A DNA stretch of 64,000 bases from an uncultured Bacteroidales bacterium (GTDB lineage: Bacteria > Bacteroidota > Bacteroidia > Bacteroidales > FEN-979). Numbering within the stretch: the stretch's first letter is position 1; each line of letters starts with the position of its first letter. The notes under the pieces are model-generated. The model ran no database searches. It saw nothing but the letters and a program-made list of their open reading frames with translations, and was not told the DNA's origin. Below, one piece after another: positions 1 to 64,000 of the stretch. The translations under genes were made by a program, and so were the position numbers. The stretch lies in NCBI GenBank assembly GCA_903926565.1, contig CAIYJU010000135.1, positions 6,751 through 70,750 on the forward strand. Direction: 5' to 3'.

Positions 1-244
1 CGTCAGGGCGCTCTTTGTCAATGACCTTTTCAACAAATTCGGGAGTGACAGGAAGAAAATAGACTTTGTCGGCCAGTTCCTGAGAGGTTTGAATGGTTGC
101 AATATTCGGGTTGATGAGGATGGTGAAGATCCCTTCTTCTTTCAACGCCTTCAATGCCTGGGAGCCGGAATAGTCGAACTCACCGGCCTCGCCAATTTTC
201 AGGGCACCGGACCCCAGTACAAGTACCTTATTCACTTTTATCAT
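1..244 (-). CDS. carB: carbamoyl-phosphate synthase large subunit, N-terminal fragment running off the window edge
   Basis: Absent from the ORF track because it is edge-truncated. Hand translation of the minus strand from the ATG at 244 gives [65 protein letters not shown], a typical CarB N-terminus. It overlaps the carA stop by 17 nt. Confidence 0.85.
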
Positions 245-1325
245 CATCTGAAATTGCTGATTTGTACTCCCTGACCCTGGCTAAAAACTCATCGAACAGG
301 AACCGCGTATCGGTTGGCCCGCCGGAAGCTTCCGGGTGGAACTGGGTCGAAAAAAAGGGTTTTGTCTTATGACAGATCCCTTCGTTGGTGTGGTCGTTGA
401 GATTGGTAAAAAGCGGTTCCCATTCATCTCCGAGCGTGGCATCATCCACTGCAAACCCATGGTTCTGGGAGGTTATATAGGCACGGTTTGTACCCACTTT
501 TAAAACCGGCTGGTTGTATCCCCGGTGTCCGTATTTCAGTTTATAGGTTTTTGCGCCGCCCGCCAGTGACAGCAGCTGGTTTCCCAGGCAGATGCCAAAG
601 ATGGGCCGGTCCTGCTGAATGGCTTTTTCAAGATGCTTAATAGTGGCTGAACACATTTGCGGATCGCCGGGGCCATTGGAAATCACCAGTCCATCGTAGT
701 AATCTCCGGTAAAGTCATAATCCCACGGAACCCTGACCACGGTGGCACCAAGGTTGAGCAGGCAACGGATGATGTTGTTCTTCACCCCGCAATCAACCAG
801 CATAATCGTTGCATCCCCACCGGGATAGACCTGTTTTTCTCTGACACTTACGGATGCGACAAGGTTCACTTTATTGGGATCATAAAAATCAATCTCGCCT
901 TGGTCATTTTGCACCAGTTTCCCCAGCATGGTACCGCGTTCACGCAGTACTTTTGTCAGGGCCCGTGTATCGATGCCACAGATGCCGGGCACGTTGTGCT
1001 CTTTCAGCCAGTCTGAAAGGCTTTCCAGCGCATTCCAGTGACTGTATTCTGCTGAGTAACCGGCAACGACAAGCCCGGAAATATGCACTTTGTCGGATTC
1101 AAAATACTTTGAAAGCTGCTCTTTGATCATCCTGCCAGGAACACCATAATTTCCAATGAGGGGATAGGTTAAAACCAGGATCTGGCCTTTATATGAGGGG
1201 TCGGTGAGGCTTTCGGGGTAGCCGGTCATGGCCGTGTTGAAAACCACCTCTCCGGCTGCAGCCCCCTGCGCCCCGAAAGACCGGCCTGTAAAACAGGTTC
1301 CGTCATCTAAAATAAGCTGCGGCAT
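228..1325 (-). CDS. carA: carbamoyl-phosphate synthase small (glutamine amidotransferase) subunit
   Basis: 365 aa. CarA-type N-terminus (FTGRSFGA...[30 protein letters not shown]) and class-I GATase nucleophile motif [10 protein letters not shown]. Followed by carB. Confidence 0.95.
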
Positions 1326-1352
1326 GTTGCGGGATTAATTTTGTCTGGTCTG

Positions 1353-1360
1353 CAAAATTA
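1353..1360 (-). promoter_or_regulatory. candidate Bacteroidota -7 box (TAATTTTG) for carA
   Basis: The minus strand reads TAATTTTG (TAnnTTTG consensus) about 27 nt upstream of the carA ATG. No clear -33 TTTG at canonical spacing. Confidence 0.3.
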
Positions 1361-1400
1361 ATGCAAACTGAACAACGATGCCAGAATTTTAATCAACAGG

Positions 1401-1778
1401 TTACATCAGGTCACCCAGCGGACCCAGGTTGATGTTCAAATCCCGATCGGTGAGGTTAAAATGTTTTTTCAGCTCCTCCATCTTCATTTCCAGCTTCATC
1501 AGCGTTTCGCCAAGCCGTTCAATTTCCTCTTCCGATAACGAACCGCCGTCGACTCTTCGCATGGCCTGTTTTTCAACCAGTTTCCGGATAAGTTCGACAA
1601 GGGTAAGCACCAGTTTCGCCAGTCCGGAATCTGCATTTTCTGGCGTAAGCTTCAGTCTTGAATCTTCAGCTTTGGATGCCAGTTTACCGATCTCCTCTGA
1701 TATTCCATCGAACGACCCGGTGTTGAACAGTATTTTATTTTCACTCATGCAAGGACTATTGAATTTTGATTTCAACAA
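1401..1778 (-). CDS. gvpK: gas vesicle protein GvpK
   Basis: GLAKLVLTLVELIRKLVEKQAMRRVDGGSLSEEEIERLGETLMKLEMKMEELKKHF...LGPLGDLM is the GvpK signature. The true start is probably the internal Met at 1748 (MSENKIL), which removes the 23-nt overlap with the upstream gene. Confidence 0.9.
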   Translation of the reverse strand: MLKSKFNSPCMSENKILFNTGSFDGISEEIGKLASKAEDSRLKLTPENADSGLAKLVLTLVELIRKLVEKQAMRRVDGGSLSEEEIERLGETLMKLEMKMEELKKHFNLTDRDLNINLGPLGDLM

Positions 1779-2511
1779 AATTATAGGGGGGCCAGGGCCC
1801 GGTAAGGATAAAGTTTAATCCCTGATGTTTATTCTGCAAATCCTGAACGGAGCGGACCAACTGAATTTCAACATCTTTATCAAGTAAAAATACTGCATCG
1901 ATGATGTTCTTTGCAGAGGCCATTTTTTTAAATCTGCTTTCCGCGCATAACAGGGCAAGACTTACGGTGATCTCTGCAATGACTGTATCAGCGTAATCAA
2001 CAAGCAGCTCTTCAAGCCTGTGTTCTTTCAGCTTTTTATTGATATATTCCCGATACGCTGAAATTGTGATGCCCGGGTCAGCGGGCGGGCTGAGGACAGC
2101 CTCTGATTTCATCCGCAGTTCTGCCGCCAATTTTTCGGAATCACAGAATATTTTCAATCCGAATTCTTGTTTGTTTTCAACCCGGTCGAGGTTCTGAAGA
2201 AATTCATCCCGGTTACGGACAAGCATTTCCAAGATTGCACCGGATGATTCCAGGGTTGAACCAAATCGCATTGGAAGAACCGGATACCGCTGAAACAGCG
2301 CATCGATCACGCCGGCATACTCAATGGCCAGAGATTTGTCTGCAGTAAAATCACATCTTTCTATCTCGCCGGTTACGGCAGCAATTTCATCATGGAAAAC
2401 AGCAAACAAATCAGCACCTCCAAGGCCTTTCATCCCCGCCAGAAGTGAAGTTAGCCCGTCCTGATTGTGTTTGACAGATACAACGGCATATATCATCTTC
2501 TGCATTTCCAT
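1756..2511 (-). CDS. GvpF/GvpL family gas vesicle protein (paralog 5)
   Basis: 251 aa. The N-terminus (IYAVV...) and the C-terminal LTGPWPPYNFV motif are typical of GvpF/L. Confidence 0.85.
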   Translation of the reverse strand: MEMQKMIYAVVSVKHNQDGLTSLLAGMKGLGGADLFAVFHDEIAAVTGEIERCDFTADKSLAIEYAGVIDALFQRYPVLPMRFGSTLESSGAILEMLVRNRDEFLQNLDRVENKQEFGLKIFCDSEKLAAELRMKSEAVLSPPADPGITISAYREYINKKLKEHRLEELLVDYADTVIAEITVSLALLCAESRFKKMASAKNIIDAVFLLDKDVEIQLVRSVQDLQNKHQGLNFILTGPWPPYNFVEIKIQ

Positions 2512-2523
2512 GTTCAGGTTGAT

Positions 2524-2730
2524 TTATTTCTCCGTGATCATCTTGCCCGCCTTCAACTGTTCCATGGTCTCGACAGAACTCAGCATTAATTTTAAGCCGA
2601 GATAAACCAGGTCAACATCTGCAACCGAGATAACAATATCGCCCGTGAGGATGACACCTTTGTTAAGGACCCTGTCGAGCAATTCAAGGATGGTAATGTC
2701 CTTCGAACGGTCAATTACATTATCATACAT
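2524..2730 (-). CDS. small GvpA-family protein (GvpS/GvpM/GvpJ-like minor structural protein)
   Basis: 68 aa. ITILELLDRVLNKGVILTGDIVISVADVDLVYLGLKLMLSSVE matches the GvpA-fold core. The start shares 1 nt with the upstream stop (TAATG). Confidence 0.85.
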   Translation of the reverse strand: MYDNVIDRSKDITILELLDRVLNKGVILTGDIVISVADVDLVYLGLKLMLSSVETMEQLKAGKMITEK

Positions 2731-3524
2731 TACTGATTCTCTTTAATGGAGACAAAGCTGAATGGCGGCCACGGCCCGGTTCCTTCAAGTTCAAAACCGA
2801 TCCCGGCATACTTTTTCTGTAACCGGCCAAGGAGTGAAACAAATTCAATGGTTTTATCTTTAGGCAGAAGAAATGCGGCATTCAGGATCATCTTGTCATT
2901 TCTTCCCGAAAATTCTTTTGGAATAATATTAATCAGTTTGGCAGATGCGCTGAGTGCATTAAATTCATTGAAAAATTCCTGTCCGTAACTCTTGGATAAC
3001 CTGTCGATTTCAAGGTCAATCAAATCCGCTTTTTTCCTGGTTAACAGGAACGCCTTCCCCGGCGAGCTTGCCATAATCTGGTATTCGAGTTCGGCTGCTT
3101 CATGGCTCAAATTATCTATCTGTGCCTTCATGACATCCTGGTTACAGTAAAGTTTGACTGCCCATTCCTCCTTCCATTCAACAAGAAGGAGGTTTTGCAC
3201 AATTGCATTTGAGTATTCGCCCATGAATTTTTTCAGTGATTCTTCAGACCGATAGATTGTACCAAAATTGAAAGGAATGACGGTATGGTCCTCCATCAGC
3301 ATGCTGATAATCGTAACATGCGACCGAACATTCAAATCGAGCCAGGCAAGATCTGACAACTTTTTTTTCAGGTTTTCTTCCGAAAAGTCGCATTCCTGAA
3401 CATTTTTCACAACGGCGTAAAACCCTCCAGAACTTACAACCTGCAAACCTTCAAACTCCGGCCTTCCGCCAGGTTCTGACATACTTGCGGAAACGCAATA
3501 GGCATAAATCAATTCCCTGTTCAT
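2730..3524 (-). CDS. GvpF/GvpL family gas vesicle protein (paralog 4)
   Basis: 264 aa. LIYAYCV... N-terminus, MILNAAFLLPKDK motif, C-terminal GTGPWPPFSFV. Confidence 0.85.
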   Translation of the reverse strand: MNRELIYAYCVSASMSEPGGRPEFEGLQVVSSGGFYAVVKNVQECDFSEENLKKKLSDLAWLDLNVRSHVTIISMLMEDHTVIPFNFGTIYRSEESLKKFMGEYSNAIVQNLLLVEWKEEWAVKLYCNQDVMKAQIDNLSHEAAELEYQIMASSPGKAFLLTRKKADLIDLEIDRLSKSYGQEFFNEFNALSASAKLINIIPKEFSGRNDKMILNAAFLLPKDKTIEFVSLLGRLQKKYAGIGFELEGTGPWPPFSFVSIKENQ

Positions 3525-3577
3525 TACATTGGTAAAATTAGCCCCGTTACAACAACATTTCCTGTAATTAAATGCGT

Positions 3578-3850
3578 CTATTGAGAAACGCTGTCCATCC
3601 CTTCAAAGGAATTGAGTCTTTCGAAGGCGGTTATTTCCAGTTTATCATCCATCTTCACCAAATAAAAAAGCCTTACCTGTTTCGGCGGGAGGTTCATTGA
3701 TTTCAGGAAGGAATCATCCTCATAAACCTCGGCGATGGAATTCCAGTTCTCCTGAACCTTCTCAATTTTAATAACCGTAACGTCGTAACAGTTAATATTC
3801 TCTTTCAGGAAATTAACCACTGTTTTTTTCACATCGATAATATTGCTCAT
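3578..3850 (-). CDS. GvpO-like small protein
   Basis: 90 aa. The segment VTVIKIEKVQENWNSIAEVYED...LFYLVKMDDKLEITAFERL has the same layout I recall for haloarchaeal GvpO (..EGWRTVVEVVER...YEITLD..G.VTGYE..). Called from similarity by eye only. Confidence 0.5.
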   Translation of the reverse strand: MSNIIDVKKTVVNFLKENINCYDVTVIKIEKVQENWNSIAEVYEDDSFLKSMNLPPKQVRLFYLVKMDDKLEITAFERLNSFEGMDSVSQ

Positions 3851-3918
3851 TGTCTCCTCCAGTTATTTTATGTTTTCATAGTCACAGGGATGGTTTGCGG
3901 GTCTGAATGTATCCGGTG

Positions 3919-4155
3919 CTATCTGTTTTGTTTATCGGCTCTGATCCTTTCAAGTAATTTCAACAACTCGTCTTCTCTTTCGTCGTATTCCTCTTCGTTA
4001 ATTTCATCCATTTCAAATTTCAGCTGCAGGGCCATCAGCCTCTCCTTGATGGCTCCTTCATCCGACATTTCCCTGTCGATCACTTCATTTATTTTCTTCC
4101 CGATAAAAATAACTCCTTTTAACGGAGCCAACAGGATGTCGTCAATTAAAAACAT
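3919..4155 (-). CDS. gvpG: gas vesicle protein GvpG
   Basis: 78 aa. MFLIDDILLAPLKGVIFIGKKINEVIDRE...EINEEEYDEREDELLKLLE is the GvpG pattern. 1-nt gap to the upstream gene. Confidence 0.8.
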   Translation of the reverse strand: MFLIDDILLAPLKGVIFIGKKINEVIDREMSDEGAIKERLMALQLKFEMDEINEEEYDEREDELLKLLERIRADKQNR

Positions 4156-4156
4156 G

Positions 4157-4939
4157 TTAAACTCCTTTAGTCTGGATTACAAGGTTGACAAAATTATAGG
4201 GAGGCAGCGTTCCGACGTATTTGAACGTCATCAATTTCCCGTATTTTTCGTCGAGGTCGGTCACGGCCTTGTCGAAGTCCGGCTCCACCGTGTTTTTTAT
4301 GAGAAATGCCGCGTTAAGTATCATCATTTCGCCATAATTGTCGTTGATTTTCTGGTCGTCTGAAAGCGGAGTAAGAACATCCATGATCATGTTTTTGTAA
4401 TTTCCCGTCTCCTTCTTCAGCGCTTCGGCAACCATTTCGCCAATTTTCATGCGCTGATAATGTGTTTTATCGACGGGCAGGTTGATCAGTTTTCCGCGCA
4501 ATGTTTTTATTTCATCATATTTTTCAATGATACTTTCGTACAACGGGGCTTCATGTGCAAGTACCTTCAGGCCCAGTTCCTTCTTCCCATCCATTTTAAG
4601 AAGAAGGTCGTCAAATTTTTTATATTCCTTTGCCAGGATGTTCAGAAGGCCTGAATCATCGTCATATTCGGAAATGGTTGAAAACCGCACCGGGAGCACG
4701 GTGAATTGCTTCATCACCTCCTCCAGCACCTTTTCATGCGTTGTCATGTTAACCCTCCTGGCTTCATATTGTATGACCGGCGAATTACTTACAACAGCAG
4801 TGACATCCTTGTAATTGATGCCATACACCCGGTCGGAGCGGACACCAATTCCGATGGGTCCGAATTCGATCGGGCCGGAATGCCTGATAATCCCGTAAAT
4901 GTACTTTCCTTCCTTTGGTATTCCAGCTGCTTCGCTCAT
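4157..4939 (-). CDS. GvpF/GvpL family gas vesicle protein (paralog 3)
   Basis: 260 aa. KYIYGII... N-terminus, MILNAAFLIKN motif, C-terminal GTLPPYNFVNL. Confidence 0.85.
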   Translation of the reverse strand: MSEAAGIPKEGKYIYGIIRHSGPIEFGPIGIGVRSDRVYGINYKDVTAVVSNSPVIQYEARRVNMTTHEKVLEEVMKQFTVLPVRFSTISEYDDDSGLLNILAKEYKKFDDLLLKMDGKKELGLKVLAHEAPLYESIIEKYDEIKTLRGKLINLPVDKTHYQRMKIGEMVAEALKKETGNYKNMIMDVLTPLSDDQKINDNYGEMMILNAAFLIKNTVEPDFDKAVTDLDEKYGKLMTFKYVGTLPPYNFVNLVIQTKGV

Positions 4940-4961
4940 ATAATGATTCGATTTATATTAG

Positions 4962-5735
4962 TTACAATTCCCATTTTTCAGGAAATATTTTAAGGTCAAT
5001 AAAATTAAAGATCGGCAGGGGTGCGGTATAAACAAAGTCGCTCCGATCCTGGTAAGTCGCGCCAATACCGGCCATGATGTTGTCAAATTCGATCTCCCTG
5101 CCGCTGTTGACCAGGAAGGCAGTATTCATGAACACCGCATCGCTGCTTGTTTTATTGTGCTTATATTCGAACACCGACCGGCGAAATGCATCAATAATGT
5201 TGTCGGACTCCTCCGCTTTCTTTTCAAGCAGAAGGCGTTCGACCATATGACCCGCTTCGTCTATCTTCATGTTCCTCTCCTTTGAGTCGCCCAGTACTTC
5301 AATTTCAGCCCTGAGCTTTTGAAGTTCAACGTGTTGCCGGTCGATTTCCTGGTAGATGACACCCATGTTTTTCCAGGTTCCCCGCACATTCAGTTCCACC
5401 TTGTTTTCGAATTGCTTCAGCAGTTCCATAAACTCACTGTACCTGCGGTTCAGGAGATTCCTGATCTCATCCGGGGTTGCTGCGATGGTGCCGAACCTGA
5501 TGGGCAGGATGCTTCTGAATTCCTTCATCACCTCTTCTATCACTTTCTGGTGGGCCAGCATGTTTTCGGGGTTGACGACAAACCGACTTAGCGGATGATC
5601 ACTCACCACCATGCACAAGCCTTCGAACCCGATGGTTGAGACAAGGTCTGCACGTCCGCCCACGCCTATCGGCCCCAGGTTGATGTCATAATCTGATGCA
5701 ATGATGCAATAAATGTATTTTCCGTCGCGCTGCAT
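4962..5735 (-). CDS. GvpF/GvpL family gas vesicle protein (paralog 2)
   Basis: 257 aa. KYIYCIIAS...GPIGVGGR...VSDHP, MNTAFLVNS motif, C-terminal PLPIFNFIDL. Confidence 0.85.
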   Translation of the reverse strand: MQRDGKYIYCIIASDYDINLGPIGVGGRADLVSTIGFEGLCMVVSDHPLSRFVVNPENMLAHQKVIEEVMKEFRSILPIRFGTIAATPDEIRNLLNRRYSEFMELLKQFENKVELNVRGTWKNMGVIYQEIDRQHVELQKLRAEIEVLGDSKERNMKIDEAGHMVERLLLEKKAEESDNIIDAFRRSVFEYKHNKTSSDAVFMNTAFLVNSGREIEFDNIMAGIGATYQDRSDFVYTAPLPIFNFIDLKIFPEKWEL

Positions 5736-5736
5736 A

Positions 5737-6777
5737 TTAATCCTTTATTTTAACCAAAATCAAATTCCCGGCAACATCTTCCTTCGCCAGGGATATTACT
5801 TCATCTTTAACCGACTGTCTGACTGAAGCAGCATAGTCAAGCAGGGAGTGGTAGGCCTCAAGGATGATGTTGAAATTCTCAGTATCACTGCTGTCGTGAT
5901 TGTTGTCGGGATGAAATTGCTTTGCTTTTTCCAGGTAGGCCCTTTTTATCTCCTGCTCGGATATTTTCTCCCTGACACCCAGCGCTTTCCGTGCCTGATC
6001 TACCTTGTCGGCATTCAACGCAACAACCTCCAGCGTGAAAAAACTGTAACAGGGCAACGGGCCTATCAGTTTAAAATTCAGGACCCCCTGGTATTTTTCG
6101 TCAAGCATGTCAATTGCATGCTCAAACTTTTCCCTTTTATTCCTGTTTATTAAAAATGCAGAATTTAAGATCATCTCGTCATTCATCACTTCATGCATTT
6201 TGATATCGAGGCCGTAAGGGGATAATACATCCAGCACCTTCAGCTCAACATCCTTATTTTCGGTATCCAACCTCTCTTTTATCAGCATACCTACTTTTAC
6301 CTGATCAACTTTTGTCAGGGCATGATTGTTTTGCAAGAGTTCGACTTTCAGCGCATTGATTTCGGGATGGGTGGAAATATCCTGAAGCAGCCCGGGAAAA
6401 TCACCCCATGTTACAACCAGGTCTATTTCAGTCAGGTACTCAATCTTCTTCAGGGCATCTATGATCAGATCATGACCACAGGTAAGAATTTTGAGCACCT
6501 CATCCGTTGAAGTTACGATGGTGCCAAGCCTCATTGGGAGGATCATGGTGAATCCCTTCCGCTGGAGTTCTTCGATGGTTTCCTGGTGATGGACCAGCAA
6601 ATAAGCCAGGGATTCCCTGTCTGAAAAATTGACTTCGGAGCTGTCTCTTTCTGAAACAATGGCCGAAATATTTTGAAACGTAACCGCATAAACTCCCGAA
6701 TTTTCAAGAGTTTGAAATTGGGTTGTACCATAAAAATTGGGCACAATCCCATAGATGTATAATCCTTTTGCTGTCAT
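5737..6777 (-). CDS. GvpF/GvpL family protein fused to a C-terminal DnaJ-type J-domain
   Basis: 346 aa. Residues 1-250 are GvpF/L-like (LYIYGIV..., MILNSAFLINRNK, GPLPCYSFFTL). Residues about 258-320 read ARKALGVREKISEQEIKRAYLEKAKQFHPDNNHD..ENFNIILEAYHSLLD, a J-domain. The HPD tripeptide is at nt 5913-5905, verified on the DNA. Confidence 0.8.
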   Translation of the reverse strand: MTAKGLYIYGIVPNFYGTTQFQTLENSGVYAVTFQNISAIVSERDSSEVNFSDRESLAYLLVHHQETIEELQRKGFTMILPMRLGTIVTSTDEVLKILTCGHDLIIDALKKIEYLTEIDLVVTWGDFPGLLQDISTHPEINALKVELLQNNHALTKVDQVKVGMLIKERLDTENKDVELKVLDVLSPYGLDIKMHEVMNDEMILNSAFLINRNKREKFEHAIDMLDEKYQGVLNFKLIGPLPCYSFFTLEVVALNADKVDQARKALGVREKISEQEIKRAYLEKAKQFHPDNNHDSSDTENFNIILEAYHSLLDYAASVRQSVKDEVISLAKEDVAGNLILVKIKD

Positions 6778-6839
6778 ATCAGTTGGTTGGTTGAATAAAC
6801 CCTCCGGGTATTAAAAACCCGGAAGGTTTCGGGTTCCGC

Positions 6840-8999
6840 TTACTTCTTCGTTATGTTTTGCTTCAATACCAGTTGTATTGCTTCTTCAAAATGTGTTTCC
6901 AAAATTGATATTTCACCAGAATTCACCTTGCCATTGTCCCTGTTTTTTTCAATCAGTTCCCGGATGGCAAGCATTGCAGCTTTGCGGCATACAAATTCGA
7001 TATCCGACCCCGTCATGGTATCGGTTTTAAGAGCGAGCTTCGCGATGTTTACTTTTTTCCCAAGGGGTTTGTTCCTTGTATGTATATGGAATATCTGCTC
7101 CCTGGTTTTCACATCCGGCAATGGCAATTCGAAGATCAGGTCGAACCGGCCGCTTCTGAGCAGGGCGGGATCTATCAAATCGATCCTGTTGGTTGCTGCG
7201 AGTACAATAACGCCTTTCAAATCCTCAATCCCATCCATTTCTGTAAGAAACTGCCCGATAACTCTTTCAATTACGCCGGAACCTGAGCCATCGTTGCTGC
7301 GCCTGGGTGTCAGACTGTCAATTTCGTCGAGGAAGAGGATGCATGGAGATGCCTGCTTTGCCATCCTGAAGAGTTCGCGTACCCCTTTTTCCGATTCACC
7401 GATATAACGGCTCAGGATCTGGGGCCCTTTTACTGAAATGAAATTCACGCCGCTTTCGCTTGCCAGCGCTTTGGCCAGGTATGTTTTGCCGGTTCCCGGT
7501 TTCCCGTGAAGGATAATTCCCTTGGGGGGCCGTGTATCAGCTTTCTTAAACAGTTCAGCATACTGGAGCGGCCATTCCACTGTCTCTTTCAGTGCCTCCT
7601 TTATTTCGTCAAGGCCGCCAACATCTTCCCATTTCACATCAGGCACCTCTACGAAAACCTCCCTGATTGCCGAAGGTTCCACCTCTTTCATGGCATCCGT
7701 AAAGTTGTCCATGGTCACTTCCAGCGCCATCAATATTTCGTATGGAATTTCGGCCATCGCAAAATCGATTTGCGGCAATATTTTCCGCAGGGCGGTCATG
7801 GCGGCTTCCCGGGCCAGCGCTTCAAGATCGGCACCCACAAATCCGTGGGTGATTTCGGCCAGTTTTTCCATATCCACATCCATCGACAGCGGAATCCCCC
7901 GGGTGTGGATGAGGAGAATTTCCAGCCTTCCCTTTTTGTCGGGGATGGAGATTGAAATTTCACGGTCAAACCTTCCGGGTCTTCTCAGTGCGGGATCAAT
8001 GGAATTAGGGATGTTGGTCGCGCCGATCACGATGACCTTCCCTCTCGATTCAAGGCCATCCATCAATGACAACAGTTGGGCGACAACACGTTTTTCAACC
8101 TGTTTTTCTCCCCCCATCTCCTCCCTTTTGGGGGCAATGGCATCAATTTCATCGATAAAGATAATGGAAGGCGCATGGGCCTGGGCCTCCTCAAAAAGTT
8201 TACGGATCCGGCCTTCGCTCTCCCCGTAAAATTTACCCATGATCTCCGGGCCGGAGATGTTGATAAAATAGGCATCTGTTTCCTGTGCAACCGCCCTGAC
8301 AATGAGTGTTTTTCCGGTTCCCGGAGGCCCGTAGAGGAATACCCCCTTGGGTGGCTGGATCCCCAGCCGGTCAAATATTTCCGGATACTTGAGGGGAAGT
8401 TCAATCATCTCCCTGATACGCTGAACCTGGTTGCCAAGTCCGCCGATATCCTCGTAAGAGACCTTGCTCCGGTGCTCTCCGTCCTGCTTTGCCAGTTCAA
8501 GCTGAAAAATGGTATTCGGGTGGATCAGCACGATCCCCTCCGGGTTGACACCGGTAACCGTATAATTCACTGAGCGTGAGCCGAATAAATTCGCCCTCAC
8601 TTTATCGCCTTTTATCACAGGCAGCCCACTGAACAAAGAACCGATATATTTTGAGTCATCAGCCTTGAACAAAGAGCCTGATTTAGTGTCTGGCTTTAAC
8701 TTTATTTTTATCGCCTGGCGGAAGGTTGCTTTTTCAACAGTCACTTTCTCATCGATCCCTGCCTGGGCATTTTCCCTGGTAATCCCGTCAATTTGAATGA
8801 GGCGCTTGTCCCTGTCTTCCGGATAACAAGGCATGATTTTTACCGGTGTTGCACGCTTGCCTTCAATCACAACAAGGTCGCCACTTTCCAGGTCAAGCAA
8901 TTTCATGTCTTTCGGGTCGATCCTTGCGATGGCCCTTCCAACGTCCTTTACCAGGGCTTCCTTTACACGGAGGATTATGTCGCTTTTTGTTTTAGTCAT
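6840..8999 (-). CDS. Cdc48/VCP/VAT-like AAA+ ATPase (Cdc48-N domain plus two AAA+ modules)
   Basis: 719 aa. Cdc48-type N-domain ([40 protein letters not shown]...). Two Walker A motifs ([18 protein letters not shown]) and two Walker B motifs ([20 protein letters not shown]). Confidence 0.9.
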
Positions 9000-9008
9000 T
9001 GCTGAAAT

Positions 9009-9944
9009 TTATTCAAACAGGCACATTTTCAACTTATTCAGAGCATCCAGCCCTTTTATCTCTTCTGCGAACCTTTGCACTTCAACTTTGTTTAAATGAC
9101 GAAAGGTTTCGTTGATGCCGGTTAAATAAGGCAATTGGCTGGCTTTGCTCCGCCTGCAGAATCCGCATTCATCCGAAACCATCACATTGTTTACAATGAG
9201 CTGTCGTGCAACGATACCAGAACTGGCAAGAATCGACAGCAATCTTTCTGTTTCCCTCATTGCCATTGCTTCCGGAATGCAAACCGGGATAAATTCACAC
9301 CGGGTTGCATCGCGCAGGATGTTTTCAATCCTTTTGACAGTCCTTTTCAGGCTGAGTAAAAGCACATCCACGTCATCATGCTGGTAGGATCCTGAAAAAC
9401 TGGTGATCATGTACCGGTATTTCCACCTCATTCTTGCAGCCACCTTGATCCAGTCGTCCAATAACTTCGGAGAAGATATCAACCTTAAGGCATGCCCGGT
9501 GGGTGCAGTATCCACAACATATTTATCGTATTCCCCCTGTTCCATGAAATCGGTGATGGTTTTAAAACTCATCACCTCGTCGATGCCGGGAATCGACAGG
9601 GCAAGCATCTCTTCAATATCCTGGTTATCAAGATTTGTTGAAGTTTCGAGCAACTTTTTCAGTTCAGCCTGATGCGCACTGATAAATACTGAAAGCGCCT
9701 CGTCGGCAAATACTTCAATCGCAGAGAGGTTGGGGCTGCCATCTACTTTAACTACCTGGAATCCAATTTTCTGACCAAGGCAATCCGACACGGAATGCGC
9801 CGGATCAGTTGAGATAAGCAATGTTTTAAAATTTTCAGCCAGTGACATGGCTGTGGCAACGGCACAACTGGTTTTTCCAACACCGCCTTTTCCGCCAAAA
9901 ATGAGAAGTTTCAGGTCGCTGTTATCTAAGCCCTTCAGTCCCAT
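9009..9944 (-). CDS. ArsA/Get3(TRC40)-family P-loop ATPase
   Basis: 311 aa. Deviant Walker A GGKGGVGKTS, STDPAHSVSD, switch II DTAPTGHALRL, and a Get3-style CxxC (SDECGFCRR). 4-nt gap to hsp20 and 9-nt gap to the cdc48-like gene. Confidence 0.85.
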   Translation of the reverse strand: MGLKGLDNSDLKLLIFGGKGGVGKTSCAVATAMSLAENFKTLLISTDPAHSVSDCLGQKIGFQVVKVDGSPNLSAIEVFADEALSVFISAHQAELKKLLETSTNLDNQDIEEMLALSIPGIDEVMSFKTITDFMEQGEYDKYVVDTAPTGHALRLISSPKLLDDWIKVAARMRWKYRYMITSFSGSYQHDDVDVLLLSLKRTVKRIENILRDATRCEFIPVCIPEAMAMRETERLLSILASSGIVARQLIVNNVMVSDECGFCRRSKASQLPYLTGINETFRHLNKVEVQRFAEEIKGLDALNKLKMCLFE

Positions 9945-9948
9945 TGCG

Positions 9949-10467
9949 CTATTTTTTTATCCTGATCTCAAGGATGCCGTTTGTAAATTTATGCCTTAGA
10001 TTTTTCCTTTCGGCTTTTTCAGGAAGCAGCACTTCCTTGCGGTATGACCTGCTTTTGTTGACTGCTGAAATTTCAAGGATATCTTCTTTCAAATCAATAA
10101 CAATGTCATTTTCCTCGATTCCCGGCATTTCTGCAATAATCACAAGTTCATTCTTTTCATTAAAGATGTCGGTAATGGGTTCCCGTTCTTCATCCACTTT
10201 GGGTCCCTCGGGTGTTTTTTTGATATTGCCGAAAGTTTCTACTTTCGGGCTTCCGCCAACTGCCGTGTTTATTGTAAAGCCATAGACACCTTTCATTCCT
10301 TTTTTGATGTGGTCAAAATTGAGCTCCCCTTCCTTTTTAATGCCACCCTTTTCATCGAGTTTCCCTGCAAGGTCAACAAGTTTCTCAATACCTTTGAACA
10401 GATCACCAAGTCCGAAAAATCCGGTATCGGCTTCGTCCTTTTTTTTATTATTCTTATCGTTGTCCAT
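9949..10467 (-). CDS. Hsp20/alpha-crystallin family small heat-shock protein (GvpH-position protein)
   Basis: 172 aa. C-terminal alpha-crystallin domain ELVIIAEMPGIEENDIVIDLKEDILEISA...RKEVLLPEKAE...KFTNGILEIRIKK. Confidence 0.8.
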   Translation of the reverse strand: MDNDKNNKKKDEADTGFFGLGDLFKGIEKLVDLAGKLDEKGGIKKEGELNFDHIKKGMKGVYGFTINTAVGGSPKVETFGNIKKTPEGPKVDEEREPITDIFNEKNELVIIAEMPGIEENDIVIDLKEDILEISAVNKSRSYRKEVLLPEKAERKNLRHKFTNGILEIRIKK

Positions 10468-10529
10468 TGTGAATCATGTTAATACGGTTTATAGAAAAAC
10501 TATTCCAGCCTCCGCCTGAACGGGGGAAG

Positions 10530-10829
10530 TTACTCCGGCCTGTTCATCGCCTCCAGTTTCTCCAGACGCGACACCAGCTCTTCCTGGTGCTGCATCAGCT
10601 CCTTCTCCCTGGCTTTTGTTGAAAGGTACGTATCTTCCTGCCACCAGTTGATCCCCATCTCCATCGCCTTGTCGACCGAAGCGATCAGCAACCTGATTTT
10701 GATGGTCAGCAGATCAATATCCGCTATCTGAATTTTTATATCTCCTGCAATTACGATTCCCTTGTCGAGGACTCTTTCAAGAATATCGGCAAGACCTGTC
10801 GCCTGAATGGAGTGGGTAGGTTCTGACAT
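10530..10829 (-). CDS. gvpJ: gas vesicle protein GvpJ (GvpA family with C-terminal extension)
   Basis: 99 aa. LADILERVLDKGIVIAGDIKIQIADIDLLTIKIRLLIASVDKAMEMGINWW is the GvpJ-type core. Confidence 0.85.
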   Translation of the reverse strand: MSEPTHSIQATGLADILERVLDKGIVIAGDIKIQIADIDLLTIKIRLLIASVDKAMEMGINWWQEDTYLSTKAREKELMQHQEELVSRLEKLEAMNRPE

Positions 10830-10839
10830 TGCATTTTTT

Positions 10840-11154
10840 TTAATAATCTATTGACATGGTCTTCCATGCTTTCTCATCATCCTTCTTTGGTTTTTTACTC
10901 TTTTCTGCAGGTTTGACGGAATGCATGTCCCCGGCTTTTTCATCATAATAGGCCTGGATCTCTTTCAGCCTGTCCTGGATGATTTCAAGTCTCAGTAAGA
11001 TCCGGACCTCTTCACTTTTCAGCCGGGTTCTCTCCTTTTCGAACATGTACAATTTTATAAAATCCGAATCTTCCTTGTTTGGAATACCCGATTTAACGAC
11101 ATTCTGCATGCTCTTGATGCTCTGAAGTCCCTTTAGTGCAGTTGATATTGGCAT
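10840..11154 (-). CDS. small coiled-coil protein directly downstream of gvpN (possible GvpV-position analog), function unknown
   Basis: 104 aa. Heptad-like central segment (LYMFEKERTRLKSEEVRILLRLEIIQDRLKEIQ) and a Lys-rich tail. Tightly packed in the operon. No family recognised with confidence. Confidence 0.55.
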   Translation of the reverse strand: MPISTALKGLQSIKSMQNVVKSGIPNKEDSDFIKLYMFEKERTRLKSEEVRILLRLEIIQDRLKEIQAYYDEKAGDMHSVKPAEKSKKPKKDDEKAWKTMSIDY

Positions 11155-11182
11155 GACATTGATTTTTTAATGCGGATGGATG

Positions 11183-12118
11183 TTATTGCGCAATTTTTAA
11201 ACTGGTGTATTGTTCTATCAGTTCGTTCACGATGAATTTCACCTTTTCCTGGTTGGTTTTTGAGCCAATCCTGCTGGTTTCTGACGTAAGAATATCCTGG
11301 CAGATTTTCCGGAACATATCTTTTGATTTCGAGGGTGTTGTTTTCAGGGTTGCCAGTGTTTTGGCAATCATGATGGAACCGCGGATGGTCGGATCGAATT
11401 CCGTTTTCCCTGATTCACGCAAACCTCTCACAATTTTAACGATAATTTCGGTATCCTTTAACGACAATTGCGATTTGGCCCTGGTAATCTGCAATTCGGT
11501 TTCATAGTCGAAATGGTCCAGGTCCATGGTCACCATGCGGTCGCGCAGTGCATCCTGCGTGCGGTTAACACCGGCATACTCTTCAGGGTTTGACGTAAAG
11601 ATGGCACGGAATTCAGGGTGTACCTTCATATAGTAATCCTCCTCCTTTGCTGCCGATGTGCTTAACATCCGCTCCTGAAGAATCGGAAGCAGGATATTGT
11701 TGGCCTCAGGACGTGAACGCGTAAATTCATCGTAGATCAGGGTGAACCCGTTTTTCACTGCGATGGTTAAACGGTTGTTCACCCATTGCTTGGTCATGTC
11801 CTCTTCATACTTATGAACAGAATGGATGAATTTGTCGTCAAGCTTTTTATATTTATACCCCTGTTCACTTCCGATCAAATCGGAAGTTTTATACTCGGCA
11901 TCACCATGGATAATGACAACAGGCCGGCCGATTTTACTTGCCAGGTGCATGGCTACCGTCGTTTTCCCGGTACCTGAAGGCCCCCTGAAATGAACCGGGA
12001 ATCCAGCCTGGATATACGTAAGGCCGCGGCTGGTGATGTCCCTTATGTAATCCGTTTCTACAAAATTGGACATCGGCTTCAGTTCAAGCACGGTATTCAT
12101 CTCATTGTTGTTGCTCAT
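11183..12118 (-). CDS. gvpN: gas vesicle protein GvpN (MoxR/CbbQ-like AAA+ ATPase)
   Basis: 311 aa. FVETDYIRDITSRGLTYIQAGFPVHFRGPSGTGKTTVAMHLA... and Walker B LIYDEFTRS are typical GvpN features. Confidence 0.9.
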   Translation of the reverse strand: MSNNNEMNTVLELKPMSNFVETDYIRDITSRGLTYIQAGFPVHFRGPSGTGKTTVAMHLASKIGRPVVIIHGDAEYKTSDLIGSEQGYKYKKLDDKFIHSVHKYEEDMTKQWVNNRLTIAVKNGFTLIYDEFTRSRPEANNILLPILQERMLSTSAAKEEDYYMKVHPEFRAIFTSNPEEYAGVNRTQDALRDRMVTMDLDHFDYETELQITRAKSQLSLKDTEIIVKIVRGLRESGKTEFDPTIRGSIMIAKTLATLKTTPSKSKDMFRKICQDILTSETSRIGSKTNQEKVKFIVNELIEQYTSLKIAQ

Positions 12119-12163
12119 TGTTGGTATAGTTTGTGCAAATGTGCTGGTTAATTTTGATTTGTA

Positions 12164-12343
12164 TTAAAAAGGCAGGTTCGGCAGCTGCTTCAGCGTCTCC
12201 TCCCAGATGGTCCTGGCTTCCTCAATCTCCTTTGTTATCTCTTCCCTTGCTGTCAGGAACGCGATCTTCCTTTCCCTGAACCTTTCCAGTGCAGCCTGCC
12301 GTTTGATCATGCTGTTCCTGATACCCGCTCCGACGTTTTTCAT
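12164..12343 (-). CDS. unlisted 59-aa ORF between the zinc-finger gene and gvpN (hypothetical)
   Basis: Below the ORF-track length cutoff. Hand translation: MKNVGAGIRNSMIKRQAALERFRERKIAFLTAREEITKEIEEARTIWEETLKQLPNLPF, stop TAA at 12166-12164. Same strand as the operon, 15 nt after the upstream stop and 45 nt before the gvpN ATG. Confidence 0.35.
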   Translation of the reverse strand: MKNVGAGIRNSMIKRQAALERFRERKIAFLTAREEITKEIEEARTIWEETLKQLPNLPF

Positions 12344-12358
12344 TTTCAGATACCCTGA

Positions 12359-12673
12359 TCAGGCGCCAAACCCTTTGCCTTTGCATTGCGTGCACGGCAG
12401 GTTATCTCCTGATTTGCCAGTCCCTTTGCATTTCAGGCACACATTGCTGCCGGCAACGTGATTGCTCCCTTTTCCGCTACACACAATACACGGCACCCTT
12501 GCTCCCAGCGGGTTTTTACCGGACCCGGCACAAAAAACGCATTTCATCAAGGGTTTCTCAACATTCACACGTCCGAGGCCATTGCATGCCAGGCAATGTG
12601 AGATTGAGGAAAGCAGGTCAAAAGGATCCTTGCCTGTGCCGCTGCAAAACGGGCAATTAAAAACTTCTATCAT
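12359..12673 (-). CDS. stand-alone DnaJ-type cysteine-rich zinc-finger protein (six CxxCxGxG repeats)
   Basis: 104 aa containing CPFCSGTG, CLACNGLG, CVFCAGSG, CIVCSGKG, CLKCKGTG and CTQCKGKG. This is the CxxCxGxG repeat of the DnaJ central domain, with no J-domain or C-terminal domains. Confidence 0.8.
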   Translation of the reverse strand: MIEVFNCPFCSGTGKDPFDLLSSISHCLACNGLGRVNVEKPLMKCVFCAGSGKNPLGARVPCIVCSGKGSNHVAGSNVCLKCKGTGKSGDNLPCTQCKGKGFGA

Positions 12674-12713
12674 GGGGCAAAATCATTTGGAAAATGAATG
12701 ACGAAGAACCGGG

Positions 12714-13922
12714 TTATTTCAACGGGAAGTAAATGTTGTCAATTTTCTGCACTTTACCCTCGTCGAGCAAACCTTTGGCGGTAAAGCCAAGTTTCATGCG
12801 TGTTTCTCCCAGTGGTGCTTCCATCTCCGAGATCTTTACGCCCTTGGGATGTTTATTAATAAAATCCAGCACCTTATCTTCAAGTTTCAGGGGCTCTTCC
12901 TTAAATGTGGCAAATGCAAGAACTTCCTGGGCCGGAACGGCACTTACTGCCTCAGCCGGGGCTGCCTTTGCAGGGGCTGCAGGGGCCTCTTTTTTCGCCT
13001 CCTGTTTTTCAGCTTTCTTCGGTGCCTGTTTGGGTGCGGGAACAACGCCAGTTTTCCTGATATGGTCCATCGCACTTTTCATTTTATTCCATTCGGCCGA
13101 TGCCTCAACCCGGTTTTGCAGCAGATCATCCAGCATTGCACCGGTTGATTTCTGTACATCCCTGACCTCTTTCCGGATATCTTTAATAGAGACATGAATG
13201 CCTTTCATGATTGCATTAAAATCGCTGATCCGTTCGTTTTCGCCTTTGGCAAGATCTTTTCTCAGTTTCTGGGCCATTTTCTGGTTTTCCCTGCCGATTT
13301 CCGACAATCTTTTCTGGAACCCGGAAAGCAGGGTCCTCGTGTACTCAACCCTTTCTCCAAGGTTCTTGGCAAGTTCCGCTCTCAGTTCTGCCGACATGTC
13401 CTGATGTTCCTTTTCAAACCGGTCGAGCATATCATTCGTATTCAGGAAAATTGCCGAAACTTCATCATTGATACTTTTGATATCAGCATTGATGTTTGTC
13501 ATGAGGGCATCAAACTCCTTCATACGTGTTTTTTCATTTTGCGCCCGTCCGGCTCTTTCTTCAGCAAAGGACTTCCCAAGTTCCTCAGCCATCTGCGACC
13601 GCTCAACGGTAAATTCATTGATCATGTTAAACGTGGAAGTTTGAATCGCCACTACTTCCTTCTGGATGGAGGCAATTGTTCCATGGATTCCTGTCATTAA
13701 TCCCTTGAAGTTGCCCAGCCGTTCTTTCTCCCCGCGGGCGAGGCCTTTTCTTAATGCAGCAGCATTTGCATTTAAAGCGGCAGCCATCTCCTGGTGGTCC
13801 TTGCGGAAACCGTCAAGCGTTATCTGCACATCGTTAACAAGTTCTTCATTTTCCCTGATGCGCTGCCTGAATGATGCAAGCAACTCTTCTGTCAGGTTCT
13901 TCATGTCTGATGCTAGTCCCAT
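12714..13922 (-). CDS. repeat-containing coiled-coil protein with Pro/Ala/Lys linker and small C-terminal globular (winged-helix-like?) domain; candidate non-canonical GvpC analog
   Basis: 402 aa. Internal repeats are visible by eye: RKGLARGEKERLGNFKGLMTGIHGTIASIQKEVVAIQTST vs RKDLAKGENERISDFNAIMKGIHVSIKDIRKEVRDVQKST vs RAQNEKTRMKEFDALMTNINADIKSINDEVSAIFLNT. Also FRKDHQEMAAAL vs FEKEHQDMSAEL. These are followed by APKQAPKKAEKQEAKKEAPAAPAKAAPAEA and a roughly 60-aa tail. Confidence 0.75.
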   Translation of the reverse strand: MGLASDMKNLTEELLASFRQRIRENEELVNDVQITLDGFRKDHQEMAAALNANAAALRKGLARGEKERLGNFKGLMTGIHGTIASIQKEVVAIQTSTFNMINEFTVERSQMAEELGKSFAEERAGRAQNEKTRMKEFDALMTNINADIKSINDEVSAIFLNTNDMLDRFEKEHQDMSAELRAELAKNLGERVEYTRTLLSGFQKRLSEIGRENQKMAQKLRKDLAKGENERISDFNAIMKGIHVSIKDIRKEVRDVQKSTGAMLDDLLQNRVEASAEWNKMKSAMDHIRKTGVVPAPKQAPKKAEKQEAKKEAPAAPAKAAPAEAVSAVPAQEVLAFATFKEEPLKLEDKVLDFINKHPKGVKISEMEAPLGETRMKLGFTAKGLLDEGKVQKIDNIYFPLK

Positions 13923-13964
13923 GTTGTTATCTCCTATTTTAGAATTATTGATATGTTACCTGAA

Positions 13965-14621
13965 TTAATTGATCTCCTTGATAATTTGATTTTTTATGCT
14001 TTTTATATCTTTTACCTGGATCTGATCGCCTTTTTCGAGCAAACTTTCCAGGCACTCCATCATCCTGCCGTGCATGTTCTGAAAATCCATGAAGGTCTTC
14101 ATTACTGTTTCCTTCCTCATTTCCTGTACTTTAGAAACCTGGGAAAGTTGCTCCTTGATGATGTTGATTTTTTCGGTGGCATCCTGCGATGTAATGTCCC
14201 TGATGCCGAGCAGGCTTAATTTAAGCGACTGGGCAGTCTCTTTCTGGGATTCGATAAATGAGAGGAACAAAATTTCAGCGGCCCGTTCTTTTTCGTCGAG
14301 CGCGCAAAGAATGCCTGACATCATCGAATAATAATCCTTTTTACGGAGGGATCCGTTTTTTGCCATAATTTCACAAATTCTGAAATTCAGGACTTCCCGC
14401 TCCTTTTTCAGATCGTTGAGAGAATTATGCACGTTGTCGAACAGGCAGTGCGATGATTCTGTAATATTTTCAGATGACTGGAAAGCTGTTTGAATTTTTT
14501 GAATGCGGGTTTCGTAGGAGGTTATGATGTTGTCAAAAAAACCATCGATGTTTAATTCGGGCAGTGGATTCATTCTTGGTAGTTTATTTGCAGGTTTTCG
14601 GGAAAGATGACTTTTTGACAT
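13965..14621 (-). CDS. coiled-coil protein, distant paralog of the 402-aa repeat protein; function unknown
   Basis: 218 aa. Shares motifs with the neighbour: TSYETRIQK vs ASFRQRIRE, and MAKNGSLRKKDYYSMMSGI vs LAKGENERISDFNAIMKGI. It is the first gene after gvpA. The start may instead be the Met at codon 17. Confidence 0.7.
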   Translation of the reverse strand: MSKSHLSRKPANKLPRMNPLPELNIDGFFDNIITSYETRIQKIQTAFQSSENITESSHCLFDNVHNSLNDLKKEREVLNFRICEIMAKNGSLRKKDYYSMMSGILCALDEKERAAEILFLSFIESQKETAQSLKLSLLGIRDITSQDATEKINIIKEQLSQVSKVQEMRKETVMKTFMDFQNMHGRMMECLESLLEKGDQIQVKDIKSIKNQIIKEIN

Positions 14622-14764
14622 TCCCTCATGATAATTATCGGGCCGGGGGTTGGTGTGATCGGGATACTGCAGGCGTGGAAAAAAGAAATTCTTGGTAACT
14701 CATGCTTTCGTGAATAATCAGGGAAGGATGTTTTAGCAAGAATAGCTGTTAATCTGAATGCAAA

Positions 14765-14968
14765 TTAAGCTGCTTTTGCAGTTAATCCGATGGCTTCAGC
14801 ATACTTCAGGTATGTTTCAACAGAGGCAACAACGATTCTTGCTTCAATTGCAAGCAATTCGATACCTACCAAAGAAACTCTTACCCATGCATCAACTACA
14901 ACACCTTTGTCAAGGATACGGTCGATAACTTCAACGAGGCTTGATGATCCGATAGTCTTTTCTACCAT
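14765..14968 (-). CDS. gvpA: major gas vesicle structural protein GvpA
   Basis: 67 aa. [55 protein letters not shown] is near-canonical GvpA. An SD-like GGAG sits about 9 nt upstream of the ATG, which is unusual for this window. Confidence 0.97.
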
Positions 14969-15144
14969 TTTTTTAATCTCCTATATTAAATAAAAAAAAC
15001 CGTGCTTTACATGAGGGACGGTTTACCTCTTGTGCCATGAGTATATACAAAGGGTGAGCCGTAAAAGAGATAATAACCAGGAAAACCCGTTTAAATGAGT
15101 TAAGCCCCTGAAGATGAAAACAAAAAAAAGTGATTTATTTTTTC

Positions 15145-15173
15145 AGAAAAAAATTACCACACGGAATGCGTGG
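15145..15173 (-). terminator. candidate intrinsic terminator downstream of the response-regulator gene
   Basis: The minus strand reads CCACGC-ATTCC-GTGTGG (6-bp stem with one G-U) followed by TAATTTTTTTCT. It lies about 80 nt after the stop at 15255. Confidence 0.35.
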
Positions 15174-15254
15174 AAATATCAGAACAGCCGGCAATATAAT
15201 CACGTGCTGTACGCGTTATCGCGTGAAACAAACAGCCTGTTTCCCTGTATAAGG

Positions 15255-16646
15255 TTAATCTTCGCTTTTATTCCCCGGAATATTGTACTTTTTCATTTTC
15301 CGGCTCAGGGCATCGCGGTGTATTCCGAGGGCATCTGCTGCAGCCTGCTGGTTGAACTTGCAAGCCAGCAGCACCTTACGGATCATCTTTATCTCAATCG
15401 TTTTCAAATTTGCTGAATCTGCCTCAGGAACATGCAATTCCGGCTTCGGTCCGTTAAGCGGGAAATCACGGACTTCAAGCCTGTTGCCTTTGCACAGGAT
15501 GGCTGCTCTTTCGACCAGGTTTCTAAGTTCCCGCACATTTCCGGGAAAATCGTATTTCACGAGCACATCAACGGCCTCCTTCGAAACATGGAGGGCAGGT
15601 TTGCTGAATTTCGAGGCATACACTTCAATAAAATAGTTCAGGAGAGGCTTGATATCTTCTGGTCTCTCCCGTAATGCCGGGATGTGAATGTGCAGTGTAT
15701 TGAGCCGGTGGAGGAGGTCGAGCCGGAATTTCTTCTTTGCAACCCTCTTATTAATATCGTGATTGGTTGCTGAAATAATGCGGAAGTTGGTCCGGATCTG
15801 GGCAGTATCGCCAACACGGGTTATCACCTTCTCTTCAGAAGCGCGCAGGATCTTTGCCTGAAGGTTGAGTGGCATATCCGCAATTTCATCCAGGAAAAGT
15901 GTCCCCCCGTTGCATACTTCAAAAAAACCCATTTTATCGGAGACGGCACCGGTAAATGAGCCTTTCTTATGACCAAAAAATTCACTTTCAAGAAGTGTTT
16001 CGGTAATGGCGCTGCTGTTTACCGCACCAAAAATATGATCTTTCCTGTTACTCGAATAGTGTATGATCCTTGCTATGTTCTCCTTGCCAGTTCCACTCTC
16101 CCCGGTAATCAGCACATTGGCATCAGGGTAATTCGCTGCTGCAAGGGCACTTTCAAAAACCTCGAGGATCCGGGGACTGACACCAATAAACTGCCGGTCG
16201 ATTTTCTCTTCAAGGGACTTCGAGATCAATGAGTTCTTCTCCTCCATCTGCTTCAGCCGTCGCTGCATCTGAAGATATTTCTGCGTCCGTTCTATGGCAA
16301 TCTGTATGTCAAGAAACCTGAATGGTTTGCGCAGGTAATCGAATGCCCCGAGACGCATGGCCTTGATTACGGTATCCATGTCACCGTGTGCAGAGATGAC
16401 GATAACCTCCATGAAAGGATAGTCACTTTTTACCTCTTTCAGAATATCGAGTCCATTCACACCCGGCAGGCGCACATCGAGGATGAGCAGGTCAATTGCG
16501 TGGATACTCATGATTTTTTTTCCTTCTGCAGCCGTGTTGGCCTCATACGAATCAAATTCCGAATCGACGAAAAATCCGCTTAACTCTTCCGTAAATTGCT
16601 TTTCATCGTCGAGGATCAGGATCTTGATCTTATTTTTCGCTTCCAT
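15255..16646 (-). CDS. sigma54-dependent Fis-family response regulator (NtrC-type: REC + AAA+ + HTH)
   Basis: 463 aa. REC domain (ILILDDE...DLLILDVRLPG), sigma54-interaction core (GESGTGKENIARIIH, GSFTGA loop, FLDEIADM) and C-terminal HTH (QQAAADALGIHRDALSRKMKKY). Confidence 0.92.
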   Translation of the reverse strand: MEAKNKIKILILDDEKQFTEELSGFFVDSEFDSYEANTAAEGKKIMSIHAIDLLILDVRLPGVNGLDILKEVKSDYPFMEVIVISAHGDMDTVIKAMRLGAFDYLRKPFRFLDIQIAIERTQKYLQMQRRLKQMEEKNSLISKSLEEKIDRQFIGVSPRILEVFESALAAANYPDANVLITGESGTGKENIARIIHYSSNRKDHIFGAVNSSAITETLLESEFFGHKKGSFTGAVSDKMGFFEVCNGGTLFLDEIADMPLNLQAKILRASEEKVITRVGDTAQIRTNFRIISATNHDINKRVAKKKFRLDLLHRLNTLHIHIPALRERPEDIKPLLNYFIEVYASKFSKPALHVSKEAVDVLVKYDFPGNVRELRNLVERAAILCKGNRLEVRDFPLNGPKPELHVPEADSANLKTIEIKMIRKVLLACKFNQQAAADALGIHRDALSRKMKKYNIPGNKSED

Positions 16647-16654
16647 GATGCCAG

Positions 16655-19600
16655 TTACAAGTGACTTGTCAATAATATTTTAACAATTGTTCCATGCATT
16701 TTGTTACTCACAACCTCAATGGTTCCTCCCATTGATTTGATTATCTGATAACAGATCGACAGCCCGAGCCCGGTTCCCTTTCCTTCATCTTTGGTCGTAT
16801 AAAAAGGGAGCATGATGTTGCTTATGTCGTCGGTGCTGATACCAATGCCATTGTCGGCGACTTCAACGATCAGATATCCATTCTCACTGTACGACCTGAT
16901 GTCAACAATCAGTTCACGCGCAGTTCCTTCATGGCCTTTGATGTCGATCACTGCATCTTTGGCATTTACGAGGAGGTTAATCATTACCTGTTCAAATTTA
17001 TACGTATTGCCATGTATCTGAGGAAGGTCCCTGTCAAGCTGAAGGTCCAGTGATATTCCAAGATGCTTGAACTGTTCGGCAATCATTGAAACGGCATTTT
17101 CGATGCTTGAGTTAATGTCAAAGGCTGTCAATAAATAATCATCCTGCGTTCTCGAGAATGTCCTGACATGGTCAATGATGTTTCGTATCCTGGTAATATT
17201 GTCAAAAATCTTTTCTGATTTTTTTACCAGGAAGTCCTGATCCTCACTTCCGGTTTTCGCCTTCTCAAATAAAATTTTATCCATGACCATTGATATGATA
17301 TTCAATGGCTGGTTGATTTCATGGGCGATGCCGGCTGCCATTTCGCCCAGGTTGGCCATCCTGTCGGAATGCATCAGCTTGGTTTCCATTTTTTTACGCT
17401 GGGAAATATCGCGGATAATGATCATAAAGGATAGCGGAGTGCCATCCTGACTTTGTATCAGTGTGGTGCTTATTTCAGCCGGAAACAACGTGTTGTTCCT
17501 CTTTCTTATTTTGAGTTCAATATTTTGTGCGAGCCCTTCATTGATTGTCTTTTCATATAAATCCCGAAACACCCTTCTTTCTTCTGATGGAACAAATGAC
17601 AGGCAATTTTTCCCCACCAGGTCATTCCGGGTCATGGCCCCGAATATTTCCAGCCCGATTTCAGAGGCTTCGCTGATAATTCCCCGGAGGTCGATCAAAA
17701 GAATGCCATCCGGAGAAGCATTCAGCATTGTTCTGTATTTTTCGTCACTCACCTTCCTGGCCTGCTCTTCTCTCTGGAGATCGGTGATATCCAGTGAGAT
17801 TCCAAGCAAATATTCAGGCTCACCCTGATCATCGAACATCGGCATCTTCTGCGTGTGCAATATCCGCACTCCTTTGTGCCTTGTCTGAATAGGCTCCTGG
17901 GGGATATCGGTCAACCTCTTATTGCTGAGAGCCTCGCGGTCTTTTTCCACAAAACCTGCCGCAGTTTCCTTCGGAAGGAAATCAAAGTCACTTTTACCCA
18001 CAAGCTCTTCCTGGGTAAAACCCAGAAGTTCCTCTCCCGCACGGTTGATCCTTACGAAACGCAGATCCTTTGCGTCCTTGATGAAAATCATGTCAGGAAT
18101 ATTATCAATGACCGAATCGAGAAAGCCGTTCACCCTGCGTATCTCTACCTCTGCCTGCTTTCGCTCTGTAACGTCGTGGACAACGGTATACCGGTATTTT
18201 TTCTCCTGGATGTTTATAATTTCAGCAGAGAGCATTACATGTTTGACGTCACCGTTCTTTGCAACCAGGTTCGTTTCAATGTTCATTCCATGCCCTTTAT
18301 CGGCGATCGATTGCAACAATTGGTTTCGACTGTCAACAGTTAAAATGCCCAATTCAAGGGGGGTTTTCCCTATAACTTCTTCTTTGACGAACCCGAGAAG
18401 CCTGCTAAACGCTTCATTTACCTCTATATATTTGCCCGTGATATAATCGTCGAGTCCGCAGGCCGAGGGATTGAGATAAAACACTTTTGAGAATTTCTCC
18501 TCCGACAGCTTGATCTGTGTGATGTCCTTGCTGACACCATAAATTGCCGGTTTCCCATTCCAGTGCCCCTTTGAAATCCTTGTTTCAACTTCAATCCGGA
18601 ACCCCGATTTGGCCATGATCGGGACATTGCAGTAGTCAACTTCTCCACGAAGCATCCCGGCTATAATTTTGCCTGCCTCCTTACGGAGTTCGGGCGGATG
18701 AACCATCAGCACCGATTGTCCGGTCAGTTCTTCCGGAGAGTAGCCAAGTCTTTGTATGACGGTGTTGTTGCAGTGTATAATAGCACCCTGTCCGTCAAGA
18801 ACAAAAAGGAAATCATCGATCGCATTAAAAAAGGTTTCAAAATTGTGATGCATTTGTTGCAACAGGACTTCGGTTTGCTTGCGTCCGGTGATATCGATCA
18901 CATTCATCAGGCATTGATTGTCTTGTCCGACAGTAATGCCTTCAACGTGGACATATTTTGGCCGTTCGCCTCCTGCTTCAAGGATTAGTTCGCATACCTG
19001 TTTTGAATTACTCTTAAAAACGTTCCTGAAAAAGAGATTGAAGGCCGGGAGTGTATTTCCTGAGACAACCCGGTCGAAACGGGTGCCCAATAATTTGGAC
19101 CGGTCACTTGCAAGCATTCGTGTCCCGCTGTAATTGAGATCCTGGATCACTTTGCCCTTTGACAGCGTAAAATAGGCTGACGGAGCAAAATCGTAGAGTT
19201 CTGAATATTTCAGGGAGGTAGCTTCCACCCTGGAATTTGCCTCCAGGAGTTCATCATTCTGCAGTTCCAGTTCAACCTGGTGACTCCTTAAGTTTTCCTC
19301 CATCTCTTTGCGCCGCGTGATGTCAATGGTAAAGCAAAGAAAGAGGTTATCAGAAAGCCTGGTGGCTTCAAGCACCCACCAGCGCAGCTCGCCGCTTTTA
19401 CGCCTGACAAAGATATCCGCCTGTAATGAGCCGTTAGTGATAAGGCTGTTCAAATGAGCCAGCCAATTCAGTTGTGAACTTTCGGTAAGGATATCCGGGA
19501 CAGACAGGGTTAAGAGTTCTTCGGAGGAGTATCCGCTCATTGCACAGGCAGCAGGGTTCACTTCGATGTAATTTCCTTTTTCATCCAGGATAAAAACACC

Positions 19601-20059
19601 GTCAGGGGCATGATCAATATAGCGTTTGTATCTCTGTTTACTTTGCTCCAGCGAAGAACTCAGCGTATCAAATCCCCTCCTTTTCGAAGCCTCCCTGAGT
19701 TCCTTCTCTACAATTGTGATGAAACGGGACATCTTCCCCTTTACCAGGATATCATGCACACCGGCTTTGACTAACTCTACTGCTTTTTCCTCTCCGATCG
19801 TTCCTGAAATGACGATAAACGGGATGTCAATTCCATGTGCATAATAGATTTCGAGTGCAGACTGAACACTGAAACGGGGCATGGAATAATCAGACAGAAT
19901 AATGTCCCAGTTGCCCCGGTTTAGCGCGATGGTCATCTGCTCACCATTCTCAACCCGCTCATAATGTACGTTATAGCCAGATGTACGCAGAATCCTTATG
20001 TTCATCTCGGCATCTGCCTGGTTGTCTTCAATAACCAGCACATTGAGTTTTTTATCCAT
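16655..20059 (-). CDS. hybrid sensor histidine kinase: N-terminal REC, multiple PAS/PAC, HisKA, HATPase_c
   Basis: 1134 aa. REC domain (VLVIEDNQADAE...ILSDYSMP). Several PAS-like blocks, each ending in ..DIT.RK..E. H-box GIAHEINQPLN and ATP-binding region GTGLGLSICYQII. 8-nt gap to the response-regulator gene. Confidence 0.9.
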   Translation of the reverse strand: MDKKLNVLVIEDNQADAEMNIRILRTSGYNVHYERVENGEQMTIALNRGNWDIILSDYSMPRFSVQSALEIYYAHGIDIPFIVISGTIGEEKAVELVKAGVHDILVKGKMSRFITIVEKELREASKRRGFDTLSSSLEQSKQRYKRYIDHAPDGVFILDEKGNYIEVNPAACAMSGYSSEELLTLSVPDILTESSQLNWLAHLNSLITNGSLQADIFVRRKSGELRWWVLEATRLSDNLFLCFTIDITRRKEMEENLRSHQVELELQNDELLEANSRVEATSLKYSELYDFAPSAYFTLSKGKVIQDLNYSGTRMLASDRSKLLGTRFDRVVSGNTLPAFNLFFRNVFKSNSKQVCELILEAGGERPKYVHVEGITVGQDNQCLMNVIDITGRKQTEVLLQQMHHNFETFFNAIDDFLFVLDGQGAIIHCNNTVIQRLGYSPEELTGQSVLMVHPPELRKEAGKIIAGMLRGEVDYCNVPIMAKSGFRIEVETRISKGHWNGKPAIYGVSKDITQIKLSEEKFSKVFYLNPSACGLDDYITGKYIEVNEAFSRLLGFVKEEVIGKTPLELGILTVDSRNQLLQSIADKGHGMNIETNLVAKNGDVKHVMLSAEIINIQEKKYRYTVVHDVTERKQAEVEIRRVNGFLDSVIDNIPDMIFIKDAKDLRFVRINRAGEELLGFTQEELVGKSDFDFLPKETAAGFVEKDREALSNKRLTDIPQEPIQTRHKGVRILHTQKMPMFDDQGEPEYLLGISLDITDLQREEQARKVSDEKYRTMLNASPDGILLIDLRGIISEASEIGLEIFGAMTRNDLVGKNCLSFVPSEERRVFRDLYEKTINEGLAQNIELKIRKRNNTLFPAEISTTLIQSQDGTPLSFMIIIRDISQRKKMETKLMHSDRMANLGEMAAGIAHEINQPLNIISMVMDKILFEKAKTGSEDQDFLVKKSEKIFDNITRIRNIIDHVRTFSRTQDDYLLTAFDINSSIENAVSMIAEQFKHLGISLDLQLDRDLPQIHGNTYKFEQVMINLLVNAKDAVIDIKGHEGTARELIVDIRSYSENGYLIVEVADNGIGISTDDISNIMLPFYTTKDEGKGTGLGLSICYQIIKSMGGTIEVVSNKMHGTIVKILLTSHL

Positions 20060-20129
20060 TGTATTACCTATAATACAGAATGATCATTTTTCCCGCCAGG
20101 CAAACTCCCTTTTGGCTGTCTATTTGCAA

Positions 20130-20137
20130 CAAAGGTA
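20130..20137 (-). promoter_or_regulatory. candidate -7 box (TACCTTTG) for the kinase/regulator operon
   Basis: The minus strand reads TACCTTTG (TAnnTTTG) about 70 nt upstream of the kinase ATG at 20059. Confidence 0.25.
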
Positions 20138-20209
20138 TTTCTTTACGGGGATTGAAGGGTTAAAATTCAGAAAAACTTCAAGTGGCTTCCTGGAAATCAA
20201 TGCTGCAGG

Positions 20210-23200
20210 CTATCTATCCTGTAACTCCATGAGCAGGAACTTAGTCTCGTAAGGTTTGAAAGCCAGCCAACAGGTGTGGAACATTAACCCGGCATCTGAG
20301 TTCCGGTCCCAGATTTTCAGGATCGGCTCTTCCAGCACATTGACCTCGGTTGCTGACCTGGCATGAACAGCAGATGCAAGCGTGGTGGAAGAGAGCCGCA
20401 TATCTTCGATCGGAATTGAATCATACTTGCCGGTAGTTTCACGAAGTTGAAATATGACCCCTTTCCCATTTGCCGACGGGCGGGCTGAAATAAGAGCAAG
20501 GTTATTCAACGTACTGGAAAAGAACGACCTGGGAATAAGTGCCGAATCAGACCCTGCCGAAGCAGGAAAAACCCTGGGCAGAAAAGGGATCCGGTTTTCC
20601 ATCCCGAACCTTGTGGCGAGGGTGTTTGAAGGATTGGCCCCCGATGTAACCTGGTAACTCCATTTCAGCTCGCCCTCCTGGCTGGCCAGGAAATTGGTTG
20701 TCCAGTAATTATTTAACACCCATGAAAAAATTTGTCCTGACGCGGGGTAGCTCATCCCCCCCTCCCTTCTTGGGGAGGGGCCGGGGGTGGGGTCATGAAA
20801 TCCTGGAAAGGGGCCGGGGGTGGGGTCTGGTAACCCGGGGGTGGGATTATTCCCCCTGAAAAACTTCCCCAGATTAATATCGCCCAGCTGCACCAGTGGG
20901 ATCTCCGGTGAAACAAAAACAACCTGCCCGCTGTCACTCCGAAGGGAGACAAAATTCTGAATGCCGGTCCAGTCGCTTGCCGACCCTTCGAGTTGTTCTT
21001 TCCCCGGAACCATGGTGCCTCCGGCTACTTCGGCAACATGATGACTTTTTTCCAGCTTAAATGGAAATGCAACGTAAACACCTTCAGGGTCTGTGACGGC
21101 AAGTTTCTTCATAGAGTAGCACAATTCGACCTTCTTTTCAAGATTGTACAGCCTGATTTCGCATCGGATCCCTGACGGATCTGCACACCCTTCCATTTGT
21201 CCTGACAGGATGATGCTCTGCCAGACCGGCCCCGGATGGATCGCACCCACCTTCAGATTGCTCCAGGTCTTTCGCGTAAACTCGTCAAGCTTATGTTGTT
21301 CCAGCTGGCCGCGGTTTTTTCCGAGGCGTTCATAAATAAATTCCCCGAGGGAGTATTTCGCGGAATTATCGATGATTTCCATCTTCCATTCCTTGTCATA
21401 AAACCCGGTAATTTTACTTGTCACCGGATCAAATGTTAACCGGTAATACTCATTTTCAAGGGTTCCACTGAAGGGTTTTTCCGCCAGGGGTTCCCTTGTT
21501 TCCCAGTCAACAGCGATCCTGTATACGGCATAACCCAGGGGTGGAATATCCTTCACATCGAGCATCCACCAGGTCCCCTCCTCACGGGTCGATACCTGCT
21601 GAAGCGCCATCACCTGGCTGCCTGCATCAAGGATCCTGAATTCTTTGTCCTTTGGCAGCAACTGGTGGTCTATATAAACCATCACCCCGCCGGAACGTCT
21701 CCAGTTCAGGGTATTGAAAACCGCGATGGTCGGATAACCCGAACGCGGAATGTATGGCTGCACCTGTCCCATCACATCTTCGCGCAGTATGTGGTTTTTC
21801 TTTACGGCACTCCAAACATAAGATTCCTTTTCACCCAGTTGCACCACGCTGTTTTCACAAAGCGGATCGGTGATACTCTCTGCCGCTCCGAAAGTATGTT
21901 CGTCATAAAATGCAATATCATCCGTGATCTGCTTCCGGAGTTCAACCAGGTGATTGTTCTGAGGCACTCCCATCATGGCGCTGACCGACATAAGTCCTTC
22001 GTTCGCAATGTAACCGGCGTGGGCTGAACGGGCATAAGCAGTCTGGATGGCAGCAGATCCGAAGCCATCCATCCACCAGTCGGGCCAGGCGCCGCGAATT
22101 ACGGGTAACTCACCGGCATGGTTCACCTTCATATAATCCATGAATTCAGAAATGGTGGCAAGCCGGAGTTTCGGCCACACATATTCCCTGTTCCACTGCT
22201 CCACCAGGGAACAGGCTGTGGTGGAAGGTGGTGAATTATCGGTAAGGTACCCGCTGAATTGTATCGCGTAATGATCGTAAGCATAACCTTTTAACGTTAT
22301 GTCCTGCAAATGCTGAAACAATCCTTTGCTGAAGGTTTCCGGGCTGCCAAGAATCCCGAGGCTGTTGGCCCACATGTAATGTTCGGGACGGTTAACGAGG
22401 ATCCGGTTTCCGGATGGCGATTCCCACCAAAAGGTGGTTGGCTTATCAAATGGTTTGTCTGCCCTGTGTGTATTTTGGGCCATATTCAGAAATTCGACCC
22501 CTGCACCGGAAAGGTAGTCAGTCAAACACCAGGGCACTCCGTTGATGTCGCTCTGCATGGCGGCCCTCACGGTAAATCCCTTATCACGCATCTCCTTTAT
22601 TGGCTGAAGTGTCGCAGCGATCATGGTTTCATCGGCAAGATCGGAGGAGTTCAGGAACAAACCGGTCAGTTCGACACGTCCCTCCTTTACCCTGCGTTTC
22701 AGGCGTTCAACCTGTAATCCCGGCCTTGTCAGAAGATACTCCCTTACCGCCCAGGATGTTTCACATGTCCAGCGAAACCTGGCATCATCCGGAAGAGAAT
22801 CAGTCTGATCGCAGAAATCGAGGGCATAATCAATGTATCTCAGGTGGTCGGGCAGAATCTCCGTTTGCGGGCGGGTGTACCCGATGTCGGTGTGGGTGTG
22901 CTGAACGAGGTAAATGGTGAATTGCCGGACAGGTGTGATGGTGAAGTTCCGGGTGAATGACGCTTCTCCGTTCAATTCAACGACTGCCGTATGTTCGCCC
23001 GCAGGAGTGGTTTCAGGAAGGAGGACTTTCACCTCGTTGAAGCCGGTTTCAAGGTTCAACTTAACTTTCGGGCCACCAGCGATATCAAGTGTGCCTGATA
23101 CAGGTTCTCCCAGATGAACAAACTGAAAAAGCACCGGGATCATATTCCCTTCGGGGTGCCGGACAAGGGCAGGCACCTGCTTTATCATAAGTTTTTCCTC

Positions 23201-23749
23201 CACTCCTGCTTCAAAGGTCATATACCATGATCTGCTTTCTTTCGACTCTCCTACGATGCGGATCTGTTGCGGCTTTCCCTTTTCGGTATAGGATGCAGGC
23301 AGGGTGAGTATGGCATATCCCATCAGATCACCATATTTATCAAGCATGGTGGTTTTAAAGAGCAGGGATGAACCACTGACGCCATCCACCACCCAGGTTT
23401 TCATCTCTGAGGTGAGTGGATTTGAAAAACCGAGCAGGTATTTTCCATTCACATATAACTTAAATTTGTGACTGTCGGTATTTGCATCAATGCCAAACAA
23501 CCAGATCAGCTTCACCTGATGCCCGGTATAACCTGCAGGGATCGTTTCACTCTGCCATTCAATATATTGTACCGAGTCGATGGAACGCAGCAGGAGTGAT
23601 GAAGTGACATCCGGCTGGGGGGAATGATATTGGAAACCACCGCCTTTTACAGATTTTGCATATCCCTTGAAGTACCCGTTCCATGTAACCTTTTGCGCCA
23701 TCATCAACATCGGGATTAACATGGCAAGGGTAACAACAAACTTTCGCAT
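20210..23749 (-). CDS. glycoside hydrolase family 38-like (alpha-mannosidase-type) secreted protein
   Basis: 1179 aa. Signal peptide (MRKFVVTLAMLIPMLMMAQ) and a GH38-type metal-site region (IYLVQHTHTDIGYTRPQTE). Carries an unusual Pro/Gly insert near the C-terminus (see repeats). Confidence 0.78.
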   Translation of the reverse strand: MRKFVVTLAMLIPMLMMAQKVTWNGYFKGYAKSVKGGGFQYHSPQPDVTSSLLLRSIDSVQYIEWQSETIPAGYTGHQVKLIWLFGIDANTDSHKFKLYVNGKYLLGFSNPLTSEMKTWVVDGVSGSSLLFKTTMLDKYGDLMGYAILTLPASYTEKGKPQQIRIVGESKESRSWYMTFEAGVEEKLMIKQVPALVRHPEGNMIPVLFQFVHLGEPVSGTLDIAGGPKVKLNLETGFNEVKVLLPETTPAGEHTAVVELNGEASFTRNFTITPVRQFTIYLVQHTHTDIGYTRPQTEILPDHLRYIDYALDFCDQTDSLPDDARFRWTCETSWAVREYLLTRPGLQVERLKRRVKEGRVELTGLFLNSSDLADETMIAATLQPIKEMRDKGFTVRAAMQSDINGVPWCLTDYLSGAGVEFLNMAQNTHRADKPFDKPTTFWWESPSGNRILVNRPEHYMWANSLGILGSPETFSKGLFQHLQDITLKGYAYDHYAIQFSGYLTDNSPPSTTACSLVEQWNREYVWPKLRLATISEFMDYMKVNHAGELPVIRGAWPDWWMDGFGSAAIQTAYARSAHAGYIANEGLMSVSAMMGVPQNNHLVELRKQITDDIAFYDEHTFGAAESITDPLCENSVVQLGEKESYVWSAVKKNHILREDVMGQVQPYIPRSGYPTIAVFNTLNWRRSGGVMVYIDHQLLPKDKEFRILDAGSQVMALQQVSTREEGTWWMLDVKDIPPLGYAVYRIAVDWETREPLAEKPFSGTLENEYYRLTFDPVTSKITGFYDKEWKMEIIDNSAKYSLGEFIYERLGKNRGQLEQHKLDEFTRKTWSNLKVGAIHPGPVWQSIILSGQMEGCADPSGIRCEIRLYNLEKKVELCYSMKKLAVTDPEGVYVAFPFKLEKSHHVAEVAGGTMVPGKEQLEGSASDWTGIQNFVSLRSDSGQVVFVSPEIPLVQLGDINLGKFFRGNNPTPGLPDPTPGPFPGFHDPTPGPSPRREGGMSYPASGQIFSWVLNNYWTTNFLASQEGELKWSYQVTSGANPSNTLATRFGMENRIPFLPRVFPASAGSDSALIPRSFFSSTLNNLALISARPSANGKGVIFQLRETTGKYDSIPIEDMRLSSTTLASAVHARSATEVNVLEEPILKIWDRNSDAGLMFHTCWLAFKPYETKFLLMELQDR
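20756..20846. repeat. GC-rich palindrome plus 18-nt direct repeat lying in frame inside the GH38 gene
   Basis: An 8-bp stem, cccctccc (20759-20766) / gggagggg (20773-20780). The 18-mer ggggccgggggtggggtc occurs identically at 20777-20794 and 20810-20827, with a partial third copy at 20833-20846. It encodes NPTPGLPDPTPGPFPGFHDPTPGPSPRREGG. Confidence 0.85.
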
Positions 23750-23800
23750 CGGAAATTCTATTTATGGGTAAAATCGTCTGAAATGGCCTGCAATTGATTT

Positions 23801-25984
23801 TTAGTAAAACAACCACTCTGCGGGCAGCCTCTGTTTCGGCTTTGTCTGACTCATCACTGAAACCTCCAGCGTGTCGCTTCCTGTCCTTTCAAAAAAGGCG
23901 ACCCTGATTTTGTGAAATCCTTTGGCCAGGGCAATGCTGCCAGACTTTTCGGTCAGTCCGTGAAGCCCGTCGTTATTCACAACCAGCTGGTCATCAATCC
24001 ACAAACAACTGCCATCGTCAGAACTGGTGAAGAATATATATACATCCGATTCGGGCACCTGCACATATCCGTCATAAACAAAACTGAAAAGATCATCCTG
24101 GTTGCGCGGGGTAAACACGAAACCGGGTGTGATCCCTTCTTTCACAGGTTTCATTGTGGTGAAATCGGGGAGGCTGTCCCAGGCACCTTCGAAATAGCGG
24201 TAGCGCAATCCGACCCTGACGGGGTCTCCCACCCTGACGGGGTCTCCCACCCTGACGGGGTCCTCAACCCTGACGGGGTGGGGTGCCCTGGGAGCAACTT
24301 TCCTAAACTCTTTTCTCACCGTACCACTCACAGGTTTTCCGTCCCTGAAACACCGGGCGCTGACCAGGGTTGTCTCCTTAACCGTGAACGGGCGCATGTA
24401 CAACGGAGAAGTCGAAGAAGGATCTTTTGTTCCAATGCTATACCGGATTTGAACATTGTCCCGATTGCTCACCAGGCTGACACTCAGAGAGTCAACAAAA
24501 GTGTCGAACACTGTTTGAAATCCAGGTGGATCGGTCAGATCGGGCTTGCCCTGAATGTACAATGCGATCACACTGTTAATGGTGTCGGGGGCTCTCTCTG
24601 GCAATGAGATCACCAGCGCATCATTTTGACGTTTGATCCGAAGGGGGGTCTTTGCGGGATCGGCAAGCAAATATGCTTTCTCCGCAGTATTCAGAACTCC
24701 GGACAGTTCAAGCTGACCATCGGAAGGCCAGTCGAAGACATGTAGATAGAGGATGGCCCCGGTTGCAGTCAGTTTCTGAGTGCATCTCCCCCATTTCAAC
24801 TGGCTGAAGGGGCTCGCCTGGGTTCCATAAACCGATTCGCCGTTCGATGCCATCCATTTACCGATTGCTGCAAGCCGATCCCTGCTTTCCTGCGGAAACA
24901 ACCCCTCTGACGTTGGCCCGACATTAAGCAGGTAATTCCCACCTTTCGAGGCAATATCGGCAAGCATCAGGATGATCTCTTTCGTCGATTTGAAATTTTT
25001 ATCGGCCTTGTTGTATCCCCAATGGTCGTTCATGGTCATGCAGGTTTCCCAATAAACCCCGGGCAATCCGGTGGCAGGGATCTGTTGCTCAGGGGTTCCG
25101 AAATCACCTCCAAAAGCACCCGCTTTGGTAAGTCCCTCCATGTCGAGGCGGCCGGCCCCGACACGGTTATTTACCAGGATACCGGGCTGCAGACTTTTAA
25201 CATATTGATAAATTTCTTTGCCATGTTTCTCATTCCAGGTACTCTCCCACTCCCCGTCAAACCACAAAACGCCGATCTCGCCATAATTTGTCAGCAACTC
25301 TTTCAACTGAGCCTTCATATATGACACATAACGATCAAAATCAGCGCCATCTGACGACCTGGTTTTTTCCCATGGACGGCGTGGCAGGTAATCGGGATGA
25401 TGCCAGTCCATGATGGAATAATAGAAACAGAATTTCAATCCGTATTTTTCACAGGCAGCAGTAAGCTCCCGCATCGGATCGCGTTTGAACGGGGTGCTCA
25501 TGATGTTGAATTCCGATTGCTTCGTATCAAACAGGCAAAACCCGTCATGGTGTTTCGAAGTAATAACAATATATTTCATCCCTGCATCCCTGGCCATTCT
25601 CACCCAGGCATCGGCATCAAACTGAACAGGGTTAAACCTGGGGCGAAACTGATCATATACTTCCAGCGGGATCTCTGCCGACGTCCTGATCCACTCCCCG
25701 TATTCCGTTTTACCATTCCATTCCCCTGCAGGGACTGAATACAACCCCCAATGGATGAACATCCCGAAGCGGGCATCGCTCCACCAGGCCATCTGCGCGG
25801 CGGGATCAGGTTTCCCGGTTGCAGGATCCGGCATTGCCGTGGAAGATTGAGACTCCGAACCGCGTGGCGATAAAAACGGCAGACTGGCAGAGGCATTCGG
25901 GAGGCTCACGCCTGATTGAGCCATGGCATTGTCAAACCCGGAGATAAACAGGATAAGACTAAAAATCAGTAACCGGTGTATCAT
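23801..25984 (-). CDS. GH29 alpha-L-fucosidase with C-terminal PA14/GLEYA-like domain
   Basis: 727 aa. Signal peptide, GH29 motif WWSDARFGMFIHWGLYSVPAGEW, and a C-terminal GLRYRYFEGAWDSLPDF...SSDDGSCLWIDDQLVVNNDG PA14-type domain. Confidence 0.88.
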   Translation of the reverse strand: MIHRLLIFSLILFISGFDNAMAQSGVSLPNASASLPFLSPRGSESQSSTAMPDPATGKPDPAAQMAWWSDARFGMFIHWGLYSVPAGEWNGKTEYGEWIRTSAEIPLEVYDQFRPRFNPVQFDADAWVRMARDAGMKYIVITSKHHDGFCLFDTKQSEFNIMSTPFKRDPMRELTAACEKYGLKFCFYYSIMDWHHPDYLPRRPWEKTRSSDGADFDRYVSYMKAQLKELLTNYGEIGVLWFDGEWESTWNEKHGKEIYQYVKSLQPGILVNNRVGAGRLDMEGLTKAGAFGGDFGTPEQQIPATGLPGVYWETCMTMNDHWGYNKADKNFKSTKEIILMLADIASKGGNYLLNVGPTSEGLFPQESRDRLAAIGKWMASNGESVYGTQASPFSQLKWGRCTQKLTATGAILYLHVFDWPSDGQLELSGVLNTAEKAYLLADPAKTPLRIKRQNDALVISLPERAPDTINSVIALYIQGKPDLTDPPGFQTVFDTFVDSLSVSLVSNRDNVQIRYSIGTKDPSSTSPLYMRPFTVKETTLVSARCFRDGKPVSGTVRKEFRKVAPRAPHPVRVEDPVRVGDPVRVGDPVRVGLRYRYFEGAWDSLPDFTTMKPVKEGITPGFVFTPRNQDDLFSFVYDGYVQVPESDVYIFFTSSDDGSCLWIDDQLVVNNDGLHGLTEKSGSIALAKGFHKIRVAFFERTGSDTLEVSVMSQTKPKQRLPAEWLFY
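24213..24284. repeat. 18-bp in-frame tandem repeat x4 inside the GH29 gene
   Basis: accctgacggggtctccc occurs twice exactly, then two diverged copies. It encodes (H/D)PVRV(E/G) x4 in the linker between the catalytic region and the PA14-like domain. Confidence 0.9.
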
Positions 25985-25995
25985 AGTTTATTTGT

Positions 25996-27879
25996 TTATC
26001 TTGACAAGGTAAATGTTCCGGATTCCCGGTATGTCTCCCCCGGGGACTGCCAGGTTTCAAAGAAGGCATCAAATGTATAAACATCAGGTTCGGCTTTTCC
26101 TCCTTTCACATACCCATCCCAACCAATGCTGATGTCGTTCGACTCAAATATCATGGCTCCCCAGCGATTATAAATCTGAAGCTTGTATCTGGTTATCTCC
26201 TTTCCCACCGGTTTGTAAAAATCATTCAGCCCGTCACCGTTCGGGGTGAAGGCATTTGGAAACCAAATCAGCAACGGACACTCTTTAAACTGAAGCGTTG
26301 TTTTGACAACACTGTCGCACCCATTTGCACTTTGAAGTGTATCATGATAGATCCCGCCGGTATTTTGCAGGGCATGCTGAACATAATATGTCTGCCCCTG
26401 GCAGATGGTGGTATCGACCGCAGCCTCCGAATTTTCTTTCAAAGTAACCTGAATTGTGTCAGAAGATTCGCACGATGATGAATTGACTGCCTGAACCCAA
26501 TAAATGCCTGAGGTATCTGCAGTGATGGTTCTCGTGGTTGCCCCTGTTGACCACAAATACCGGCTTGCATTTGTGCCTGCATCCAGGAGGGTGTTTTGTC
26601 CCCGGCACACGATACGGTCGGGACCCAGTGAAACAGCCGGTTGCGGGATAACCACAATTTTTTTGCACGCCGAGCTGATACCGGCAGCGCCACCGTCAAC
26701 AGTGAGTAATACATTGTAATTACCCGCATCGTTATAGGTGAATGGCGGAGGAATAATGCCGGTGGCAAAAGGAGGAACAGCCGCCATGCATGTTGGAAGG
26801 AACATCCGGATGATGGAAGAACTTCCGAAGTTGGCGATAAATGCGTAAAGTACATCATTCTGCCGCACGAATTCAGTTATTCCGAATGGTTTGTTCAATA
26901 TCCCGCCGTTATTGATGCGATACCCGGTTACATTGCCTCCGAGACCTTTACTGAAAACAAGGTGGATGATGCAATCGTTCGAGGTATTGACCATGTTTGT
27001 CACAAATCCGCTCACTCCTCCGCAGTCGTTTGTCAGGGAGATTCCGGAATTCTGGGTCAACCCGGTTATGCCGGGGAGGCTCATTGCGGGCGGAGCCGGA
27101 TTAAGCAGGGAGGAGCCATAAACAATCCGGGTTAAGCTGCTGCTTGTCGCGTTGCACACGAAAGCATACCATATGTTTTTTTCCAGGGCAAGAACGAGGT
27201 TTACGGGGCCGGAGAGTTGTCCGATGTTTCCCATGTCAAAACTCAAAGGGGTGTTGTTAAGATTTGTCCCGAATTCCAGGCGGAAAATCCTGTCGCCCGA
27301 CACATCAAGTAAAAATCCAACCCAATCAGTGTTTTGCTTTTCTATTGCCAACCCGGAACCCATCGACACTTTTCCCAGGTTAATCACCTGCGAGGTCGGA
27401 GAATTTGCCAGTGACGAACCAAAAACCAGTTTGATCAGGTTCGGGCCACTTGCAATAAACCCATACCAGATCCCATTGTCGTTTTTTACCTGGATGCCCC
27501 GCATCAACCCTGGCGGAACTGCAAAACTTCCCAGGTCGGTGGTTGATATCGGAAATTGCGCCAGGGACGGCCCGAAAAAACACTTTACAATTCTATTGTT
27601 TCCCGTACTTGTGATGAAGGTATAATAATCCTGTCCCTCCTTGGCCATGGTGATGTAGCTCGGACCATTCAGCTTCTGGCCAGGGTTGCCTATATTTGAT
27701 CCGTCAGGTTCGGAAGAAGCATTGCCACTGCAGAAACTCCAGTTGTAGGAGATGGCGGAGGGTGGCTGAACATTTGTGATATTCACCGGTGCTCCTGCAC
27801 AAACTGTATCAGGCATTGTGAACGCCGCATTCTGGGCCGTACAAAAGGCGGAAGCAGCAAAAAACAATAAAAAAAACAT
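25996..27879 (-). CDS. T9SS type-B (gliding-motility-associated) C-terminal-domain secreted protein
   Basis: C-terminus FPNAFTPNGDGLNDFYKPVGKEITRYKLQIYNRWGAMIFES...GWDG is the type-B sorting domain. I place the start at the Met at 27879 (MFFLLFFAASAFCTAQN signal peptide). The ORF-track extension to 27987 is Cys-rich read-through of a repeat element. Confidence 0.8.
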   Translation of the reverse strand: MFFLLFFAASAFCTAQNAAFTMPDTVCAGAPVNITNVQPPSAISYNWSFCSGNASSEPDGSNIGNPGQKLNGPSYITMAKEGQDYYTFITSTGNNRIVKCFFGPSLAQFPISTTDLGSFAVPPGLMRGIQVKNDNGIWYGFIASGPNLIKLVFGSSLANSPTSQVINLGKVSMGSGLAIEKQNTDWVGFLLDVSGDRIFRLEFGTNLNNTPLSFDMGNIGQLSGPVNLVLALEKNIWYAFVCNATSSSLTRIVYGSSLLNPAPPAMSLPGITGLTQNSGISLTNDCGGVSGFVTNMVNTSNDCIIHLVFSKGLGGNVTGYRINNGGILNKPFGITEFVRQNDVLYAFIANFGSSSIIRMFLPTCMAAVPPFATGIIPPPFTYNDAGNYNVLLTVDGGAAGISSACKKIVVIPQPAVSLGPDRIVCRGQNTLLDAGTNASRYLWSTGATTRTITADTSGIYWVQAVNSSSCESSDTIQVTLKENSEAAVDTTICQGQTYYVQHALQNTGGIYHDTLQSANGCDSVVKTTLQFKECPLLIWFPNAFTPNGDGLNDFYKPVGKEITRYKLQIYNRWGAMIFESNDISIGWDGYVKGGKAEPDVYTFDAFFETWQSPGETYRESGTFTLSR

Positions 27880-27945
27880 CCTCCGTATTAAATTATTACA
27901 CGAAGTACCACAGAGACAACACGAAGAGACACGAAGAAAAAAATT
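27875..27945. repeat. degenerate copy of the CACRGAG decamer/palindrome REP-like element
   Basis: cctccgtattaaattattacacgaagtaccacagagacaacacgaagagacacgaag resembles the loop plus right arm of the elements at 54556, 62469 and 62948. Confidence 0.4.
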
Positions 27946-27983
27946 ACAAAACATATCTTGAATGATCATCAGGCAGCAATTAC

Positions 27984-29162
27984 TCACCGTACAAGTGTTA
28001 TTGTGCCTTTGTTGCTGGTTCTCGTTTTTTTATTATCCTCATAGAAAATCACCCACAAATAATTACCCTCAGGGCAATAGTCGCCTTTCATCGTACCATC
28101 CCAGCCTTCCAGGATGTCTTTGGAACTGAAAACCACCTGTCCCCAACGATTGAATATCTGCATGTTGAACTGCGTGATGTTCTCCTGTGGCAACCCAAGG
28201 ATGCGAAAGTAATCATTCAATCCGTCCCCGTTGGGCGTGAACGCGTTGGGAATATATGGCGATACATAAACGGTAACTTCATCCGTGAACTCCTCACCGC
28301 TGCACAGGGTACAAAGCACACGGTAGGTTGTTGTGACAGAGGGAGCAACCACCAGGGTCTGCTCTTCTGACAATAAATCCGAACCGATATACCAATGATA
28401 CGATATTTTATCCCCGGGAGTTATCGGTTCCATATGATACGGAATTTCCGTTATACTGTAAGTATCTGAGGATGTTGGCACATATCGCCAGCCCTCCTTG
28501 CTGACGCTGAAAGAGGTTGAATTCCTGTTTTTATTGGGGAGGGTATCACAACGGAATCCGTTTTCATTCTGGATTCCCATGGTGCATTTGTTATCCCAGT
28601 TCACACAAACCGGCTTATTGAATATGTGTGTTTCAATGGTGTCCCCCTCAATCAATACGATCTGAAAAGAGACAGACAGGTCGGTGCATCCAAACATGGG
28701 GCACTGGCACCACATGACGACAAGTTTTCGGTTCGGGGCCTTTCCGACTGTCTGAAAAAAGATGTACGGACTTCCGGCTGCGATCGGATTATAGTCTTCC
28801 ATCGCCCCAAGAATGCAATTTTTCGGACTGGCATCATTTGAGCTTGGCAGGCGGATGTTGCGCATCGACCCCCAGTTGAGGTTATGGGTAAAACTGATCC
28901 ATCCATTGTCGCCAATCGAGAATGTGGTATACTTTTTTCCATAGAAGGTAAAGGAGAACCCGATATCATAAGGCCCTTCAACATGGTTGTCGTAGGTTGT
29001 CAACCCAATCGCCAGTGTTCCGAATTTAGCCGTCAGGTTTACGGGGACCCCCGGGTTGATGGTATCGTCTTTGCCCGCTGAAACCTGACCAAACGATTTC
29101 CCTGCAAATAAAAGGAAGAAAAAAACCATTATTACAAGGGAGAAATTCATGGAATATGCCAA
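27984..29162 (-). CDS. T9SS type-B C-terminal-domain secreted protein
   Basis: 392 aa. Signal peptide, and C-terminus IPNAFTPNGDGLNDYFRILGLPQENITQFNMQIFNRWGQVVFSSKDILEGWDG. Confidence 0.85.
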   Translation of the reverse strand: MAYSMNFSLVIMVFFFLLFAGKSFGQVSAGKDDTINPGVPVNLTAKFGTLAIGLTTYDNHVEGPYDIGFSFTFYGKKYTTFSIGDNGWISFTHNLNWGSMRNIRLPSSNDASPKNCILGAMEDYNPIAAGSPYIFFQTVGKAPNRKLVVMWCQCPMFGCTDLSVSFQIVLIEGDTIETHIFNKPVCVNWDNKCTMGIQNENGFRCDTLPNKNRNSTSFSVSKEGWRYVPTSSDTYSITEIPYHMEPITPGDKISYHWYIGSDLLSEEQTLVVAPSVTTTYRVLCTLCSGEEFTDEVTVYVSPYIPNAFTPNGDGLNDYFRILGLPQENITQFNMQIFNRWGQVVFSSKDILEGWDGTMKGDYCPEGNYLWVIFYEDNKKTRTSNKGTITLVR

Positions 29163-29172
29163 TTAGAACCGT

Positions 29173-29215
29173 GATTTTGCATTTTGCTTTCTGCAATTTG
29201 CATTTTGCATTTTAC
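29173..29215. repeat. heptamer-periodic TTTGCAT-like repeat tract
   Basis: gattttgcattttgctttctgcaatttgcattttgcatttta lies in the divergent intergenic region between the T9SS gene and glyA. Confidence 0.6.
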
Positions 29216-29261
29216 TTATGCCTTTTCCAAGCAAATATCAAGATTTTATCTGAAATAATTT

Positions 29262-29269
29262 TACTTTTG
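29262..29269 (+). promoter_or_regulatory. candidate -7 box (TACTTTTG) for glyA
   Basis: TAnnTTTG match 61 nt upstream of the glyA ATG. Confidence 0.3.
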
Positions 29270-29329
29270 TTGTTCCGTAAGACCTTCATCAAAATTAACG
29301 ATATTTAATCTCCAAAATTTTAACTTGTT

Positions 29330-30610
29330 ATGAAAAAAGATAGTGCGATTTTCAAGGTCATTAAGGATGAATTGCATCGGCAAACCAGCGGACTGGAGCT
29401 GATCGCTTCTGAAAATTTTGTCAGCGACCAGGTATTGAAAGCCATGGGTTCCTGTCTGACAAACAAATATGCCGAAGGATATCCCGGAAAACGATATTAC
29501 GGCGGCTGCCAGAATGTTGATATTTCTGAGCAAATCGCAATTGACCGCGCCAAAGAATTATTCAATGCCGCATGGGCCAATGTACAGCCCCACTCCGGTG
29601 CCCAGGCCAACATGGCCGTTCTGATGACCTGCCTGAAACCTGGCGACACTTTCATGGGACTTGATCTTTCACATGGCGGCCACCTTTCACACGGCTCACC
29701 GGTGAACTCTTCAGGAATCCTCTACAAGGCAGTATCTTACGAAGTGGAGCAGGAAACCGGGATGATCGATTATGACAAGATGGAGGCAAAAGCACTTGCA
29801 CTGAAGCCAAAACTGATCATTGCCGGAGCCTCGGCATACTCCCGTGACTGGGACTATAAACGGATGCGGAGCATTGCTGATAAAATCGGCGCTTTACTCC
29901 TGGCCGACATCGCCCATCCTGCAGGTCTTATTGCCCGCGGCCTCCTCAACGACCCGATGCCCCATTGCCACTTTGTGACCACCACCACCCATAAAACCCT
30001 GCGCGGCCCCCGCGGCGGGATGATCCTGATGGGTTCGGACTTTGAAAACCCCTGGAAGCTTACCACCCCGAAAGGTGAGATTAAGATGATGTCACAGCTG
30101 CTGGATTCGGCAGTCTTCCCGGGAATCCAGGGCGGCCCACTCGAACATGTGATCGCTGCAAAGGCCGTATCTTTTTATGAGGCGCTTTCAGATGAATACA
30201 TGGACTACATCCTCCAGGTGAAGAAAAATGCCACTGCCATGGCCAAGGCATTCACCGACAAAGGGTACCATGTAATTTCAGGCGGCACCGACAACCACCT
30301 GATGCTCATCGATCTGCGGACCAAATTCCCGAACATCACAGGGAAGCAGGTGGAAAACACATTGGTAAGAGCCGACATCACCGTGAATAAAAACATGGTG
30401 CCGTTCGACAGCCGTTCTCCGTTCACAACCTCCGGATTGCGTGTGGGAACGCCTGCCATAACCACCCGCGGATTGAAAGAAAAACACATGGCGAAGATCG
30501 TAACCCTGATTGACGAGGTGATCAGCGACATCGAAAATGAAGCAAAAATCCTGAAAGTGGGCAAAAAAGTCAATGAAATGATGGCTGAATTCCCACTGTT
30601 TGCCTACTAA
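29330..30610 (+). CDS. glyA: serine hydroxymethyltransferase
   Basis: 426 aa. ELIASENF, and [14 protein letters not shown] (PLP-lysine motif). Confidence 0.97.
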
Positions 30611-30618
30611 CCCACCAA

Positions 30619-30638
30619 CCCTGGTCTTCAGACCAGGG
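30619..30638 (+). terminator. perfect 8-bp-stem hairpin after glyA (terminator-like, no U-tract)
   Basis: ccctggtc-ttca-gaccaggg begins 9 nt after the glyA stop. Member of the TGAA/TTCA-loop hairpin family (see findings). Confidence 0.4.
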
Positions 30639-30662
30639 ACCTGGAAGAGCTTATAAAAGCCT

Positions 30663-31157
30663 ATGAAGACCTTATATCTGATGCGCCACGCTAAATCCTC
30701 CTGGGAAGAACCCGGTGTGTCGGATTTCGACCGGCCCCTGGTTCCCAGGGGCGGTAAAAAAACCCAGCTGATGGTGGATTTCCTGTTAAAGCGAAACACC
30801 ACCATTGACCTGATGGTTTCAAGCCCTGCTCTCCGCGCCTTTGAAACGGCAAAACTCATGGCCGCCGGGCTCAATTACCCGGTGAACAAGATAAAGACAG
30901 ACCGGAAGATCTATGATGGTTATTACGACCGTATTCTCGACATCATTTACGGTACACCGAACGATGTCAGCTCCCTGATGTTGTTCGGGCACAACCCGAC
31001 CATCACCAACCTGGCGAACCTGTTTCTTCATCCCGGGATCGATGAGATGACGACATCATGCATCGTATGCCTATCCTTCAACACGGATAAATGGGAAGAG
31101 ATTCCTTCCCAGGAAGCCATCCAGGAGTTTGTTGTATTTCCGAAAATGCTGAAGTAA
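30663..31157 (+). CDS. histidine phosphatase family protein (SixA-like)
   Basis: 164 aa. LYLMRHAKS...DFDRPL..RG and a later GHNP motif. Confidence 0.8.
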   Translation: MKTLYLMRHAKSSWEEPGVSDFDRPLVPRGGKKTQLMVDFLLKRNTTIDLMVSSPALRAFETAKLMAAGLNYPVNKIKTDRKIYDGYYDRILDIIYGTPNDVSSLMLFGHNPTITNLANLFLHPGIDEMTTSCIVCLSFNTDKWEEIPSQEAIQEFVVFPKMLK

Positions 31158-31158
31158 G

Positions 31159-33216
31159 ATGGCTCCCAGGCAGAAAGTTCCGATCTTAAACCGCGACCTT
31201 AACTGGCTCTACTTCAACGGGCGGGTATTGCAGGAAGCGGCCGATACGCGCAATCCTTTGCTTGAGCGCCTGAAGTTCCTCGGAATTTTCTCCAACAACA
31301 GGGATGAATTTTTCAGGGTACGGGTGGCCACCCTGAACCGGATGACGAAAGTTGACCATTTTCATTATGACACCCCTGTCAATCCCAGGAAGGCCCTGAA
31401 AGAGATCGGAGCACTGGTTCAGTTGCAGGAACGGGAATTTATGCTGATCTACGAAAAGATCCTTGAAGAGCTTAAGCCGCATAACATATTTATCATCAAC
31501 GAAACACAGCTTTCAGAATCCCAGGGGGATTTTGTGCGTAAATATTTCAGGGAGCAGGTTCGAGGAGGGCTATTCCCCATCATGGTCAGCAGCTTACAGG
31601 ATATCTCCTCCCTGCGCGACAAGTCGATCTACCTGGCTGTGGTTGTCGGACGGCATGACAAGGCGCTCAAAGACGATTATGCACTGATTGAATTGCCCAC
31701 GAAATCAATTTCCCGGTTTTTAATCCTTCCCACCGAAGGGGAAAAACGGTACATCATCCTGCTCGACGACATTGTCAGGTATTGCCTTTCTGAGATATTT
31801 TCAATTTTCGGTTACGACACTTTTTCCGCCTTTACGGTTAAAATCACCCGCGATGCGGAGATTGACATTGATACGGATGTCTCTAAAAGCTTTGTGGAGG
31901 TGATGACAGAAAGCCTGAAACAACGGAAACGCGGCATCCCGGTAAGGTTCGTTTATGACAAGTCGATCCCCTCCGATCTCCTGAAAATCATCACCAAACG
32001 ACTGGAAATCACCAAAGAAGATCCCATCAGGGGAGGCGGCAGGTATCATAACTTCAAAGATTTCATGGCCTTTCCCAACCTCGGGCATCGCGAACTGGAA
32101 TATGAACCCCTGGTTCCCCTGATGCACAAAGACCTTCCCCTGAGCAGAAGCATTCTTTCCTCAATCAGGGAGAAAGATATCATGCTCCATTATCCTTACC
32201 AGTCATTTCAGTATATCATCGACCTCCTGCGCGAAGCATCTATTGATCCGAAAGTACGGTCTGTTAAAATGACCATCTACCGGGCGGCAAAAAATTCCAA
32301 TGTCATCAATGCCCTGATCAACGCCGCAAGAAACGGCAAATATGTTACCGTGTTTATGGAACTCCAGGCCAGGTTTGATGAGGAGGCCAATATTTTCTGG
32401 ACGGAACGGTTACGCGAAGAGGGCGTCAAAGTCATCCACAGCATCCCGGGATTTAAAGTGCACAGCAAACTGATCCTGATCCGCCGGAAGGAAAACACAA
32501 GCAATTTCTTTTTCGCCTTTATCGGTACGGGGAATTTCAATGAAGTGACTGCAAAAGTCTATTCCGATGTAAGCCTTCTCACTGCCGATCAGACTATTTG
32601 CAACGATGTTGTAAATGCGTTTCACCTCATCGAAGAGAGCTACCGGCCATACAAGTTTAAAGCGCTGGTAGTAGCACCCTTGAATATGAGGAAGTTCTAC
32701 ACAAAGATGCTGCAGAATGAGATGTACCATGCAGCCGAGGGGCGAGAGGCCTGGGTCATCATCAAACTGAACAGCCTTGTGGATGGGGCCATGGTGAAAA
32801 AGTTGTATAAAGCAAGCCAGGCAGGGGTAAAGATCAAACTCATCATCCGGGGAGTGTGTACCCTTGTTCCGGGAATACCGGGATTAAGTGACAACATCGA
32901 AGCCATCAGCATCGTCGACCGCTTTCTGGAACATGCCCGCATCATCGTTTTCTGCAACGGGGGCGACAACCAGTACTACATCACTTCGGCAGACTGGATG
33001 GTACGGAATTTCGACAACCGCATTGAAGTGGCAACACCGATTTACGACCCCGGCATCCGGGAACAACTTCGCAAAATGCTTGACCTGCAGCTTGCAGATA
33101 ATGTAAAAGCACGGGTGATCGGGCCGCAGGAGCAAAACAAGTATAAAAAAACCAGAGGGGCCGCCATCCGGTCGCAGGTGGAGATATACAACTATTTAAA
33201 AGAGATGACGTTGTAG
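31159..33216 (+). CDS. ppk1: polyphosphate kinase 1
   Basis: 685 aa. NRDLNWLYFNGRVLQEA N-terminus, and two HKD-like segments (KVHSKLILI, RFLEHARIIVF). Confidence 0.95.
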   Translation: MAPRQKVPILNRDLNWLYFNGRVLQEAADTRNPLLERLKFLGIFSNNRDEFFRVRVATLNRMTKVDHFHYDTPVNPRKALKEIGALVQLQEREFMLIYEKILEELKPHNIFIINETQLSESQGDFVRKYFREQVRGGLFPIMVSSLQDISSLRDKSIYLAVVVGRHDKALKDDYALIELPTKSISRFLILPTEGEKRYIILLDDIVRYCLSEIFSIFGYDTFSAFTVKITRDAEIDIDTDVSKSFVEVMTESLKQRKRGIPVRFVYDKSIPSDLLKIITKRLEITKEDPIRGGGRYHNFKDFMAFPNLGHRELEYEPLVPLMHKDLPLSRSILSSIREKDIMLHYPYQSFQYIIDLLREASIDPKVRSVKMTIYRAAKNSNVINALINAARNGKYVTVFMELQARFDEEANIFWTERLREEGVKVIHSIPGFKVHSKLILIRRKENTSNFFFAFIGTGNFNEVTAKVYSDVSLLTADQTICNDVVNAFHLIEESYRPYKFKALVVAPLNMRKFYTKMLQNEMYHAAEGREAWVIIKLNSLVDGAMVKKLYKASQAGVKIKLIIRGVCTLVPGIPGLSDNIEAISIVDRFLEHARIIVFCNGGDNQYYITSADWMVRNFDNRIEVATPIYDPGIREQLRKMLDLQLADNVKARVIGPQEQNKYKKTRGAAIRSQVEIYNYLKEMTL

Positions 33217-33264
33217 AATATGGATATTCGTCAATCGCATATTCGTCAATTATAAATCAAAATC
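33217..33264. repeat. two ATTCGTCAAT boxes 15 bp apart immediately upstream of the ftsB-like start
   Basis: attcgtcaat occurs at 33226-33235 and 33241-33250. Related to the TCGTAAAT boxes in the cox intergenic regions. Confidence 0.7.
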
Positions 33265-33579
33265 ATGGCTGTCTTAAGATTTATTTTCCGGATCCTGATC
33301 AACAAATTCTTCCTCACGACAGTGGCGTTTATTGTGTGGATGATTTTTTTCGACAGCAACAACCTTTTACGGCGCAACCAGGTACAGGAAAAGCTTGACG
33401 GCTTGAACCTTGAAAAGCAGTTCTACCTCCAGGAGATCAGGAAAGACTCCATTCTGACCAACCAGATCATGACCGACAGCACGCAGTTAGAGAAATTCGC
33501 CCGGGAGCGCTACCTGATGAAAAAGGAGAACGAAGACCTTTTCCTGGTCATTGACACTACTGCGGATCGACATCCATGA
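33265..33579 (+). CDS. septum formation initiator (FtsB/DivIC-like) family protein
   Basis: 104 aa. N-terminal TM segment then a coiled coil, ending FARERYLMKKENEDLFLV. Confidence 0.7.
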   Translation: MAVLRFIFRILINKFFLTTVAFIVWMIFFDSNNLLRRNQVQEKLDGLNLEKQFYLQEIRKDSILTNQIMTDSTQLEKFARERYLMKKENEDLFLVIDTTADRHP

Positions 33580-36061
33580 CGACTCTCACCGGCCTGAAGG
33601 CCGGTGCTGAATGAAACTCTGTAATTACTACCACCATCTTTGCCTTCATGGCCGAAGAAGAGACCTCCCGTTCCATCTTGAACATGATGTGCTTGATGAA
33701 ATAGTTCATAATCCTGGAGACCATGGGGAATTCGGGCCCGAGGATTCGCTTTCCAAAGTTCTTTCGCAGCAATTTCGCCAGTTCATCCGCTGCCTTGTTC
33801 AGCAATTCCGGATCTTTGTGTTTCAGCTTAAGCAGTACCAGGCGCGTGTATGGCGGATACTTGAATTTCTGCCGCTCCACGAGCTGTTTTTTATACATTG
33901 CCAGAAAATCATTGTTTACAACATCCCTGATCACCGGGTGGCTGGCATTGTAGGTTTGAATGATCACCCTGCCCTGCTTGTATTTGCGACCCGAACGTCC
34001 GCTCACCTGTGCCATCATCTGGTAACTTCGTTCTGCTGCCCTGAAATCCGGATAACTGAGCATGTTGTCGGCATTCAGGATGCATACGAGGCTTACATTG
34101 TCAAAATCGAGACCCTTGGTGACCATTTGGGTACCCACAAGAACATCAATTTTCCGGGCTTCAAAATCGGCAATGATCTGTTGCAGTGAATGTTTGCTGC
34201 GGGTAGTGTCGAGATCCATCCGCGCAATGCGGGCCTTTGGAAAGATCAACCCCAGTTCTTCCTCCACTTTTTCGGTACCAAATCCCTTCATTTTAACATG
34301 AACGCCATGGCATTCAGGACATTTATCAGGTATTCCCGCAACATACCCGCAATAATGGCAGCGGAGCTGGTTGTTTTTTTTATGATAGACGAGGGTAACA
34401 TCACAGTTTTTACAGGAGGGCATCCAGTGGCAAAGATCACATTCAAGGCGAAGTGAAAACCCACGCCGGTTCTGAAACAGGATGGCCTGTTCGCCATTTT
34501 CAAGCGCTTTTTCCAGTTGACCGAGCAACGAAGAAGAAAAATGACTTTTCATCAATCCCCGTCGCAACGCCTCCTTTATATCCACGATCTGGATTTGGGG
34601 CATCTCCATCTTTCCATAGCGCTCAAACAGTTCAACGAGTCCATACTTGCCTTGTGTTGTTGCATTAAAATAACTCTCCACGGAGGGTGTGGCAGAGCCG
34701 AGCAGGGTTTTTGCCCCATGCAGGTGCGCCAGGTAGATGGCCGCATCACGGCCATTATAGCGCGGAGCCGGATCCATCTGCTTGAAAGAGGGGTCGTGCT
34801 CCTCATCAACCACCACCAGTCCCAGGTTTGAAAAGGGTAAAAAAAGAGATGAGCGTGCACCAAGGATGATATCATACTTTCTCACGGTCGCATCGCCGGT
34901 GGGGTCGTACCCAAGTACGGCCCGCCAGGTTTCAACCCGTTCATGCAGGTTAAACCGTGAATGATAAACTCCGACCCGATCGCCAAAATATTTACGCAAC
35001 CTGCTGATTATTTGCGTTGTAAGGGCAATTTCAGGTAACATGAACAAAACCTGCTTACCCTCGTCAATCGTCTCACGGATCAGTTTGATATATAGCTCAG
35101 TCTTGCCGCTCGATGTAACCCCGTGCAGTAATACGACATCTTTCGTTTCAAACGATTTTCTGATCGAAGCCAGTGCATCCTGCTGACCACTGGTAAGCTC
35201 AATCAGTTCGGAATCAGACTCCTGTCCCTCGGCATCAAATCTGCTAACGGTTTTCTGGTATGATTCGAATACCCCCTTTCCAATGAGGATATCAAGCTGG
35301 GCAGCAGTTCCCTTTGCCTGTTTAAGGAGATCCTGCCGTTTCACCTCAATTATCTTTCCAAATCCAAAGCCTGATATCCTGAAAAATGCCATGACCATCT
35401 CAAGCTGTTTCTTCGCTCTTTTTTCAAGCTGGTCGAACAGCGTCTTCACTGCCTCCTCATCTTCCAGGTATTCCGGAGCCAGCCTTATAAACACTTCCCG
35501 CTTTGGTTTGTACGGGTCAGTAAGTTCCTCCTCAGGAACAATAAACCCTTTTTCGATCAGGGTCTTGATAACCGGAATGGTCTTCTGCAGGTCAAGGATT
35601 TTTGAAACCTCAGATATGGCAAGGCTTTTGCGATGATGCAGCGCTTCAACGAGAAGCAGCTCCTTTTCATTCAGGGATGAAAAATCATCGGGAAGCACGG
35701 GGTTTAATGCGATTTTAGATTCGCTGGCAAGTTTTAAAGCCGACGGCATCGCCGCATTCATCACCTCACCGGGAAAGCAGAGGTAATACCCGGCAAGCCA
35801 ATCCCAGAAACTTCGCTGAACAGGGGTAACAATCGGGTTTTCATCAAGGATCGAGAGAATATATTTCGGAACATGGGTTTGAGGGGGATGCTCATGAACC
35901 AGGATGACCATGGCCGTATAAATTTTACGGGCTCCGAATTGCACTACCACGCGCACCCCTTCCTTCACCTGCTCATTCAGGTCGAAAGGTACGCGGTAGG
36001 TGAAAGTTCCACCTACCGGCAGCGGCAATGAAACGTCGGCAAACAGGGTGATCCGTTCCAA
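33557..36061 (-). CDS. priA: primosomal protein N' (replication restart helicase PriA)
   Basis: 834 aa. Walker A GVTSSGKT, DEEHD box, and Cys-rich zinc region CDLCHW..CKNCD...CHYCG...CPEC. Converges on and overlaps the ftsB-like gene by 23 nt. Confidence 0.93.
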   Translation of the reverse strand: MERITLFADVSLPLPVGGTFTYRVPFDLNEQVKEGVRVVVQFGARKIYTAMVILVHEHPPQTHVPKYILSILDENPIVTPVQRSFWDWLAGYYLCFPGEVMNAAMPSALKLASESKIALNPVLPDDFSSLNEKELLLVEALHHRKSLAISEVSKILDLQKTIPVIKTLIEKGFIVPEEELTDPYKPKREVFIRLAPEYLEDEEAVKTLFDQLEKRAKKQLEMVMAFFRISGFGFGKIIEVKRQDLLKQAKGTAAQLDILIGKGVFESYQKTVSRFDAEGQESDSELIELTSGQQDALASIRKSFETKDVVLLHGVTSSGKTELYIKLIRETIDEGKQVLFMLPEIALTTQIISRLRKYFGDRVGVYHSRFNLHERVETWRAVLGYDPTGDATVRKYDIILGARSSLFLPFSNLGLVVVDEEHDPSFKQMDPAPRYNGRDAAIYLAHLHGAKTLLGSATPSVESYFNATTQGKYGLVELFERYGKMEMPQIQIVDIKEALRRGLMKSHFSSSLLGQLEKALENGEQAILFQNRRGFSLRLECDLCHWMPSCKNCDVTLVYHKKNNQLRCHYCGYVAGIPDKCPECHGVHVKMKGFGTEKVEEELGLIFPKARIARMDLDTTRSKHSLQQIIADFEARKIDVLVGTQMVTKGLDFDNVSLVCILNADNMLSYPDFRAAERSYQMMAQVSGRSGRKYKQGRVIIQTYNASHPVIRDVVNNDFLAMYKKQLVERQKFKYPPYTRLVLLKLKHKDPELLNKAADELAKLLRKNFGKRILGPEFPMVSRIMNYFIKHIMFKMEREVSSSAMKAKMVVVITEFHSAPAFRPVRVVMDVDPQ

Positions 36062-36080
36062 TTAAAGAAGAGTTAAAGCT

Positions 36081-37061
36081 TTACAGGGCAAGGATGCGCG
36101 ACATCTCGAGCATCTCTTTATTGATATCTTTATGGTGTTTTATTGCCTTCTCAAACGGTGTAAATACAACCTCTTTATTGACAATTCCGGCCATCTCGCC
36201 GCGATGCCCTCCCAGCAACCCTTTCACGGCAATATATCCAAGCGTGCTGGCAAGTACCCGGTCGAACCCGCTGGGAGAACCTCCACGCTGAATATGCCCC
36301 AGTATGGTTACCCTTGCATCCATTTCAGGAAGCCTCTCTTTGACCTGCTTAGCTATTTCATAAGCACCGCCGCTGTCGTCCCCTTCTGCAACAATGACAA
36401 TGCCCGATGTTTTGCTTTTCCGCCAGTCATGCTTCAGCAATCGCGTAAAATTGTCGATATAGGTCGTGGTTTCCGGCACCAGGATGAATTCAGCACCGCA
36501 GGCAATGCCACTTCGCAGTGCGATGAAACCGGCATCGCGCCCCATCACCTCGATAAAAAAGAGCCTTTCGTGGGAATTCGCTGTATCCCTGATTTTATCG
36601 GCTGCCTCAACAACCGTATTCACGGCTGTATCGTAACCAATCGTGGCATCTGTTCCATAAAGGTCATTGTCGATGGTACCCGGCAATCCAATGATGGGAA
36701 AATCAAACTCCCTGTCAAAAATGGAGGCGCCGGTGAAGGTGCCGTTGCCACCAATCGCCACCAGTGCATCGATGTTGTGTTCACGGAGGTTGTTGTATGC
36801 CTGCAGTCTGCCGTTGTACTCCATGAAGCGCTTGCTGCGTGCGGTTTTCAGAACGGTCCCTCCGCGCTGGACGATGTTCGACACCGAGCTGCTGTACAGC
36901 TGCTCGATCTGGTTGTCGATCATACCTTCATACCCGCGGTAGATTCCAAAAACATCGAGCCCGCTGAAAATTGCTGTACGTACCACCGCCCTGATGGCGG
37001 CATTCATCCCTGGGGAGTCGCCTCCGGAGGTCATGATTCCGATTCTGGTTATTTGAGACAT
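36081..37061 (-). CDS. pfkA: ATP-dependent 6-phosphofructokinase
   Basis: 326 aa. IGIMTSGGDSPGMNAAIRAVV, GLPGTIDNDL, and LGHIQRGG. Confidence 0.95.
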   Translation of the reverse strand: MSQITRIGIMTSGGDSPGMNAAIRAVVRTAIFSGLDVFGIYRGYEGMIDNQIEQLYSSSVSNIVQRGGTVLKTARSKRFMEYNGRLQAYNNLREHNIDALVAIGGNGTFTGASIFDREFDFPIIGLPGTIDNDLYGTDATIGYDTAVNTVVEAADKIRDTANSHERLFFIEVMGRDAGFIALRSGIACGAEFILVPETTTYIDNFTRLLKHDWRKSKTSGIVIVAEGDDSGGAYEIAKQVKERLPEMDARVTILGHIQRGGSPSGFDRVLASTLGYIAVKGLLGGHRGEMAGIVNKEVVFTPFEKAIKHHKDINKEMLEMSRILAL

Positions 37062-37087
37062 GTTGGTTGAGTTTTGTTTTGATTCTC

Positions 37088-37399
37088 CTATTCCGAAATG
37101 GTCAAATTTATCTGTTTGCCAAATCCAATTTCGACAAGCCGATAAAGGGTTGAAAGTTGAATGTCGCTATGTCCATTTTCTATCCGTGAAATGAAACTTT
37201 TTCGTGTTCCAGTCTTAACAGCAAGTTCTTCCTGAGTCATTTTTGCTTGTTTTCTGCCATCTCTAATGATTTCTCCAATAGCAAACGCTTTTGCTTTAAT
37301 TTCAAACTCAGTCCGTTTTAAACTGCCTACCGGACCATACCGCTTTTCCAGGTGTTCATCGAATGATGTCAATTCCATCTTAATATTTGTCACTTTCAT
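37088..37399 (-). CDS. XRE-family helix-turn-helix protein (HigA-antitoxin-like)
   Basis: 103 aa. MTQEELAVKTGTRKSFISRIENG is a Cro/C1-type HTH. No partner toxin ORF is visible upstream. Confidence 0.78.
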   Translation of the reverse strand: MKVTNIKMELTSFDEHLEKRYGPVGSLKRTEFEIKAKAFAIGEIIRDGRKQAKMTQEELAVKTGTRKSFISRIENGHSDIQLSTLYRLVEIGFGKQINLTISE

Positions 37400-37509
37400 T
37401 TAAAAAGAGAATGTTACGCTTTCGATCCTTCCGACAAAGTTAACGAATAATGTAACAAGATGGAAACTTACAACATTAATTTCCAGATCCTGCTATTACC
37501 AAATTAGTG

Positions 37510-38172
37510 TCAAGGTGTACCGAACATAAAGCCAAATAACAGAACAGTCGAATTGGTTTTCAGCTCTTTATATTTTGAATACAAGGGCAGCAGGCTAAGG
37601 TTGTTTCTTGCTTCAAATGTCAGCGTGAAACTTTGTTTTATTTCAACAGCAAGCCCCAATCCGAAAGATATCCCCATATCAAACTTATTGGTGTTGGGGG
37701 TGAAGGTATAGGTTGAATTGTCGGGTGTTTCAACAATCCCTTTTCCATGAACCATTACGCCAAAGTAAGGGCCAAGATTTGCGAAGAAGTTCACAGGATG
37801 GCCGGCATCAAACTGAATCAGCAGCGGCAGGGTTAAATAATCAAAATTTGAATGCCCCCGTCCTGAAACAGTTGCCTGCATGGTCTCGTCACTGTAATTC
37901 ACATCTTCCTGGATTTTCTCAACTTTTCGTTCAAATGATAAACCTGTTTTAAATGAGAGGTGTTTTATCAGTGCAGCCTGGAAGTTAAAACCGCAAGAGA
38001 ATGCAACTGCGGGTACGGTATGAAGAGGCCGGTATCTATCGCCGTATATTTCCGTGAGATTCGGGCCTGCTTCGATGCCGAATCTGAATTTCTTTATGGC
38101 CGCATCCTGTGCTCTTAATCCGATTGACAGCGTAACGGAGACGAGGATCGATAGAAAATATTTCAGCATCAT
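37510..38172 (-). CDS. outer-membrane beta-barrel (porin-family/OMP_b-brl_2-like) protein
   Basis: 220 aa. Signal peptide, alternating-hydrophobicity strands, and a C-terminal ...LLFGFMFGTP aromatic-rich end. Confidence 0.65.
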   Translation of the reverse strand: MMLKYFLSILVSVTLSIGLRAQDAAIKKFRFGIEAGPNLTEIYGDRYRPLHTVPAVAFSCGFNFQAALIKHLSFKTGLSFERKVEKIQEDVNYSDETMQATVSGRGHSNFDYLTLPLLIQFDAGHPVNFFANLGPYFGVMVHGKGIVETPDNSTYTFTPNTNKFDMGISFGLGLAVEIKQSFTLTFEARNNLSLLPLYSKYKELKTNSTVLLFGFMFGTP

Positions 38173-38283
38173 TGTTTAAGAATATTGGGACGCTTCGTTG
38201 CCAGCATGCTTAAATATTTCAAAATTTCACACACTGGTTTGATGGCGGTCGCCCGGCCCTTCAAGTTTTTGGATTCTGTTTTT

Positions 38284-38439
38284 CTACCTTATTATTGTAA
38301 AAAACATGGCTATAGATAATCCTGTCAAGAAATTCCTTGCAATAAAATCATCAAAAAACTGAAATTTAAAATATGCTGCGATCGTCGGAAACGCTATCGC
38401 GAGTGCAGTTACGATGTAACTTATTTGAAACTTCTTCAT
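38284..38439 (-). CDS. unlisted 51-aa putative membrane peptide (hypothetical)
   Basis: Hand translation: MKKFQISYIVTALAIAFPTIAAYFKFQFFDDFIARNFLTGLSIAMFFTIIR, stop TAG at 38286-38284. Two hydrophobic segments. Lies in the AT-rich islet. Confidence 0.25.
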   Translation of the reverse strand: MKKFQISYIVTALAIAFPTIAAYFKFQFFDDFIARNFLTGLSIAMFFTIIR

Positions 38440-38556
38440 TTTTGAAAATTTTTATTTATAAAAGAAGCAGTGTTATCAGTTAAAAATAAGCAAAGAGCAA
38501 AAAATTACACGAATCATATAATCTATGTTTGTATTATCCAAGCCATAACTCGCTTG

Positions 38557-39276
38557 CTATTTTGCATTTTCTTTTTGAATTATATTTTCTAAACCGAAAA
38601 GTTCAGCAACCAATTTATGAACCATTGTGCAAGGATTTTGAGTGGAATATTTGTATTGTCCGGCATATATTTTTTCAAGGTTTGTTGCATTCCTTATTGC
38701 ATTCTCACGGCTTCCGTGAGTTTCAACCAATGAAAACATTTCTGTACTGTTCTTTTTGTATTCGTAGTTTTTCAGCCCTTTCTTTTTAAAATTCCCTTCA
38801 ATTAAATCTTGATATTTTTTCCTGTTAATACCTGTATTGTAATAATGAAAGTGAAGAAGATACCAAAGTTCAAACGCTTCATTAGTCCATGCTGCTTCTA
38901 CCTTTGGGTTCTTGTTTAAACAAGTTTTTATAGCATTATTAAACGCCTTAGGTGTAAAACTATCCCGATCAAAAACAACCCAAAGTTTATCTATTTTTCT
39001 ATTTATTTCCTTTTCCCATTTTGATTTAAATTTTAAAGATCTTTTTACAAGAGATTCAGTATTGTATCCTTCTCCTTCAATTGAAAATTCACAAACATCT
39101 AAAACTCCTTTTGGCAGAGAGTCTCTTAATGATTTAAAATAATTGGGCTCCGTTTTTTTTCCTTCACAAACGATTAAAAAGAACCTTCGCTTAGATTTTG
39201 TTTCCTCTAAACGCTTTAGGTCTACTCGATTATGCACCTTTTTTATATGATTGGGAACTTTTATTTTTCTTGCCAT
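38557..39276 (-). CDS. RloB-like (Toprim-like) protein, partner of the upstream AAA ATPase
   Basis: 239 aa. RRFFLIVCEGKKTEPNYF is the RloB-family signature as I recall it. A later WVVFDRD gives an E...DxD Toprim-like pattern. The start overlaps the ATPase gene by 16 nt. Confidence 0.75.
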   Translation of the reverse strand: MARKIKVPNHIKKVHNRVDLKRLEETKSKRRFFLIVCEGKKTEPNYFKSLRDSLPKGVLDVCEFSIEGEGYNTESLVKRSLKFKSKWEKEINRKIDKLWVVFDRDSFTPKAFNNAIKTCLNKNPKVEAAWTNEAFELWYLLHFHYYNTGINRKKYQDLIEGNFKKKGLKNYEYKKNSTEMFSLVETHGSRENAIRNATNLEKIYAGQYKYSTQNPCTMVHKLVAELFGLENIIQKENAK

Positions 39277-40553
39277 TCCTTTATGATTTTTGAGATATCT
39301 CCGATATAAGGAATAGCACCATATCTTCCTTGAATGTAATCACTTTCAAAAGAACGGTCTTTACGAACCTTACTACCACCTTCTTCACGATATTCAACTA
39401 AAGAATACAGGTCCGACACTCCGTATTTATCCTTTTCAATTAGGTAGATCTGGTCTCTCCTATATTTGCCATATGAAAACAAGTTGGTATCGTGCGTAGT
39501 GAAAATTAGTTGCGCATTTTTTGCATTCTCTTTTACAGAATTGAATAATCGGGTTATGGCTAAGGTCATTAAAGGATGCAAACTTGAATCAAGTTCATCA
39601 ATCACTAAAACTCCTCCGTCTTGTAAAACATCAAATATAGGTCCAGAGATGTTAAATACTTTGTTTGTTCCCGCAGATTCCTGACTTCTCATATCAAATT
39701 CAACTTCTCCAATTTCTTTGTTTTTTTTGTCAAATTTTTTGTGACGCGTTTTAATTTTAAAACGGTAAGCACCTTCTAAATCCTTAATCAAAAGCCTAAC
39801 TATATTTTCAGGGGTGTCTTCAGGTATGCTTTTCGTGTTAAATTTTTCCTTATTGATTGATAAGCCATCAAAACCAAGATCTAAGTTGTCATAAAAATCT
39901 CCTAGTGATTTTGCCGTATTCTTGTTATCCAACATTTTAAAAGTGACCATTTCATAATTTTCATGTGTTAACCCTGAAATAGCAATGAAATTGCTAAACC
40001 ATTTCATTATTCTTTTGGCAATGAAACCATTAAATTGGTCAACAACCGATAGAAACAGCGCATTGTTTCTTGTTTTGTCCTCTAAATTTTGTCCCTCCTT
40101 ATATGATGGCGTAACTTCAATTCCATCACCTTGCCTAATGTAAAGAAGTTTTTCAGCGTTTTTTTTAGATTCATAAAGCCATTCACCAACAACTTCCTGG
40201 TCAGTTACTTCAAACCCATACCGATAACGAATACCAAGTATCTCAAATAATATTTCAAAGTATGAAGGACTTTTTTCCGTTTCAGAATTCAACAAAAAAG
40301 GAGTCACATCTAAAGATTTAGTGGATGATTGACTGAATGAAAACATTACAATCCGTTTCATTGTGCTCATTGCACGAATGAAGTTTGATTTCCCACTTGC
40401 ATTTGCACCATAGATAACTGCACCTTTAAGCAAAGTGTGTCTTTCAGAGATTACGATATTTTCTTTGTAGTCGCTTATACTTGAAGCTACTAAACTCAAA
40501 GTTTTCTTCTCCCGGAAAGAAAGGTAATTGCCGACACTAAATTCAAGTAGCAT
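39261..40553 (-). CDS. AAA_15/AAA_21-type (SMC/ABC-like) ATPase of abortive-infection type
   Basis: 430 aa. MLLEFSVGNYLSFREKKTL...GANASGKSNFIRAM (Walker A) and VLVIDELDSSLHP (Walker B plus D-loop). Confidence 0.85.
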   Translation of the reverse strand: MLLEFSVGNYLSFREKKTLSLVASSISDYKENIVISERHTLLKGAVIYGANASGKSNFIRAMSTMKRIVMFSFSQSSTKSLDVTPFLLNSETEKSPSYFEILFEILGIRYRYGFEVTDQEVVGEWLYESKKNAEKLLYIRQGDGIEVTPSYKEGQNLEDKTRNNALFLSVVDQFNGFIAKRIMKWFSNFIAISGLTHENYEMVTFKMLDNKNTAKSLGDFYDNLDLGFDGLSINKEKFNTKSIPEDTPENIVRLLIKDLEGAYRFKIKTRHKKFDKKNKEIGEVEFDMRSQESAGTNKVFNISGPIFDVLQDGGVLVIDELDSSLHPLMTLAITRLFNSVKENAKNAQLIFTTHDTNLFSYGKYRRDQIYLIEKDKYGVSDLYSLVEYREEGGSKVRKDRSFESDYIQGRYGAIPYIGDISKIIKEWQEK

Positions 40554-40800
40554 AATTGTTAATTATTTGAGATTATTTCGCAAATATAAATGAATTAATA
40601 AAACAACTGCCACATAATGAGATATATTCTCAAAATATAATCATTTTCACAGGTGGTATTATAAGCTATGAACTGAAAAGGTATGATCTCAAAGAAATTT
40701 ATTTCGATAATCAAACGGGTGCTTTGCACACCCTATCATAAATGAGCAACATAAGATGATTCCTATGGCAGAAATAAATCTTATAACACAAACTTCTGTT

Positions 40801-41304
40801 TTATTTCTCAATTAATTCGAGATTGTCAATCCATGCACCTCTTGTGGTTCCTACTAAAAATTTGATTTTCACCGCTGCCGAAGAAGCAGCTTCAAATGAA
40901 TAGGATTTCTGTGTCCATGAACCGTATTGCCCAAAACTTTCAGAAATTAAATTTGTGCTGCCCTGAACAACATAGATCAGGAAATCCCCTGCGCATAATC
41001 CGGGATCTCCGGAAGTGGAAGAATTAACTTTCCCGGTTAACTTCAACTCATAAACTTTCCCCTTTTGAACCGGAATCAGGTTTAAAGTCTCGAAATGGTA
41101 GCATTCTGTGATGCTGTCAAATTTTACCGAATTTACATCGATAACCGCTTTTCCTCCAACAGATTGGGTCCATGCATTCAGATCGGTCTGGCTTTCGAAC
41201 TTTGTACTGAAAATCGTTGTCGGAGCATCAGTTGAATCCTTTTTACAGGCATATAAAACGGTAATGATGCCAAATACCAGCAATAATAAATGTTTGTTTT
41301 TCAT
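40801..41304 (-). CDS. lipoprotein with jelly-roll/CBM-like domain (hypothetical)
   Basis: 167 aa. Lipobox LLVFGIITVLYAC. The C-terminal ...GAWIDNLELIE is reminiscent of CBM4/9-type folds. Confidence 0.6.
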   Translation of the reverse strand: MKNKHLLLLVFGIITVLYACKKDSTDAPTTIFSTKFESQTDLNAWTQSVGGKAVIDVNSVKFDSITECYHFETLNLIPVQKGKVYELKLTGKVNSSTSGDPGLCAGDFLIYVVQGSTNLISESFGQYGSWTQKSYSFEAASSAAVKIKFLVGTTRGAWIDNLELIEK

Positions 41305-41375
41305 GGGAGAGATGTTCGTTTAAAAAGTCTATAACTTATCGTCAGGTAATCTCTATACCTTTCATCCTTATAAAT

Positions 41376-42542
41376 TTAATCAATTACATCCTGATACCCT
41401 TTCCTCCCTGCAAACAGGTCAAACTTCAAAAACCGGCACTCCAGCGGGCCGTTGAACACCGGGATCCTGCGCGACGGGCGAAGGCCGATAAATTTGACTG
41501 ACTCCAGGTCGGAGGAGATCATCCAGGCGGTGTAGCCGGCAAATTTCCGCTTCATGGTGTCGCCGATCATCTTGTAAAACGCCAGTGAATCTTCAATTTC
41601 AAGCCGTTCATCATACGGGGGATTTGAAATGATGAATCCTTTTTCAAAGGGAGGCTGGCTGTCTTCGAATGATTTTACTTCGAGGGTGATATCCTCGTAG
41701 AGATTGGTAAACCTCAGGTTTTCACGTGCAGATTCTATGGCCCGTTCTGCCCTGTCGGAACCATGGATTTTCACTTTCAACGCAGTCGTGAGGGCATTGG
41801 CATCTGCCCTTACCTTCTCCCATAAGTCTGCGTCAAAATCACGCCATTTCATAAAACCCCACTCTTCACGGAAATAACCTGCCGGCATATTTTTCGCCAG
41901 CATGGCGGCCTCTATCAGCAGGGTTCCCGAGCCGCACATCGGGTCGAACAACGGGGTGTTGGCATCCCATCCTGAAAGTTTGATCAGCCCGGCCGCCAGG
42001 ACTTCATTGATCGGCGCCGGACCGGTGCTCTTACGATAGCCGCGACGGTGAAGCGACTGACCGGATGAATCAAGCGCCACCGTGCAGGCATCCTTAAAAA
42101 GATGAACATTGACCTTCAGATCAGGATGTTCAAGGTCAACCGATGGCCGGGTGCCCAGTTTGTCGCGCAACCTGTCAACAATGGCATCCTTCGACTTCTG
42201 TGCAACAAATTGCGAGTTGGTGAACACCGTATAGGAGATCACGGCATCGATGGCCAGGGAGTGTTCCGCATCGAGGTAGTCCTCCCAGGGGAACTCATAA
42301 ATTTTTTCATACAGGTCCTTTTGTTCAAGTATCTCAAAATGGAACAACGGTTTCAGTATCCGCAGGGCGGTACGGCAGGCATAATTGGCCTTGTACATCA
42401 TCTCCGTGTCGCCTGTAAAGGAGACTGCGCGGTTCAGCTTCATAGCGCCGGTTGCACCCAGGGCTTCGAGTTCAAGCACCAGCGCATCTTCCAGTCCTGA
42501 AATCGTCTTGGCTATTAATGGGAAGGTTGATTCTTTTTTCAC
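41376..42542 (-). CDS. THUMP-domain class I SAM-dependent RNA methyltransferase (RlmL/UPF0020-like)
   Basis: 388 aa. DPMCGSGTLLIEAA (motif I) and ISNPPYDERL (NPPY motif IV). Confidence 0.88.
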   Translation of the reverse strand: MKKESTFPLIAKTISGLEDALVLELEALGATGAMKLNRAVSFTGDTEMMYKANYACRTALRILKPLFHFEILEQKDLYEKIYEFPWEDYLDAEHSLAIDAVISYTVFTNSQFVAQKSKDAIVDRLRDKLGTRPSVDLEHPDLKVNVHLFKDACTVALDSSGQSLHRRGYRKSTGPAPINEVLAAGLIKLSGWDANTPLFDPMCGSGTLLIEAAMLAKNMPAGYFREEWGFMKWRDFDADLWEKVRADANALTTALKVKIHGSDRAERAIESARENLRFTNLYEDITLEVKSFEDSQPPFEKGFIISNPPYDERLEIEDSLAFYKMIGDTMKRKFAGYTAWMISSDLESVKFIGLRPSRRIPVFNGPLECRFLKFDLFAGRKGYQDVID

Positions 42543-42644
42543 AAGATTCGTTTTATCAGTAATTCTCTTTCATCGCGAAGGCATCCATGCCCCCACCGGG
42601 AGAAGTTGCATTTTTTTGGTGAATTTACGATTATTTTAAATTCT

Positions 42645-42652
42645 TACCTTTG
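42645..42652 (+). promoter_or_regulatory. candidate -7 box (TACCTTTG)
   Basis: TAnnTTTG match 17 nt before the ATG at 42669. A TTTG at 42615-42618 is a possible -33, but the spacing is long. Confidence 0.3.
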
Positions 42653-42668
42653 AAAAAAATCATTTTCC

Positions 42669-45188
42669 ATGGTTAACCAACGACTGCTACTCCTGCTCCT
42701 TGCCCTTATCACTTCTATCAACTGCCATTCCCAGGACACCTATCTCGTCAGCGGAAGGGTCATTGATTCCAGAACGAAGGAATCGCTTGCCTTCGTCAAC
42801 ATCGTGATCAACAACAGCAACAGCAAAGGTGGCACCACCGACATCGACGGAAAATTCAACCTCCGGTCGCAACAGCCCATTCAAACCCTGAGGCTGAGTT
42901 ATGTGGGATATGAACCGATGACAGTTAACCCCGGCAACCGCACCAAAGACTTCATCATCCAAATGACACAAAAGGAGATCGACCTGAAGGAGGTTGAGAT
43001 CCTACCCGGCATCAACCCGGCGCATCGAATCATTCGTAATGTGCTGGACAACCGCGACATCAATGATCCTGAAAAAGTCAGCACCTTCTCATATACAGCG
43101 TATGATAAAACGGTTTTCACAGCGAACAATGACACCACCCTCAAAGGCGATTTTGCGGCACTTGTTGACACCTCCGTCATGCAGGGAAGCCAGGGCGTTG
43201 GAATTGGATTTTCCATAGAGGCCGACTCTGTTAAAATGGACACAACCCGGAAGGATTCTACAGACAAATTCGTCGAAAAGCTGATCAACAGCCAATATCT
43301 CTTCCTGATGGAAAATGTGACCAAACGGAAATTCATGGCGCCCGACAAGAACTACAACAAAGTGATGGCCACCAAGATGTCTGGATTTAAAGACCCGATC
43401 CTGGTATTCCTGTCCACGCAGATCCAGAGTTTTTCGTTCTACAAACCCATCATCTCCATCATGATGAAAGATTATGTAAATCCAATCGGGAGCGGGAGTT
43501 TCAGTAAATATTTCTTTAAAATCGAAGATACCACTTATGTTGGAAAGGATACCGTTTTCATTTTGTCGTTCCGACCCAGAAAAGGCACCAATTTCGACGG
43601 TATGAAAGGCGTCATTTCGATCAGCAGCCACAACTGGGGAATTCAGAATGTGACCGCCGAACCTTATCCTAATACGGGAGGATTTATGATCAGGATTCAC
43701 CAGTTGTATGAACTGATCGACGGAAAACAGTGGTTTCCCGTGCAACTCAACACTGATGTGGCATTTAACAACCTGCAAATCGGGAAATACAAGGCAGTCG
43801 GGAGCGGCCGAAGTTACATCCGCGACATTGTACTCAACCCGGAGCTTGTGCGTCGTGAATTCAGCCACCTGGATGTAGAGGTTGACAAAGACGCAACATC
43901 GAGAAGCGAATCATTCTGGAACCAGTACCGCATTGACACGCTCAGCAAAAAAGACCGCCAGACCTATAAAGTACTCGACAGCATTGGCAAGGCAGAGAAT
44001 TTCGACAAGATGGCCAAAGGACTTCAGACCCTGCTCACCGGCCGGATTCCCTGGGGGCCGATCGACATTGACATCAACCGGTTTATCAACTACAACACTT
44101 ATGAAGGATTGGTACTCGGAGCTGGCATTCACACAAACGACCGTCTGTCAGAATGGTTTAAAATAGGCGGCTTTTACCAGTATGCTTTTGGCGCCTCCAC
44201 CTCTAAATATGGCGGGGATGTGAGTTTCCTGGTTAGCCGGCGGCAGGACATAACCATCAATGCATCTGGCTTTTATGACCTGACCGAGTCGGGAGGTGTT
44301 AACTTTCCTGGCGACTATGAATCGATCCTTTCCGGCAACTTCAGACAACTCCTGCTCAAAAAACTCGACCGGACACGCAGCTACAACTTATCCATGGGAT
44401 TCAGGGCTTTTAAATATGTATTGTTCAATGTCGGAATCTCCAACAACTTCAAAAAAACATCAACTAATGACCTTACAACCATTGAAGGAAGTGACACGCT
44501 GATTCAGTCACAGTTCAATTTTACCACCATAACGGCAGGGTTCAAATGGGCCTATGGTGAGAAGTTCATTAAAACCATCAACAACAAGATCTCCCTGGGC
44601 ACAAAATATCCGGTTGTATGGGTTGAATATACACGGGGTATCAAGGATTTCCTCGGAGGCGAATATGACTATGACCGGTTCGACCTGAAGATACGCAAAA
44701 CATTCAATATAAAATACTTAGGGAAGCTGACCGTTCAACTTAATGGAGGTTATGTTGACCAGCCGATTCCGGTCTGCAATCTATATTATGCACCAGCCAG
44801 TTACCGCCAGTTCACACTCTATGCACCAAACAGCTTCGGCACCATGCGTATGAACGAATTTCTTTCGAATAAATATGCATCCCTTTATCTTTACCATGAT
44901 TTCGGGTACCTCCTTTTCAAGGGAAAGAAGTGGTTCCATCCCGAGTTCGCCCTGTCGCAGAACCTCGGCTTCGGCTGGCTCGATCATCCCGAACAATACA
45001 TCAATAACAACCTGAATCCGAAGGTGATGAACCTTGGATACTACGAGTCGGGTTTGCTGGTAAACAACCTGATCAACCTCAAGATTTACACCATCGGCAT
45101 TGGCGCTTTTTACCGCTGGGGACCTTACTCATTTGATAATGTCGGGGATAATTTCGCGTATAAGGTGTCGATGATCTTCCCGTTTTAA
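42669..45188 (+). CDS. carboxypeptidase-regulatory-like domain protein with large beta-rich C-terminal region (DUF5686-like)
   Basis: 839 aa. Signal peptide, then VSGRVIDSRTKESLAFVNIVINNS...TTDIDGKFNL (CarboxypepD_reg-like). The C-terminus ends in an aromatic residue, as in OM proteins. Confidence 0.72.
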   Translation: MVNQRLLLLLLALITSINCHSQDTYLVSGRVIDSRTKESLAFVNIVINNSNSKGGTTDIDGKFNLRSQQPIQTLRLSYVGYEPMTVNPGNRTKDFIIQMTQKEIDLKEVEILPGINPAHRIIRNVLDNRDINDPEKVSTFSYTAYDKTVFTANNDTTLKGDFAALVDTSVMQGSQGVGIGFSIEADSVKMDTTRKDSTDKFVEKLINSQYLFLMENVTKRKFMAPDKNYNKVMATKMSGFKDPILVFLSTQIQSFSFYKPIISIMMKDYVNPIGSGSFSKYFFKIEDTTYVGKDTVFILSFRPRKGTNFDGMKGVISISSHNWGIQNVTAEPYPNTGGFMIRIHQLYELIDGKQWFPVQLNTDVAFNNLQIGKYKAVGSGRSYIRDIVLNPELVRREFSHLDVEVDKDATSRSESFWNQYRIDTLSKKDRQTYKVLDSIGKAENFDKMAKGLQTLLTGRIPWGPIDIDINRFINYNTYEGLVLGAGIHTNDRLSEWFKIGGFYQYAFGASTSKYGGDVSFLVSRRQDITINASGFYDLTESGGVNFPGDYESILSGNFRQLLLKKLDRTRSYNLSMGFRAFKYVLFNVGISNNFKKTSTNDLTTIEGSDTLIQSQFNFTTITAGFKWAYGEKFIKTINNKISLGTKYPVVWVEYTRGIKDFLGGEYDYDRFDLKIRKTFNIKYLGKLTVQLNGGYVDQPIPVCNLYYAPASYRQFTLYAPNSFGTMRMNEFLSNKYASLYLYHDFGYLLFKGKKWFHPEFALSQNLGFGWLDHPEQYINNNLNPKVMNLGYYESGLLVNNLINLKIYTIGIGAFYRWGPYSFDNVGDNFAYKVSMIFPF

Positions 45189-45258
45189 TCCCATTTCCCT
45201 CACCTATTTAGACTGCCTCAAAATTACATTTCGGTATTAGAAGGTTTGATTATTTTTT

Positions 45259-45266
45259 TACATTTG
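45259..45266 (+). promoter_or_regulatory. candidate -7 box (TACATTTG) for the respiratory operon
   Basis: TAnnTTTG match 30 nt upstream of the ATG at 45296. Confidence 0.3.
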
Positions 45267-45295
45267 TGCTTATAAATTCCGACAAGTAAGTAAAT

Positions 45296-46267
45296 ATGGA
45301 AGACAGCAATACTCCTCATTCTCCTCATGATTCGGAGGATCAAAAAAACTCTACCCGAAGAAATTTTCTGAAGAATATCGGATTGGCCGGAGTTGGTGTG
45401 GCCACCGGTGCTGCGGCACTTTATTCGGGCCATATCTTTGAAGCAAAGAAAGAGGTTTCCGGAGACCAGAAGGTTCTGCTCACGCAGGACGGGAAACTGG
45501 TCCAGGTTGACTCGCTTGAGATCAAGGCGATGGAAAAAACAGGAACCTCGCTTCATGAGGTCGAGGGCCGCGAAGGAATTCCCGGTCGCCGCTTTGTGAT
45601 GGTAACGGATCTTTCGAAATGCCGTAATGCCCGCAAATGCATCAATTCCTGCCAGGATGCTCACCAGCTCCGCCCCGAACAGTATCACATGAATACCCTG
45701 CAGATGCAGGATACGCCGAATACTGCGCCCTACCACATGCCAAAAAACTGTCAGCATTGCGACAATCCGCCCTGCGTTTCGGTTTGCCCGGTTGATGCAA
45801 CATACAAACGACCCGATGGCATCGTTCTGATTGACAACGAACGTTGTATCGGTTGCCGCTTCTGCATGGCTGCCTGCCCCTATTCTGCGCGTATCTTCAA
45901 CTGGATTGAACCCAAAGATGCGGCCACTCATGAGGGTCAGAACTACAATGTAGAGCTGAATGTTCCGCAAAGAACGGGAACCATCTCCAAATGCCTCTTC
46001 AGCGCCGATCGTTTGCGCGAAGGCAAACTTCCCTATTGCGTGGAAGCCTGCCCGAACGGGGTCTATTATTTCGGAGATGAAAACGAAGATGCCGTAACCA
46101 ACGGCACCACCAAAGAGACAGTCAGGCTGAGCAAGCTTCTCCGCGACAATGGCGGATACCAGCTGATGCCTGAACTTGGCACCAAGCCAAGGGTTTATTA
46201 CCTTCCTCCGAAGAACCGGCTCTTTCCGTTTGAAGAAGCCACCGATGCAACACCCGAAAAAGTATGA
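45296..46267 (+). CDS. Tat-exported 4Fe-4S cluster protein (NrfC/DmsB/PsrB family)
   Basis: 323 aa. Twin-arginine leader TRRNFLKNIGLAGVGVA, and ferredoxin motifs CQHCDNPPCVSVCP, CIGCRFCMAACP and ...CVEACP. Confidence 0.88.
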   Translation: MEDSNTPHSPHDSEDQKNSTRRNFLKNIGLAGVGVATGAAALYSGHIFEAKKEVSGDQKVLLTQDGKLVQVDSLEIKAMEKTGTSLHEVEGREGIPGRRFVMVTDLSKCRNARKCINSCQDAHQLRPEQYHMNTLQMQDTPNTAPYHMPKNCQHCDNPPCVSVCPVDATYKRPDGIVLIDNERCIGCRFCMAACPYSARIFNWIEPKDAATHEGQNYNVELNVPQRTGTISKCLFSADRLREGKLPYCVEACPNGVYYFGDENEDAVTNGTTKETVRLSKLLRDNGGYQLMPELGTKPRVYYLPPKNRLFPFEEATDATPEKV

Positions 46268-47595
46268 TGACCATGGATGAAAACAAACTGACTTTCGACA
46301 AAATCACCGCCGATCTCACACACCATATCCGGATCAACAAAGGGTTCCTTCTCTGGATGGGTTTTCTCACAGTATCGCTGCTGGTATGCCTTTACGCCTA
46401 TTCATTGCAGCTCCGCAACGGACTGGGCGTGGCCGGCATCCGCGACTATGTTACCTGGGGCATGTACCTCGCAAACTTTGTCTTCTTTGTGGCAGCCAGC
46501 CTCATCGGGATGCTCATCAGCGCCGTGCTTGGACTGATCGGCATGAAATGGCTTACCCCGATCACCAGGATCGCAGAGACCATCGCCGTGGCTTTTGCAG
46601 CGGTTGCAGGACTGGTCATCGTTTCCGATATGGGACGCCCTGAAAGGCTCGCTTATGTATTTCTTTACGGCAGGCCGCAGTCACCCATTCTCTGGGATGT
46701 AACGGTAATTACGACTTATTTTGTCCTGAGCCTGTTGCTACTTTTCCTTCCATTGATCGCCGACATGGCCATCATTCACCGGAAAGTACCTACCCTGCCA
46801 TCCTGGCTAAAACCAGTTTACAAATTTTTGTCGCTTAACTTTACCAATCACCCTGAACAAAACAAGATCATCAACCGCTCCATCCGTATCCTGCTCATCC
46901 TCCTCATCCCGGCGGCATTGTCGATCCACACGGTCACCTCCTGGCTGTTTGCCGTCACTTCAAGGGCAGGCTGGGACAGTACTGTTTTCGGCCCCTATTT
47001 CGTTTCAGGCGCCTTTGTTGCCGGTTCAGCAGCCGTGATCATTGCCATGTTCTTCTTCCGTAAAAATTACAAACTGGAGAATTACCTTACAGACATGCAT
47101 TTCAACAACATGGGAAAGGTGCTGGCAACTGTTTCACTGGTCTATCTCTATTTTAACATCAATGAATTCCTTGTTCCAGGCTACAAATTGAAACATGCCG
47201 ATGCCATTCACCTGCAGGAGCTGTTTGCCGGAAAAGACGCAATACTCTTTTGGATCGTGCAACTCGGCGGATTGATCATCCCCATTCTTTTCTTACTGTT
47301 CCGGCGTTTCAGAAATCCCATGCCACTCATGCTGATCTCGGCTGCCGTGATGATTGCAGCATGGTTCAAACGATACCTCATCGTTGTTCCCACACAGGAA
47401 CATCCGTTTCTGCCAATCCAGCATGTGCCGCAAAACTTTGTGCATTACACACCCACACTGATTGAGACCCTCATTACCATTGCCCCATTCATCCTGGTAC
47501 TCATCATCATCACGCTGATCTCCAAGTTTTTCCCGGTTATCCCGCTGCATGAAACTGCGGTGGAAAAAGGAGTGGACCATGTCAAATTTGATTAA
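46264..47595 (+). CDS. NrfD/PsrC-family polytopic quinol-interacting membrane subunit
   Basis: 443 aa with many TM helices. 4-nt overlap with the FeS gene. This is the typical NrfC-NrfD gene order. Confidence 0.82.
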   Translation: MMTMDENKLTFDKITADLTHHIRINKGFLLWMGFLTVSLLVCLYAYSLQLRNGLGVAGIRDYVTWGMYLANFVFFVAASLIGMLISAVLGLIGMKWLTPITRIAETIAVAFAAVAGLVIVSDMGRPERLAYVFLYGRPQSPILWDVTVITTYFVLSLLLLFLPLIADMAIIHRKVPTLPSWLKPVYKFLSLNFTNHPEQNKIINRSIRILLILLIPAALSIHTVTSWLFAVTSRAGWDSTVFGPYFVSGAFVAGSAAVIIAMFFFRKNYKLENYLTDMHFNNMGKVLATVSLVYLYFNINEFLVPGYKLKHADAIHLQELFAGKDAILFWIVQLGGLIIPILFLLFRRFRNPMPLMLISAAVMIAAWFKRYLIVVPTQEHPFLPIQHVPQNFVHYTPTLIETLITIAPFILVLIIITLISKFFPVIPLHETAVEKGVDHVKFD

Positions 47596-47616
47596 TCAAG
47601 AAATAATCAGGATACT

Positions 47617-48516
47617 ATGCGCTTCAATAAACTACTTTTAATCTTCTTCATTTTCTCAGTCGGAACAAGGGTTTCAGCTCAAACCTGGGTTGTTCCCGAC
47701 GACCAAAAAGGGGTGGTGGCATCTTTTAAATTCACACCCGACATGCAGAAGCAGGGAGAACAGATCTATGTGAAAAACTGCCAGTCGTGCCATGGTCAGA
47801 TGGGAAAAGACAATTGGGCAAAACTCACACCCCCACCGGGCGATTTGTCGAAGGAGAAAGCCCAGGTTCAAACAGATGGCGAACTCTTTTACCGCATCAC
47901 CGCGGGAAAGGTGCCTATGCCGGAATTCCGCAACATACTGGCGGAAGATGACCGCTGGTGGGTGATTGCATACATCCGCTCCTTCAACCCGAAATATGTT
48001 CAGCCAAATCCGGTTGCCAAAGCTGCGTTTACCGGCAGGATTGTCACCCTCGCCATGCAATACAGCGACCCGATGAAAAAGATCGTCGTTTCGGCAACCG
48101 AACAATTGAAAGAAGGGCAAACCGGTCCTGCTGCCGGTGTTGAGGTCATGCTGTACGTGAAACGCTATTTTGGCAGCATGCAGGTCGGAGATATCAAAAC
48201 GACCAATGCCAAAGGAGAGGTGATGTTCGAATTTCCTGCCGACCTGCCCGGGAATAAAGATGGATTTGTAGAGGTTACGGCAAGGGTCAACGACCCGAAA
48301 AGTGTCATGAAAACCACGCCGGCAAATGCTGCACTGGCGATTGGCGCAAAAACCGATAAACCCAGTCTTACCGACACCCGGGCATGGTGGTCGGTGCGTT
48401 CGCAGGCGCCAATCTGGATTCTGCTAACCTATACCTTATCTGTGATCATTGTGTGGGGATTCATTCTCTATATCGTTTATTCGATTATGAAGATCAGGAA
48501 GCTGAGCAAAGGGTAG
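47617..48516 (+). CDS. membrane-anchored monohaem cytochrome c
   Basis: 299 aa. Signal peptide, a single CQSCH haem-binding motif with a downstream Met (VPMPEF), and a C-terminal TM helix. Confidence 0.8.
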   Translation: MRFNKLLLIFFIFSVGTRVSAQTWVVPDDQKGVVASFKFTPDMQKQGEQIYVKNCQSCHGQMGKDNWAKLTPPPGDLSKEKAQVQTDGELFYRITAGKVPMPEFRNILAEDDRWWVIAYIRSFNPKYVQPNPVAKAAFTGRIVTLAMQYSDPMKKIVVSATEQLKEGQTGPAAGVEVMLYVKRYFGSMQVGDIKTTNAKGEVMFEFPADLPGNKDGFVEVTARVNDPKSVMKTTPANAALAIGAKTDKPSLTDTRAWWSVRSQAPIWILLTYTLSVIIVWGFILYIVYSIMKIRKLSKG

Positions 48517-48565
48517 ATTGAATTGACGATTATAGGATTGACGATTGAGGGATTTTAAATAATGG
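48517..48565. repeat. two ATTGACGATT boxes 15 bp apart (reverse orientation of the AATCGTCAAT box)
   Basis: attgacgatt occurs at 48522-48531 and 48537-48546, between the cytochrome c stop and the doxX start. Confidence 0.7.
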
Positions 48566-48585
48566 TTGGGTTTTAATAAAGTCGA

Positions 48586-48957
48586 ATGAAACAATTATCA
48601 ACTATCGGAAGGATACTTTTTGCACTGCCTTTTGGCATCATGGGGCTGAACCATTTCTTCATGTACAATTACTACGTCGGGATGGTCAGCTCGTTTATTC
48701 CGGGTGGCGGATTCACCGTGATCATCACCGGGCTTGCGCTGGTGGCAGCATGCATCGCCATCATTTCGAAAAAACTCATTCAGATTGCATGTCTACTGCT
48801 TGCCCTGCTCCTGCTGATTTTCATTTGTACCATTCACATTCCCGGACTGTTTGAACCGGCCACTGCAAACATGGCCCTGATCGAATTGCTGAAAGATACT
48901 GCATTGTTGGGCGGGTCGCTGATGATAGCTGGGATATATAAGGAGGAAACTATTTAA
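48586..48957 (+). CDS. DoxX-family membrane protein
   Basis: 123 aa with four hydrophobic helices. GRILFALPFGIMGLNHF is a DoxX-like N-terminus. Confidence 0.65.
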   Translation: MKQLSTIGRILFALPFGIMGLNHFFMYNYYVGMVSSFIPGGGFTVIITGLALVAACIAIISKKLIQIACLLLALLLLIFICTIHIPGLFEPATANMALIELLKDTALLGGSLMIAGIYKEETI

Positions 48958-49033
48958 TTGAATAACTATAAATGGAAAGTGCAAACAAGATAAATTTGGA
49001 CTAAAGTCCTGCAAGCGGGTTGCCATTAGTTAA

Positions 49034-49053
49034 CCACGGCCTGAAGGCCGTGG
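49034..49053. repeat. perfect 8-bp-stem TGAA-loop hairpin
   Basis: ccacggcc-tgaa-ggccgtgg. Its right arm runs into the first unit of the 15-bp tandem array. Confidence 0.85.
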
Positions 49054-49139
49054 CAATTCAAAGCGTGGCAATTCAAAGCGTGGCAATTCAAAGCGGGGCA
49101 ATTCAAAGCGTGGCAATTCAAAGCGGGGCAATTCAAAAC
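49050..49139. repeat. 15-bp tandem repeat x6 (gtggcaattcaaagc)
   Basis: Six head-to-tail units: four are gtggcaattcaaagc, one is ggggcaattcaaagc and the last is ggggcaattcaaaac. Intergenic, between doxX and the SCO1 gene. Confidence 0.95.
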
Positions 49140-49145
49140 GATCAA

Positions 49146-49170
49146 TTGGCTTTAGCCAAATTTTTTATTA
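49146..49170 (+). terminator. weak terminator-like hairpin plus T-tract
   Basis: ttggc-ttta-gccaa followed by attttttatt. The stem is short (5 bp). Confidence 0.25.
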
Positions 49171-49225
49171 AGAAATTCATTTTTAACCATGAAGCAACAA
49201 ATACACTAAATCCAAACCAACAATC

Positions 49226-50014
49226 ATGAAAAATCGATTTTTCGGTTTCAGTATTTTCTTTTTCTTTTGTTTGGGATTTGGCTCATTGCAGGCAATTTCC
49301 CAGGTAGAGGGACTTGCAGAAGAGGTTGGTATCGTTGAACATCTCGACACAATTATTCCTGCAAACCTGACCTTTAACAATGAGCAGGGTCAGCCTGTTC
49401 AGTTGAAATCGCTCATTACAAGGCCCACCATCCTTTCGCTGGTTTACTATGATTGCCCGGGAATATGCCCGCAATTACTGTCCGGAATTTCTGATGTCAT
49501 TGAAAAATCAGGACTGGAGCTGGGCAAGGATTACCAGGTAATCACCGTAAGCTTCAATTATGATGATACACCTGAAGCTTCTGTTGAAAAAAAGAAGAAC
49601 TTTTTACGTGCGCACAGCAAGCCACGGGCCGACCATTGGACCTATCTTACAGGCGACAGCGCCAACATCTATGCGTTAACCCATACGGTTGGCTATAATT
49701 TCACACGCGCCGGCAATGATTTCATGCATCCCTCCTGCATCATGGTCCTCAGCCCGGAAGGCAAGGTTACACGTTATCTGTATGGAACATCCTACCTCCC
49801 TTTTGACGTAAAAATGGCGCTTGTCGAAGCTCAGAAAGGACAGTCGAGGCCTACCATCAACCGCGTACTTGAATATTGCTTTACGTATGACCCTGAAGGC
49901 AGAAAATACACGTTGCAGGTGACGAAAATCGCCGCCACCATCATCATTTTCTTTGCGATTGCTTTATTTATCACATTACTTGTCCGATCATCCCGAAAAA
50001 AATCGAAAACATAA
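49226..50014 (+). CDS. SCO1/SenC-family copper chaperone
   Basis: 262 aa. Thioredoxin-fold CxxxC (YYDCPGICPQL), a conserved His further on, and a C-terminal TM segment. Confidence 0.85.
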   Translation: MKNRFFGFSIFFFFCLGFGSLQAISQVEGLAEEVGIVEHLDTIIPANLTFNNEQGQPVQLKSLITRPTILSLVYYDCPGICPQLLSGISDVIEKSGLELGKDYQVITVSFNYDDTPEASVEKKKNFLRAHSKPRADHWTYLTGDSANIYALTHTVGYNFTRAGNDFMHPSCIMVLSPEGKVTRYLYGTSYLPFDVKMALVEAQKGQSRPTINRVLEYCFTYDPEGRKYTLQVTKIAATIIIFFAIALFITLLVRSSRKKSKT

Positions 50015-50023
50015 ATTCATAAT

Positions 50024-51634
50024 ATGACTGAACAAACGACTCATCACCCTGAGCCAAGTTACCTGGTTGATACCGGCAAATACAAAGGCCTGATGGCCTG
50101 GCTCACATCAACCGACCACAAGCGGATCGGCTTGATGTATATGTATGCCATGATGGTCTTTTTCGCCGTAGGGGTGCTCCTTGGTGTAGTGATGCGCATG
50201 GAACTGTTCTGGCCGGGACAGCAATTTTACGGACCACAGATGTACAACGGGATATTCACCATTCATGGCATCATCATGATCTTTACAGTGGTGATTCCCG
50301 GGCTGGCCGCGGTATTTGGCAACTTCTCAATGCCCATCATGATTGGCGCCAAGGATGTCGCATTTCCAAGGTTAAACCTGTTCTCCTTTTATCTTTATGT
50401 GCTGGGTGCTGCCATTGCACTTTCTTCACAGTTTATGGGGAATGGCCCTCCTGATACAGGATGGACGTTTTATGCACCTTACAGCATTCAAACCCATACC
50501 AATGTGGTGGCAGCAGTCTTTGGTGCGTTTGTGCTGGGATTTTCGTCCATCCTCACCGGATTGAACTTCATCGTGACCATGCATCGCATGCGTGCACCCG
50601 GCATGACATTTTTCAAGATGCCACTCTTTCCATGGTCGCTTTATGCAACTGCATGGATACAGGTTCTTGCCACACCGATCGTTGGAATTACGCTGCTGAT
50701 GATCATCGCAGAGCGTTGGCTGCGCATCGGCTTCTTCGATCCATCCCTGGGAGGCGACCCCGTACTCTACCAGCACCTTTTCTGGATCTATTCCCACCCG
50801 GCCGTTTATATCATGATCCTGCCGGCCATGGGCGTGATCACTGAAATCATTCCTACCTTCGCGCAAAAGAAGGTTTTCGGATACAAGGCCATCGCCATAT
50901 CCAGTCTGGCCATCGCGCTGGTCGGATATTTCGTGTGGGCCCATCACATGTACACCTCCGGTATGAGTACTACGGCCCGGTGGGTCTTCTCCCTGCTAAC
51001 CTTCCTGGTTGCCGTTCCAAGCGCCATCAAGGTGTTTAACTGGGTTACCACCATGTATAAAGGCTCCATCTCCATGAAACCGCCGATGCTGTTCGCCATC
51101 GGGTTCATCTTCCTGTTCATGATTGGCGGGATGACCGGACTCTCATTGGGTGCACTCGCCACCAATGTGCATGTGCATGACACTGCATATGTTGTTGCCC
51201 ATTTCCACTACATTGTTTTCGGCGGTGTGGGTTTTGCGTTCTTTGCTGCGATATATTACTGGTATCCAAAGATGTATGGGCGTATGTATAACTTTAAAAT
51301 GGCCAACTGGTCATTCGTCTTTCTTTTCAGTGGATTCAACCTGCTCTACTTCCCTCAATTTATCATCGGAATGATGGGCATGCCCCGCAGATATTTTGAT
51401 TACCTGCCACAGTTTACCTTTGGGCATCAGCTCTCCTTCTTCGGAGGGATCCTGCTGGTTATTGGCTTCATCATCATGCTGATCACCCTGTTCAGTAAAA
51501 AAGGCGCAAAAGCTCCCGATAATCCCTGGGGCGGAAGAACATTTGAGTGGCGGATAGCCTCCCCTCCTACCCTGGAGAATTTTGAGGTGATGCCCGAGAT
51601 GGGACCAGATGAGCAGCCTTATGATTACAAATAG
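50024..51634 (+). CDS. ctaD: cytochrome c oxidase subunit I (haem-copper oxidase)
   Basis: 536 aa. GIFTIHGIIMIF, WAHHMYTSGM, HDTAYVVAHFHYIVFGG. Confidence 0.97.
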   Translation: MTEQTTHHPEPSYLVDTGKYKGLMAWLTSTDHKRIGLMYMYAMMVFFAVGVLLGVVMRMELFWPGQQFYGPQMYNGIFTIHGIIMIFTVVIPGLAAVFGNFSMPIMIGAKDVAFPRLNLFSFYLYVLGAAIALSSQFMGNGPPDTGWTFYAPYSIQTHTNVVAAVFGAFVLGFSSILTGLNFIVTMHRMRAPGMTFFKMPLFPWSLYATAWIQVLATPIVGITLLMIIAERWLRIGFFDPSLGGDPVLYQHLFWIYSHPAVYIMILPAMGVITEIIPTFAQKKVFGYKAIAISSLAIALVGYFVWAHHMYTSGMSTTARWVFSLLTFLVAVPSAIKVFNWVTTMYKGSISMKPPMLFAIGFIFLFMIGGMTGLSLGALATNVHVHDTAYVVAHFHYIVFGGVGFAFFAAIYYWYPKMYGRMYNFKMANWSFVFLFSGFNLLYFPQFIIGMMGMPRRYFDYLPQFTFGHQLSFFGGILLVIGFIIMLITLFSKKGAKAPDNPWGGRTFEWRIASPPTLENFEVMPEMGPDEQPYDYK

Positions 51635-51670
51635 TCAGACAGGCTGACATGCAGGAGGATGAATAACAAG

Positions 51671-51705
51671 AAATCGTAAATCGTAAATCGTTTAATCGTA
51701 AATTG
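51671..51705. repeat. TCGTAAAT box cluster upstream of the oxidase subunit III start
   Basis: TCGTAAAT at 51674, 51681 and 51696, plus a degenerate copy at 51688. The cluster ends 7 nt before the ATG. Confidence 0.8.
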
Positions 51706-51709
51706 AAAC

Positions 51710-52303
51710 ATGGAACATCGCGACGACATTGGTGCAAAATTGGGTATGTGGATCTTTATTTTCACGGAGATCCTGCTTTTTGGCGGGTTATTTCTGGTAT
51801 ATGCCATCATGCGCAGCAACTATTCCACGGAATTCCACCAGGCAGCACACCACCTCAATGCATTCATCGGTACCATCAACACAATTGTTTTGCTGGCAAG
51901 TAGTGCAACAGTGGCAATGTCGATTACTGCCGTGCAAAAAGGAAACAACAAACTGGCAGTGATCCTGTTGTTCTTCACCCTGCTTTGTGCCGCGGCATTC
52001 ATGGTTAACAAGTATTTTGAGTGGGGGCACAAGATCCACATCGGCCTTTACCCCGGTTCCGACCTGATGGTTTCACTGAGCCACGGCCAGGTGATGTTTT
52101 TCAGCCTCTATTATTTCATGACAGGGTTGCACATGTTCCACCTTGTTGTTGGCGGGATCATTTTAACAATCGTAATGATCAAAGTGCAGAAAGGCACGAT
52201 TAATGCCGGCCGGTTTGTCCTGCTCGAAAATGGCGGTCTCTACTGGCATCTGGTCGATTTGATCTGGATATTTTTGTTCCCGTTGCTGTACCTTATAACT
52301 TAA
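51710..52303 (+). CDS. ctaE: cytochrome c oxidase subunit III
   Basis: 197 aa. GMWIFIFTEILLFGGLF and YWHLVDLIWIFLFPLLY motifs. Confidence 0.9.
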   Translation: MEHRDDIGAKLGMWIFIFTEILLFGGLFLVYAIMRSNYSTEFHQAAHHLNAFIGTINTIVLLASSATVAMSITAVQKGNNKLAVILLFFTLLCAAAFMVNKYFEWGHKIHIGLYPGSDLMVSLSHGQVMFFSLYYFMTGLHMFHLVVGGIILTIVMIKVQKGTINAGRFVLLENGGLYWHLVDLIWIFLFPLLYLIT

Positions 52304-52304
52304 A

Positions 52305-52380
52305 CTGGTGAACAGGTAAACAGGTGAACAGGTTAGCAGAGCCTGAAATCGTAAATCGTAAATCAATAAATCGTAAATTA
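52305..52380. repeat. composite intergenic element: 8-bp tandem (gtRaacRg x3-4) + gttagcagagcc + TCGTAAAT boxes
   Basis: gtgaacag gtaaacag gtgaacag gttagcag agcc tgaaa, then TCGTAAAT at 52349, 52356 and 52371. Confidence 0.85.
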
Positions 52381-52386
52381 TAAAAT

Positions 52387-52671
52387 ATGCACAACGAAAC
52401 TGCTCATATAACCCCTTACCGGGCCCATGCATGGGTGCTGATCACCCTGCTGACACTGACATTTGTTACCATTACCGTGACCTGGGTCGATTTATCGGCA
52501 CTAACGGTGCTTGTGGCCATGCTGATCGCTTCGGTCAAAGCATACATCGTGCTCACCTATTTTATGCATTTAAAATTCGAATCGTCATTGTTTCGGGTAT
52601 TCGTTGTCATGGTGCTGGCTATCTATGTGCTGGTTATTTTGTTTACGTTATCGGATTATTTGTTTCGGTAA
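52387..52671 (+). CDS. cytochrome c oxidase subunit IV (prokaryotic COX4 family)
   Basis: 94 aa with three TM segments. KAYIVLTYFMHLKFE is the family motif. Confidence 0.78.
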   Translation: MHNETAHITPYRAHAWVLITLLTLTFVTITVTWVDLSALTVLVAMLIASVKAYIVLTYFMHLKFESSLFRVFVVMVLAIYVLVILFTLSDYLFR

Positions 52672-52741
52672 ACGGGTAAGCGGGTAAACAGGTTAGCGGA
52701 GCCAACAATCGTAAATCGTAAATCATACAATCGTAAATCAA
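52668..52741. repeat. second copy of the composite intergenic element
   Basis: gtaaacgg gtaagcgg gtaaacag gttagcgg agcc aaca, then TCGTAAAT at 52709, 52716 and 52731. This is the same architecture and box spacing (7 and 15 bp) as at 52305-52380. Confidence 0.85.
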
Positions 52742-52745
52742 AAAT

Positions 52746-53651
52746 ATGGGTGCTTCAAATTTTGTTGAAGGTGTAGATCTGGCCTTTAAAGTCATTTTCG
52801 GGATCAGTCTGTTTTTCCTTGTCGGGATAACTTCGGTCATGCTCTTTTTCGTATTCAGGTACAGCAAAAAGAGACATCCTGTGGCAGTGCAGATCAAAGA
52901 TAACAACATCCTTGAATTCACCTGGATCACCATCCCGCTGATCCTGGTACTGCTGATGTTCTATTATGGATATATCGCCTTCAGCCCGCAACGGATTGTC
53001 CCCAAGGATGCCATTCCCATCACGGTTATCGGGAAAATGTGGGTCTGGACTTTTGAATACGAGGGAGGAAAGCAATCACCGGTACTGGTAGTTCCACTTA
53101 ACAAGGCCGTTAAACTGAACCTCCACTCCGAAGATGTCATCCACAGCCTCTACATCCCCGCATTCCGCATCAAGGAAGATGTGGTGCCCGGAAAAGAAAA
53201 TTACATGTGGTTCATTGCCCAGCAACCGGGCGAATATGATGTGTTGTGTACCGTATATTGCGGACTTCGCCACTCTTACATGGAAACCAAAACGAAGGTC
53301 GTTTCGGAAGCCGAATATGCCGCCTGGCTGAAAGCGTTGCCCGAAAAATCGACAGAGCCTGAAGGACTTGTCATCCTGAAGAAAAATGCCTGCACCGGCT
53401 GTCATTCAATTGACGGGACCAAGATCGTAAGCGCATCATTTAAAGGCCTTTATGGCAAGTCAGAAAAAGTCATGACCAATGGGGCTGAACGAACGATCAC
53501 TGTTGATGACGAATATCTCAAATCTTCTGTTTACACCCCCGACAAAGATATCGTGGTTGGTTACCAGAAAGGGATCATGAAGACATACCAGGGCATTGTC
53601 AAAGACGATGAGATGACAAAGATCATCGACTATTTAAAAAGCATCAAGTAA
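52746..53651 (+). CDS. ctaC: cytochrome c oxidase subunit II with fused C-terminal cytochrome c domain (caa3-type)
   Basis: 301 aa with two N-terminal TM helices. CuA site DVIHS...CTVYCGLRHSYM, and a C-terminal CTGCH haem c motif. Confidence 0.92.
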   Translation: MGASNFVEGVDLAFKVIFGISLFFLVGITSVMLFFVFRYSKKRHPVAVQIKDNNILEFTWITIPLILVLLMFYYGYIAFSPQRIVPKDAIPITVIGKMWVWTFEYEGGKQSPVLVVPLNKAVKLNLHSEDVIHSLYIPAFRIKEDVVPGKENYMWFIAQQPGEYDVLCTVYCGLRHSYMETKTKVVSEAEYAAWLKALPEKSTEPEGLVILKKNACTGCHSIDGTKIVSASFKGLYGKSEKVMTNGAERTITVDDEYLKSSVYTPDKDIVVGYQKGIMKTYQGIVKDDEMTKIIDYLKSIK

Positions 53652-53665
53652 ACTCCTTACAATCT

Positions 53666-54532
53666 TTGCAGACCTCCGGCTTCCGAGTAATCCTTACTTT
53701 AACAAGATTCCCTGTTTCACTGGCAGTGACCTTTACGGCTTTTACCGCCCTGTTGCTGAGCCCGGTTGACCTCACTCCGGCCTCCCTGATTCCGGTGGCC
53801 GGCATTTTCCTGCTCGCTTCCGGTGCTTCTGCCTTCAACCAATACCAGGAGTGGCCTTACGACGAAAAGATGGAGCGCACACGGAGACGGCCGCTGCCAT
53901 CGCGCCGGATCACCACTGCAGAGGCACTCAGGTATTCAACAATGTTCATCATCGGGGGAATGCTGCTGCTGCTCTATTATGCCCCGCCTGTTTGTTTTCT
54001 CCTGGGGCTGGGAAATCTTGTCTGGTACAACGGCGTTTACACCTATCTGAAGCGAAAAACCGCATTTGCAGTCGTTCCGGGAGCACTTACAGGGGCCATC
54101 CCCATCTTCATGGGCTGGACAGCCGGGGGCGGCTCGCTGCTTGCACCTGAAGTTCTGTTCCTGGCATTTTTCCTTTTTCTCTGGCAGATGCCCCATTTCT
54201 GGCTGCTTACTCTTAAATACGGGCATGAATATCGCAATGCCGGCTTCCCGGTGCTGAACGACCTGTTCTCCGAATTCCAGATCAGGAGCGTTGTGATGGG
54301 GTGGATGATCGCCTCGTCGGGAGCTTCCATCATGCTGGTGCTGTTTAAAATACTGGCACATCCTGTGCTTGGTTATGCAATTATCGGGTTGAACATGTCA
54401 TTGCTGATCGTGATGTTCTGGCAGCTGTTCATGGCATCTTCTCTTCGTTACCGGCTGATTTTCATTGCCGCCAACCTGTTCATGCTGATCGTGATGCTGT
54501 CGCTGATTGCCGACAGGTTTGTGAGTGGCTGA
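53666..54532 (+). CDS. ctaB: protohaem IX farnesyltransferase (haem O synthase)
   Basis: 288 aa polytopic UbiA-family protein (NQYQEWPYDEKMERTRRRPLP). Position next to the oxidase genes supports the call. Confidence 0.88.
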   Translation: MQTSGFRVILTLTRFPVSLAVTFTAFTALLLSPVDLTPASLIPVAGIFLLASGASAFNQYQEWPYDEKMERTRRRPLPSRRITTAEALRYSTMFIIGGMLLLLYYAPPVCFLLGLGNLVWYNGVYTYLKRKTAFAVVPGALTGAIPIFMGWTAGGGSLLAPEVLFLAFFLFLWQMPHFWLLTLKYGHEYRNAGFPVLNDLFSEFQIRSVVMGWMIASSGASIMLVLFKILAHPVLGYAIIGLNMSLLIVMFWQLFMASSLRYRLIFIAANLFMLIVMLSLIADRFVSG

Positions 54533-54555
54533 AAAGTAGTTTTCCAGGATTTTTT

Positions 54556-54650
54556 TCTCTGTGTTTCTCCGTGTCTCCTCAGTGGTTCTCCGTGTAATTT
54601 TTTTTATTACACAGAGTTAAAGGGAGAAGGCACGTAGAAACACAGAGAGG
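54556..54650. repeat. REP-like palindromic element built from CTCYGTG decamers (copy 1)
   Basis: tctctgtgtttctccgtgtctcctcagtggttctccgtgtaattttttttattacacagagttaaagggagaaggcacgtagaaacacagagagg. The left arm is a decamer array, the centre is an AT loop, and the right arm is the reverse complement. Confidence 0.85.
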
Positions 54651-54745
54651 TTGGGCAATATTTTAGCCGAATACCTGACCAACAGGCTCTCTTCTCATTC
54701 TGCAGAATTATCCATTAATATTAGATTTTTCCGGAATTTACGTTG

Positions 54746-54753
54746 TATCTTTG
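54746..54753 (+). promoter_or_regulatory. candidate -7 box (TATCTTTG)
   Basis: TAnnTTTG match 34 nt upstream of the ATG at 54787. A T-rich tract lies about 20 nt further upstream. Confidence 0.3.
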
Positions 54754-54786
54754 CATTTATTAAGTCTAATTTAACATAATCATCCT

Positions 54787-56178
54787 ATGAATAATAACAT
54801 TTACAGGATTCCTTTCATTATACTGACCGCCATGGTCATCTGTACTATAAATGTGTATGCTGTCAAACGCGTTGTGTCTGTCGGAAATTTCTTTTTCAAC
54901 CCGGCAAGCATCAGCGCGAATGTTGGCGATACGATGCGCTGGGTTTGGGTTGCCGGTTTTCATACAACAACCTCATTGACCGTGCCCCCTGGTGCAGCAA
55001 TTTGGGATGCACCAATCACCAGTTCAAGCCAGACCTATGAATATAAAATAACGGTAGCCGGCAGCTACACGTATGATTGCAAAATTCACGGTCTCGGGAT
55101 GTCTGGTTCGTTTACCGCTGCAAATGTTACACCGACACTTGCCGTCGCACCATCAAATCAGAATGTAAGCGCCGCCTCGGGGAGTACTTCATTCGGCGTT
55201 ATTTCCAATTCCACATGGACGACCAGCAGCAATGCCGTTTGGTGCTCGGTAACAAGCGGCGGAACTGGAAATGGAACCATTACGGCGAATTATTTATCAA
55301 ATCCCGATGTAAGCCAACGGGTTGCATCAATTGTAGTTACAGTACCAGCCATTCCATCGCAAACAGTCACCGTTACACAGGCAGGATCGCCGCAATTACA
55401 GGCATCTGCCACCGCAACCCCTGCATCAATTATTGCCGGTCAATCTTCACAACTGGATATATCTCCAACCGGAGGCACCGGAACTTATTCCTATTCATGG
55501 ACCTCTGTTCCTGCCGGATTCACCTCAACATTGAAAAATCCCATTGTAACCCCAGCCATCACAACCGTTTACTCATGCATGGTAATGAGTGGAGCCCAAA
55601 TGGTAAACCCGACCACTTCTGTCACTGTTAATCCGGCGCCGCCGGCAACATTAATCCTCCAGAATAACACGATAATTAACGGACAATCATTTTGTTATAA
55701 TGCCAGCCAGACCATCACAGTGGGTGGCGATGGAAATTTATTTGACATTGAGAACGGGGGAATTGCGACAATGATTGCCGGACAAAATATCCTTTTTCTT
55801 CCCGGTACACTTGTTAATTCAGGTGGTAATTTGAATGCCTACATCACAGTAAATGGCCCCTACTGCACACCTGCAGCGGCACCTGCTATTTTAAGCCATG
55901 TTAAACAAGGTGAGATTCAGGGGCAAGCGACAACAACAATTTTCAGGGTTTTTCCAAACCCAACGTCAGGAGATTTTATGATTGAACAAAACGGCTCGCT
56001 TTCAGGTTCCCCAATCGCAGTTGATGTCATTGGAACTCTCGGAGAAACAGCGATATCTGAAAGACTCTCAGGAGAGTTCAGCCACAGGTTTTCTCTGGCC
56101 GGCAAACCTGCAGGAATTTATTACATCCGGTTAATTTTTGACGGCAGCACAGATGTTCTGAAACTTGTCAAACAGTAG
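54787..56178 (+). CDS. secreted cupredoxin (type-1 copper) - BACON-like - T9SS type-A CTD protein
   Basis: 463 aa. Plastocyanin-like ligand pattern (GFHTTT ... YDCKIHGLGM), a BACON-like segment (VAPSNQNVSAASGSTSFGVISNSTWTTSSNAVWCSV), and C-terminus FRVFPNPTSGDFMI...GIYYIRL. Confidence 0.8.
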   Translation: MNNNIYRIPFIILTAMVICTINVYAVKRVVSVGNFFFNPASISANVGDTMRWVWVAGFHTTTSLTVPPGAAIWDAPITSSSQTYEYKITVAGSYTYDCKIHGLGMSGSFTAANVTPTLAVAPSNQNVSAASGSTSFGVISNSTWTTSSNAVWCSVTSGGTGNGTITANYLSNPDVSQRVASIVVTVPAIPSQTVTVTQAGSPQLQASATATPASIIAGQSSQLDISPTGGTGTYSYSWTSVPAGFTSTLKNPIVTPAITTVYSCMVMSGAQMVNPTTSVTVNPAPPATLILQNNTIINGQSFCYNASQTITVGGDGNLFDIENGGIATMIAGQNILFLPGTLVNSGGNLNAYITVNGPYCTPAAAPAILSHVKQGEIQGQATTTIFRVFPNPTSGDFMIEQNGSLSGSPIAVDVIGTLGETAISERLSGEFSHRFSLAGKPAGIYYIRLIFDGSTDVLKLVKQ

Positions 56179-56240
56179 TTTAAGAAAAACATTACAGCAA
56201 CAAAACAATTAATAATAAATCATTCAACTTAATATTAAAA

Positions 56241-59200
56241 ATGAAAAACTATATTTCTTTAACAATTATCACGATTTTCCTGGTTTTCTTTTCCATAACA
56301 AACGCTTCTGCATTAACGAAAGTGATCACCCAGTCGGGAAACTGGAGTGCTCCCAGTACCTGGGGGGGCACCTCCCCTCCCATAAGCACCGATGACGTTA
56401 TCATCAATGGTGGATTCACGGTGACCATAGATGTGTCAAATGCCGCATGCCAAAGCCTGCAGCTTGGCGGATCCGTCCTGAATACGGGAACAGGAACCCT
56501 TGCCTTTACTGCTCTTTCGCAGTTAACTGTCTCCGGCATTGTAAACATCGGTCCTGTAAACAACAATGGTACAGCGGGAAGCCTAACCATGACCGCCGGG
56601 GGCACCCTTGTTTGTGACGGGATTATACTCGGAAGGCTCGGCACCTGGACTCCGGGGACTGGCACCATCGCTTTTACCGGGACCAATTCAATCCCCAACA
56701 ATACAAATATCAGTTTCAACAATTTGTCGATCAACAGCGGCACTACAACGCTAACAAGAAATTTAACGGTAACCGGTAACATCTTGGTTTTATCAGGAGG
56801 CACACTTGACGGAGGGGCCAATATTCTTAGCCTGGAGGGTAACTGGACAAACAACGGAACATTCACCGGAAGCACCTCAACTGTTACTTTTATCAGGAAT
56901 GGCAACCAGACGATAACCGGAACAGGGTTGAACAACTTCAACCTCATCAGGCTGAACATGGGAACAAGCATCAATAACACGCTCGAAGTTCTTGCTTCAA
57001 ATTTCAGCGCCCCCGACCCTTTCCTCACAATTGTCAATGGGACATTCAAGATTTCCGGGACATTCACCTTCACCAACACGTTTTTCACCGGCCCGGCTTA
57101 CACCATAGATCCTACTGCCGGATTTTGGCTGAATAATCCAAATGTGACAGTGAATGCCCAGGCAGGAGGAATTTCCAACAAGGGCCTGTTAAGACTTTCG
57201 ACGGGAACATATAATATTGGAACCGGGGTTGACAACTCGTTCGCCTACTACACAGGTTCTTCGATCATCATCGACGGGGGTATCCTCAACATTGCAGGAC
57301 AGCTGACACGCAACAACTCAACACAAACAACCTCCTATACCCAGAGCGGAGGCATTGTTACGGTAGTCGGACAAGGCTCAACAGATCCGACATTTGCGGG
57401 TTTTGACCTTGGTGCTGTTGGTTCAACCTTTACCATGTCGGGTGGAACCATCGTGATCAGAAATGCAACCAGTGCACCTTCAGATTTTTTGAATGCATCG
57501 TCGGTTGCCAACGTCACCGGAGGAGTTCTCCAGATCGGAGATGCGAACACCTTAAATGCACAGGTGATCCGGATTCAAAGCCTCCGGCCAATTGGTAATC
57601 TTTTTATTTCAAATACAACTTCGCAAGCCACAAAGCCAACAGCCCAATTGGTTACTTCAGGTTTAAATGTCGTCGGGAATGTCACAATCCAGTCGGGAAC
57701 TACTTTTAATGGCAACGGGCTAAATCTTTCCCTGGGCGGAGATTGGTCCAACAACGGGACATTTGTTCCAGGAGGCAACACCATTACCTTCAATGGTTCA
57801 GGTTCCCAGGCACTTACTACGCCGGGAGGAGAAACGCTCAACAATCTCACAATTAACAAAGTCAGCAGCACACTTACGCTGAATAATTCCCTGACAGTGA
57901 ATAATACGTTCAGCCTGGCACTGGGAACGATTTCGATCGGCAACAACACTTTAACTCTGAATGGAATTGTGACAGGCGCAGGCACCCTGACAAGTGGAGG
58001 CAGCGGCACAGTCAGCTACAACCAGGGAAGTGCCGGGCAAAATATCCTGGCATCAGGTTATGGAAATCTGATTTTCAGCAACTTCAGCAAGACACTTGCC
58101 GCATCAGGCATCATTGGCATAATGGGAACCTTCACCCCCGGAACTGCATCCGGACATACGCTAACCGGCAGTACCATTGACTTCAACGGAGGGTCTCAAC
58201 CCGTTCCTGCATTCGCCTTCAACAATTTAACGTTGAGCGGCAGTGGCATAAAATCGGGTTCAGGAACCGTTACAGTAGCAGGAACCCTGACAAACAACGT
58301 GGGTATTGACTTCTCCGGTGTGTCCATACTGAACCTGAACGGGGCAGTAAATTCGAACAATGGTACGATCAGTGCCGCCACCCTTAATGTCGGTACCGGA
58401 GCTGTACTTACGAACAACGGGACAATCACCAGCTCACTTGATTTAAACGGGCCAGGTACCCTGGTGCAGGGTGTGACCGGCAGCCTGAACATCGGCGGAG
58501 TTGCCGGCATTACAGGTCTCAACGCCACCGCGGCAGGCAATACGGTCAATTACACAGGCACTTCGCAAACACTCGTACCAGCGATCTACCACCATCTTTC
58601 ACTTTCAGGATCGGGGATACCGATCCTCGCCGGGGTGAATACCATCAATGGGAACTTCTCCTTCACAGGGAGTGTTGCGCCATCAGCTTCGGGCGACCTG
58701 GCGATTGGCGGGAACTTTACGATCGGATCCGGGACCTCATTCGACGCCGGTTCGTTCTCACATACATTAAAAGGAAACTGGGTAAACAACGGGACCTTCA
58801 TTGAAGGAATAAGTACTTTCACGCTGAACGGCAGCAGCCTGCAAACCATGAACGGTTCATCGTTTTTCAACCTTTCAGTTGCCAATGCTGCCGGAGTCAC
58901 AATACTTGCAGATGAGACTGTAAACGGGACACTCACGCTTTCAGGCGGAGTGTTTTCCCTGGGACCCCATACACTCTTCATGAATGGGGCACTTGCAACT
59001 GGAAGTGGCTCTTTGCTGGGCGGTTCATCCTCAACCATCCTGATCGGAGGATCAGGCGCAACTACAACACTGCCGAACATCACCCTGAATGCACTCACAC
59101 TGAACCGTGCAAGCGGAATTTCCCTGTCGGGAGATGTTTCAATCAGCAGCGCACTGACGATATTAAACGGCACGCTGGTTACCGGCACCAACTCAATCCT

Positions 59201-62200
59201 GCTCGGGCCAGCCGGAACCATTTCAGAACCGGCAGGGCAGCCGGTTGTAGGAAACATGACCACGACCCGTACCATCAATGCCACAACCGGGACGGTTACA
59301 TTCGGGAATATTGGCGCAGATATCTTATTAAACGGTGTGGCACCAGGCAGCACAACCGTGTTGCGTAAAACAGGAGTTGCATCATTGGGCGGCGGCCACA
59401 GTTCCATCAATCGCTATTATGAGATCACTCCTGCCACAAACACGGGATTGAATGCAGGGTTCGTATTTCATTACGACGTATCTGAAGTAAATGGTCAAAA
59501 TCCGGATATATTTGAACTTTACAGGTCAAACGACAATGGCCTGACCTGGAACAATATCGGGGGCATCGTAAACCCGGCGTTGCTGACGGTAAGCGTTGCA
59601 GGTGTCAATGATTTTTCGAGGTGGACCGCATCAGACACAAACAATCGCATCGGTAATACAATTTCGCCCTCAACTTCGAATATCAGCCCCGCAGCTGTCA
59701 CAGTAGGTAATCCGGCATTTACCCTTATTGTCAACGGTACCAATTTCATCAATGGGAAATCAACAGTACGTTTAAACGGCTTAAACAGAACAACCACTTT
59801 TGTCAGTTCAACCCAGTTAACTGCATTAATTCCCACAGGGGATTTGCTTGTTTCAGGCGCATTTCCTGTCACCGTATTCAGCTCTGGTGGTGGTGGAGAG
59901 TCTAATGCACAGACCCTGGCAGTGAATCCTGCACAGCCGGTAAAGGTAAATGTGGAGACTGCAGCCAACGGAACAGGGAGTATCGTTGCATCACAATCAC
60001 TGGTTTCCGGGTCATCAATCACGGTTTACGCGGTAGCAAGGGATGCCTCAGATAACTTTGTTGCGAACATTTCTGCCACTGCCTGGACACTGGAAAACAT
60101 ATCCGGGGGAGTTGTTGGAGGGGATCTGGTACCAGCCGTTGATGGTAAGAGTGCTGTGTTTACAGGTCATATTGTGGGTAGTACAAAAATAGCTGCAACA
60201 TCAGGAATTCTGGTGGCGACACCATCCGGGGCTATTACTGTCACACCAGGCATCTCGGCAAAGATCAGTGCAGAGACACTGGCGAATGGCACCGGGGTCG
60301 TTGTTCCCTCGCAAACCCTGGCTTCAGGGTCTTCCATGATAGTATATGCCATAACCAGGGATGCTTCAAACAATTTTATTGCTAATGTATCACCAGCCAC
60401 ATGGATTCTGGAGAACCTTTCCGGCGGAGTAGTGCAGGGGGACATGGTGATCGCACCCGATGGGAAAAGCGCTGCATTTACAGCGCATTTAGTTGGTTCA
60501 GCTGATATCAGGGTAACTTCCGGAGTATTGGCACAAACAGCGACCGGGATCATTACCGTCACCCCGGGCACCCCGGTAAAAATAAGGGTAGAAACAGCTG
60601 CGAATGGCTCAGGAACAGTTGTTCCGGCACAAATACTGGTGTCAGGATCATCGATCACTATCTATGCTATAACCAGGGATGCTTTAAACAATTTCGTGGC
60701 AAATATATCACCAACCTCCTGGATATTGGAGAACATTTCGGGCGGAGTTGTTGCAGGGGACCTGGTGGTTGCACCTGGCGGAAAAAGTGCAGTTTTCACT
60801 GGTCATGCAATCGGAACAGTGGATATCAAATCAACTTTCGGAGCGCTTGTACCAACGGCGACAGGTATCTTAACGATCACGGCGGGCTCTGCAACAAAAG
60901 TGAGGGCAGAAACGGCTGCAAACGGGTCGGGAACAGTTGTTCCGGCACAATCAGTGGCCTCAGGTTCTTCGATTAGCATATTTGCCATCACAAGGGATGC
61001 GTCAAACAATTTCGTGGCCAATATATCACCGACCTCGTGGATACTTGAGAACATTTCAGGTGGTATTGTGGCAGGTGATGTGGTAGTTGCTCCTGGCGGG
61101 AAAAGTGCAACTTTTACAGGTCATGTTACCGGGGCACTGGATATCAAGGTAACTTCCGGGGCACTGGTTCCAACTGCGACAGGAATCATTACCGTCACAC
61201 CGGGCGCGGCAGCAAAAGTGAGGGCAGAAACGGCTGCAAACGGTTCGGGAACTGTCGTTCCTGCACAATCTCTGGCCTCAGGGTCGTCGATCAGCATATT
61301 TGCCATCACCAGAGATGCTTCAAACAATTTCGTAGCCAATATATCACCAGCCTCCTGGATACTGGAAAACATTTCAGGCGGTGTTGTGGCGGGTGATCTT
61401 GTTGCGGCAGTTAACAATAAGAGTGCGATTTTCACAGGCCATCTGACTGGTATTGCTGACATTAAAGCCACCTTCGGAGTATTGCCTGCATTCCCATCAG
61501 GTTTTATCACCGTAACACCCGGAGCAGCAGCCACAATTGCCGTTGAAACTTCGGCAAACGGAACCGGGACTGTGGTTCAGGCACAGTTGCTCTCATCGGG
61601 TAATACATTGTCGGCATATGCGATTACCAGGGATGCTTCGGGCAACTACACCGCAAATATAGCACCAACCAGCTGGATTCTTGAAAACATCACCGGCAAT
61701 ATACAGGCAGGTGACCTTGTCTCCGCTCCCGATGGGAAGAGTGCAATATTCTCGGCTCATGCCAGTGGTTCAGCTGATATCAGAGCAACGCTGGGAGTAT
61801 TGGCAACAACACCATCAGGAACAATCACAGTAGGGATTCCGGCCATCCAGGTTACTCAAAATGAGTTCATCGGAACCGGACAATCAAGTTGTTACAACGC
61901 AACCCAGACAATTAATGTTGCAGGTGGAGGAACGACCTTTGTTGTCGATAACGGAGGCAGCGTTACCATGATCGCCGGTCAGAACATCATTTATCTGCCG
62001 GGAACAACAGTTAATGCCGGAGGATATATGCATGGTTATATTACTCCCAACAACCAGTTTTGTTATCCTGCACCAATTCCTGCCATTCCTGTGCTAACAG
62101 GAGAAGCGGAAACACAGCTTAACTCAGCCCAATCCCTCTTCACGACTTATCCGAATCCAACCTCCGGAGAATTCTCTCTCGAAATAAAAGGTGAAATTGA

Positions 62201-62375
62201 AAATACCCCGATAAAGGTGCAGATATATGGGATGCATGGAGAGAACATTTTAAATACTGAATTACCAGGAACGGGAAAATATTCGCTTTCCCTGGCAGAA
62301 CAACCTGCAGGAATCTATATTATCAGGGTAAGCGCCGGAGGTAAAACTGAAATGGCGAAAATTATCCGGTTGTAA
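56241..62375 (+). CDS. giant T9SS type-A CTD surface protein (beta-helix-like Thr/Gly/Asn-rich repeats plus six Ig-like tandem domains)
   Basis: 2044 aa. Signal peptide, recurring L.L.G.W.NNGTF motifs, six 106-aa repeats, and C-terminus LFTTYPNPTSGEFSLEI...GIYIIRV. Confidence 0.88.
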   Translation: MKNYISLTIITIFLVFFSITNASALTKVITQSGNWSAPSTWGGTSPPISTDDVIINGGFTVTIDVSNAACQSLQLGGSVLNTGTGTLAFTALSQLTVSGIVNIGPVNNNGTAGSLTMTAGGTLVCDGIILGRLGTWTPGTGTIAFTGTNSIPNNTNISFNNLSINSGTTTLTRNLTVTGNILVLSGGTLDGGANILSLEGNWTNNGTFTGSTSTVTFIRNGNQTITGTGLNNFNLIRLNMGTSINNTLEVLASNFSAPDPFLTIVNGTFKISGTFTFTNTFFTGPAYTIDPTAGFWLNNPNVTVNAQAGGISNKGLLRLSTGTYNIGTGVDNSFAYYTGSSIIIDGGILNIAGQLTRNNSTQTTSYTQSGGIVTVVGQGSTDPTFAGFDLGAVGSTFTMSGGTIVIRNATSAPSDFLNASSVANVTGGVLQIGDANTLNAQVIRIQSLRPIGNLFISNTTSQATKPTAQLVTSGLNVVGNVTIQSGTTFNGNGLNLSLGGDWSNNGTFVPGGNTITFNGSGSQALTTPGGETLNNLTINKVSSTLTLNNSLTVNNTFSLALGTISIGNNTLTLNGIVTGAGTLTSGGSGTVSYNQGSAGQNILASGYGNLIFSNFSKTLAASGIIGIMGTFTPGTASGHTLTGSTIDFNGGSQPVPAFAFNNLTLSGSGIKSGSGTVTVAGTLTNNVGIDFSGVSILNLNGAVNSNNGTISAATLNVGTGAVLTNNGTITSSLDLNGPGTLVQGVTGSLNIGGVAGITGLNATAAGNTVNYTGTSQTLVPAIYHHLSLSGSGIPILAGVNTINGNFSFTGSVAPSASGDLAIGGNFTIGSGTSFDAGSFSHTLKGNWVNNGTFIEGISTFTLNGSSLQTMNGSSFFNLSVANAAGVTILADETVNGTLTLSGGVFSLGPHTLFMNGALATGSGSLLGGSSSTILIGGSGATTTLPNITLNALTLNRASGISLSGDVSISSALTILNGTLVTGTNSILLGPAGTISEPAGQPVVGNMTTTRTINATTGTVTFGNIGADILLNGVAPGSTTVLRKTGVASLGGGHSSINRYYEITPATNTGLNAGFVFHYDVSEVNGQNPDIFELYRSNDNGLTWNNIGGIVNPALLTVSVAGVNDFSRWTASDTNNRIGNTISPSTSNISPAAVTVGNPAFTLIVNGTNFINGKSTVRLNGLNRTTTFVSSTQLTALIPTGDLLVSGAFPVTVFSSGGGGESNAQTLAVNPAQPVKVNVETAANGTGSIVASQSLVSGSSITVYAVARDASDNFVANISATAWTLENISGGVVGGDLVPAVDGKSAVFTGHIVGSTKIAATSGILVATPSGAITVTPGISAKISAETLANGTGVVVPSQTLASGSSMIVYAITRDASNNFIANVSPATWILENLSGGVVQGDMVIAPDGKSAAFTAHLVGSADIRVTSGVLAQTATGIITVTPGTPVKIRVETAANGSGTVVPAQILVSGSSITIYAITRDALNNFVANISPTSWILENISGGVVAGDLVVAPGGKSAVFTGHAIGTVDIKSTFGALVPTATGILTITAGSATKVRAETAANGSGTVVPAQSVASGSSISIFAITRDASNNFVANISPTSWILENISGGIVAGDVVVAPGGKSATFTGHVTGALDIKVTSGALVPTATGIITVTPGAAAKVRAETAANGSGTVVPAQSLASGSSISIFAITRDASNNFVANISPASWILENISGGVVAGDLVAAVNNKSAIFTGHLTGIADIKATFGVLPAFPSGFITVTPGAAATIAVETSANGTGTVVQAQLLSSGNTLSAYAITRDASGNYTANIAPTSWILENITGNIQAGDLVSAPDGKSAIFSAHASGSADIRATLGVLATTPSGTITVGIPAIQVTQNEFIGTGQSSCYNATQTINVAGGGTTFVVDNGGSVTMIAGQNIIYLPGTTVNAGGYMHGYITPNNQFCYPAPIPAIPVLTGEAETQLNSAQSLFTTYPNPTSGEFSLEIKGEIENTPIKVQIYGMHGENILNTELPGTGKYSLSLAEQPAGIYIIRVSAGGKTEMAKIIRL
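59931..61838 (+). repeat. six in-frame 318-bp tandem repeats (106-aa Ig-like modules)
   Basis: Repeat boundaries at 59931, 60249, 60567, 60885, 61203 and 61521, exactly 318 nt apart. Consensus K.R.ETAANGSGTVVPAQ..ASGSSI.I.AITRDASNNFVANISP.SWILENISGGVVAGDLV.APGGKSA.FTGH..G..DIK.T.G.L....TG.ITVTPG. Confidence 0.95.
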
Positions 62376-62468
62376 TTCCTGGCTTTCAAAGGTGTATCTC
62401 AATCATGCCTCTGACCGGCTGATTGGTGATCAGTTTATCAATGGATAAACATTAGTTTAGGGTTATTT

Positions 62469-62561
62469 TTCTCTGTGGTCCTCCGTGTCTCCTCCGTGGT
62501 TCTCCGTGTAATTCTTTTTATTACACAGAGTTAAAAGGAGGTGAAAAGGAGAACCACAGAG
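62469..62561. repeat. REP-like palindromic element (copy 2), abutting the 3' end of the GxxExxY gene
   Basis: tctctgtggtcctccgtgtctcctccgtggttctccgtgtaattctttttattacacagagttaaaaggaggtgaaaaggagaaccacagag. Confidence 0.85.
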
Positions 62562-62563
62562 CT

Positions 62564-62935
62564 TTACATTCGGTACCTTTTTAATCCATTTTTGAGCAAG
62601 GCTACATTAAAGTTTATTAACAGACCAATGCTTTTATGTGCAAATTTCATGTAGGTAAGTATTTGGGCTTCATGAACGGGAGAGATGAGTTCCACCGCTT
62701 TAAGTTCAATAATTACGGTATTTTCAACAAGGAGATCGATCCGGTAACCATAATCCAGATGAATATCCTTATAAATGACTGGTACAGGTCGCTGCCTGAC
62801 TACGTTTAGCCCGGTGTTTTGTAATTCATAAACCAGGCACTCTTCATAAGCCGATTCCAGCAAACCCGGTCCCAAATGCTTGTGCACTTCAATTGCGCAG
62901 CCGATAATTCTTTCTGTAATCCGATTAGTTTCCAT
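62564..62935 (-). CDS. GxxExxY family protein (PD-(D/E)xK-like small protein)
   Basis: 123 aa. IIGCAIEVHKHLGPGLLESAYEECL contains the GxxExxY signature. This is followed by RIDLLVENTVIIELKA. Confidence 0.85.
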   Translation of the reverse strand: METNRITERIIGCAIEVHKHLGPGLLESAYEECLVYELQNTGLNVVRQRPVPVIYKDIHLDYGYRIDLLVENTVIIELKAVELISPVHEAQILTYMKFAHKSIGLLINFNVALLKNGLKRYRM

Positions 62936-62947
62936 AACAATTAATTT

Positions 62948-63042
62948 TTCTCTGTGGTTCTCTGTGACTTCTCTGTGGTTCTCCGTGTAATTCTTTTTAT
63001 TACACAGAGGTAAAAGGAGAAGACACGGAGAACCACAGAGAG
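62948..63042. repeat. REP-like palindromic element (copy 3), abutting the 5' end of the GxxExxY gene
   Basis: ttctctgtggttctctgtgacttctctgtggttctccgtgtaattctttttattacacagaggtaaaaggagaagacacggagaaccacagagagg. Same orientation as copies 1 and 2. Confidence 0.85.
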
Positions 63043-63235
63043 GTTAGACGATATTTTGGCCGGATACAAAGCAAAATTGCTTAACCCTGCGAATTACTGC
63101 TTAATCAGAAAAAGAAGAAAAGGTGATCAGTTTACAGGAATATTATTCGAATATTTTTACCGGAAATCAGTAAATTTGTCAAAACCTCCTGTAAAGAGAA
63201 GATAAACCTTGCTCATAAGGAATTATGTACCTGGC

Positions 63236-64000
63236 ATGTTGAAACTAGAATCGTTCCTCGAAAGCTGGAACATCACAGCTCACACCAATCCAACTGACCC
63301 GCATATTGCATTTAAGATTGTTCAGGAATCCTCCAGGGTTTTTGATGAACAAGAGGCCGGTTTATACCCACGCGGATTCTGGTTTAACTTCCTGAACATC
63401 ACCAAAAAACCGGCATTCCTCCAGGCGCTGGAATCCGATGAGAACCGGCGGAGATGGACTGAAGTTGTCTTCCGTGTCATTCAGCACGCAAACTACGGCC
63501 TCCTCGAGATGATGGAGCAGCGCGTTGCCGAACATCCAAACCAGGTATTGTTTAAAGATATGACCACGGCCAATGCCGTTGACTGGAGTTATGAGCAGAT
63601 CTACCGGCACCTCCGTGAGATAGCAAGTCTTTTCTATAAAACCGCGGAAGCGGCACCCAGGGTCGCATTTTACACTGAGAACAGCCTTGAAGGCGCATGC
63701 ACCGACCTGGCCTGCCTGATGTTCAACATCTATGACACGCCACTGAGCCCTCATTTCCGGATCGATGTGCTGCTTCCCATTTTTGAGGAGCTGAAGATCA
63801 ACATTGCCCTTGCTGATACAGAGGAGCGGCTTCAGACGCTTCAGAAAATCCGTGAAAAAACGGAGATCAGATTCACGATATTTTCATTGCTGCCGGCGAC
63901 CCCTAAAACCCGTAACATCCCTTTCCTCGTTGAGGAGTGTAAAAAAATCTCCCGCTGGGATATGGATGCAATCCTTGGCAAATTGCCGATGATTCCGAAC
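63236..64000 (+). CDS. AMP-dependent synthetase/ligase-like protein, N-terminal part (runs off window)
   Basis: Not in the ORF track. The frame is open from the ATG at 63236 to the window end (255 codons): MLKLESFLES...VLFKDMTTANAVDWSYEQIYRHLREIASLF...PRVAFYTENSLEGACTDLACLMFNIYDTPLSP. This resembles the N-terminal region of long-chain acyl-CoA ligases. The AMP-binding signature itself would lie beyond the window. Confidence 0.5.
   Translation, partial: MLKLESFLESWNITAHTNPTDPHIAFKIVQESSRVFDEQEAGLYPRGFWFNFLNITKKPAFLQALESDENRRRWTEVVFRVIQHANYGLLEMMEQRVAEHPNQVLFKDMTTANAVDWSYEQIYRHLREIASLFYKTAEAAPRVAFYTENSLEGACTDLACLMFNIYDTPLSPHFRIDVLLPIFEELKINIALADTEERLQTLQKIREKTEIRFTIFSLLPATPKTRNIPFLVEECKKISRWDMDAILGKLPMIPN

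Follow-up and report, generated by a model that had tools for sequence, protein, structure and literature searches.

Results

A Cdc48-type ATPase within a gas-vesicle operon

A gas-vesicle (gvp) cluster of an uncultured Bacteroidales bacterium encodes, besides the canonical ATPase GvpN, a double-ring AAA+ ATPase of the CDC48/VAT family, and the linkage of this gene to gvp clusters is conserved across about nine phyla. Given that the same gene occupies the same slot in gvp operons over that range, the gvp-linked CDC48 very probably serves as a dedicated helper for the gas-vesicle shell protein, which is extremely sticky. The window (the whole stretch of DNA that was analysed, 64,000 nucleotides) holds the gene in the middle of a 19-gene gvp cluster on one strand. 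The gaps given in the original prediction, 9 nt after the Get3/ArsA-like gene (9009–9944) and 62 nt before the gene for a GvpF/L–J-domain fusion (5737–6777), are exact. The features of the cluster and its upstream flank are as follows.

16655–20059, minus strand: PAS-rich hybrid histidine kinase, upstream of the cluster (Pfam)
15255–16646, minus strand: NtrC-type sigma-54 response regulator, directly upstream of the cluster (Pfam)
14765–14968, minus strand: GvpA, major shell protein, first gene of the cluster (Pfam Gas_vesicle)
12714–14621, minus strand: two conserved proteins of 218 aa and 402 aa, no curated family match
12359–12673, minus strand: DnaJ-type zinc-finger protein, 104 aa, six CxxCxGxG repeats (Pfam DnaJ_CXXCXGXG)
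11183–12118, minus strand: GvpN, the canonical gvp AAA+ protein, MoxR/AAA_5 type (TIGR02640, 346 bits, cut-off 266.8)
10840–11154, minus strand: conserved 104-aa protein, no family match, between GvpN and the GvpJ-like gene
10530–10829, minus strand: GvpA-related, GvpJ-like protein, 99 aa (Pfam Gas_vesicle)
9949–10467, minus strand: Hsp20, alpha-crystallin-type small heat-shock protein (Pfam HSP20)
9009–9944, minus strand: Get3/ArsA-like ATPase, single-domain, 311 aa (TIGR00345, 248 bits; Pfam ArsA_ATPase)
6840–8999, minus strand: CDC48/VAT-family double-ring AAA+ ATPase, 719 aa (TIGR01243, Pfam, PDB match)
5737–6777, minus strand: GvpF/L with a fused C-terminal J domain (Pfam GvpL_GvpF and DnaJ; HPD at residue 289)
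1401–5735, minus strand: distal half of the gvp cluster (Pfam), with the genes below
4962–5735, minus strand: GvpF/L (Pfam)
4157–4939, minus strand: GvpF/L (Pfam)
3919–4155, minus strand: GvpG (Pfam)
3578–3850, minus strand: weak GvpO-like match (Pfam)
2730–3524, minus strand: GvpF/L (Pfam)
2524–2730, minus strand: GvpA-like (Pfam)
1756–2511, minus strand: GvpF/L (Pfam)
1401–1778, minus strand: GvpK (Pfam)

Several of these neighbours recur elsewhere. GvpA is 97–100 per cent identical among related loci whose available sequence includes gvpA, and the NtrC-type gene adjoins gvpA at most loci covering that flank, as it does in Aminicenantales, Omnitrophota and the locus L098; this regulator and the hybrid histidine kinase are probably the regulators of the gvp cluster. 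Hsp20, which scores 133.9 against the archaeal Hsp20 family of NCBIfam and so falls below its cut-off of 140, keeps its position immediately upstream of ArsA/CDC48 at surveyed loci. The Get3/ArsA-like protein carries the P-loop GKGGVGKT and a CGFC motif. Downstream of CDC48, the fusion of GvpF/L to a J domain is found also in Verrucomicrobiota, Aminicenantales, Nitrospinae, Chloroflexi and L098, and an ORF resembling the 104-aa protein beside GvpN in size occupies the equivalent position in other phyla. The 402-aa protein is a helical repeat protein with internal repeats visible in its sequence, and may be a GvpC-like outer scaffold.

Domains and motifs of the 719-residue protein

The reading frame at 6840–8999 (minus strand) begins with ATG, and residues 9–711 of its 719-residue product are spanned by NCBIfam TIGR01243 ('CDC48 family AAA ATPase') at 907.2 bits (cut-off 802.65). 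Pfam places CDC48_N (PF02359) at residues 10–92 (89.7 bits, cut-off 35.1) and CDC48_2 (PF02933) at residues 111–171 (38.7 bits, cut-off 22.4), with two copies each of AAA (PF00004) and AAA_lid_3 (PF17862). The N domain is thereby predicted to be two-lobed, with a double-psi barrel and a CDC48_2 part. The protein divides as follows.

8475–8999, minus strand: N domain, residues 1–175, with predicted Nn double-psi-barrel and Nc parts (Pfam CDC48_N, CDC48_2)
7635–8429, minus strand: D1 AAA module, residues 191–455 (motifs in 77 orthologues)
8100–8105, minus strand: two-residue insertion K299-Q300 in the D1 pore-loop-2 region, a clade signature (alignments)
6930–7634, minus strand: D2 AAA module, residues 456–690 (sequence motifs, 77 orthologues)
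6840–6929, minus strand: short C-terminal tail ending in QNITKK, no HbYX

Both rings have a complete set of motor motifs: Walker A (GPPGTGKT at residues 224–231 in D1, GKPGTGKT at 499–506 in D2), Walker B (IIFIDEID at 279–286, ILFLDEID at 554–561), sensor-1 (GATN at 326–329, AATN at 601–604) and arginine fingers (RRPGRFDRE at 339–347, LRSGRFD at 614–620). None of 77 full-length orthologues departs from these sequences in Walker B, sensor-1, the arginine fingers or the D1 Walker A; substitutions in the D2 Walker A are confined to its second and fifth residues, and mean identity over the D1 module is 95 per cent. The protein is thus a member of the CDC48/VAT/p97 family with its motor motifs intact, and the claim of a full Cdc48 architecture (N domain plus D1 and D2, with Walker A and B) is borne out by TIGR01243, Pfam and motifs alike.

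Inspection of the pore loops and the C-terminus, as had been proposed, found pore loop-1 aromatic in both rings (K-F-Y-G at 256–259 in D1, R-Y-I-G at 531–534 in D2) and an HbYX tail, with its penultimate tyrosine, in 0 of the 77 orthologues. The tail is also absent from the GvpA-anchored proteins checked, which came from Chlorobiota, Verrucomicrobiota, Aminicenantales, Nitrospinae and Chloroflexi. Because this tail is missing, coupling of the CDC48 to a proteasome was rejected. Membership in two other families was rejected on domain content: the GvpN family TIGR02640 is not among the best 25 of 48 NCBIfam matches, and no match of the ClpB/Hsp100 family, whether Clp_N, ClpB middle domain or other ClpB type, is among the best 25 of 46 Pfam or of 48 NCBIfam matches, the Hsp100-type comparison giving a partial 36-bit match to AAA_2 only.

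An AlphaFold2 model, made with a shallow alignment of 25 sequences that are 85–91 per cent identical, was of low confidence (pLDDT 67.6, pTM 0.38), the N domain included. Foldseek searches with this model returned p97, CDC48A and Cdc48 at the top (715–750 columns, E ~1e-68), with a low global TM-score of 0.40 that reflects the poor model.

Linkage to gvp genes from two anchors

The original prediction had made this protein a gvp operon member beside GvpN (itself confirmed at 11183–12118 by TIGR02640), and surveys from both directions support it strongly. Anchored on CDC48 in 80 related genomes of Bacteroidota, Ignavibacteria and Marinimicrobia, gvp-cluster neighbours were found at 79 of 80 loci, and gvp genes lay on both sides at 64; gene order and strand are identical in Bacteroidales, Algoriphagus, Polaribacter filamentus, Ignavibacteria and Marinimicrobia. 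One carrier is in culture, Polaribacter filamentus ATCC 700397 (locus L065), and a Prosthecochloris strain may be a second, a GvpA cluster being named for that genus. The survey anchored on GvpA had 9 informative lineages. CDC48 adjoins gvp genes in 8 of these and takes the same slot as in the window in 7; this reverse survey is biased towards the present cluster type because the GvpA proteins sampled were at least 86 per cent identical to that of the window. The slot recurs there in Chlorobiota, Verrucomicrobiota, Aminicenantales, Nitrospinae, one Chloroflexi lineage and L098, and at one Chloroflexota locus (L090) CDC48 lies divergently upstream of gvpA. The locus L097 has GvpA and GvpN and no CDC48; it is also without any GvpF/L, GvpG or GvpK genes. 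At the loci surveyed CDC48 was never lost where GvpF/L genes occur, and it was retained at four loci from which the ArsA gene has been lost (L045, L053, L086 and L093).

An objection from placement, that the gene might not be conserved next to gvp genes in relatives, fails because the slot is conserved at CDC48-anchored loci (79 of 80 genomes) and GvpA-anchored look-ups agree. Nor does CDC48 belong to an unrelated conserved gene pair: the genes with which it forms pairs or trios are ArsA and Hsp20, both of them gvp-cluster-specific themselves. A scan of positions 1300–15400 for promoters and terminators gave counts not above those of shuffled sequence, its sigma-70 consensus being unsuited to Bacteroidota; it placed no minus-strand terminators in the gaps beside CDC48, which says nothing beyond compatibility with co-transcription.

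A distinct lineage under purifying selection

The gvp-linked CDC48 proteins form a clade with bootstrap support of 98/100, whose members are 62–93 per cent identical to the protein in the window while every other representative is at most 53 per cent identical. The K299-Q300 insertion is found in Nitrospinae, Verrucomicrobiota, Chlorobiota, Aminicenantales and L098, and is missing from VAT and from more than 90 per cent of outgroup representatives. The Nc subdomain adds clade-specific invariant residues (D115, G120, S121, L122, L126 and A136). The nearest relatives outside the clade, P0122 and P0134, have no adjoining gvp genes. Judged by the loci sampled, this is a distinct orthologous lineage of CDC48 restricted to gvp clusters.

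With dN/dS of 0.03–0.04 and synonymous sites near saturation the gene is therefore not a chance ORF, and it is under strong purifying selection, ranking third in the cluster by conservation behind GvpA and GvpN. The gvp-linked CDC48s of Chloroflexi lack the clade signature and their position in the tree is not settled; one of them, L093, has its CDC48 in the canonical slot. Independent recruitment in Chloroflexota, considered for the divergently oriented L090, is given no resolution by the tree and is not claimed because L090 is nearest to L093 and L093 nearest to the core clade. A search of a plasmid collection with the CDC48 query returned relatives from Methylocella, Rhizobium and haloarchaea at no more than 52 per cent identity, which are uninformative on gvp linkage.

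Discussion

A candidate proteostasis module for the shell protein

The shell protein GvpA is aggregation-prone and proteotoxic when helpers are missing (PMC12848028; PMC9501494). Our tentative preference is for CDC48, a fixed part of a widespread type of gvp operon, as a protease-independent unfoldase or disaggregase of GvpA within a built-in proteostasis module. The gene product is predicted to be an unfoldase of the Cdc48/VAT family that assembles as a hexamer with two rings and threads its substrates, and the module would comprise it, the small heat-shock protein, the Get3/ArsA-like ATPase, the GvpF/L–J-domain fusion and the DnaJ-type zinc-finger protein. Using ATP, CDC48 may pull GvpA-family subunits from off-pathway aggregates, stalled chaperone complexes or collapsed shells; the subunits would be threaded past the aromatic pore loops and released unfolded, whereupon holdases and GvpF/L could redeliver them to growing vesicles. 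The J domain on GvpF/L would recruit host Hsp70, and the whole set might then amount to a private sHsp, J-protein–Hsp70 and AAA+ disaggregase system for GvpA.

It is from the gene neighbourhood that we infer GvpA, GvpJ or GvpM as the substrate and cooperation with the neighbouring chaperones, and a role in disaggregation or GvpA recycling is likewise suggested. The extraction, disaggregation, recycling or quality-control function put forward in the original prediction appears to fit the aromatic loops, the lack of a proteasome-docking tail and the chaperone module nearby. The gas-vesicle systems of Halobacterium, Anabaena, B. megaterium and Serratia have been described without Cdc48 (PMC9501494), and the motor therefore lies outside the universal assembly mechanism; its role could be lineage-specific or subtle.

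It is also conceivable, if rather doubtful, that CDC48 extracts GvpA from the amyloid-like lattice of collapsed or even intact vesicles and that a relay re-inserts the subunit. The motor would be loaded through its specialised N domain and the pore-2 insertion and would pass the subunit to the Get3-like, sHsp and J-protein relay, in an archaeal or eukaryote-style 'extract and re-target' scheme for a hydrophobic protein, operating at a gas–water interface instead of a membrane. If true, this would make it a bacterial Cdc48 whose natural client is defined and would mean ATP-driven recycling and tuning of buoyancy, and CDC48 might be a missing ingredient for the expression of many gvp clusters in foreign hosts.

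Other explanations

An on-pathway role in assembly is a possible alternative to GvpA proteostasis, though not one we would expect: CDC48 would then be a segregase needed for vesicle building and not for clean-up, stripping GvpA, GvpJ or GvpM from their GvpF/L, Get3-like and sHsp carriers. Alternatively it would remodel or disassemble a nucleation complex, with GvpN acting at a different step, so that subunits enter the growing shell. The position of the gene is consistent with this, between chaperone and GvpF/L genes with short gaps and no terminator signal between them, as are its retention wherever GvpF/L genes are present and a very high conservation that is on par with that of the core proteins GvpN and GvpA. 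The clade-specific residues of the N domain suggest a single fixed partner. In addition, only 5 of 15 cloned gvp clusters gave vesicles in E. coli, so assembly factors are incompletely understood (PMC10344784). However, model gas-vesicle systems assemble without Cdc48 (PMC9501494), the neighbouring sHsp is a holdase of the kind that usually deals with aggregates, and sequence alone does not separate assembly from quality control.

Active dismantling is improbable. Here CDC48 would remove subunits from vesicles that are still intact, or would unfold either a regulator or a brace of the structure, and so lower buoyancy on demand or turn over a regulator, with the unfolded protein possibly passed to a host protease. 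An unfoldase of the processive type, each of its rings bearing aromatic loops, would suit such a task, two-component and sigma-54 signalling probably feeds into the cluster, and the carriers, to go by their record titles, come mostly from stratified lakes and fens, where vertical positioning matters. Yet CDC48 is apparently co-transcribed with the structural genes and would thus be made during vesicle building, a separate CDC48 promoter is without support, the protease-docking HbYX motif is absent and the cluster has no conserved gene for a protease.

That CDC48 is a passenger, an archaeal-type general-stress chaperone that was carried along when the gvp island was transferred horizontally and that works in general proteostasis with no task peculiar to gas vesicles, is very improbable: sporadic bacterial Cdc48 homologues are indeed thought to have been acquired horizontally from archaea (PMC6017811) and further bacterial CDC48-family genes occur in unrelated contexts, but the slot is constant over about nine phyla despite saturated synonymous divergence, the clade is distinct (98 per cent support) with a signature of its own, gvp-cluster neighbours accompany 79 of 80 clade loci, and CDC48 stays where the adjacent ArsA gene is lost.

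Significance

A Cdc48-type gene linked to gvp clusters was not found in the text of the open-access and bioRxiv papers searched, and the single co-mentions there were irrelevant. Only ArsA and Hsp20 appear to have been noted earlier in gvp clusters, in 2010, and an earlier mention of CDC48 may exist. The CDC48-bearing cluster type occurs widely among bacteria of lakes, fens and marine waters, across about nine phyla. For keeping the very hydrophobic GvpA soluble, for its delivery and insertion and for the fate of collapsed vesicles, the set of unfoldase, sHsp, Get3-like and J-domain proteins offers a definite candidate machinery that can be put to the test. What AAA+ biology would gain is a Cdc48 of bacteria for which a client readily suggests itself and which has no proteasome; the bacterial homologues recorded to date from outside Actinobacteria have been described solely as sporadic horizontal acquisitions (PMC6017811). 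There may also be practical value. The majority of cloned gvp clusters make no vesicles in E. coli (PMC10344784) and aggregation of GvpA is the main source of toxicity (PMC12848028); genes for a dedicated GvpA chaperone and unfoldase are candidate helpers for acoustic reporter constructs.

Comparison with known systems

The cluster type itself is that of Castillo and Saier (2010), who reported arsA homologues and hsp20 beside gvpN, L, F, G, J, K and M in carriers that include Polaribacter irgensii, Pelodictyon luteolum and Geobacter uraniireducens (PMC2963123). That paper is silent on a Cdc48-type gene, and its gvp-linked ArsAs are two-domain proteins of ~600 aa, whereas the one in the window has a single domain and 311 aa. 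Among bacterial Cdc48 proteins, the non-actinobacterial homologues group with archaeal Cdc48, from which horizontal transfer was inferred (Ziemski et al. 2018; PMC6017811). [quoted passage not shown]

Within the operon, GvpN is an ATPase of a similar degree of conservation, but it is a single-module MoxR/AAA_5-type protein of ~310 residues against 719 that has neither an N domain nor a classical threading pore, and its homology to CDC48 is limited to the P-loop core. The parts list as a whole (sHsp, J domain, zinc finger and two-ring AAA+ motor) matches in function that of ClpB/Hsp104 with sHsp and DnaK–DnaJ; the motor there is of Clp/Hsp100 type and here of Cdc48 type, so that the likeness is one of functional analogy and not of family membership.

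Eukaryotic Cdc48/p97/VCP shares the family and the domain order, with ~44 per cent identity over ~715 aligned positions. p97 is a segregase that pulls proteins from assemblies and membranes and acts through ubiquitin adaptors (UBX, Ufd1-Npl4); genes for adaptors of these types have no recognisable family match in the gvp cluster. The D1 pore loop of p97 is not aromatic, in contrast to the CDC48 of the window, in which both rings have aromatic loops. Archaeal Cdc48 carries a C-terminal HbYX tail that docks it on the 20S proteasome and that the present protein does not have. The closest parallel of known structure is VAT of Thermoplasma acidophilum, the best PDB match (5g4f, 754 bits, full length), which has the same N–D1–D2 architecture and does not require ubiquitin machinery. 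Its D1 pore loop is K-Y-Y-G against K-F-Y-G, both aromatic, and its D2 pore loop-1 is K-W-V-G against R-Y-I-G; D1 pore-loop 2 of VAT is without the two-residue insertion, and VAT is an archaeal protein, whereas the CDC48 described here is bacterial and embedded in a gas-vesicle operon.

Placement of CDC48 in the gvp cluster

CDC48, a 719-aa Cdc48/VAT-like double-ring AAA+ protein, lies in the middle of a gvp cluster of 19 genes on one strand (1401-14968). The original prediction of a gvp operon member additional to the canonical AAA+ protein GvpN agrees with what was found: GvpN is present in the cluster, the proposed gaps are exact (9 nt after the Get3/ArsA-like gene upstream, 62 nt before the GvpF/L::J gene downstream), and no terminator-like signal was found on the coding strand in the gaps flanking CDC48. 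Operon membership is strongly supported, and CDC48 is very probably a dedicated component of the gvp operon.

Genes of the gvp cluster in the window, in order
1. GvpA
2. 13965-14621 (-), conserved 218-aa protein, no family
3. 12714-13922 (-), conserved 402-aa protein, no family
4. DnaJ-type zinc-finger protein, six CxxCxGxG repeats
5. 11183-12118, GvpN
6. 10840-11154 (-), 104-aa protein, no family match
7. GvpJ-like protein
8. Hsp20
9. 9009-9944 (-), Get3/ArsA-like ATPase with P-loop and CGFC (CxxC) motif
10. 6840-8999 (-), CDC48
11. 5737-6777 (-), GvpF/L::J, GvpF/L with a C-terminal J domain, HPD motif intact
12. GvpF/L
13. GvpF/L
14. GvpG
15. Weak GvpO-like gene
16. GvpF/L
17. GvpA-like protein
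18. GvpF/L
19. GvpK

Relatives of CDC48 were sought in one genome per species, and among the best 80 of the 391 genomes with a relative, gvp-cluster neighbours stand beside it in 79 loci (the exception is a 2.4-kb contig without flanks) and flank it on both sides in 64, so that the lack of conserved placement named beforehand as grounds against the proposal is not what is seen. The nearest public locus (99% identity) is in a MAG labelled Draconibacterium; the same order and strand recur in Bacteroidales/Prolixibacteraceae, an Algoriphagus MAG, Ignavibacteria and Marinimicrobia, and the cultured, gas-vacuolate Polaribacter filamentus ATCC 700397 has a gvp gene order and strand identical to the window. 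At 83-92% identity CDC48 is third in conservation within the cluster, behind GvpA and GvpN, with GvpF/L::J far below (39-79%). Given that synonymous sites are near saturation and dN/dS is 0.03-0.04, this similarity stems from selection and not from recent transfer.

Because the circularity of a CDC48-anchored search was to be avoided, a reverse survey was anchored on GvpA, which is so conserved that its top matches cover many phyla; every anchor shares 86% identity or more with the window GvpA, and the survey is therefore biased towards one broad cluster type. In six groups a CDC48 of 708-728 aa immediately follows Hsp20, whether or not ArsA is present, and precedes GvpF/L genes: Prosthecochloris/Chlorobiota, Verrucomicrobiota, Aminicenantales, Nitrospinae, one Chloroflexi lineage and the contig L098. 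A second Chloroflexota locus (L090) has a 776-aa CDC48 and an ArsA_HSP20-domain protein, divergent and upstream of gvpA, with no GvpF/L genes within 10 kb; after its last GvpA-like gene come two large genes (14990-18028), the first matching PmbA/TldD. An Omnitrophota contig that ends inside ArsA was left out of scoring. One locus holds only GvpA, GvpN and three small unassigned genes, followed by unrelated genes, and having no GvpF/L, GvpG or GvpK genes, nor CDC48, it is a split or remnant cluster. As controls, the two nearest relatives outside the gvp-linked lineage (~50% identity) occur in unrelated gene contexts.

Several loci vary in content. Four MAGs have two contigs each with CDC48 in gvp context (L004/L031, L006/L026, L005/L035, L039/L079), so that either these genomes have a pair of gvp clusters, both containing a CDC48, or the bins are mixed. 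Three Bacteroidota loci (L024, L053, L069) have an extra GvpF-like gene upstream of Hsp20, between the 104-aa and GvpJ-like genes; at that place L024 and L069 also carry additional GvpA-like genes, and L024 has a tandem second gvpA. The ArsA-like gene is lost and CDC48 kept in L045, L053, Verrucomicrobiota L086 and Chloroflexi L093. CDC48 is likewise followed by the GvpF/L::J fusion in L098 and in Verrucomicrobiota, Aminicenantales, Nitrospinae and Chloroflexi, and not in Chlorobiota.

Architecture and lineage of CDC48

The full Cdc48 architecture originally proposed (N domain, D1 and D2, intact Walker A and B) is borne out by Pfam, NCBIfam and motif comparisons. CDC48_N, CDC48_2, two AAA modules and two AAA lids all exceed the Pfam cut-offs, and the curated NCBIfam CDC48-family model matches nearly the full length (907 bits, cut-off 803). 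Walker A, Walker B, sensor-1 and arginine fingers are present in both rings, and pore loop-1 reads K-F-Y-G in D1 and R-Y-I-G in D2. The closest solved structure is the archaeal unfoldase VAT (5g4f, 754 bits), followed by plant CDC48A and human p97 (~633 bits). In every feature open to sequence testing the protein agrees with the CDC48 family, and by these measures it is a bona fide Cdc48/VAT-type motor with intact ATPase elements and aromatic pore loops in both rings. A structure model of low confidence (pLDDT 67.6, pTM 0.38) gave p97, CDC48A and Cdc48 as its top Foldseek matches, at a global TM-score of only 0.40.

Identity as GvpN or as ClpB/Hsp100 was ruled out by family and domain content, judged from the 25 best matches listed per library (of 46 in Pfam and 48 in NCBIfam). 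A check for C-terminal proteasome docking, suggested at the outset, returned an HbYX motif in no clade member checked, and CDC48 lacks this docking tail of the proteasome-activating archaeal Cdc48 type.

In a 50%-identity representative library, other representatives reach at most 57% identity to CDC48 over matched stretches, and none exceeds 53% in full-length alignment. Neighbour-joining unites the gvp-linked CDC48s from Bacteroidota to Nitrospinae in a single clade (98 of 100 bootstraps), whose invariant and elsewhere rare residues cluster in the Nc part of the N domain (D115, G120, S121, L122, L126, A136). The clade is further marked by two residues inserted in the D1 pore-loop-2 region (K299-Q300), which are absent in VAT and >90% of outgroups. 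The Chloroflexi gvp-linked CDC48s carry neither the Nc residues nor K299-Q300; they are nearest the clade by distance, with no firm tree position.

Possible function

CDC48 is fixed in the gvp operon beside a small heat-shock protein, a Get3-like ATPase, the GvpF/L with a J domain and a zinc-finger protein of the DnaJ type. Enzymes like VAT unfold proteins by threading them, small heat-shock proteins hold aggregating proteins, Hsp70 is recruited through J domains, hydrophobic segments are shielded by Get3, and GvpF binds GvpA. Without helpers, GvpA aggregates and is toxic (PMC9501494, PMC12848028). CDC48 may pull subunits of the GvpA family out of collapsed shells, stalled chaperone complexes or off-pathway aggregates and unfold them, the subunits would then be re-delivered, and the whole set would form a private disaggregase system around Cdc48 instead of ClpB. 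We tentatively favour this quality-control and recycling mechanism, a plausible one, over the alternatives.

Among these, an on-pathway segregase acting in assembly is rather unlikely, and active dismantling or regulator turnover is improbable. That CDC48 is a mere passenger is scarcely credible beside its conserved placement.

The 104-aa protein is a candidate partner or adaptor; a similar-size ORF occupies the equivalent position in Chlorobiota, Verrucomicrobiota, Aminicenantales, Nitrospinae and Chloroflexi. The 402-aa protein, which with the 218-aa protein immediately follows gvpA, is helical, contains internal repeats ~70-80 aa long, shows weak apolipoprotein-like matches and may be a GvpC-like outer scaffold.

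Remainder of the window

Directly upstream of gvpA (15255-20059, -) lie an NtrC-type sigma-54 response regulator and a 1134-aa PAS-rich hybrid kinase. In most of the related loci covering that flank, and in other phyla, an NtrC-type regulator adjoins the cluster and likely governs it; GvrA of Serratia offers a comparison. The rest is ordinary Bacteroidota chromosome (type IX secretion C-terminal domains, glycosidases, carA, glyA, ppk, priA). A low-GC island (38557-40553, -; GC 0.34 versus ~0.47 elsewhere) contains a 430-aa AAA_21 (AbiEii-type) ATPase overlapping a 239-aa RloB-like protein, and resembles a two-gene defence pair gained by horizontal transfer.

Comparison with known gvp systems

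No report of a Cdc48-gvp association was found in Creative Commons PubMed Central papers or bioRxiv, the literature covered. Sporadic bacterial Cdc48s have been noted as likely archaeal imports with no function given (PMC6017811), and against this literature we rate as new the conserved organelle-biogenesis setting in which this known motor family occurs here, marked by a sequence signature of its own. In descriptions of the model gvp clusters (Halobacterium, Anabaena, B. megaterium, Serratia) no Cdc48 appears (PMC9501494). Castillo and Saier pointed out ArsA and Hsp20 genes in gvp clusters in 2010, with a Cdc48-type gene unmentioned (PMC2963123); in their account gvp-linked ArsAs have two domains and ~600 aa, whereas that of the window is single-domain (311 aa).

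What the first reader, a model, noticed from the sequence alone, without database searches (positions are those of the whole stretch)
9009..9944. Get3/TRC40-like ATPase with Get3-type CxxC encoded in a gas-vesicle operon
The protein has the ArsA/Get3 hallmarks: GGKGGVGKTS, STDPAHS, DTAPTGHALRL. It also has a C-terminal CGFC (residues 260-263) in the context VNNVMVSDECGFCRRSKASQLPYL. That parallels the zinc-bridging CxxC of eukaryotic Get3 (..NQLLF....C..C..R.KMQ.KYL). It is a single half-size ATPase, not a duplicated arsenite-pump ArsA, and no arsB, arsC or arsR gene is nearby. Get3 chaperones hydrophobic tail-anchor segments, so a role shielding or delivering hydrophobic GvpA-family proteins is plausible and, as far as I know, undescribed.
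Basis: partly seen in the sequence, partly recalled or inferred. Interest (0 to 1): 0.82.

Follow-up and report, generated by a model that had tools for sequence, protein, structure and literature searches.

The report
Get3-like ATPase in gas-vesicle operon
This gene encodes a Get3/ArsA-family ATPase that always sits between a small heat-shock protein and a CDC48 unfoldase inside gas-vesicle operons of many bacterial phyla; it probably helps handle the very hydrophobic vesicle shell proteins, but the gene association was already published in 2010 and the function is untested.

Summary
[quoted passage not shown] Its CGFC (residues 260-263) aligns with the zinc-binding CxxC of archaeal and fungal Get3.

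It is not an arsenite-pump ArsA:
- The metalloid-binding cysteines are replaced.
- It is not duplicated.
- No ars genes lie in the 64 kb.
- It falls outside the well-supported pump clade.

A confident model (pLDDT 89) best matches archaeal Get3 (TM 0.80). The gene belongs to a tight clade found only in gas-vesicle operons, always in the order Hsp20, ATPase, CDC48. That triad occurs in Bacteroidota, Chlorobi and about a dozen other phyla. The nearest relatives are tandem CxxC versions in gas-vesicle clusters of other phyla.

The best explanation is an ATP-driven dimeric chaperone or delivery factor for GvpA/J/M shell proteins. This is inferred, not shown.

The claim that this is undescribed is too strong. 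Castillo & Saier (2010) reported arsA homologues with hsp20 in gvp clusters. Farkas et al. (2019) catalogued bacterial Get3-like proteins of unknown function. What is new is the link between the two, the single-domain CxxC form, and the conserved triad.

The parts
9009..9944 (-). 311-aa single-domain Get3/TRC40/ArsA-family ATPase (the finding)
   Evidence: AF2 model has pLDDT 89.2 and pTM 0.85. Best Foldseek match is M. thermautotrophicus TRC40 3zq6_D, TM 0.80, rmsd 3.4.
9867..9896 (-). Deviant Walker A / P-loop GGKGGVGKTS (residues 17-26)
   Evidence: G17-T25 are invariant in 48 orthologues.
9792..9812 (-). Switch I STDPAHS (residues 45-51), including the presumed catalytic Asp47
   Evidence: Invariant.
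9480..9512 (-). Switch II DTAPTGHALRL (residues 145-155)
   Evidence: Invariant.
9384..9431 (-). Clade signature MRWKYRYMITSFSGSY (residues 172-187), at the position of the Get3 TRC40-insert/helix 8
   Evidence: K175 is invariant and R177, F183 and G185 are >=90% conserved, also across the tandem relatives. Modelled as the end of a long helix 149-184.
9156..9167 (-). CGFC (residues 260-263), homologous to the zinc-bridging CxxC of Get3
   Evidence: HMMER alignments to 3ug6, 3zq6 and 3ibg. Conservation.
9949..10467 (-). Hsp20/alpha-crystallin protein; its stop codon is 4 nt upstream of the ATPase start
   Evidence: Pfam HSP20. NCBIfam archaeal Hsp20 scores 133.9 bits, just under the 140-bit cut-off. 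Present directly upstream in 78/80 loci.
6840..8999 (-). CDC48/VAT-type double-ring AAA+ unfoldase; it starts 9 nt after the ATPase stop
   Evidence: TIGR01243 scores 907 bits. Best PDB match is Thermoplasma VAT 5g4f. Directly downstream in 73/80 loci; the rest are cut by contig ends.
14765..14968 (-). GvpA, the 67-aa major shell protein and candidate client
   Evidence: Pfam Gas_vesicle 4.4e-16. It has the most hydrophobic 19-residue window in the operon, residues 23-41.
10530..10829 (-). GvpJ-like GvpA-family protein (99 aa), candidate client
2524..2730 (-). GvpJ/M-like GvpA-family protein (68 aa), candidate client
11183..12118 (-). GvpN AAA+ ATPase
   Evidence: TIGR02640 scores 346 bits.
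12359..12673 (-). 104-aa DnaJ-type CXXCXGXG zinc-finger protein
5737..6777 (-). GvpF/L fused to a C-terminal J domain
1756..5735 (-). Four further GvpF/L paralogues (1756-2511, 2730-3524, 4157-4939, 4962-5735). This span also includes the GvpJ/M-like gene 2524-2730 (listed separately above) and a weak GvpO-like ORF (3578-3850).
1401..1778 (-). GvpK

Best explanation
The gene encodes a gas-vesicle-dedicated member of the Get3/TRC40/ArsA ATPase family. It most likely acts as an ATP-controlled homodimer. In this protein and most orthologues the dimer would be bridged by a zinc ion held by the two CxxC motifs. The amphipathic helical subdomain would capture the hydrophobic segment of small GvpA-family shell proteins (GvpA, GvpJ/M) after they leave the ribosome. 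It would keep them soluble and release them at the growing vesicle on ATP hydrolysis. It would work together with the two genes that always flank it: an Hsp20 holdase upstream and a CDC48/VAT-type unfoldase downstream. SHOWN: family membership, the Get3-like fold, intact catalytic motifs, the homologous CxxC, exclusion from the arsenite-pump clade, and strict conserved linkage to Hsp20, CDC48 and gvp genes across many phyla. INFERRED: dimerisation, zinc binding, the identity of the client, the direction of hand-over, and cooperation with Hsp20 and CDC48.
For: 1. Family and fold. Pfam and NCBIfam scores are well above cut-off. The model has pLDDT 89 and the top 50 Foldseek hits are all Get3/TRC40, the best being archaeal 3zq6 at TM 0.80.
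2. The P-loop, switch I, switch II and the Gly298-containing A-loop region are invariant, so an active ATPase is expected.
3. The CxxC is homologous to the Get3 zinc site. It is kept in 174/198 close orthologues and 27/28 orthologues from other phyla.
4. The helical subdomain is 116 residues long, against 122 in archaeal CxxC Get3 and 85-97 in pump ArsA halves. Its Met content is 4.5%, against 1.5-2.4% in pump ArsA. There are 5 Met between helices 4 and 9. By comparison, Farkas 2019 (PMC6593721) reports at least 4 in all fungi and 6 in ScGet3. Helices 159-184 and 191-211 are amphipathic with continuous hydrophobic stripes.
5. Context. In 80/80 species-level loci the gene lies in a gvp cluster in the order Hsp20, ATPase, CDC48 wherever the contig allows. 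The gaps in the window are 4 and 9 nt. The same triad occurs in gvp clusters of about 12 further phyla.
6. The nearest non-orthologous relatives are tandem CxxC Get3-like proteins. These also lie in gvp clusters (Chloroflexota, Acidobacteriota, Gemmatimonadota, Myxococcota, Rokubacteria), flanked by GvpF/L and often with no GvpN nearby.
7. The only strongly hydrophobic segments in the operon are in the 67-68-aa GvpA and GvpJ/M-like proteins. They end 18-26 residues from the C-terminus, so like tail anchors they would still be inside the ribosome tunnel at termination. The positions come; the tunnel argument is my inference.
8. Precedent from the literature. Archaeal and yeast Get3 bind hydrophobic segments and can act as holdases, and Get3d carries a fused alpha-crystallin domain (PMC10248533, PMC6593721, PMC3613179). 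GvpA is proteotoxic and thought to need chaperoning (PMC11445434).
Against: - There are no experimental data for any member of this clade.
- From established knowledge rather than anything tested here, the well-studied gas-vesicle systems (Halobacterium, Bacillus megaterium, Anabaena-derived reporter clusters, Serratia) assemble vesicles without a Get3-like gene. The protein is therefore accessory at most.
- GvpF/G are already proposed as the GvpA chaperones (PMC11445434).
- The segment at the position of the Get3 lid is 6-9 residues shorter than in archaeal Get3. It is an invariant aromatic/basic motif (MRWKYRYM), not a variable Met-rich lid. That looks more like a specific protein-protein contact than a promiscuous hydrophobic clamp.
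- The first CxxC cysteine is lost in all Chlorobiaceae orthologues and several Bacteroidales orthologues that keep the same operon, so the zinc bridge cannot be essential to the clade's function.
- Only a monomer could be modelled and no coordinates were available, so the existence of a composite hydrophobic groove was not tested.
Confidence: 0.5

Rival explanations
1. Nucleotide-dependent assembly switch rather than client chaperone. The ATP-bound dimer would act like other SIMIBI ATPases (MinD, ParA, NifH, and Get3 in its receptor-docking role). It would recruit or release assembly factors such as GvpF/L, GvpN or CDC48 at the nascent vesicle, thereby timing or energising a biogenesis step without itself holding GvpA.
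For: The lid-position motif MRWKYRYM..F.G.Y..D..D is invariant and aromatic/basic, as expected of a specific protein interface. In the tandem relatives the gene is flanked on both sides by GvpF/L and is often the only ATPase in the cluster. Castillo & Saier 2010 proposed exactly this: that it energises a biogenic step.
Against: The Get3-sized amphipathic helical subdomain is retained rather than reduced as in ArsA. Flanking by a holdase (Hsp20) and an unfoldase (CDC48) points to handling of non-native protein.
Confidence: 0.25
2. Quality-control or recycling module. Hsp20, the Get3-like ATPase and CDC48 together would extract, hold and re-use or clear misassembled or collapsed GvpA aggregates, rather than serve primary assembly. 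The cysteines might provide a redox switch to an ATP-independent holdase, as in oxidised yeast Get3.
For: The triad composition is holdase, Get3-like protein, VAT-type unfoldase. Several cysteines are conserved beyond the CxxC (C27, C55, C216, C222). Query C222 aligns with the second Cys of the fungal CVC motif. Yeast Get3 moves to aggregate deposition sites with sHsps and Hsp104 (PMC3613179, title and abstract).
Against: The triad is embedded in the middle of the structural operon and is translationally tight with it, which suggests co-expression with assembly. C222 is Thr in nearly all orthologues from other phyla, so a conserved redox switch is unlikely.
Confidence: 0.17
3. Classical tail-anchored membrane-protein targeting factor that merely happens to lie in the gvp operon.
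For: Get3 fold and CxxC. Archaeal Get3 binds TA proteins (PMC6593721).
Against: No operon protein has a C-terminal transmembrane segment. The clade is found only in gvp clusters. Farkas 2019 found no correlation between bacterial TRC40-insert-containing Get3 homologues (other than the tandem two-domain forms) and predicted TA-protein load, and cites evidence that in E. coli at least other chaperones target TA proteins.
Confidence: 0.05
4. Arsenite-pump ArsA subunit or another metal(loid)-handling ATPase.
For: Database names ('arsenite-transporting ATPase') and the Pfam family name.
Against: The columns of the ArsA metalloid cysteines hold invariant Gly120 and Met179. TIGR04291 scores 111 bits against a 650-bit cut-off. 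The pump N-half and C-half clades have 100% support each, and the joint group at 96% excludes it. No ArsD, Acr3, ArsR or ArsC homologue lies in the window.
Confidence: 0.02

Closest known systems
Archaeal CxxC Get3 (M. jannaschii Get3, PDB 3UG6/3UG7; M. thermautotrophicus TRC40, 3ZQ6; 'group 12' of Farkas et al. 2019)
   Same: Single domain of about 310-350 aa. Same fold (TM 0.80). These are the best single-domain sequence matches in the PDB (160-163 bits). The CxxC is at the homologous position. The helical subdomain is of similar size.
   Different: The lid/TRC40-insert region is 29 residues instead of 35-38 and is aromatic/basic (MRWKYRYM) instead of Met-rich. Met content of the subdomain is 4.5% against 8.2%. 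This protein is bacterial and restricted to gas-vesicle operons. The tree does not resolve a specific sister relationship.
Gas-vesicle-cluster ArsA homologues of Castillo & Saier 2010 (their clusters 4 and 6) / tandem CxxC bacterial Get3 homologues ('group 8' of Farkas et al. 2019)
   Same: Encoded in gvp clusters with no ars genes. The CxxC is present in most halves, and the N halves share a K-[HY]-R-[YF]-[MLV] ... F.G.Y..D..D motif. In my distance matrix and NJ tree the Chloroflexota members are the nearest neighbours of this clade. The 2010 paper also lists Bacteroidetes/Chlorobi gvp clusters with arsA plus hsp20.
   Different: Those proteins are 620-690-aa internal duplications (pseudo-dimers); this one is a 311-aa monomer that must homodimerise. 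Most tandem loci lack the Hsp20 and CDC48 neighbours and GvpN. The 2010 paper states that gvp-linked forms are two-domain. The 2019 table has no bacterial 'single domain plus CxxC' group.
Get3d (A. thaliana Get3d, Nostoc All4481; PDB 3IGF/8EGK)
   Same: A Get3-fold protein functionally coupled to an alpha-crystallin/Hsp20 module, with a hydrophobic client chamber (PMC10248533).
   Different: In Get3d the alpha-crystallin domain is fused, the CxxC helix is missing and the A-loop is absent. Here Hsp20 is a separate upstream gene and both the CxxC and the catalytic motifs are intact. The ~400-aa clade has 100% support and excludes the query. The NosAFP model scores 52.5 bits against a 325-bit cut-off.
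E. coli ArsA arsenite-pump ATPase (PDB 1F48)
   Same: Same superfamily and ATPase core (114 bits).
   Different: See the membership test: not duplicated, no metalloid cysteines, no ars operon, and a longer helical subdomain.
Eukaryotic Get3/TRC40
   Same: The CxxC..R.K.Q..YL context aligns (A. fumigatus Get3). The fold matches at TM 0.75-0.81.
   Different: No GET1/2/4/5 partners are known in bacteria (background knowledge). The CVC motif is reduced to one Cys. The candidate client is a shell protein of a protein-walled organelle, not a lipid-membrane protein.

Membership tests
Get3/TRC40/ArsA superfamily (Pfam PF02374, NCBIfam TIGR00345) | Profile score above the curated cut-off over the full length | tested here: met
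   PF02374 scores 251.6 bits (cut-off 24.3) over residues 12-309. TIGR00345 scores 248.5 bits (cut-off 135).
Get3/TRC40/ArsA superfamily (Pfam PF02374, NCBIfam TIGR00345) | Deviant Walker A, switch I (DPAHS) and switch II (DTAPTGH) | tested here: met
   Residues 17-26, 45-51 and 145-155; invariant in orthologues.
Get3/TRC40/ArsA superfamily (Pfam PF02374, NCBIfam TIGR00345) | Get3/ArsA fold | tested here: met
   Model pLDDT 89.2. The top 50 Foldseek hits are all Get3/TRC40, TM up to 0.81.
Get3/TRC40 targeting factor in the strict sense | CxxC that bridges a homodimer through zinc | tested here: inconclusive
   The motif is present and homologous in this protein. Zinc binding and dimerisation are not testable here. 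The first Cys is missing in 12% of close orthologues.
Get3/TRC40 targeting factor in the strict sense | TRC40-insert (helix 8 lid) and extended helices 7 and 9 | tested here: inconclusive
   The region is 29 residues, against 35-38 in archaeal Get3 and 15 (N half) or 4 (C half) in pump ArsA. It is modelled as one long helix 149-184, a 6-residue loop and helix 191-211, with no separate lid helix.
Get3/TRC40 targeting factor in the strict sense | Methionine-rich composite hydrophobic groove in the closed dimer | tested here: inconclusive
   There are 5 Met between helices 4 and 9, and helices 7 and 9 are amphipathic. No dimer model or coordinates were available.
Get3/TRC40 targeting factor in the strict sense | Binds tail-anchor transmembrane segments and docks on a Get1/2-type receptor | not testable with these tools
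   Needs biochemistry. No TA protein is encoded in the operon.
ArsA arsenite-pump ATPase (NCBIfam TIGR04291) | Two homologous halves in one ~580-aa chain | tested here: not met
   311 aa with one P-loop.
ArsA arsenite-pump ATPase (NCBIfam TIGR04291) | Metalloid-binding cysteines (E. coli C113, C172, C422) | tested here: not met
   The columns that are >=88-100% Cys in 26-27 pump halves hold invariant Gly120 and Met179 in the query clade.
ArsA arsenite-pump ATPase (NCBIfam TIGR04291) | Equivalog score and ars operon context (ArsD, ArsB/Acr3, ArsR, ArsC) | tested here: not met
   111 bits against a 650-bit cut-off. No homologue of the ArsD, Acr3, ArsR or ArsC genes of the reference loci lies in the window. 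The pump clade excludes the query with 96-100% bootstrap support.
Get3d / NosAFP | C-terminal fused alpha-crystallin domain; no CxxC helix | tested here: not met
   The protein ends at residue 311, directly after the A-loop helix, and the CxxC is present. NF050088 scores 52.5 bits against a 325-bit cut-off. The ~400-aa clade excludes it at 100%.
gvp-cluster-associated ArsA homologues (Castillo & Saier 2010) | Encoded within a gas-vesicle gene cluster, without ars genes, often next to hsp20 | tested here: met
gvp-cluster-associated ArsA homologues (Castillo & Saier 2010) | Two-domain protein of about 600 aa, as that paper states for gvp-linked forms | tested here: not met
   Single domain, 311 aa. 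All 80 orthologous loci encode proteins of about 310-325 aa.
MinD/ParA/Mrp-type SIMIBI ATPases | Family profile above cut-off | tested here: not met
   MinD 22.5 bits against 212.9, ParA 22.2 against 180, MrpORP 18 against 450. Only the P-loop region matches.

The most novel reading that the evidence does not exclude
The Hsp20, Get3-like ATPase and CDC48 triad is a portable machine for handling hydrophobic proteins. It would deliver GvpA-family proteins to a protein-walled, gas-filled organelle. That would be a Get3-type post-translational targeting pathway whose destination is not a lipid membrane. It would also assign a first physiological client to the large group of bacterial Get3 homologues of unknown function. 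All three parts have archaeal-type closest relatives, so the module may also bear on what Get3 did before the eukaryotic GET pathway existed.
Probability: 0.3. Interest if true: 0.75.

Novelty: new member of a known kind. Interest (0 to 1): 0.5.

Why it matters
Two open questions meet at this gene. First, how is the extremely hydrophobic, aggregation-prone GvpA kept soluble and inserted into a growing gas vesicle? Second, what do the many bacterial Get3 homologues do, given that bacteria lack a GET pathway? A clade of Get3-like ATPases confined to gas-vesicle operons gives a concrete and easily testable client hypothesis. If the triad does improve handling of shell proteins, it could also help heterologous expression of gas vesicles as acoustic reporter genes. 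The gene association itself is not new (2010), so the value lies in the mechanistic link and in the breadth and strictness of the conserved triad.

Tried and rejected
- The first AF2 model, built on a shallow alignment (>=74% identity), had pLDDT 66 and was unreliable in the helical subdomain. It was replaced by a model from a more diverse alignment.
- No homodimer or client complex could be modelled, and no coordinates are returned. The hydrophobic groove was therefore assessed only from sequence.
- The profile-based genome scan for tandem relatives used generic P-loop and switch I patterns and returned a mixed sample of the whole family. I reused it as a labelled reference set for the tree and for ars-operon controls.
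- Biopython NJ bootstrapping ran close to the time limit and then failed on a scripting error. It was replaced by my own NJ implementation with 200 replicates. Deep branches remain unresolved: sister support is 22%. No maximum-likelihood software was available.
- The listing of cluster members gave no useful names for the distant representatives.
- I looked for the Pelodictyon luteolum and Polaribacter irgensii genes cited in 2010 and did not recover them in the capped scans. Identity of those genes with this clade is therefore likely but unverified. A cultured member, Chlorobium phaeovibrioides BrKhr17, was recovered.
- A sigma-54 promoter upstream of gvpA: only a TGGCAC was found, with no matching -12 element. 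Not claimed.
- A ParA/MinD-like organelle-positioning role was considered and set aside because only the P-loop matches those families.
- Recent horizontal acquisition was set aside: GC content of the cluster (0.451) is close to that of the window (0.465).
- A self-BLAST for repeats in the 402-aa neighbour gave nothing.
Full report
**1. The observation**

Window 9009-9944 holds an ATG-started 311-codon ORF on the minus strand. The finding gave the coordinates but not the strand. Every quoted motif is present:
- GGKGGVGKTS at residues 17-26
- STDPAHS at residues 45-51
- DTAPTGHALRL at residues 145-155
- CGFC at residues 260-263, within VNNVMVSDECGFCRRSKASQLPYL

The protein matches Pfam ArsA_ATPase (E=1.4e-74, residues 12-309). 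It also matches NCBIfam TIGR00345 'TRC40/GET3/ArsA family' at 248.5 bits against a cut-off of 135.

All neighbours lie on the same strand. In transcription order they are:
- GvpA (14765-14968)
- two unknown ORFs
- a DnaJ-type zinc-finger protein (12359-12673)
- GvpN (11183-12118)
- an unknown ORF
- a GvpJ-like protein (10530-10829)
- Hsp20 (9949-10467)
- the ATPase
- a CDC48-type AAA+ protein (6840-8999)
- a GvpF/L-J-domain fusion (5737-6777)
- four more GvpF/L genes, a weak GvpO-like ORF and a GvpJ/M-like protein (2524-2730)
- GvpK (1401-1778)

The Hsp20 stop codon is 4 nt from the ATPase start. The ATPase stop codon is 9 nt from the CDC48 start.

**2. What it is not**

The arsenite-pump equivalog model TIGR04291 scores only 111 bits against a cut-off of 650. 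MinD, ParA and Mrp models match only the P-loop.

I built a reference set of 80 loci drawn from across the whole family. I aligned 133 single domains, splitting tandem proteins into N and C halves. Results from neighbour-joining with 200 bootstraps:
- Pump-type N halves form a clade of 26 taxa with 100% support.
- Pump-type C halves form a clade of 27 taxa with 100% support.
- Together with a Chloroflexota tandem group they form a 59-taxon group at 96% support that excludes the query.
- A ~400-aa clade (cyanobacteria, Chloroflexi, Actinomycetota and others; Get3d-like) has 100% support and also excludes it.

That the 'pump' loci really are ars operons was checked. ArsD is present in 22/26, an Acr3-type permease in 17/26, ArsR in 13/26 and ArsC in 12/26. 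No ORF from those loci other than arsA itself has an ars-related match anywhere in the 64-kb window. The only other hits are a sigma-54 regulator and a sensor kinase from one locus (L128), which match the generic regulator genes at ~15.3-17.7 kb. At the alignment columns that hold the metalloid-binding cysteines in the pump halves, the query clade has invariant Gly120 and Met179.

**3. What it resembles**

Against PDB sequences:
- The top-ranked entry is the tandem Chlamydomonas ArsA1 (5zme), at 223.7 bits summed over both halves.
- The best single-domain matches are M. jannaschii Get3 (162.7 bits), M. thermautotrophicus TRC40 (159.6) and A. fumigatus Get3 (158.2).
- E. coli ArsA scores 113.9 bits over two stretches.

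HMMER aligns C260 and C263 onto the CxxC of the two archaeal proteins and of the fungal protein. The following R.K.Q..YL context is shared as well.

A first AlphaFold model from a shallow alignment was poor (pLDDT 66). A second, from a more diverse alignment, is confident (pLDDT 89.2, pTM 0.85). Its 50 best Foldseek matches in the PDB are all Get3/TRC40 chains. The best is 3zq6_D, with TM 0.80 and rmsd 3.4 Å over 308 columns.

**4. The helical (client-binding) subdomain**

| Feature | Query clade | Archaeal CxxC Get3 | Pump ArsA halves |
|---|---|---|---|
| Subdomain length | 116 residues | 122 | 85-97 |
| Met content | 4.5% | 8.2% | 1.5-2.4% |
| Region homologous to TRC40-insert | 29 residues | 35-38, Met-rich | 15 (N half), 4 (C half) |

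- The query has 5 Met between helices 4 and 9. Farkas et al. 2019 report at least 4 in all fungi and 6 in yeast Get3.
- The insert-homologous region reads VAARMRWKYRYMITSFSGSYQHDDVD.
- It is modelled as the end of one long helix (149-184), then a six-residue loop, then helix 191-211.
- Helices 159-184 and 191-211 are amphipathic. Their hydrophobic moments are 0.41 and 0.59, reached by 6% and 2% of shuffles.
- The core of the insert motif is strikingly conserved. R173-R177 are invariant in 48 word-index hits. K175 is invariant, and M172, R177, F183, G185 and D190 are at least 90% conserved when tandem relatives are included.
- Caveat: two of my locus sets were retrieved with patterns that include MRWKYRYM, so conservation in those sets is partly by construction.

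An invariant aromatic/basic motif does not look like a promiscuous lid. It suggests a specific partner or a single, highly conserved client. Because only a monomer could be modelled and no coordinates are returned, the composite groove was not tested.

**5. Distribution and context**

- A genome scan found relatives in 185 GTDB species genomes. The 80 best are Bacteroidales, Prolixibacteraceae, Lentimicrobiaceae and Chlorobiaceae. The closest is a Draconibacterium MAG at 95% identity.
- All 80 encode single-domain proteins of about 310-325 aa.
- Hsp20 is found in 78/80, CDC48 in 73/80, a GvpA-family gene in 76/80 and GvpN in 64/80.
- Nearly every absence is explained by a contig end next to the gene.
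- Where both neighbours are visible, the order Hsp20, ATPase, CDC48 on one strand is the only one seen.
- A pattern scan for the signature motif recovered the same single-domain gene in the same triad inside gvp clusters of many other lineages: Pirellulales/Planctomycetota, Omnitrophota, Cloacimonadota, Nitrospirota, Nitrospinota, Elusimicrobiota, Latescibacterota, Desulfobacterota lineages, Ignavibacteria, Victivallaceae and Prosthecochloris. It also recovered the cultured Chlorobium phaeovibrioides BrKhr17.
- The Bacteroidota/Chlorobi orthologues form a clade with 100% bootstrap support.

**6. The CxxC across the clade**

- In 198 Bacteroidota/Chlorobi sequences, C263 is present in 99% but C260 in only 88%. 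All Chlorobiaceae have S-G-F-C and several Bacteroidales have G-D-F-C.
- In the other phyla the CxxC is present in 27 of 28.
- The motif is therefore ancestral and usually kept, but it has been lost repeatedly without loss of the operon context. Cytosolic plant Get3, which works without a CxxC, shows the same tolerance (PMC10248533, PMC6593721).

**7. Nearest relatives outside the clade**

- An exhaustive HMMER search of 1.84 billion cluster representatives shows that the next-best matches are 620-690-aa tandem proteins at 35-43% identity.
- These tandem proteins have a CxxC in both halves.
- Among the best-matching tandem loci in the sampled genomes (L081-L098), ten lie in gvp clusters: Anaerolineales, Dehalococcoidales, Blastocatellia, Thermoanaerobaculia, Terriglobia, Vicinamibacterales, Gemmatimonadaceae, Labilithrix, Rokubacteria and Angelobacter. 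They are typically flanked by GvpF/L. Outside Chloroflexota they have no GvpN, Hsp20 or CDC48 within 10 kb.
- The Chloroflexota N halves are the nearest neighbours of the query clade, but with only 22% support. Archaeal CxxC Get3 lies at about the same distance. The deep topology is unresolved.

**8. Prior literature**

- Castillo & Saier 2010 (PMC2963123) reported arsA homologues in gvp clusters of four phyla. These include Polaribacter irgensii and Pelodictyon luteolum, where arsA lies with gvpNLFGJKM and hsp20. [quoted passage not shown]
- Farkas et al. 2019 (PMC6593721) catalogued bacterial Get3 homologues. Their catalogue includes tandem CxxC forms in Myxococcales and Proteobacteria, and calls the functions of these bacterial homologues unclear. 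It lists no bacterial 'single domain plus CxxC' group and does not mention gas vesicles.
- No paper in the searchable library contains both 'gas vesicle' and 'Get3'.
- Iburg et al. 2024 (PMC11445434) argue that GvpA needs chaperoning and propose GvpF/G for that role.

The gene association is therefore known. Three things were not found in print: the Get3-type chaperone reading, the single-domain CxxC architecture, and the conserved Hsp20-ATPase-CDC48 triad.

**9. Mechanism**

The best-supported reading is an ATP-controlled, Get3-like dimer dedicated to gas-vesicle biogenesis. The most probable clients are the GvpA-family proteins.
- They contain the only strongly hydrophobic segments in the operon: GvpA residues 23-41 and the GvpJ/M-like protein residues 32-50.
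- They are only 67-68 aa long. By my inference, these segments leave the ribosome only at termination, which is the same topological problem that Get3 solves for tail anchors.
- The flanking Hsp20 has an archaeal sHsp as its closest solved relative (4rzk). The flanking CDC48 is closest to Thermoplasma VAT (5g4f). Together they suggest a holdase-unfoldase-carrier relay.
- The recurring pairing of Get3-fold proteins with alpha-crystallin modules (Get3d) is a precedent.

I put about 0.95 on the identity and the gas-vesicle dedication, and about 0.5 on the client-chaperone mechanism. The main rivals are a nucleotide switch acting on assembly factors such as GvpF/L (0.25) and a quality-control or recycling role (0.17). 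Classical TA targeting and arsenite pumping are essentially excluded.

**10. Verdict**

It is a new member of an already reported kind, gvp-linked ArsA/Get3 homologues. It carries a useful and testable mechanistic hypothesis, and its conserved gene triad is broader and stricter than previously described. Interest is moderate.

Noticed in passing
window 6840-10467 (-); loci L183-L248: The gene order Hsp20, Get3-like ATPase, CDC48/VAT-type AAA+ is conserved inside gas-vesicle clusters of Bacteroidota, Chlorobi and about a dozen further phyla. All three have archaeal proteins as their closest solved relatives (4rzk; 3zq6/3ug6; 5g4f). I found no description of the triad, or of a CDC48 gene in bacterial gvp clusters, in the searched literature.
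   Followed up: partly
window 5737-6777 (-) and 12359-12673 (-): One of the five GvpF/L paralogues carries a C-terminal J domain. This implies recruitment of DnaK/Hsp70 to a gas-vesicle assembly factor. A separate 104-aa protein consists of DnaJ-type CXXCXGXG zinc fingers. The operon is unusually rich in chaperone parts.
   Followed up: no
loci L083, L084, L092, L093, L096, L098 (around 8.7-14.7 kb in each): Tandem CxxC Get3-like genes sit in compact gvp clusters of Acidobacteriota, Gemmatimonadota, Myxococcota and Rokubacteria, usually between two GvpF/L genes. No GvpN, Hsp20 or CDC48 is detectable within 10 kb. There the Get3-like protein may be the only ATPase of the cluster.
   Followed up: partly
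window 15255-20059 (-) and 14969-15254: A sigma-54-dependent NtrC-type response regulator (15255-16646) and a 1134-aa receiver/PAS/histidine-kinase hybrid (16655-20059) lie directly upstream of gvpA on the same strand. The gvpA upstream region contains TGGCAC (about 15032-15037 on the minus strand) but no matching TTGC -12 element. Sigma-54 control of the operon is possible but not shown.
   Followed up: partly
window 12714-13922 (-) and 13965-14621 (-): There are two conserved ORFs without Pfam families between gvpA and gvpN (402 aa and 218 aa, present in about 58-60 of 80 loci). The 402-aa protein shows three similar ~35-residue segments (around residues 65-100, 134-170 and 228-265). These are followed by an Ala/Pro/Lys-rich linker and a C-terminal globular part. 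It could be a GvpC-like outer scaffold.
   Followed up: no
window 9009-9944 (-), residues 27, 55, 216, 222: Four further cysteines are conserved in Bacteroidota/Chlorobi orthologues. C222 aligns with the second Cys of the fungal Get3 CVC motif, but it is Thr in almost all orthologues from other phyla. A lineage-specific redox feature is possible.
   Followed up: partly
window 20210-29162 (-) and 56241-62375 (+): The rest of the window looks like an ordinary Bacteroidota chromosome. It holds a GH38 mannosidase-like protein, an alpha-L-fucosidase with a PA14 domain, and three proteins with type IX secretion sorting domains (one of 2044 aa). It also holds SHMT, polyphosphate kinase and PriA. GC content is uniform: cluster 0.451, window 0.465.
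   Followed up: no

Follow-up and report, generated by a model that had tools for sequence, protein, structure and literature searches.

Introduction

What occupies the position of GvpC in a gas vesicle gene cluster of Bacteroidota is the question raised by the stretch of DNA analyzed here (64,000 nucleotides from an uncultured Bacteroidales bacterium, hereafter the window), in which ORFs of 218 and 402 amino acids lie on the minus strand between gvpA and gvpN of a complete gvp cluster (window positions 1401-14968). To our knowledge, no accessory shell protein of gas vesicles other than GvpC is well understood. Its recognised occurrence has so far been limited to cyanobacteria, haloarchaea, and a few proteobacteria, and it is the component through which vesicles are mainly engineered as ultrasound reporters. 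Literature searches on the present protein family, on GvpC in Bacteroidota, and on an association of gas vesicles with a winged helix yielded nothing of relevance.

Genomic Context of the Gene Pair

The slot opens with gvpA (14765..14968, minus strand), which encodes the major gas vesicle shell protein of 67 aa (Pfam PF00741, Gas_vesicle, 4.4e-16; NCBIfam GvpA, 7.2e-39). It is followed by the 218-aa ORF (13965..14621, minus strand), here called the short paralogue, which comprises an N-terminal motif, helical repeats, and a tail without linker or winged helix, and then by the long paralogue of 402 aa (12714..13922, minus strand), which consists of a helical repeat region, a flexible linker, and a winged helix. 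A DnaJ-type CXXCXGXG zinc-finger protein of 104 aa comes next (12359..12673, minus strand; Pfam DnaJ_CXXCXGXG, 8.7e-10, 39.2 bits against a cut-off of 32.7), and the AAA+ ATPase gene gvpN (11183..12118, minus strand; TIGR02640, 1.3e-103) closes the slot. A first-pass annotation of the window had placed the two genes in the GvpC slot after gvpA, which agrees with Nostoc and Halobacterium, where the annotated order is gvpA-gvpC-gvpN.

The GvpA of the window is 86% identical to that of Nostoc sphaeroides, and the 11-residue segment of helix alpha2 does not differ at all between the two proteins. This segment is the docking site of GvpC (PMC9994262). As the docking helix is identical to the cyanobacterial one, binding of the two proteins could be tested directly on existing Anabaena vesicles.

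Other chaperone-type genes of the cluster encode Hsp20, ArsA/Get3, a CDC48-like AAA ATPase, and a GvpL/F-J-domain fusion, and a sigma-54 response regulator and a PAS histidine kinase are encoded upstream in the gvp cluster. A full sigma-54 promoter consensus was not found above chance 5' of gvpA. A TGGCAC hexamer is visible upstream of gvpA and is the sole sigma-54-like element there. Sequencing runs that contain the sequence are lake-water DNA runs only, and a search for RNA data gave none.

Distribution of the Gene Pair across Lineages

Homologues adjacent to gvpA, for which the first-pass annotation had proposed a search, turned out to be widespread. The order gvpA, short, long, zinc finger, gvpN was present in all 80 Bacteroidota loci, where the contig reaches far enough, and relatives occupied the gvpA-gvpN slot in each of the seven informative loci from other lineages. 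Five of these seven were assigned by MAG name to Cloacimonadota, Atribacterota, Actinomycetota, Aminicenantes, and Nitrospirota, and the other two are metagenome contigs. The zinc-finger gene lies at the same position in nearly all Bacteroidota loci and also in the Cloacimonadota, Atribacterota, and Actinomycetota loci. In addition, one further locus has a long-type gene between gvpA and gvpN without a short one.

Start Site, Paralogy, and Family Membership

The short paralogue has 608 homologues, most of which are 202 aa long and start at the residue equivalent to Met17; their names are either 'hypothetical' or unrelated automatic labels. Because the N-terminal extension is not conserved and the homologues are mostly of 202 aa, the true short gene is probably 13965-14573, starting with Met17 at 14573 and encoding 202 aa. 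For the long paralogue, 477 close homologues were found, and the wider family amounts to 883 clusters at 50% identity (E ≤ 1e-3), a family without functional annotation, nearly all named members of which are 'hypothetical'.

The similarity between the short and long proteins was marginal in a single BLASTP comparison (E 0.025) and reached 56% in hhalign with profiles of close homologues. When distant members were included in the profiles, the probability rose to 99.5% (E 2.4e-22) over approximately 200 columns, an alignment which spans ASFRQRIRE/TSYETRIQK, the GEKERL..F..LM.GI segment, and F.K.HQ.M...L. With the profiles of close homologues, residues 58-114 of the short paralogue align with repeat unit 3 of the long one. 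Judged by the profiles with distant members, the two proteins are true paralogues, as had been suggested from common motifs, all three pairs of which fall within the alignment.

Neither protein could be placed in a known family by the HMM searches that had been put forward as a check. When the two window proteins were scanned with Pfam and NCBIfam, no family reached its cut-off for the long paralogue, and scans of both proteins together with 13 distant members gave only sub-threshold helical-repeat matches, with no GvpC model among them. The matches below cut-off were DUF948 (24.7 vs. 37.2 bits), Apolipoprotein (20.7 vs. 90), ApoLp-III (15.3 vs. 36.3), and PhaP_Bmeg (at most 15 vs. 28.3). The precomputed family accessions of some homologues (PF23854 DUF7217, PF06103 DUF948, and others) were rejected as lying below their own cut-offs. 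PF28217 and PF28101 are also among the precomputed accessions of some homologues. A search of PDB sequences with the family profile retrieved apolipoprotein A-I, GGA1, and designed bundles weakly (E at least 0.003) and no GvpC chain.

The weak resemblance of the profiles to those of apolipoprotein A-I, apolipophorin-III, DUF948, and the PhaP phasin could be read as the trace of an assembly chaperone or scaffold, whose phasin- or apolipoprotein-like amphipathic helices would shield unassembled GvpA or template the growing shell and would be released before maturity. The abundance of chaperone-type genes in the gvp cluster, including the DnaJ-type zinc finger directly after the long paralogue, Hsp20, and ArsA/Get3, also speaks for this explanation. 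We nevertheless regard it as unlikely: the apolipoprotein, phasin, and DUF948 matches are all under curated cut-offs, the genes take the place of the structural gvpC, and the linker-borne winged helix is left without an account; moreover, the arginines and the straight 290-residue stripe of the conserved face described below appear better suited to a periodic lattice than to a monomeric client.

Repeat Architecture

Some three to four degenerate repeat copies had been noticed in the 402-aa protein at first reading, and self-comparison together with profile comparison resolves them into three full units of about 65-70 aa plus partial units. Self-comparison gave peaks at offsets of 65, 98, 130, and 163 residues, and the best 25-residue window scored 76 compared with a mean of 29 (sd 5, maximum 50) in shuffled sequences. 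Repeat unit 1 (residues 25-100; 13623..13850, minus strand) matched unit 2 (residues 94-165; 13428..13643, minus strand) with an hhalign probability of 98.6% (E 1.2e-15) and unit 3 (residues 190-265; 13128..13355, minus strand) with 98.0% (E 2.3e-13), whereas units 2 and 3 matched each other with 98.7% (E 2.1e-16), so that unit 3 is linked to units 1 and 2 at 98.0-98.7%. A half unit (residues 160-198; 13329..13445, minus strand) matched the first halves of units 1, 2, and 3 (97.5-97.8%), and the tail at residues 262-295 resembles the unit starts in profile comparison (91-93%).

Across the family, repeat periods of 33, 40, 51, 58, 65, 69, and 76 residues were observed, the 33-residue period being found in two distant members (P0298 and P0331); the window protein has no tandem 33-residue repeats and shows offsets of 65, 98, and 163. 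At 3.627 residues per turn, each period seen in the family amounts to an integral number of helical turns (rms deviation 0.05), and repeat length appears free to vary from 33 to 76 residues while the helical face is kept. A register of four GvpA subunits, in which the offsets 65, 98, and 163 would be multiples of approximately 32.6, was rejected as a general rule because relatives show periods of 51, 58, 69, and 76 residues. About 60% of lengths in this range would fit a whole number of GvpA subunits at 12.1-12.9 Å.

A Long Helix with One Conserved Face

Structure prediction, which the first-pass annotation had recommended, was carried out with AlphaFold2 and yielded a single helix, a disordered linker, and a winged helix for the 402-aa protein (mean pLDDT 80). 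The predicted helix is continuous and amphipathic, extends over residues 3-291 (13050..13916, minus strand) with a pLDDT of 85-95 over most of its length, and would measure approximately 43 nm if straight; the model is that of a monomer and is also compatible with helices that pair with each other rather than with GvpA. In Foldseek searches with the full-length model, matches were obtained via the winged helix only, and the long helix had no significant analogue.

The hydrophobic periodicity of the 402-aa protein was 3.615 residues (power 277 vs. a shuffle maximum of 96), and that of the short paralogue was 3.62 residues (power 140 vs. 87). Values of 3.615-3.64 were found in every family member tested, without any signal at 3.5, including nine distant members. 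Of the 32 positions in the 402-aa protein that are at least 90% conserved, 28 fall within 60 degrees of a single face, with a resultant length of 0.70 that was matched by none of 5000 random sets. This face is composed of L15, I11, R9, and F6 (numbers of residues of each kind) and includes R68, R133, R191, F39, F137, L57, and L180; nine arginines and four threonines are located at the center of the stripe. The conserved residues of the short paralogue cluster weakly on one face (resultant 0.27-0.29).

A long, uninterrupted predicted helix, two paralogue genes that are always adjacent, as a heteromer would predict, and a linker with a winged helix that could serve as an attachment end would all be expected of a self-associating filament or tether, in which the hydrophobic stripe would mediate pairing of the paralogues with each other or with themselves, and the resulting long rods would position, bundle, or space vesicles in the cell without strengthening the shell. 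The periodicity is hardly that of such a structure, since the canonical heptad coiled coil with its 3.5-residue repeat is absent from the 402-aa protein (power 21 at 3.5 vs. 277 at 3.615) and from the nine distant members. The nine arginines and four threonines would be unfavorable in a coiled-coil core, and the long type occurs without the short one in at least one locus. Self-association as the main role of the pair is therefore considered quite unlikely. By comparison, one Leu/Ile/Arg/Phe face along a 290-residue helix with 3.6-residue periodicity is a design that fits a GvpC-like binder of the outer vesicle surface.

Linker and Winged-Helix Domain

The PAK-rich linker and the winged-helix-like C-terminus recognised in the first-pass annotation are borne out by composition, AlphaFold2, and Foldseek alike. 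The disordered linker (residues 292-344; 12891..13049, minus strand) is rich in Pro, Ala, Lys, and Glu and has a pLDDT below 50 at residues 292-312 and 318-344; residues 296-345 contain 32% Ala, 16% Lys, 14% Glu, and 14% Pro. Among family members, the linker ranges from 18 to 190 aa, its length varying also among the aligned long homologues. A histone-like DNA-binding linker was rejected as a general feature because the net charge of the linker spans -29 to +9 in the family.

The C-terminal domain (residues 345-402; 12717..12890, minus strand; domain model pLDDT 88.8) was predicted, when modelled alone, to contain three helices followed by two strands (H8-17, H25-32, H36-48, E52-55, and E58-61). 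Foldseek matched it in the PDB to the winged helices of IclR, TtgV, MarR, Zalpha, and FtsK-gamma, with TM scores of 0.74-0.84. When 28 C-termini of the family were compared with Pfam, 14 matched MarR_2 (best E 6.7e-8), 11 matched RPA_C, and seven matched HTH_IclR, and the family member P0455 scored 29.5 bits against a curated HTH cut-off of 27; the domain of the window itself matched no Pfam family even at E ≤ 10.

The resemblance of this fold to the DNA-binding domains of IclR and MarR raises the possibility of a transcription regulator, with the winged helix bound to gvp promoter DNA and the long helix either oligomerising or sensing free GvpA to give feedback. Conserved basic residues are indeed present in the wing and where helix 3 begins; however, the domain is close to neutral overall (net charge with a median of +1 to +2 and values of -11 to +8 in the family), and the copy in the window matches no HTH family. 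The short paralogue carries the same helix without a winged helix, a one-sided helix of 290 residues is unusual in regulators, and the cluster already encodes a sigma-54 response regulator together with a PAS histidine kinase. Moreover, winged helices also act as protein-binding modules (e.g., O-methyltransferases among the Foldseek matches). A regulatory role of this kind seems highly improbable.

Relation to Known GvpC Families

In comparison with 16 cyanobacterial GvpC proteins, hhalign gave 77% (E 2e-5, score 45) for the profile with distant members and 58% (score 39) for the close profile, with E-values of 2e-5 to 1e-4 across profiles; these probabilities (58-77%) fall short of what is commonly taken as evidence of homology, and false positives arise with helical repeat proteins. 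Scores of the controls were 17-20 for reversal and 11 ± 2 for column shuffles. When GvpC match columns only were considered, the scores were 36.0 and 33.5, compared with 15-17 ± 3 (maximum 25) for phase-preserving shuffles. The segment of the long paralogue most like the N-terminus of cyanobacterial GvpC is residues 138-169 (unit 2 and beyond), which is 34% identical to residues 2-33 of Nostoc GvpC over 32 residues.

The short paralogue alone had no similarity to cyanobacterial GvpC (hhalign 2.4%), and none was found between the family profile and GvpC of Halobacterium pNRC200 (hhalign 0.1%). Pfam Gas_vesicle_C (PF01304) was absent in the window proteins at E ≤ 0.1 and in the 13 distant members at E ≤ 10, and the NCBIfam scan of both sets found no GvpC model. 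Because repeat length varies, profile scores beat the controls, and a 34%-identical segment exists, remote homology of the family to cyanobacterial GvpC, instead of mere analogy, is plausible from sequence comparison. The first-pass annotation had noted that the repeat length differs from the 33 residues of GvpC, which is correct for the window protein, and had suggested on this ground that the proteins could be unrelated to GvpC, a view that is not supported in a family whose repeats span 33-76 residues and whose profiles score above controls. If this weak sequence link holds, GvpC-type proteins would have a greater age and a wider distribution than present family models imply.

Proposed Function

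Taken with the gene position, these features make it fairly probable that the pair serves the gas vesicle shell as accessory proteins of the GvpC type. We infer vesicle binding, stiffening, and a possible role as ruler or tether, as well as any role of the winged helix, from the predicted architecture. Each protein would form one very long amphipathic alpha-helix (approximately 290 residues in the 402-aa protein and approximately 190 in the short one), whose Leu/Ile/Phe/Arg face would rest on the outer surface of the GvpA shell while the opposite face, rich in Lys, Ala, and Glu, would be directed to the cytoplasm. The helix would probably follow the ribs over helix alpha2 of GvpA and link adjacent GvpA subunits, which might raise the collapse pressure. 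In the long paralogue, a flexible linker of approximately 50 residues would keep the winged helix off the vesicle surface, where it could interact with, for example, a second vesicle, a different Gvp protein, or nucleic acid. Under this proposal, the GvpC principle would reach Bacteroidota and groups represented mainly in metagenomes, and the long paralogue would be a naturally occurring form in which a linker presents a folded domain.

Comparison with Known Systems

The closest counterpart of the pair is the cyanobacterial GvpC of Anabaena and Nostoc, whose gene lies at the same position after gvpA and before gvpN and whose product is likewise an all-alpha long helix of tandem repeats. GvpC has been described as a single long helix (PMC10903477), and its binding face is defined by conserved Leu, Phe, and Arg (PMC9994262), a conserved face that is common to GvpC and the present family; the hydrophobic face of Nostoc GvpC consists of L11, T5, R5, A4, and I3. 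The periodicity is non-heptad in both cases (3.62 here and 3.65-3.68 in real GvpC sequences). On the other hand, the units are of 65-70 residues here (33-76 in the family) compared with a fixed 33 in cyanobacterial GvpC, and repeats of 51, 58, and 69 residues have no obvious fit to the four-GvpA register of the 33-residue GvpC repeat. The long paralogue is about twice as long as cyanobacterial GvpC, has in addition a linker and a winged helix, and is encoded as one of a paralogue pair, whereas the C-terminal FRQDLF.SIFG tail of cyanobacterial GvpC is lacking in the family.

The layout of the long paralogue is found in haloarchaea, where GvpC consists of alpha-helical repeats of 32-38 residues, an extended linker, and a compact C-terminal domain (PMC10903477). 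The Halobacterium salinarum protein thus has the same order of repeats, linker, and C-terminal domain and the same gvpA-gvpC-gvpN position, but it is very acidic, and its C-terminal domain has a Cys/His motif, CRVCEEYYQAITEPHLQTHE, and is not a winged helix. A different type of accessory protein is GvpU, which works by phase separation and whose gene position and architecture are unlike those of the pair described here. In Bacillus megaterium, GvpU causes vesicles to cluster (reference 45 of PMC10903477). It arranges vesicles and does not build the shell, and the winged helix and linker of the long paralogue may do likewise.

Arrangement of vesicles is central to a more elaborate possibility, namely that the long paralogue is an adaptor with two functions, its helix fixed on the shell and its linker-borne winged helix tying vesicles to the nucleoid or to each other, with the short paralogue as a plain stiffener. 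We hold this to be an unlikely extension of the GvpC-type role; if true, this adaptor would control the spacing of vesicles and their sharing between daughter cells, much as storage granules are managed by PhaF and PhaM, the ratio of short to long protein would set vesicle stickiness, and the long paralogue would be the first known gas vesicle shell protein joined to a nucleic-acid-type binding domain. PhaF of Pseudomonas putida and PhaM of Ralstonia eutropha combine amphipathic helices that coat inclusions with nucleoid-binding tails rich in Ala, Lys, and Pro. They differ from the present family in that the phasin profile matches are sub-threshold only, the family linker is not consistently basic, and the cargo is a protein shell and not a polyester granule; nevertheless, the design of a coat joined to a second module is similar, and Pro, Ala, and Lys are abundant in the present linker as well.

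The gas vesicle gene cluster

On the minus strand of the window, positions ~1401 to 14968 are occupied by a complete gas vesicle cluster. Its first gene in transcription order is gvpA (14765-14968), followed by the short paralogue (218-aa ORF, 13965-14621) and the long paralogue (402-aa ORF, 12714-13922). A 104-aa DnaJ-type zinc-finger protein (12359-12673; Pfam 39.2 bits, cut-off 32.7) is encoded next, and then come a 59-aa ORF (12164-12343), gvpN (11183-12118), a 104-aa ORF (10840-11154), a GvpJ-like GvpA homologue, Hsp20, an ArsA/Get3 ATPase and a CDC48-like AAA ATPase, all in the same orientation. Five GvpL/F proteins follow, the first of which (5737-6777) has a J domain containing the HPD motif fused to its C-terminus (Pfam DnaJ, 1.1e-12); gvpG and a 90-aa ORF (3578-3850) lie between the third and fourth, and gvpK is last. 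The 59-aa, 104-aa and 90-aa ORFs had no family match, and the positions of the first two are kept across Bacteroidota loci. Just upstream of gvpA, also on the minus strand, two genes (15255-20059) encode a sigma-54-dependent response regulator and, as a large protein, a PAS histidine kinase; they were found in most related loci as well. Some 65 nt before gvpA begins, there is a TGGCAC hexamer resembling a -24 element (15034-15039), with no good -12 element after it.

Chaperone-type genes (the GvpL/F-J fusion, Hsp20, ArsA/Get3 and the CDC48-like ATPase) are unusually numerous in this cluster, and the fusion was also detected in Atribacterota and Actinomycetota loci. The zinc-finger protein consists almost wholly of CXXCXGXG motifs, its slot is kept in Bacteroidota, Cloacimonadota, Atribacterota and Actinomycetota clusters, and it is a candidate gas vesicle assembly factor.

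Elsewhere in the window, G+C falls to 0.34 (versus ~0.47) at 38001-40000, over ORFs 38557-39276 and 39261-40553, which may be acquired DNA. A 727-aa ORF (23801-25984, minus strand) contains three copies of a short tandem peptide repeat, DPVRVG, preceded by a similar VRVE start.

Paralogy and internal repeats

Both ORFs are genuine conserved genes, with 477 close homologues for the 402-aa and 608 for the 218-aa protein; of those with a name, nearly all are 'hypothetical', the remaining few having received automatic labels that are unrelated. Homologues of the short protein mostly have 202 aa and begin where Met17 stands in it, and the 16-codon extension before this residue is not conserved; the true start is therefore probably at 14573. 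The proposed paralogy of the two proteins was confirmed, but became clear only with diverse profiles: one BLASTP comparison was marginal (E 0.025) and profiles of close homologues gave an hhalign probability of 56%, whereas adding distant members raised it to 99.5% (E 2.4e-22), with an alignment that runs from the N-terminal motif across the repeats. In other phyla, short paralogues additionally have the tail motif of the long type, with its conserved Trp (EW.K). The short protein thus corresponds to the long one minus its linker and C-terminal domain. Repetition within the long protein, likewise proposed in the first-pass annotation, reaches significance in its sequence by itself and also in profiles, in which units 25-100, 94-165 and 190-265 match one another at 98.0-98.7%, a half unit (160-198) at 97.5-97.8%, and the tail matches unit starts at 91-93%.

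Distribution and gene order

Among 1.84 billion representative proteins searched (E<=1e-3), 883 clusters were identified, in many of which repeat number and length differ while the N-terminal motif and C-terminal domain are the same. The nearest public relatives are lake-water Bacteroidota MAGs, mostly labeled only to phylum or order (several as Prolixibacteraceae or Draconibacterium), and lake-water metagenomes. Homologues adjoin gvpA elsewhere too: all 80 retrieved Bacteroidota loci have the same gene order wherever the contig reaches far enough (response regulator, gvpA, short paralogue, long paralogue, zinc finger, 59-aa ORF, gvpN, 104-aa ORF, gvpJ, Hsp20, ArsA). Among nine further contigs with distant members, five were placed by MAG name (Cloacimonadota, Atribacterota, Actinomycetota, Aminicenantes and Nitrospirota) and four are metagenome contigs. 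In seven of them gvpA is immediately followed by both paralogues, short and long, with gvpN further downstream in the six long enough to show it; one has gvpA, the long type and gvpN without the short paralogue, and one carries the family gene alone.

Eight related loci (L026, L039, L046, L047, L055, L056, L070 and L075) have an extra 1.4-2.5 kb separating gvpJ from the 104-aa ORF (in L075 from gvpN, the ORF being undetected there); therefore, additional genes have been inserted in some clusters. In several cases a single MAG contains two differing versions of the gene pair, each on its own contig (L005/L066, L006/L009, L013/L020, L014/L033 and L053/L058), reflecting either a second gvp cluster in the genome or mixed-strain bins.

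A one-sided helix and a predicted winged helix

AlphaFold2 predicted residues 3-291 of the long protein as a single unbroken helix (pLDDT 85-95 over most of its length), followed by a disordered segment (292-344) and a small folded C-terminal domain. Hydrophobicity across the family has one sharp long-range periodicity of 3.615 residues (power 277, versus a maximum of 96 in 200 shuffles), with no heptad (3.5-residue) signal; the value was 3.62-3.64 in nine distant members and 3.65-3.68 in authentic cyanobacterial GvpC sequences. Every repeat period in the family (18, 33, 40, 51, 58, 65, 69, 76, 98, 109 and 163) is a whole number of turns at 3.627 residues per turn (rms deviation 0.05); indels have thus been tolerated only where the same helical face is kept. 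Of 32 positions at least 90% conserved in close and distant members, 28 fall within 60 degrees of one face (resultant length 0.70, reached by 0 of 5000 random sets), which is composed of Leu, Ile, Arg and Phe; Lys, Ala and Glu make up the other side.

The C-terminal domain, modelled separately with 28 diverse homologues (pLDDT 88.8), has the helix-helix-helix-hairpin order of a winged helix, and Foldseek matched it to winged helices of IclR, TtgV, MarR, Zalpha and FtsK-gamma (TM 0.74-0.84), bearing out the resemblance noticed earlier. Half of the family C-termini match Pfam MarR_2; the window's own domain matched no Pfam family. Pro, Ala, Lys and Glu are abundant in the linker, which ranges from 18 to 190 residues and from -29 to +9 in net charge across the family and therefore resembles a spacer more than a basic tail for DNA binding.

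Other readings remain, in which these proteins act as a chaperone or scaffold for GvpA, as a self-pairing rod or tether, or as a DNA-binding regulator. Against the three jointly stand the missing heptad periodicity, the arginines on the helix stripe, a short paralogue without winged helix, and the dedicated regulators already present upstream of gvpA. The best-supported reading is that both are GvpC-type proteins that would bind, and might stiffen, the outer vesicle surface, an outer-surface stiffener being among the roles that the first-pass annotation had suggested for the occupants of the GvpC slot; the long protein would additionally display its predicted winged helix, whatever role this may have, on a flexible linker. 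No literature was found on this family, or on a winged helix joined to a gas vesicle protein.

Relationship to known GvpC proteins

Curated Pfam and NCBIfam models, applied to the window proteins and 13 distant members, did not recognise the family, and Halobacterium GvpC had no similarity to it. Against a profile built from 16 authentic GvpC proteins of cyanobacteria (the annotated Nostoc gvpC and relatives), full alignment gave 77% (E 2e-5, score 45) for the distant-member profile and 58% (score 39) for the close-member profile, compared with 17-20 for reversed GvpC against either and 11 +/- 2 for column shuffles with the distant-member profile. With GvpC match columns only, the scores were 36.0 (distant) and 33.5 (close), whereas shuffles keeping the 11-residue phase reached 15-17 +/- 3 (maximum 25) with either profile. 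The best stretch pairs long-protein residues 138-169 (DALMTNINADIKSINDEVSAIFLNTNDMLDRF) with Nostoc GvpC residues 2-33 (TALIEKIRQEHQSIAEEVSQLFKETHEFLSST) at 34% identity; the short paralogue alone had no similarity to the cyanobacterial profile. The long paralogue family and cyanobacterial GvpC are thus probable but unproven remote homologues. The first-pass annotation had raised the possibility that these proteins are unrelated to GvpC, their repeats differing in length and sequence from its 33-residue unit; repeat length, however, varies within the family itself, and the profile scores make a remote relationship plausible.

In GvpC, conserved Leu, Phe and Arg lie on one face and bind GvpA helix alpha2 along the ribs (PMC9994262), a one-sided design common to this family's helix; window GvpA shares 86% identity with Nostoc GvpA, with no differences in the alpha2 segment. 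Although the family falls outside curated GvpC membership, it appears GvpC-like by every sequence-level criterion tested. Repeats, a linker and a compact domain at the C-terminus are also found in haloarchaeal GvpC (PMC10903477), an architecture that the long paralogue parallels; however, the C-terminal domain is of a different kind, a predicted winged helix in the long paralogue.
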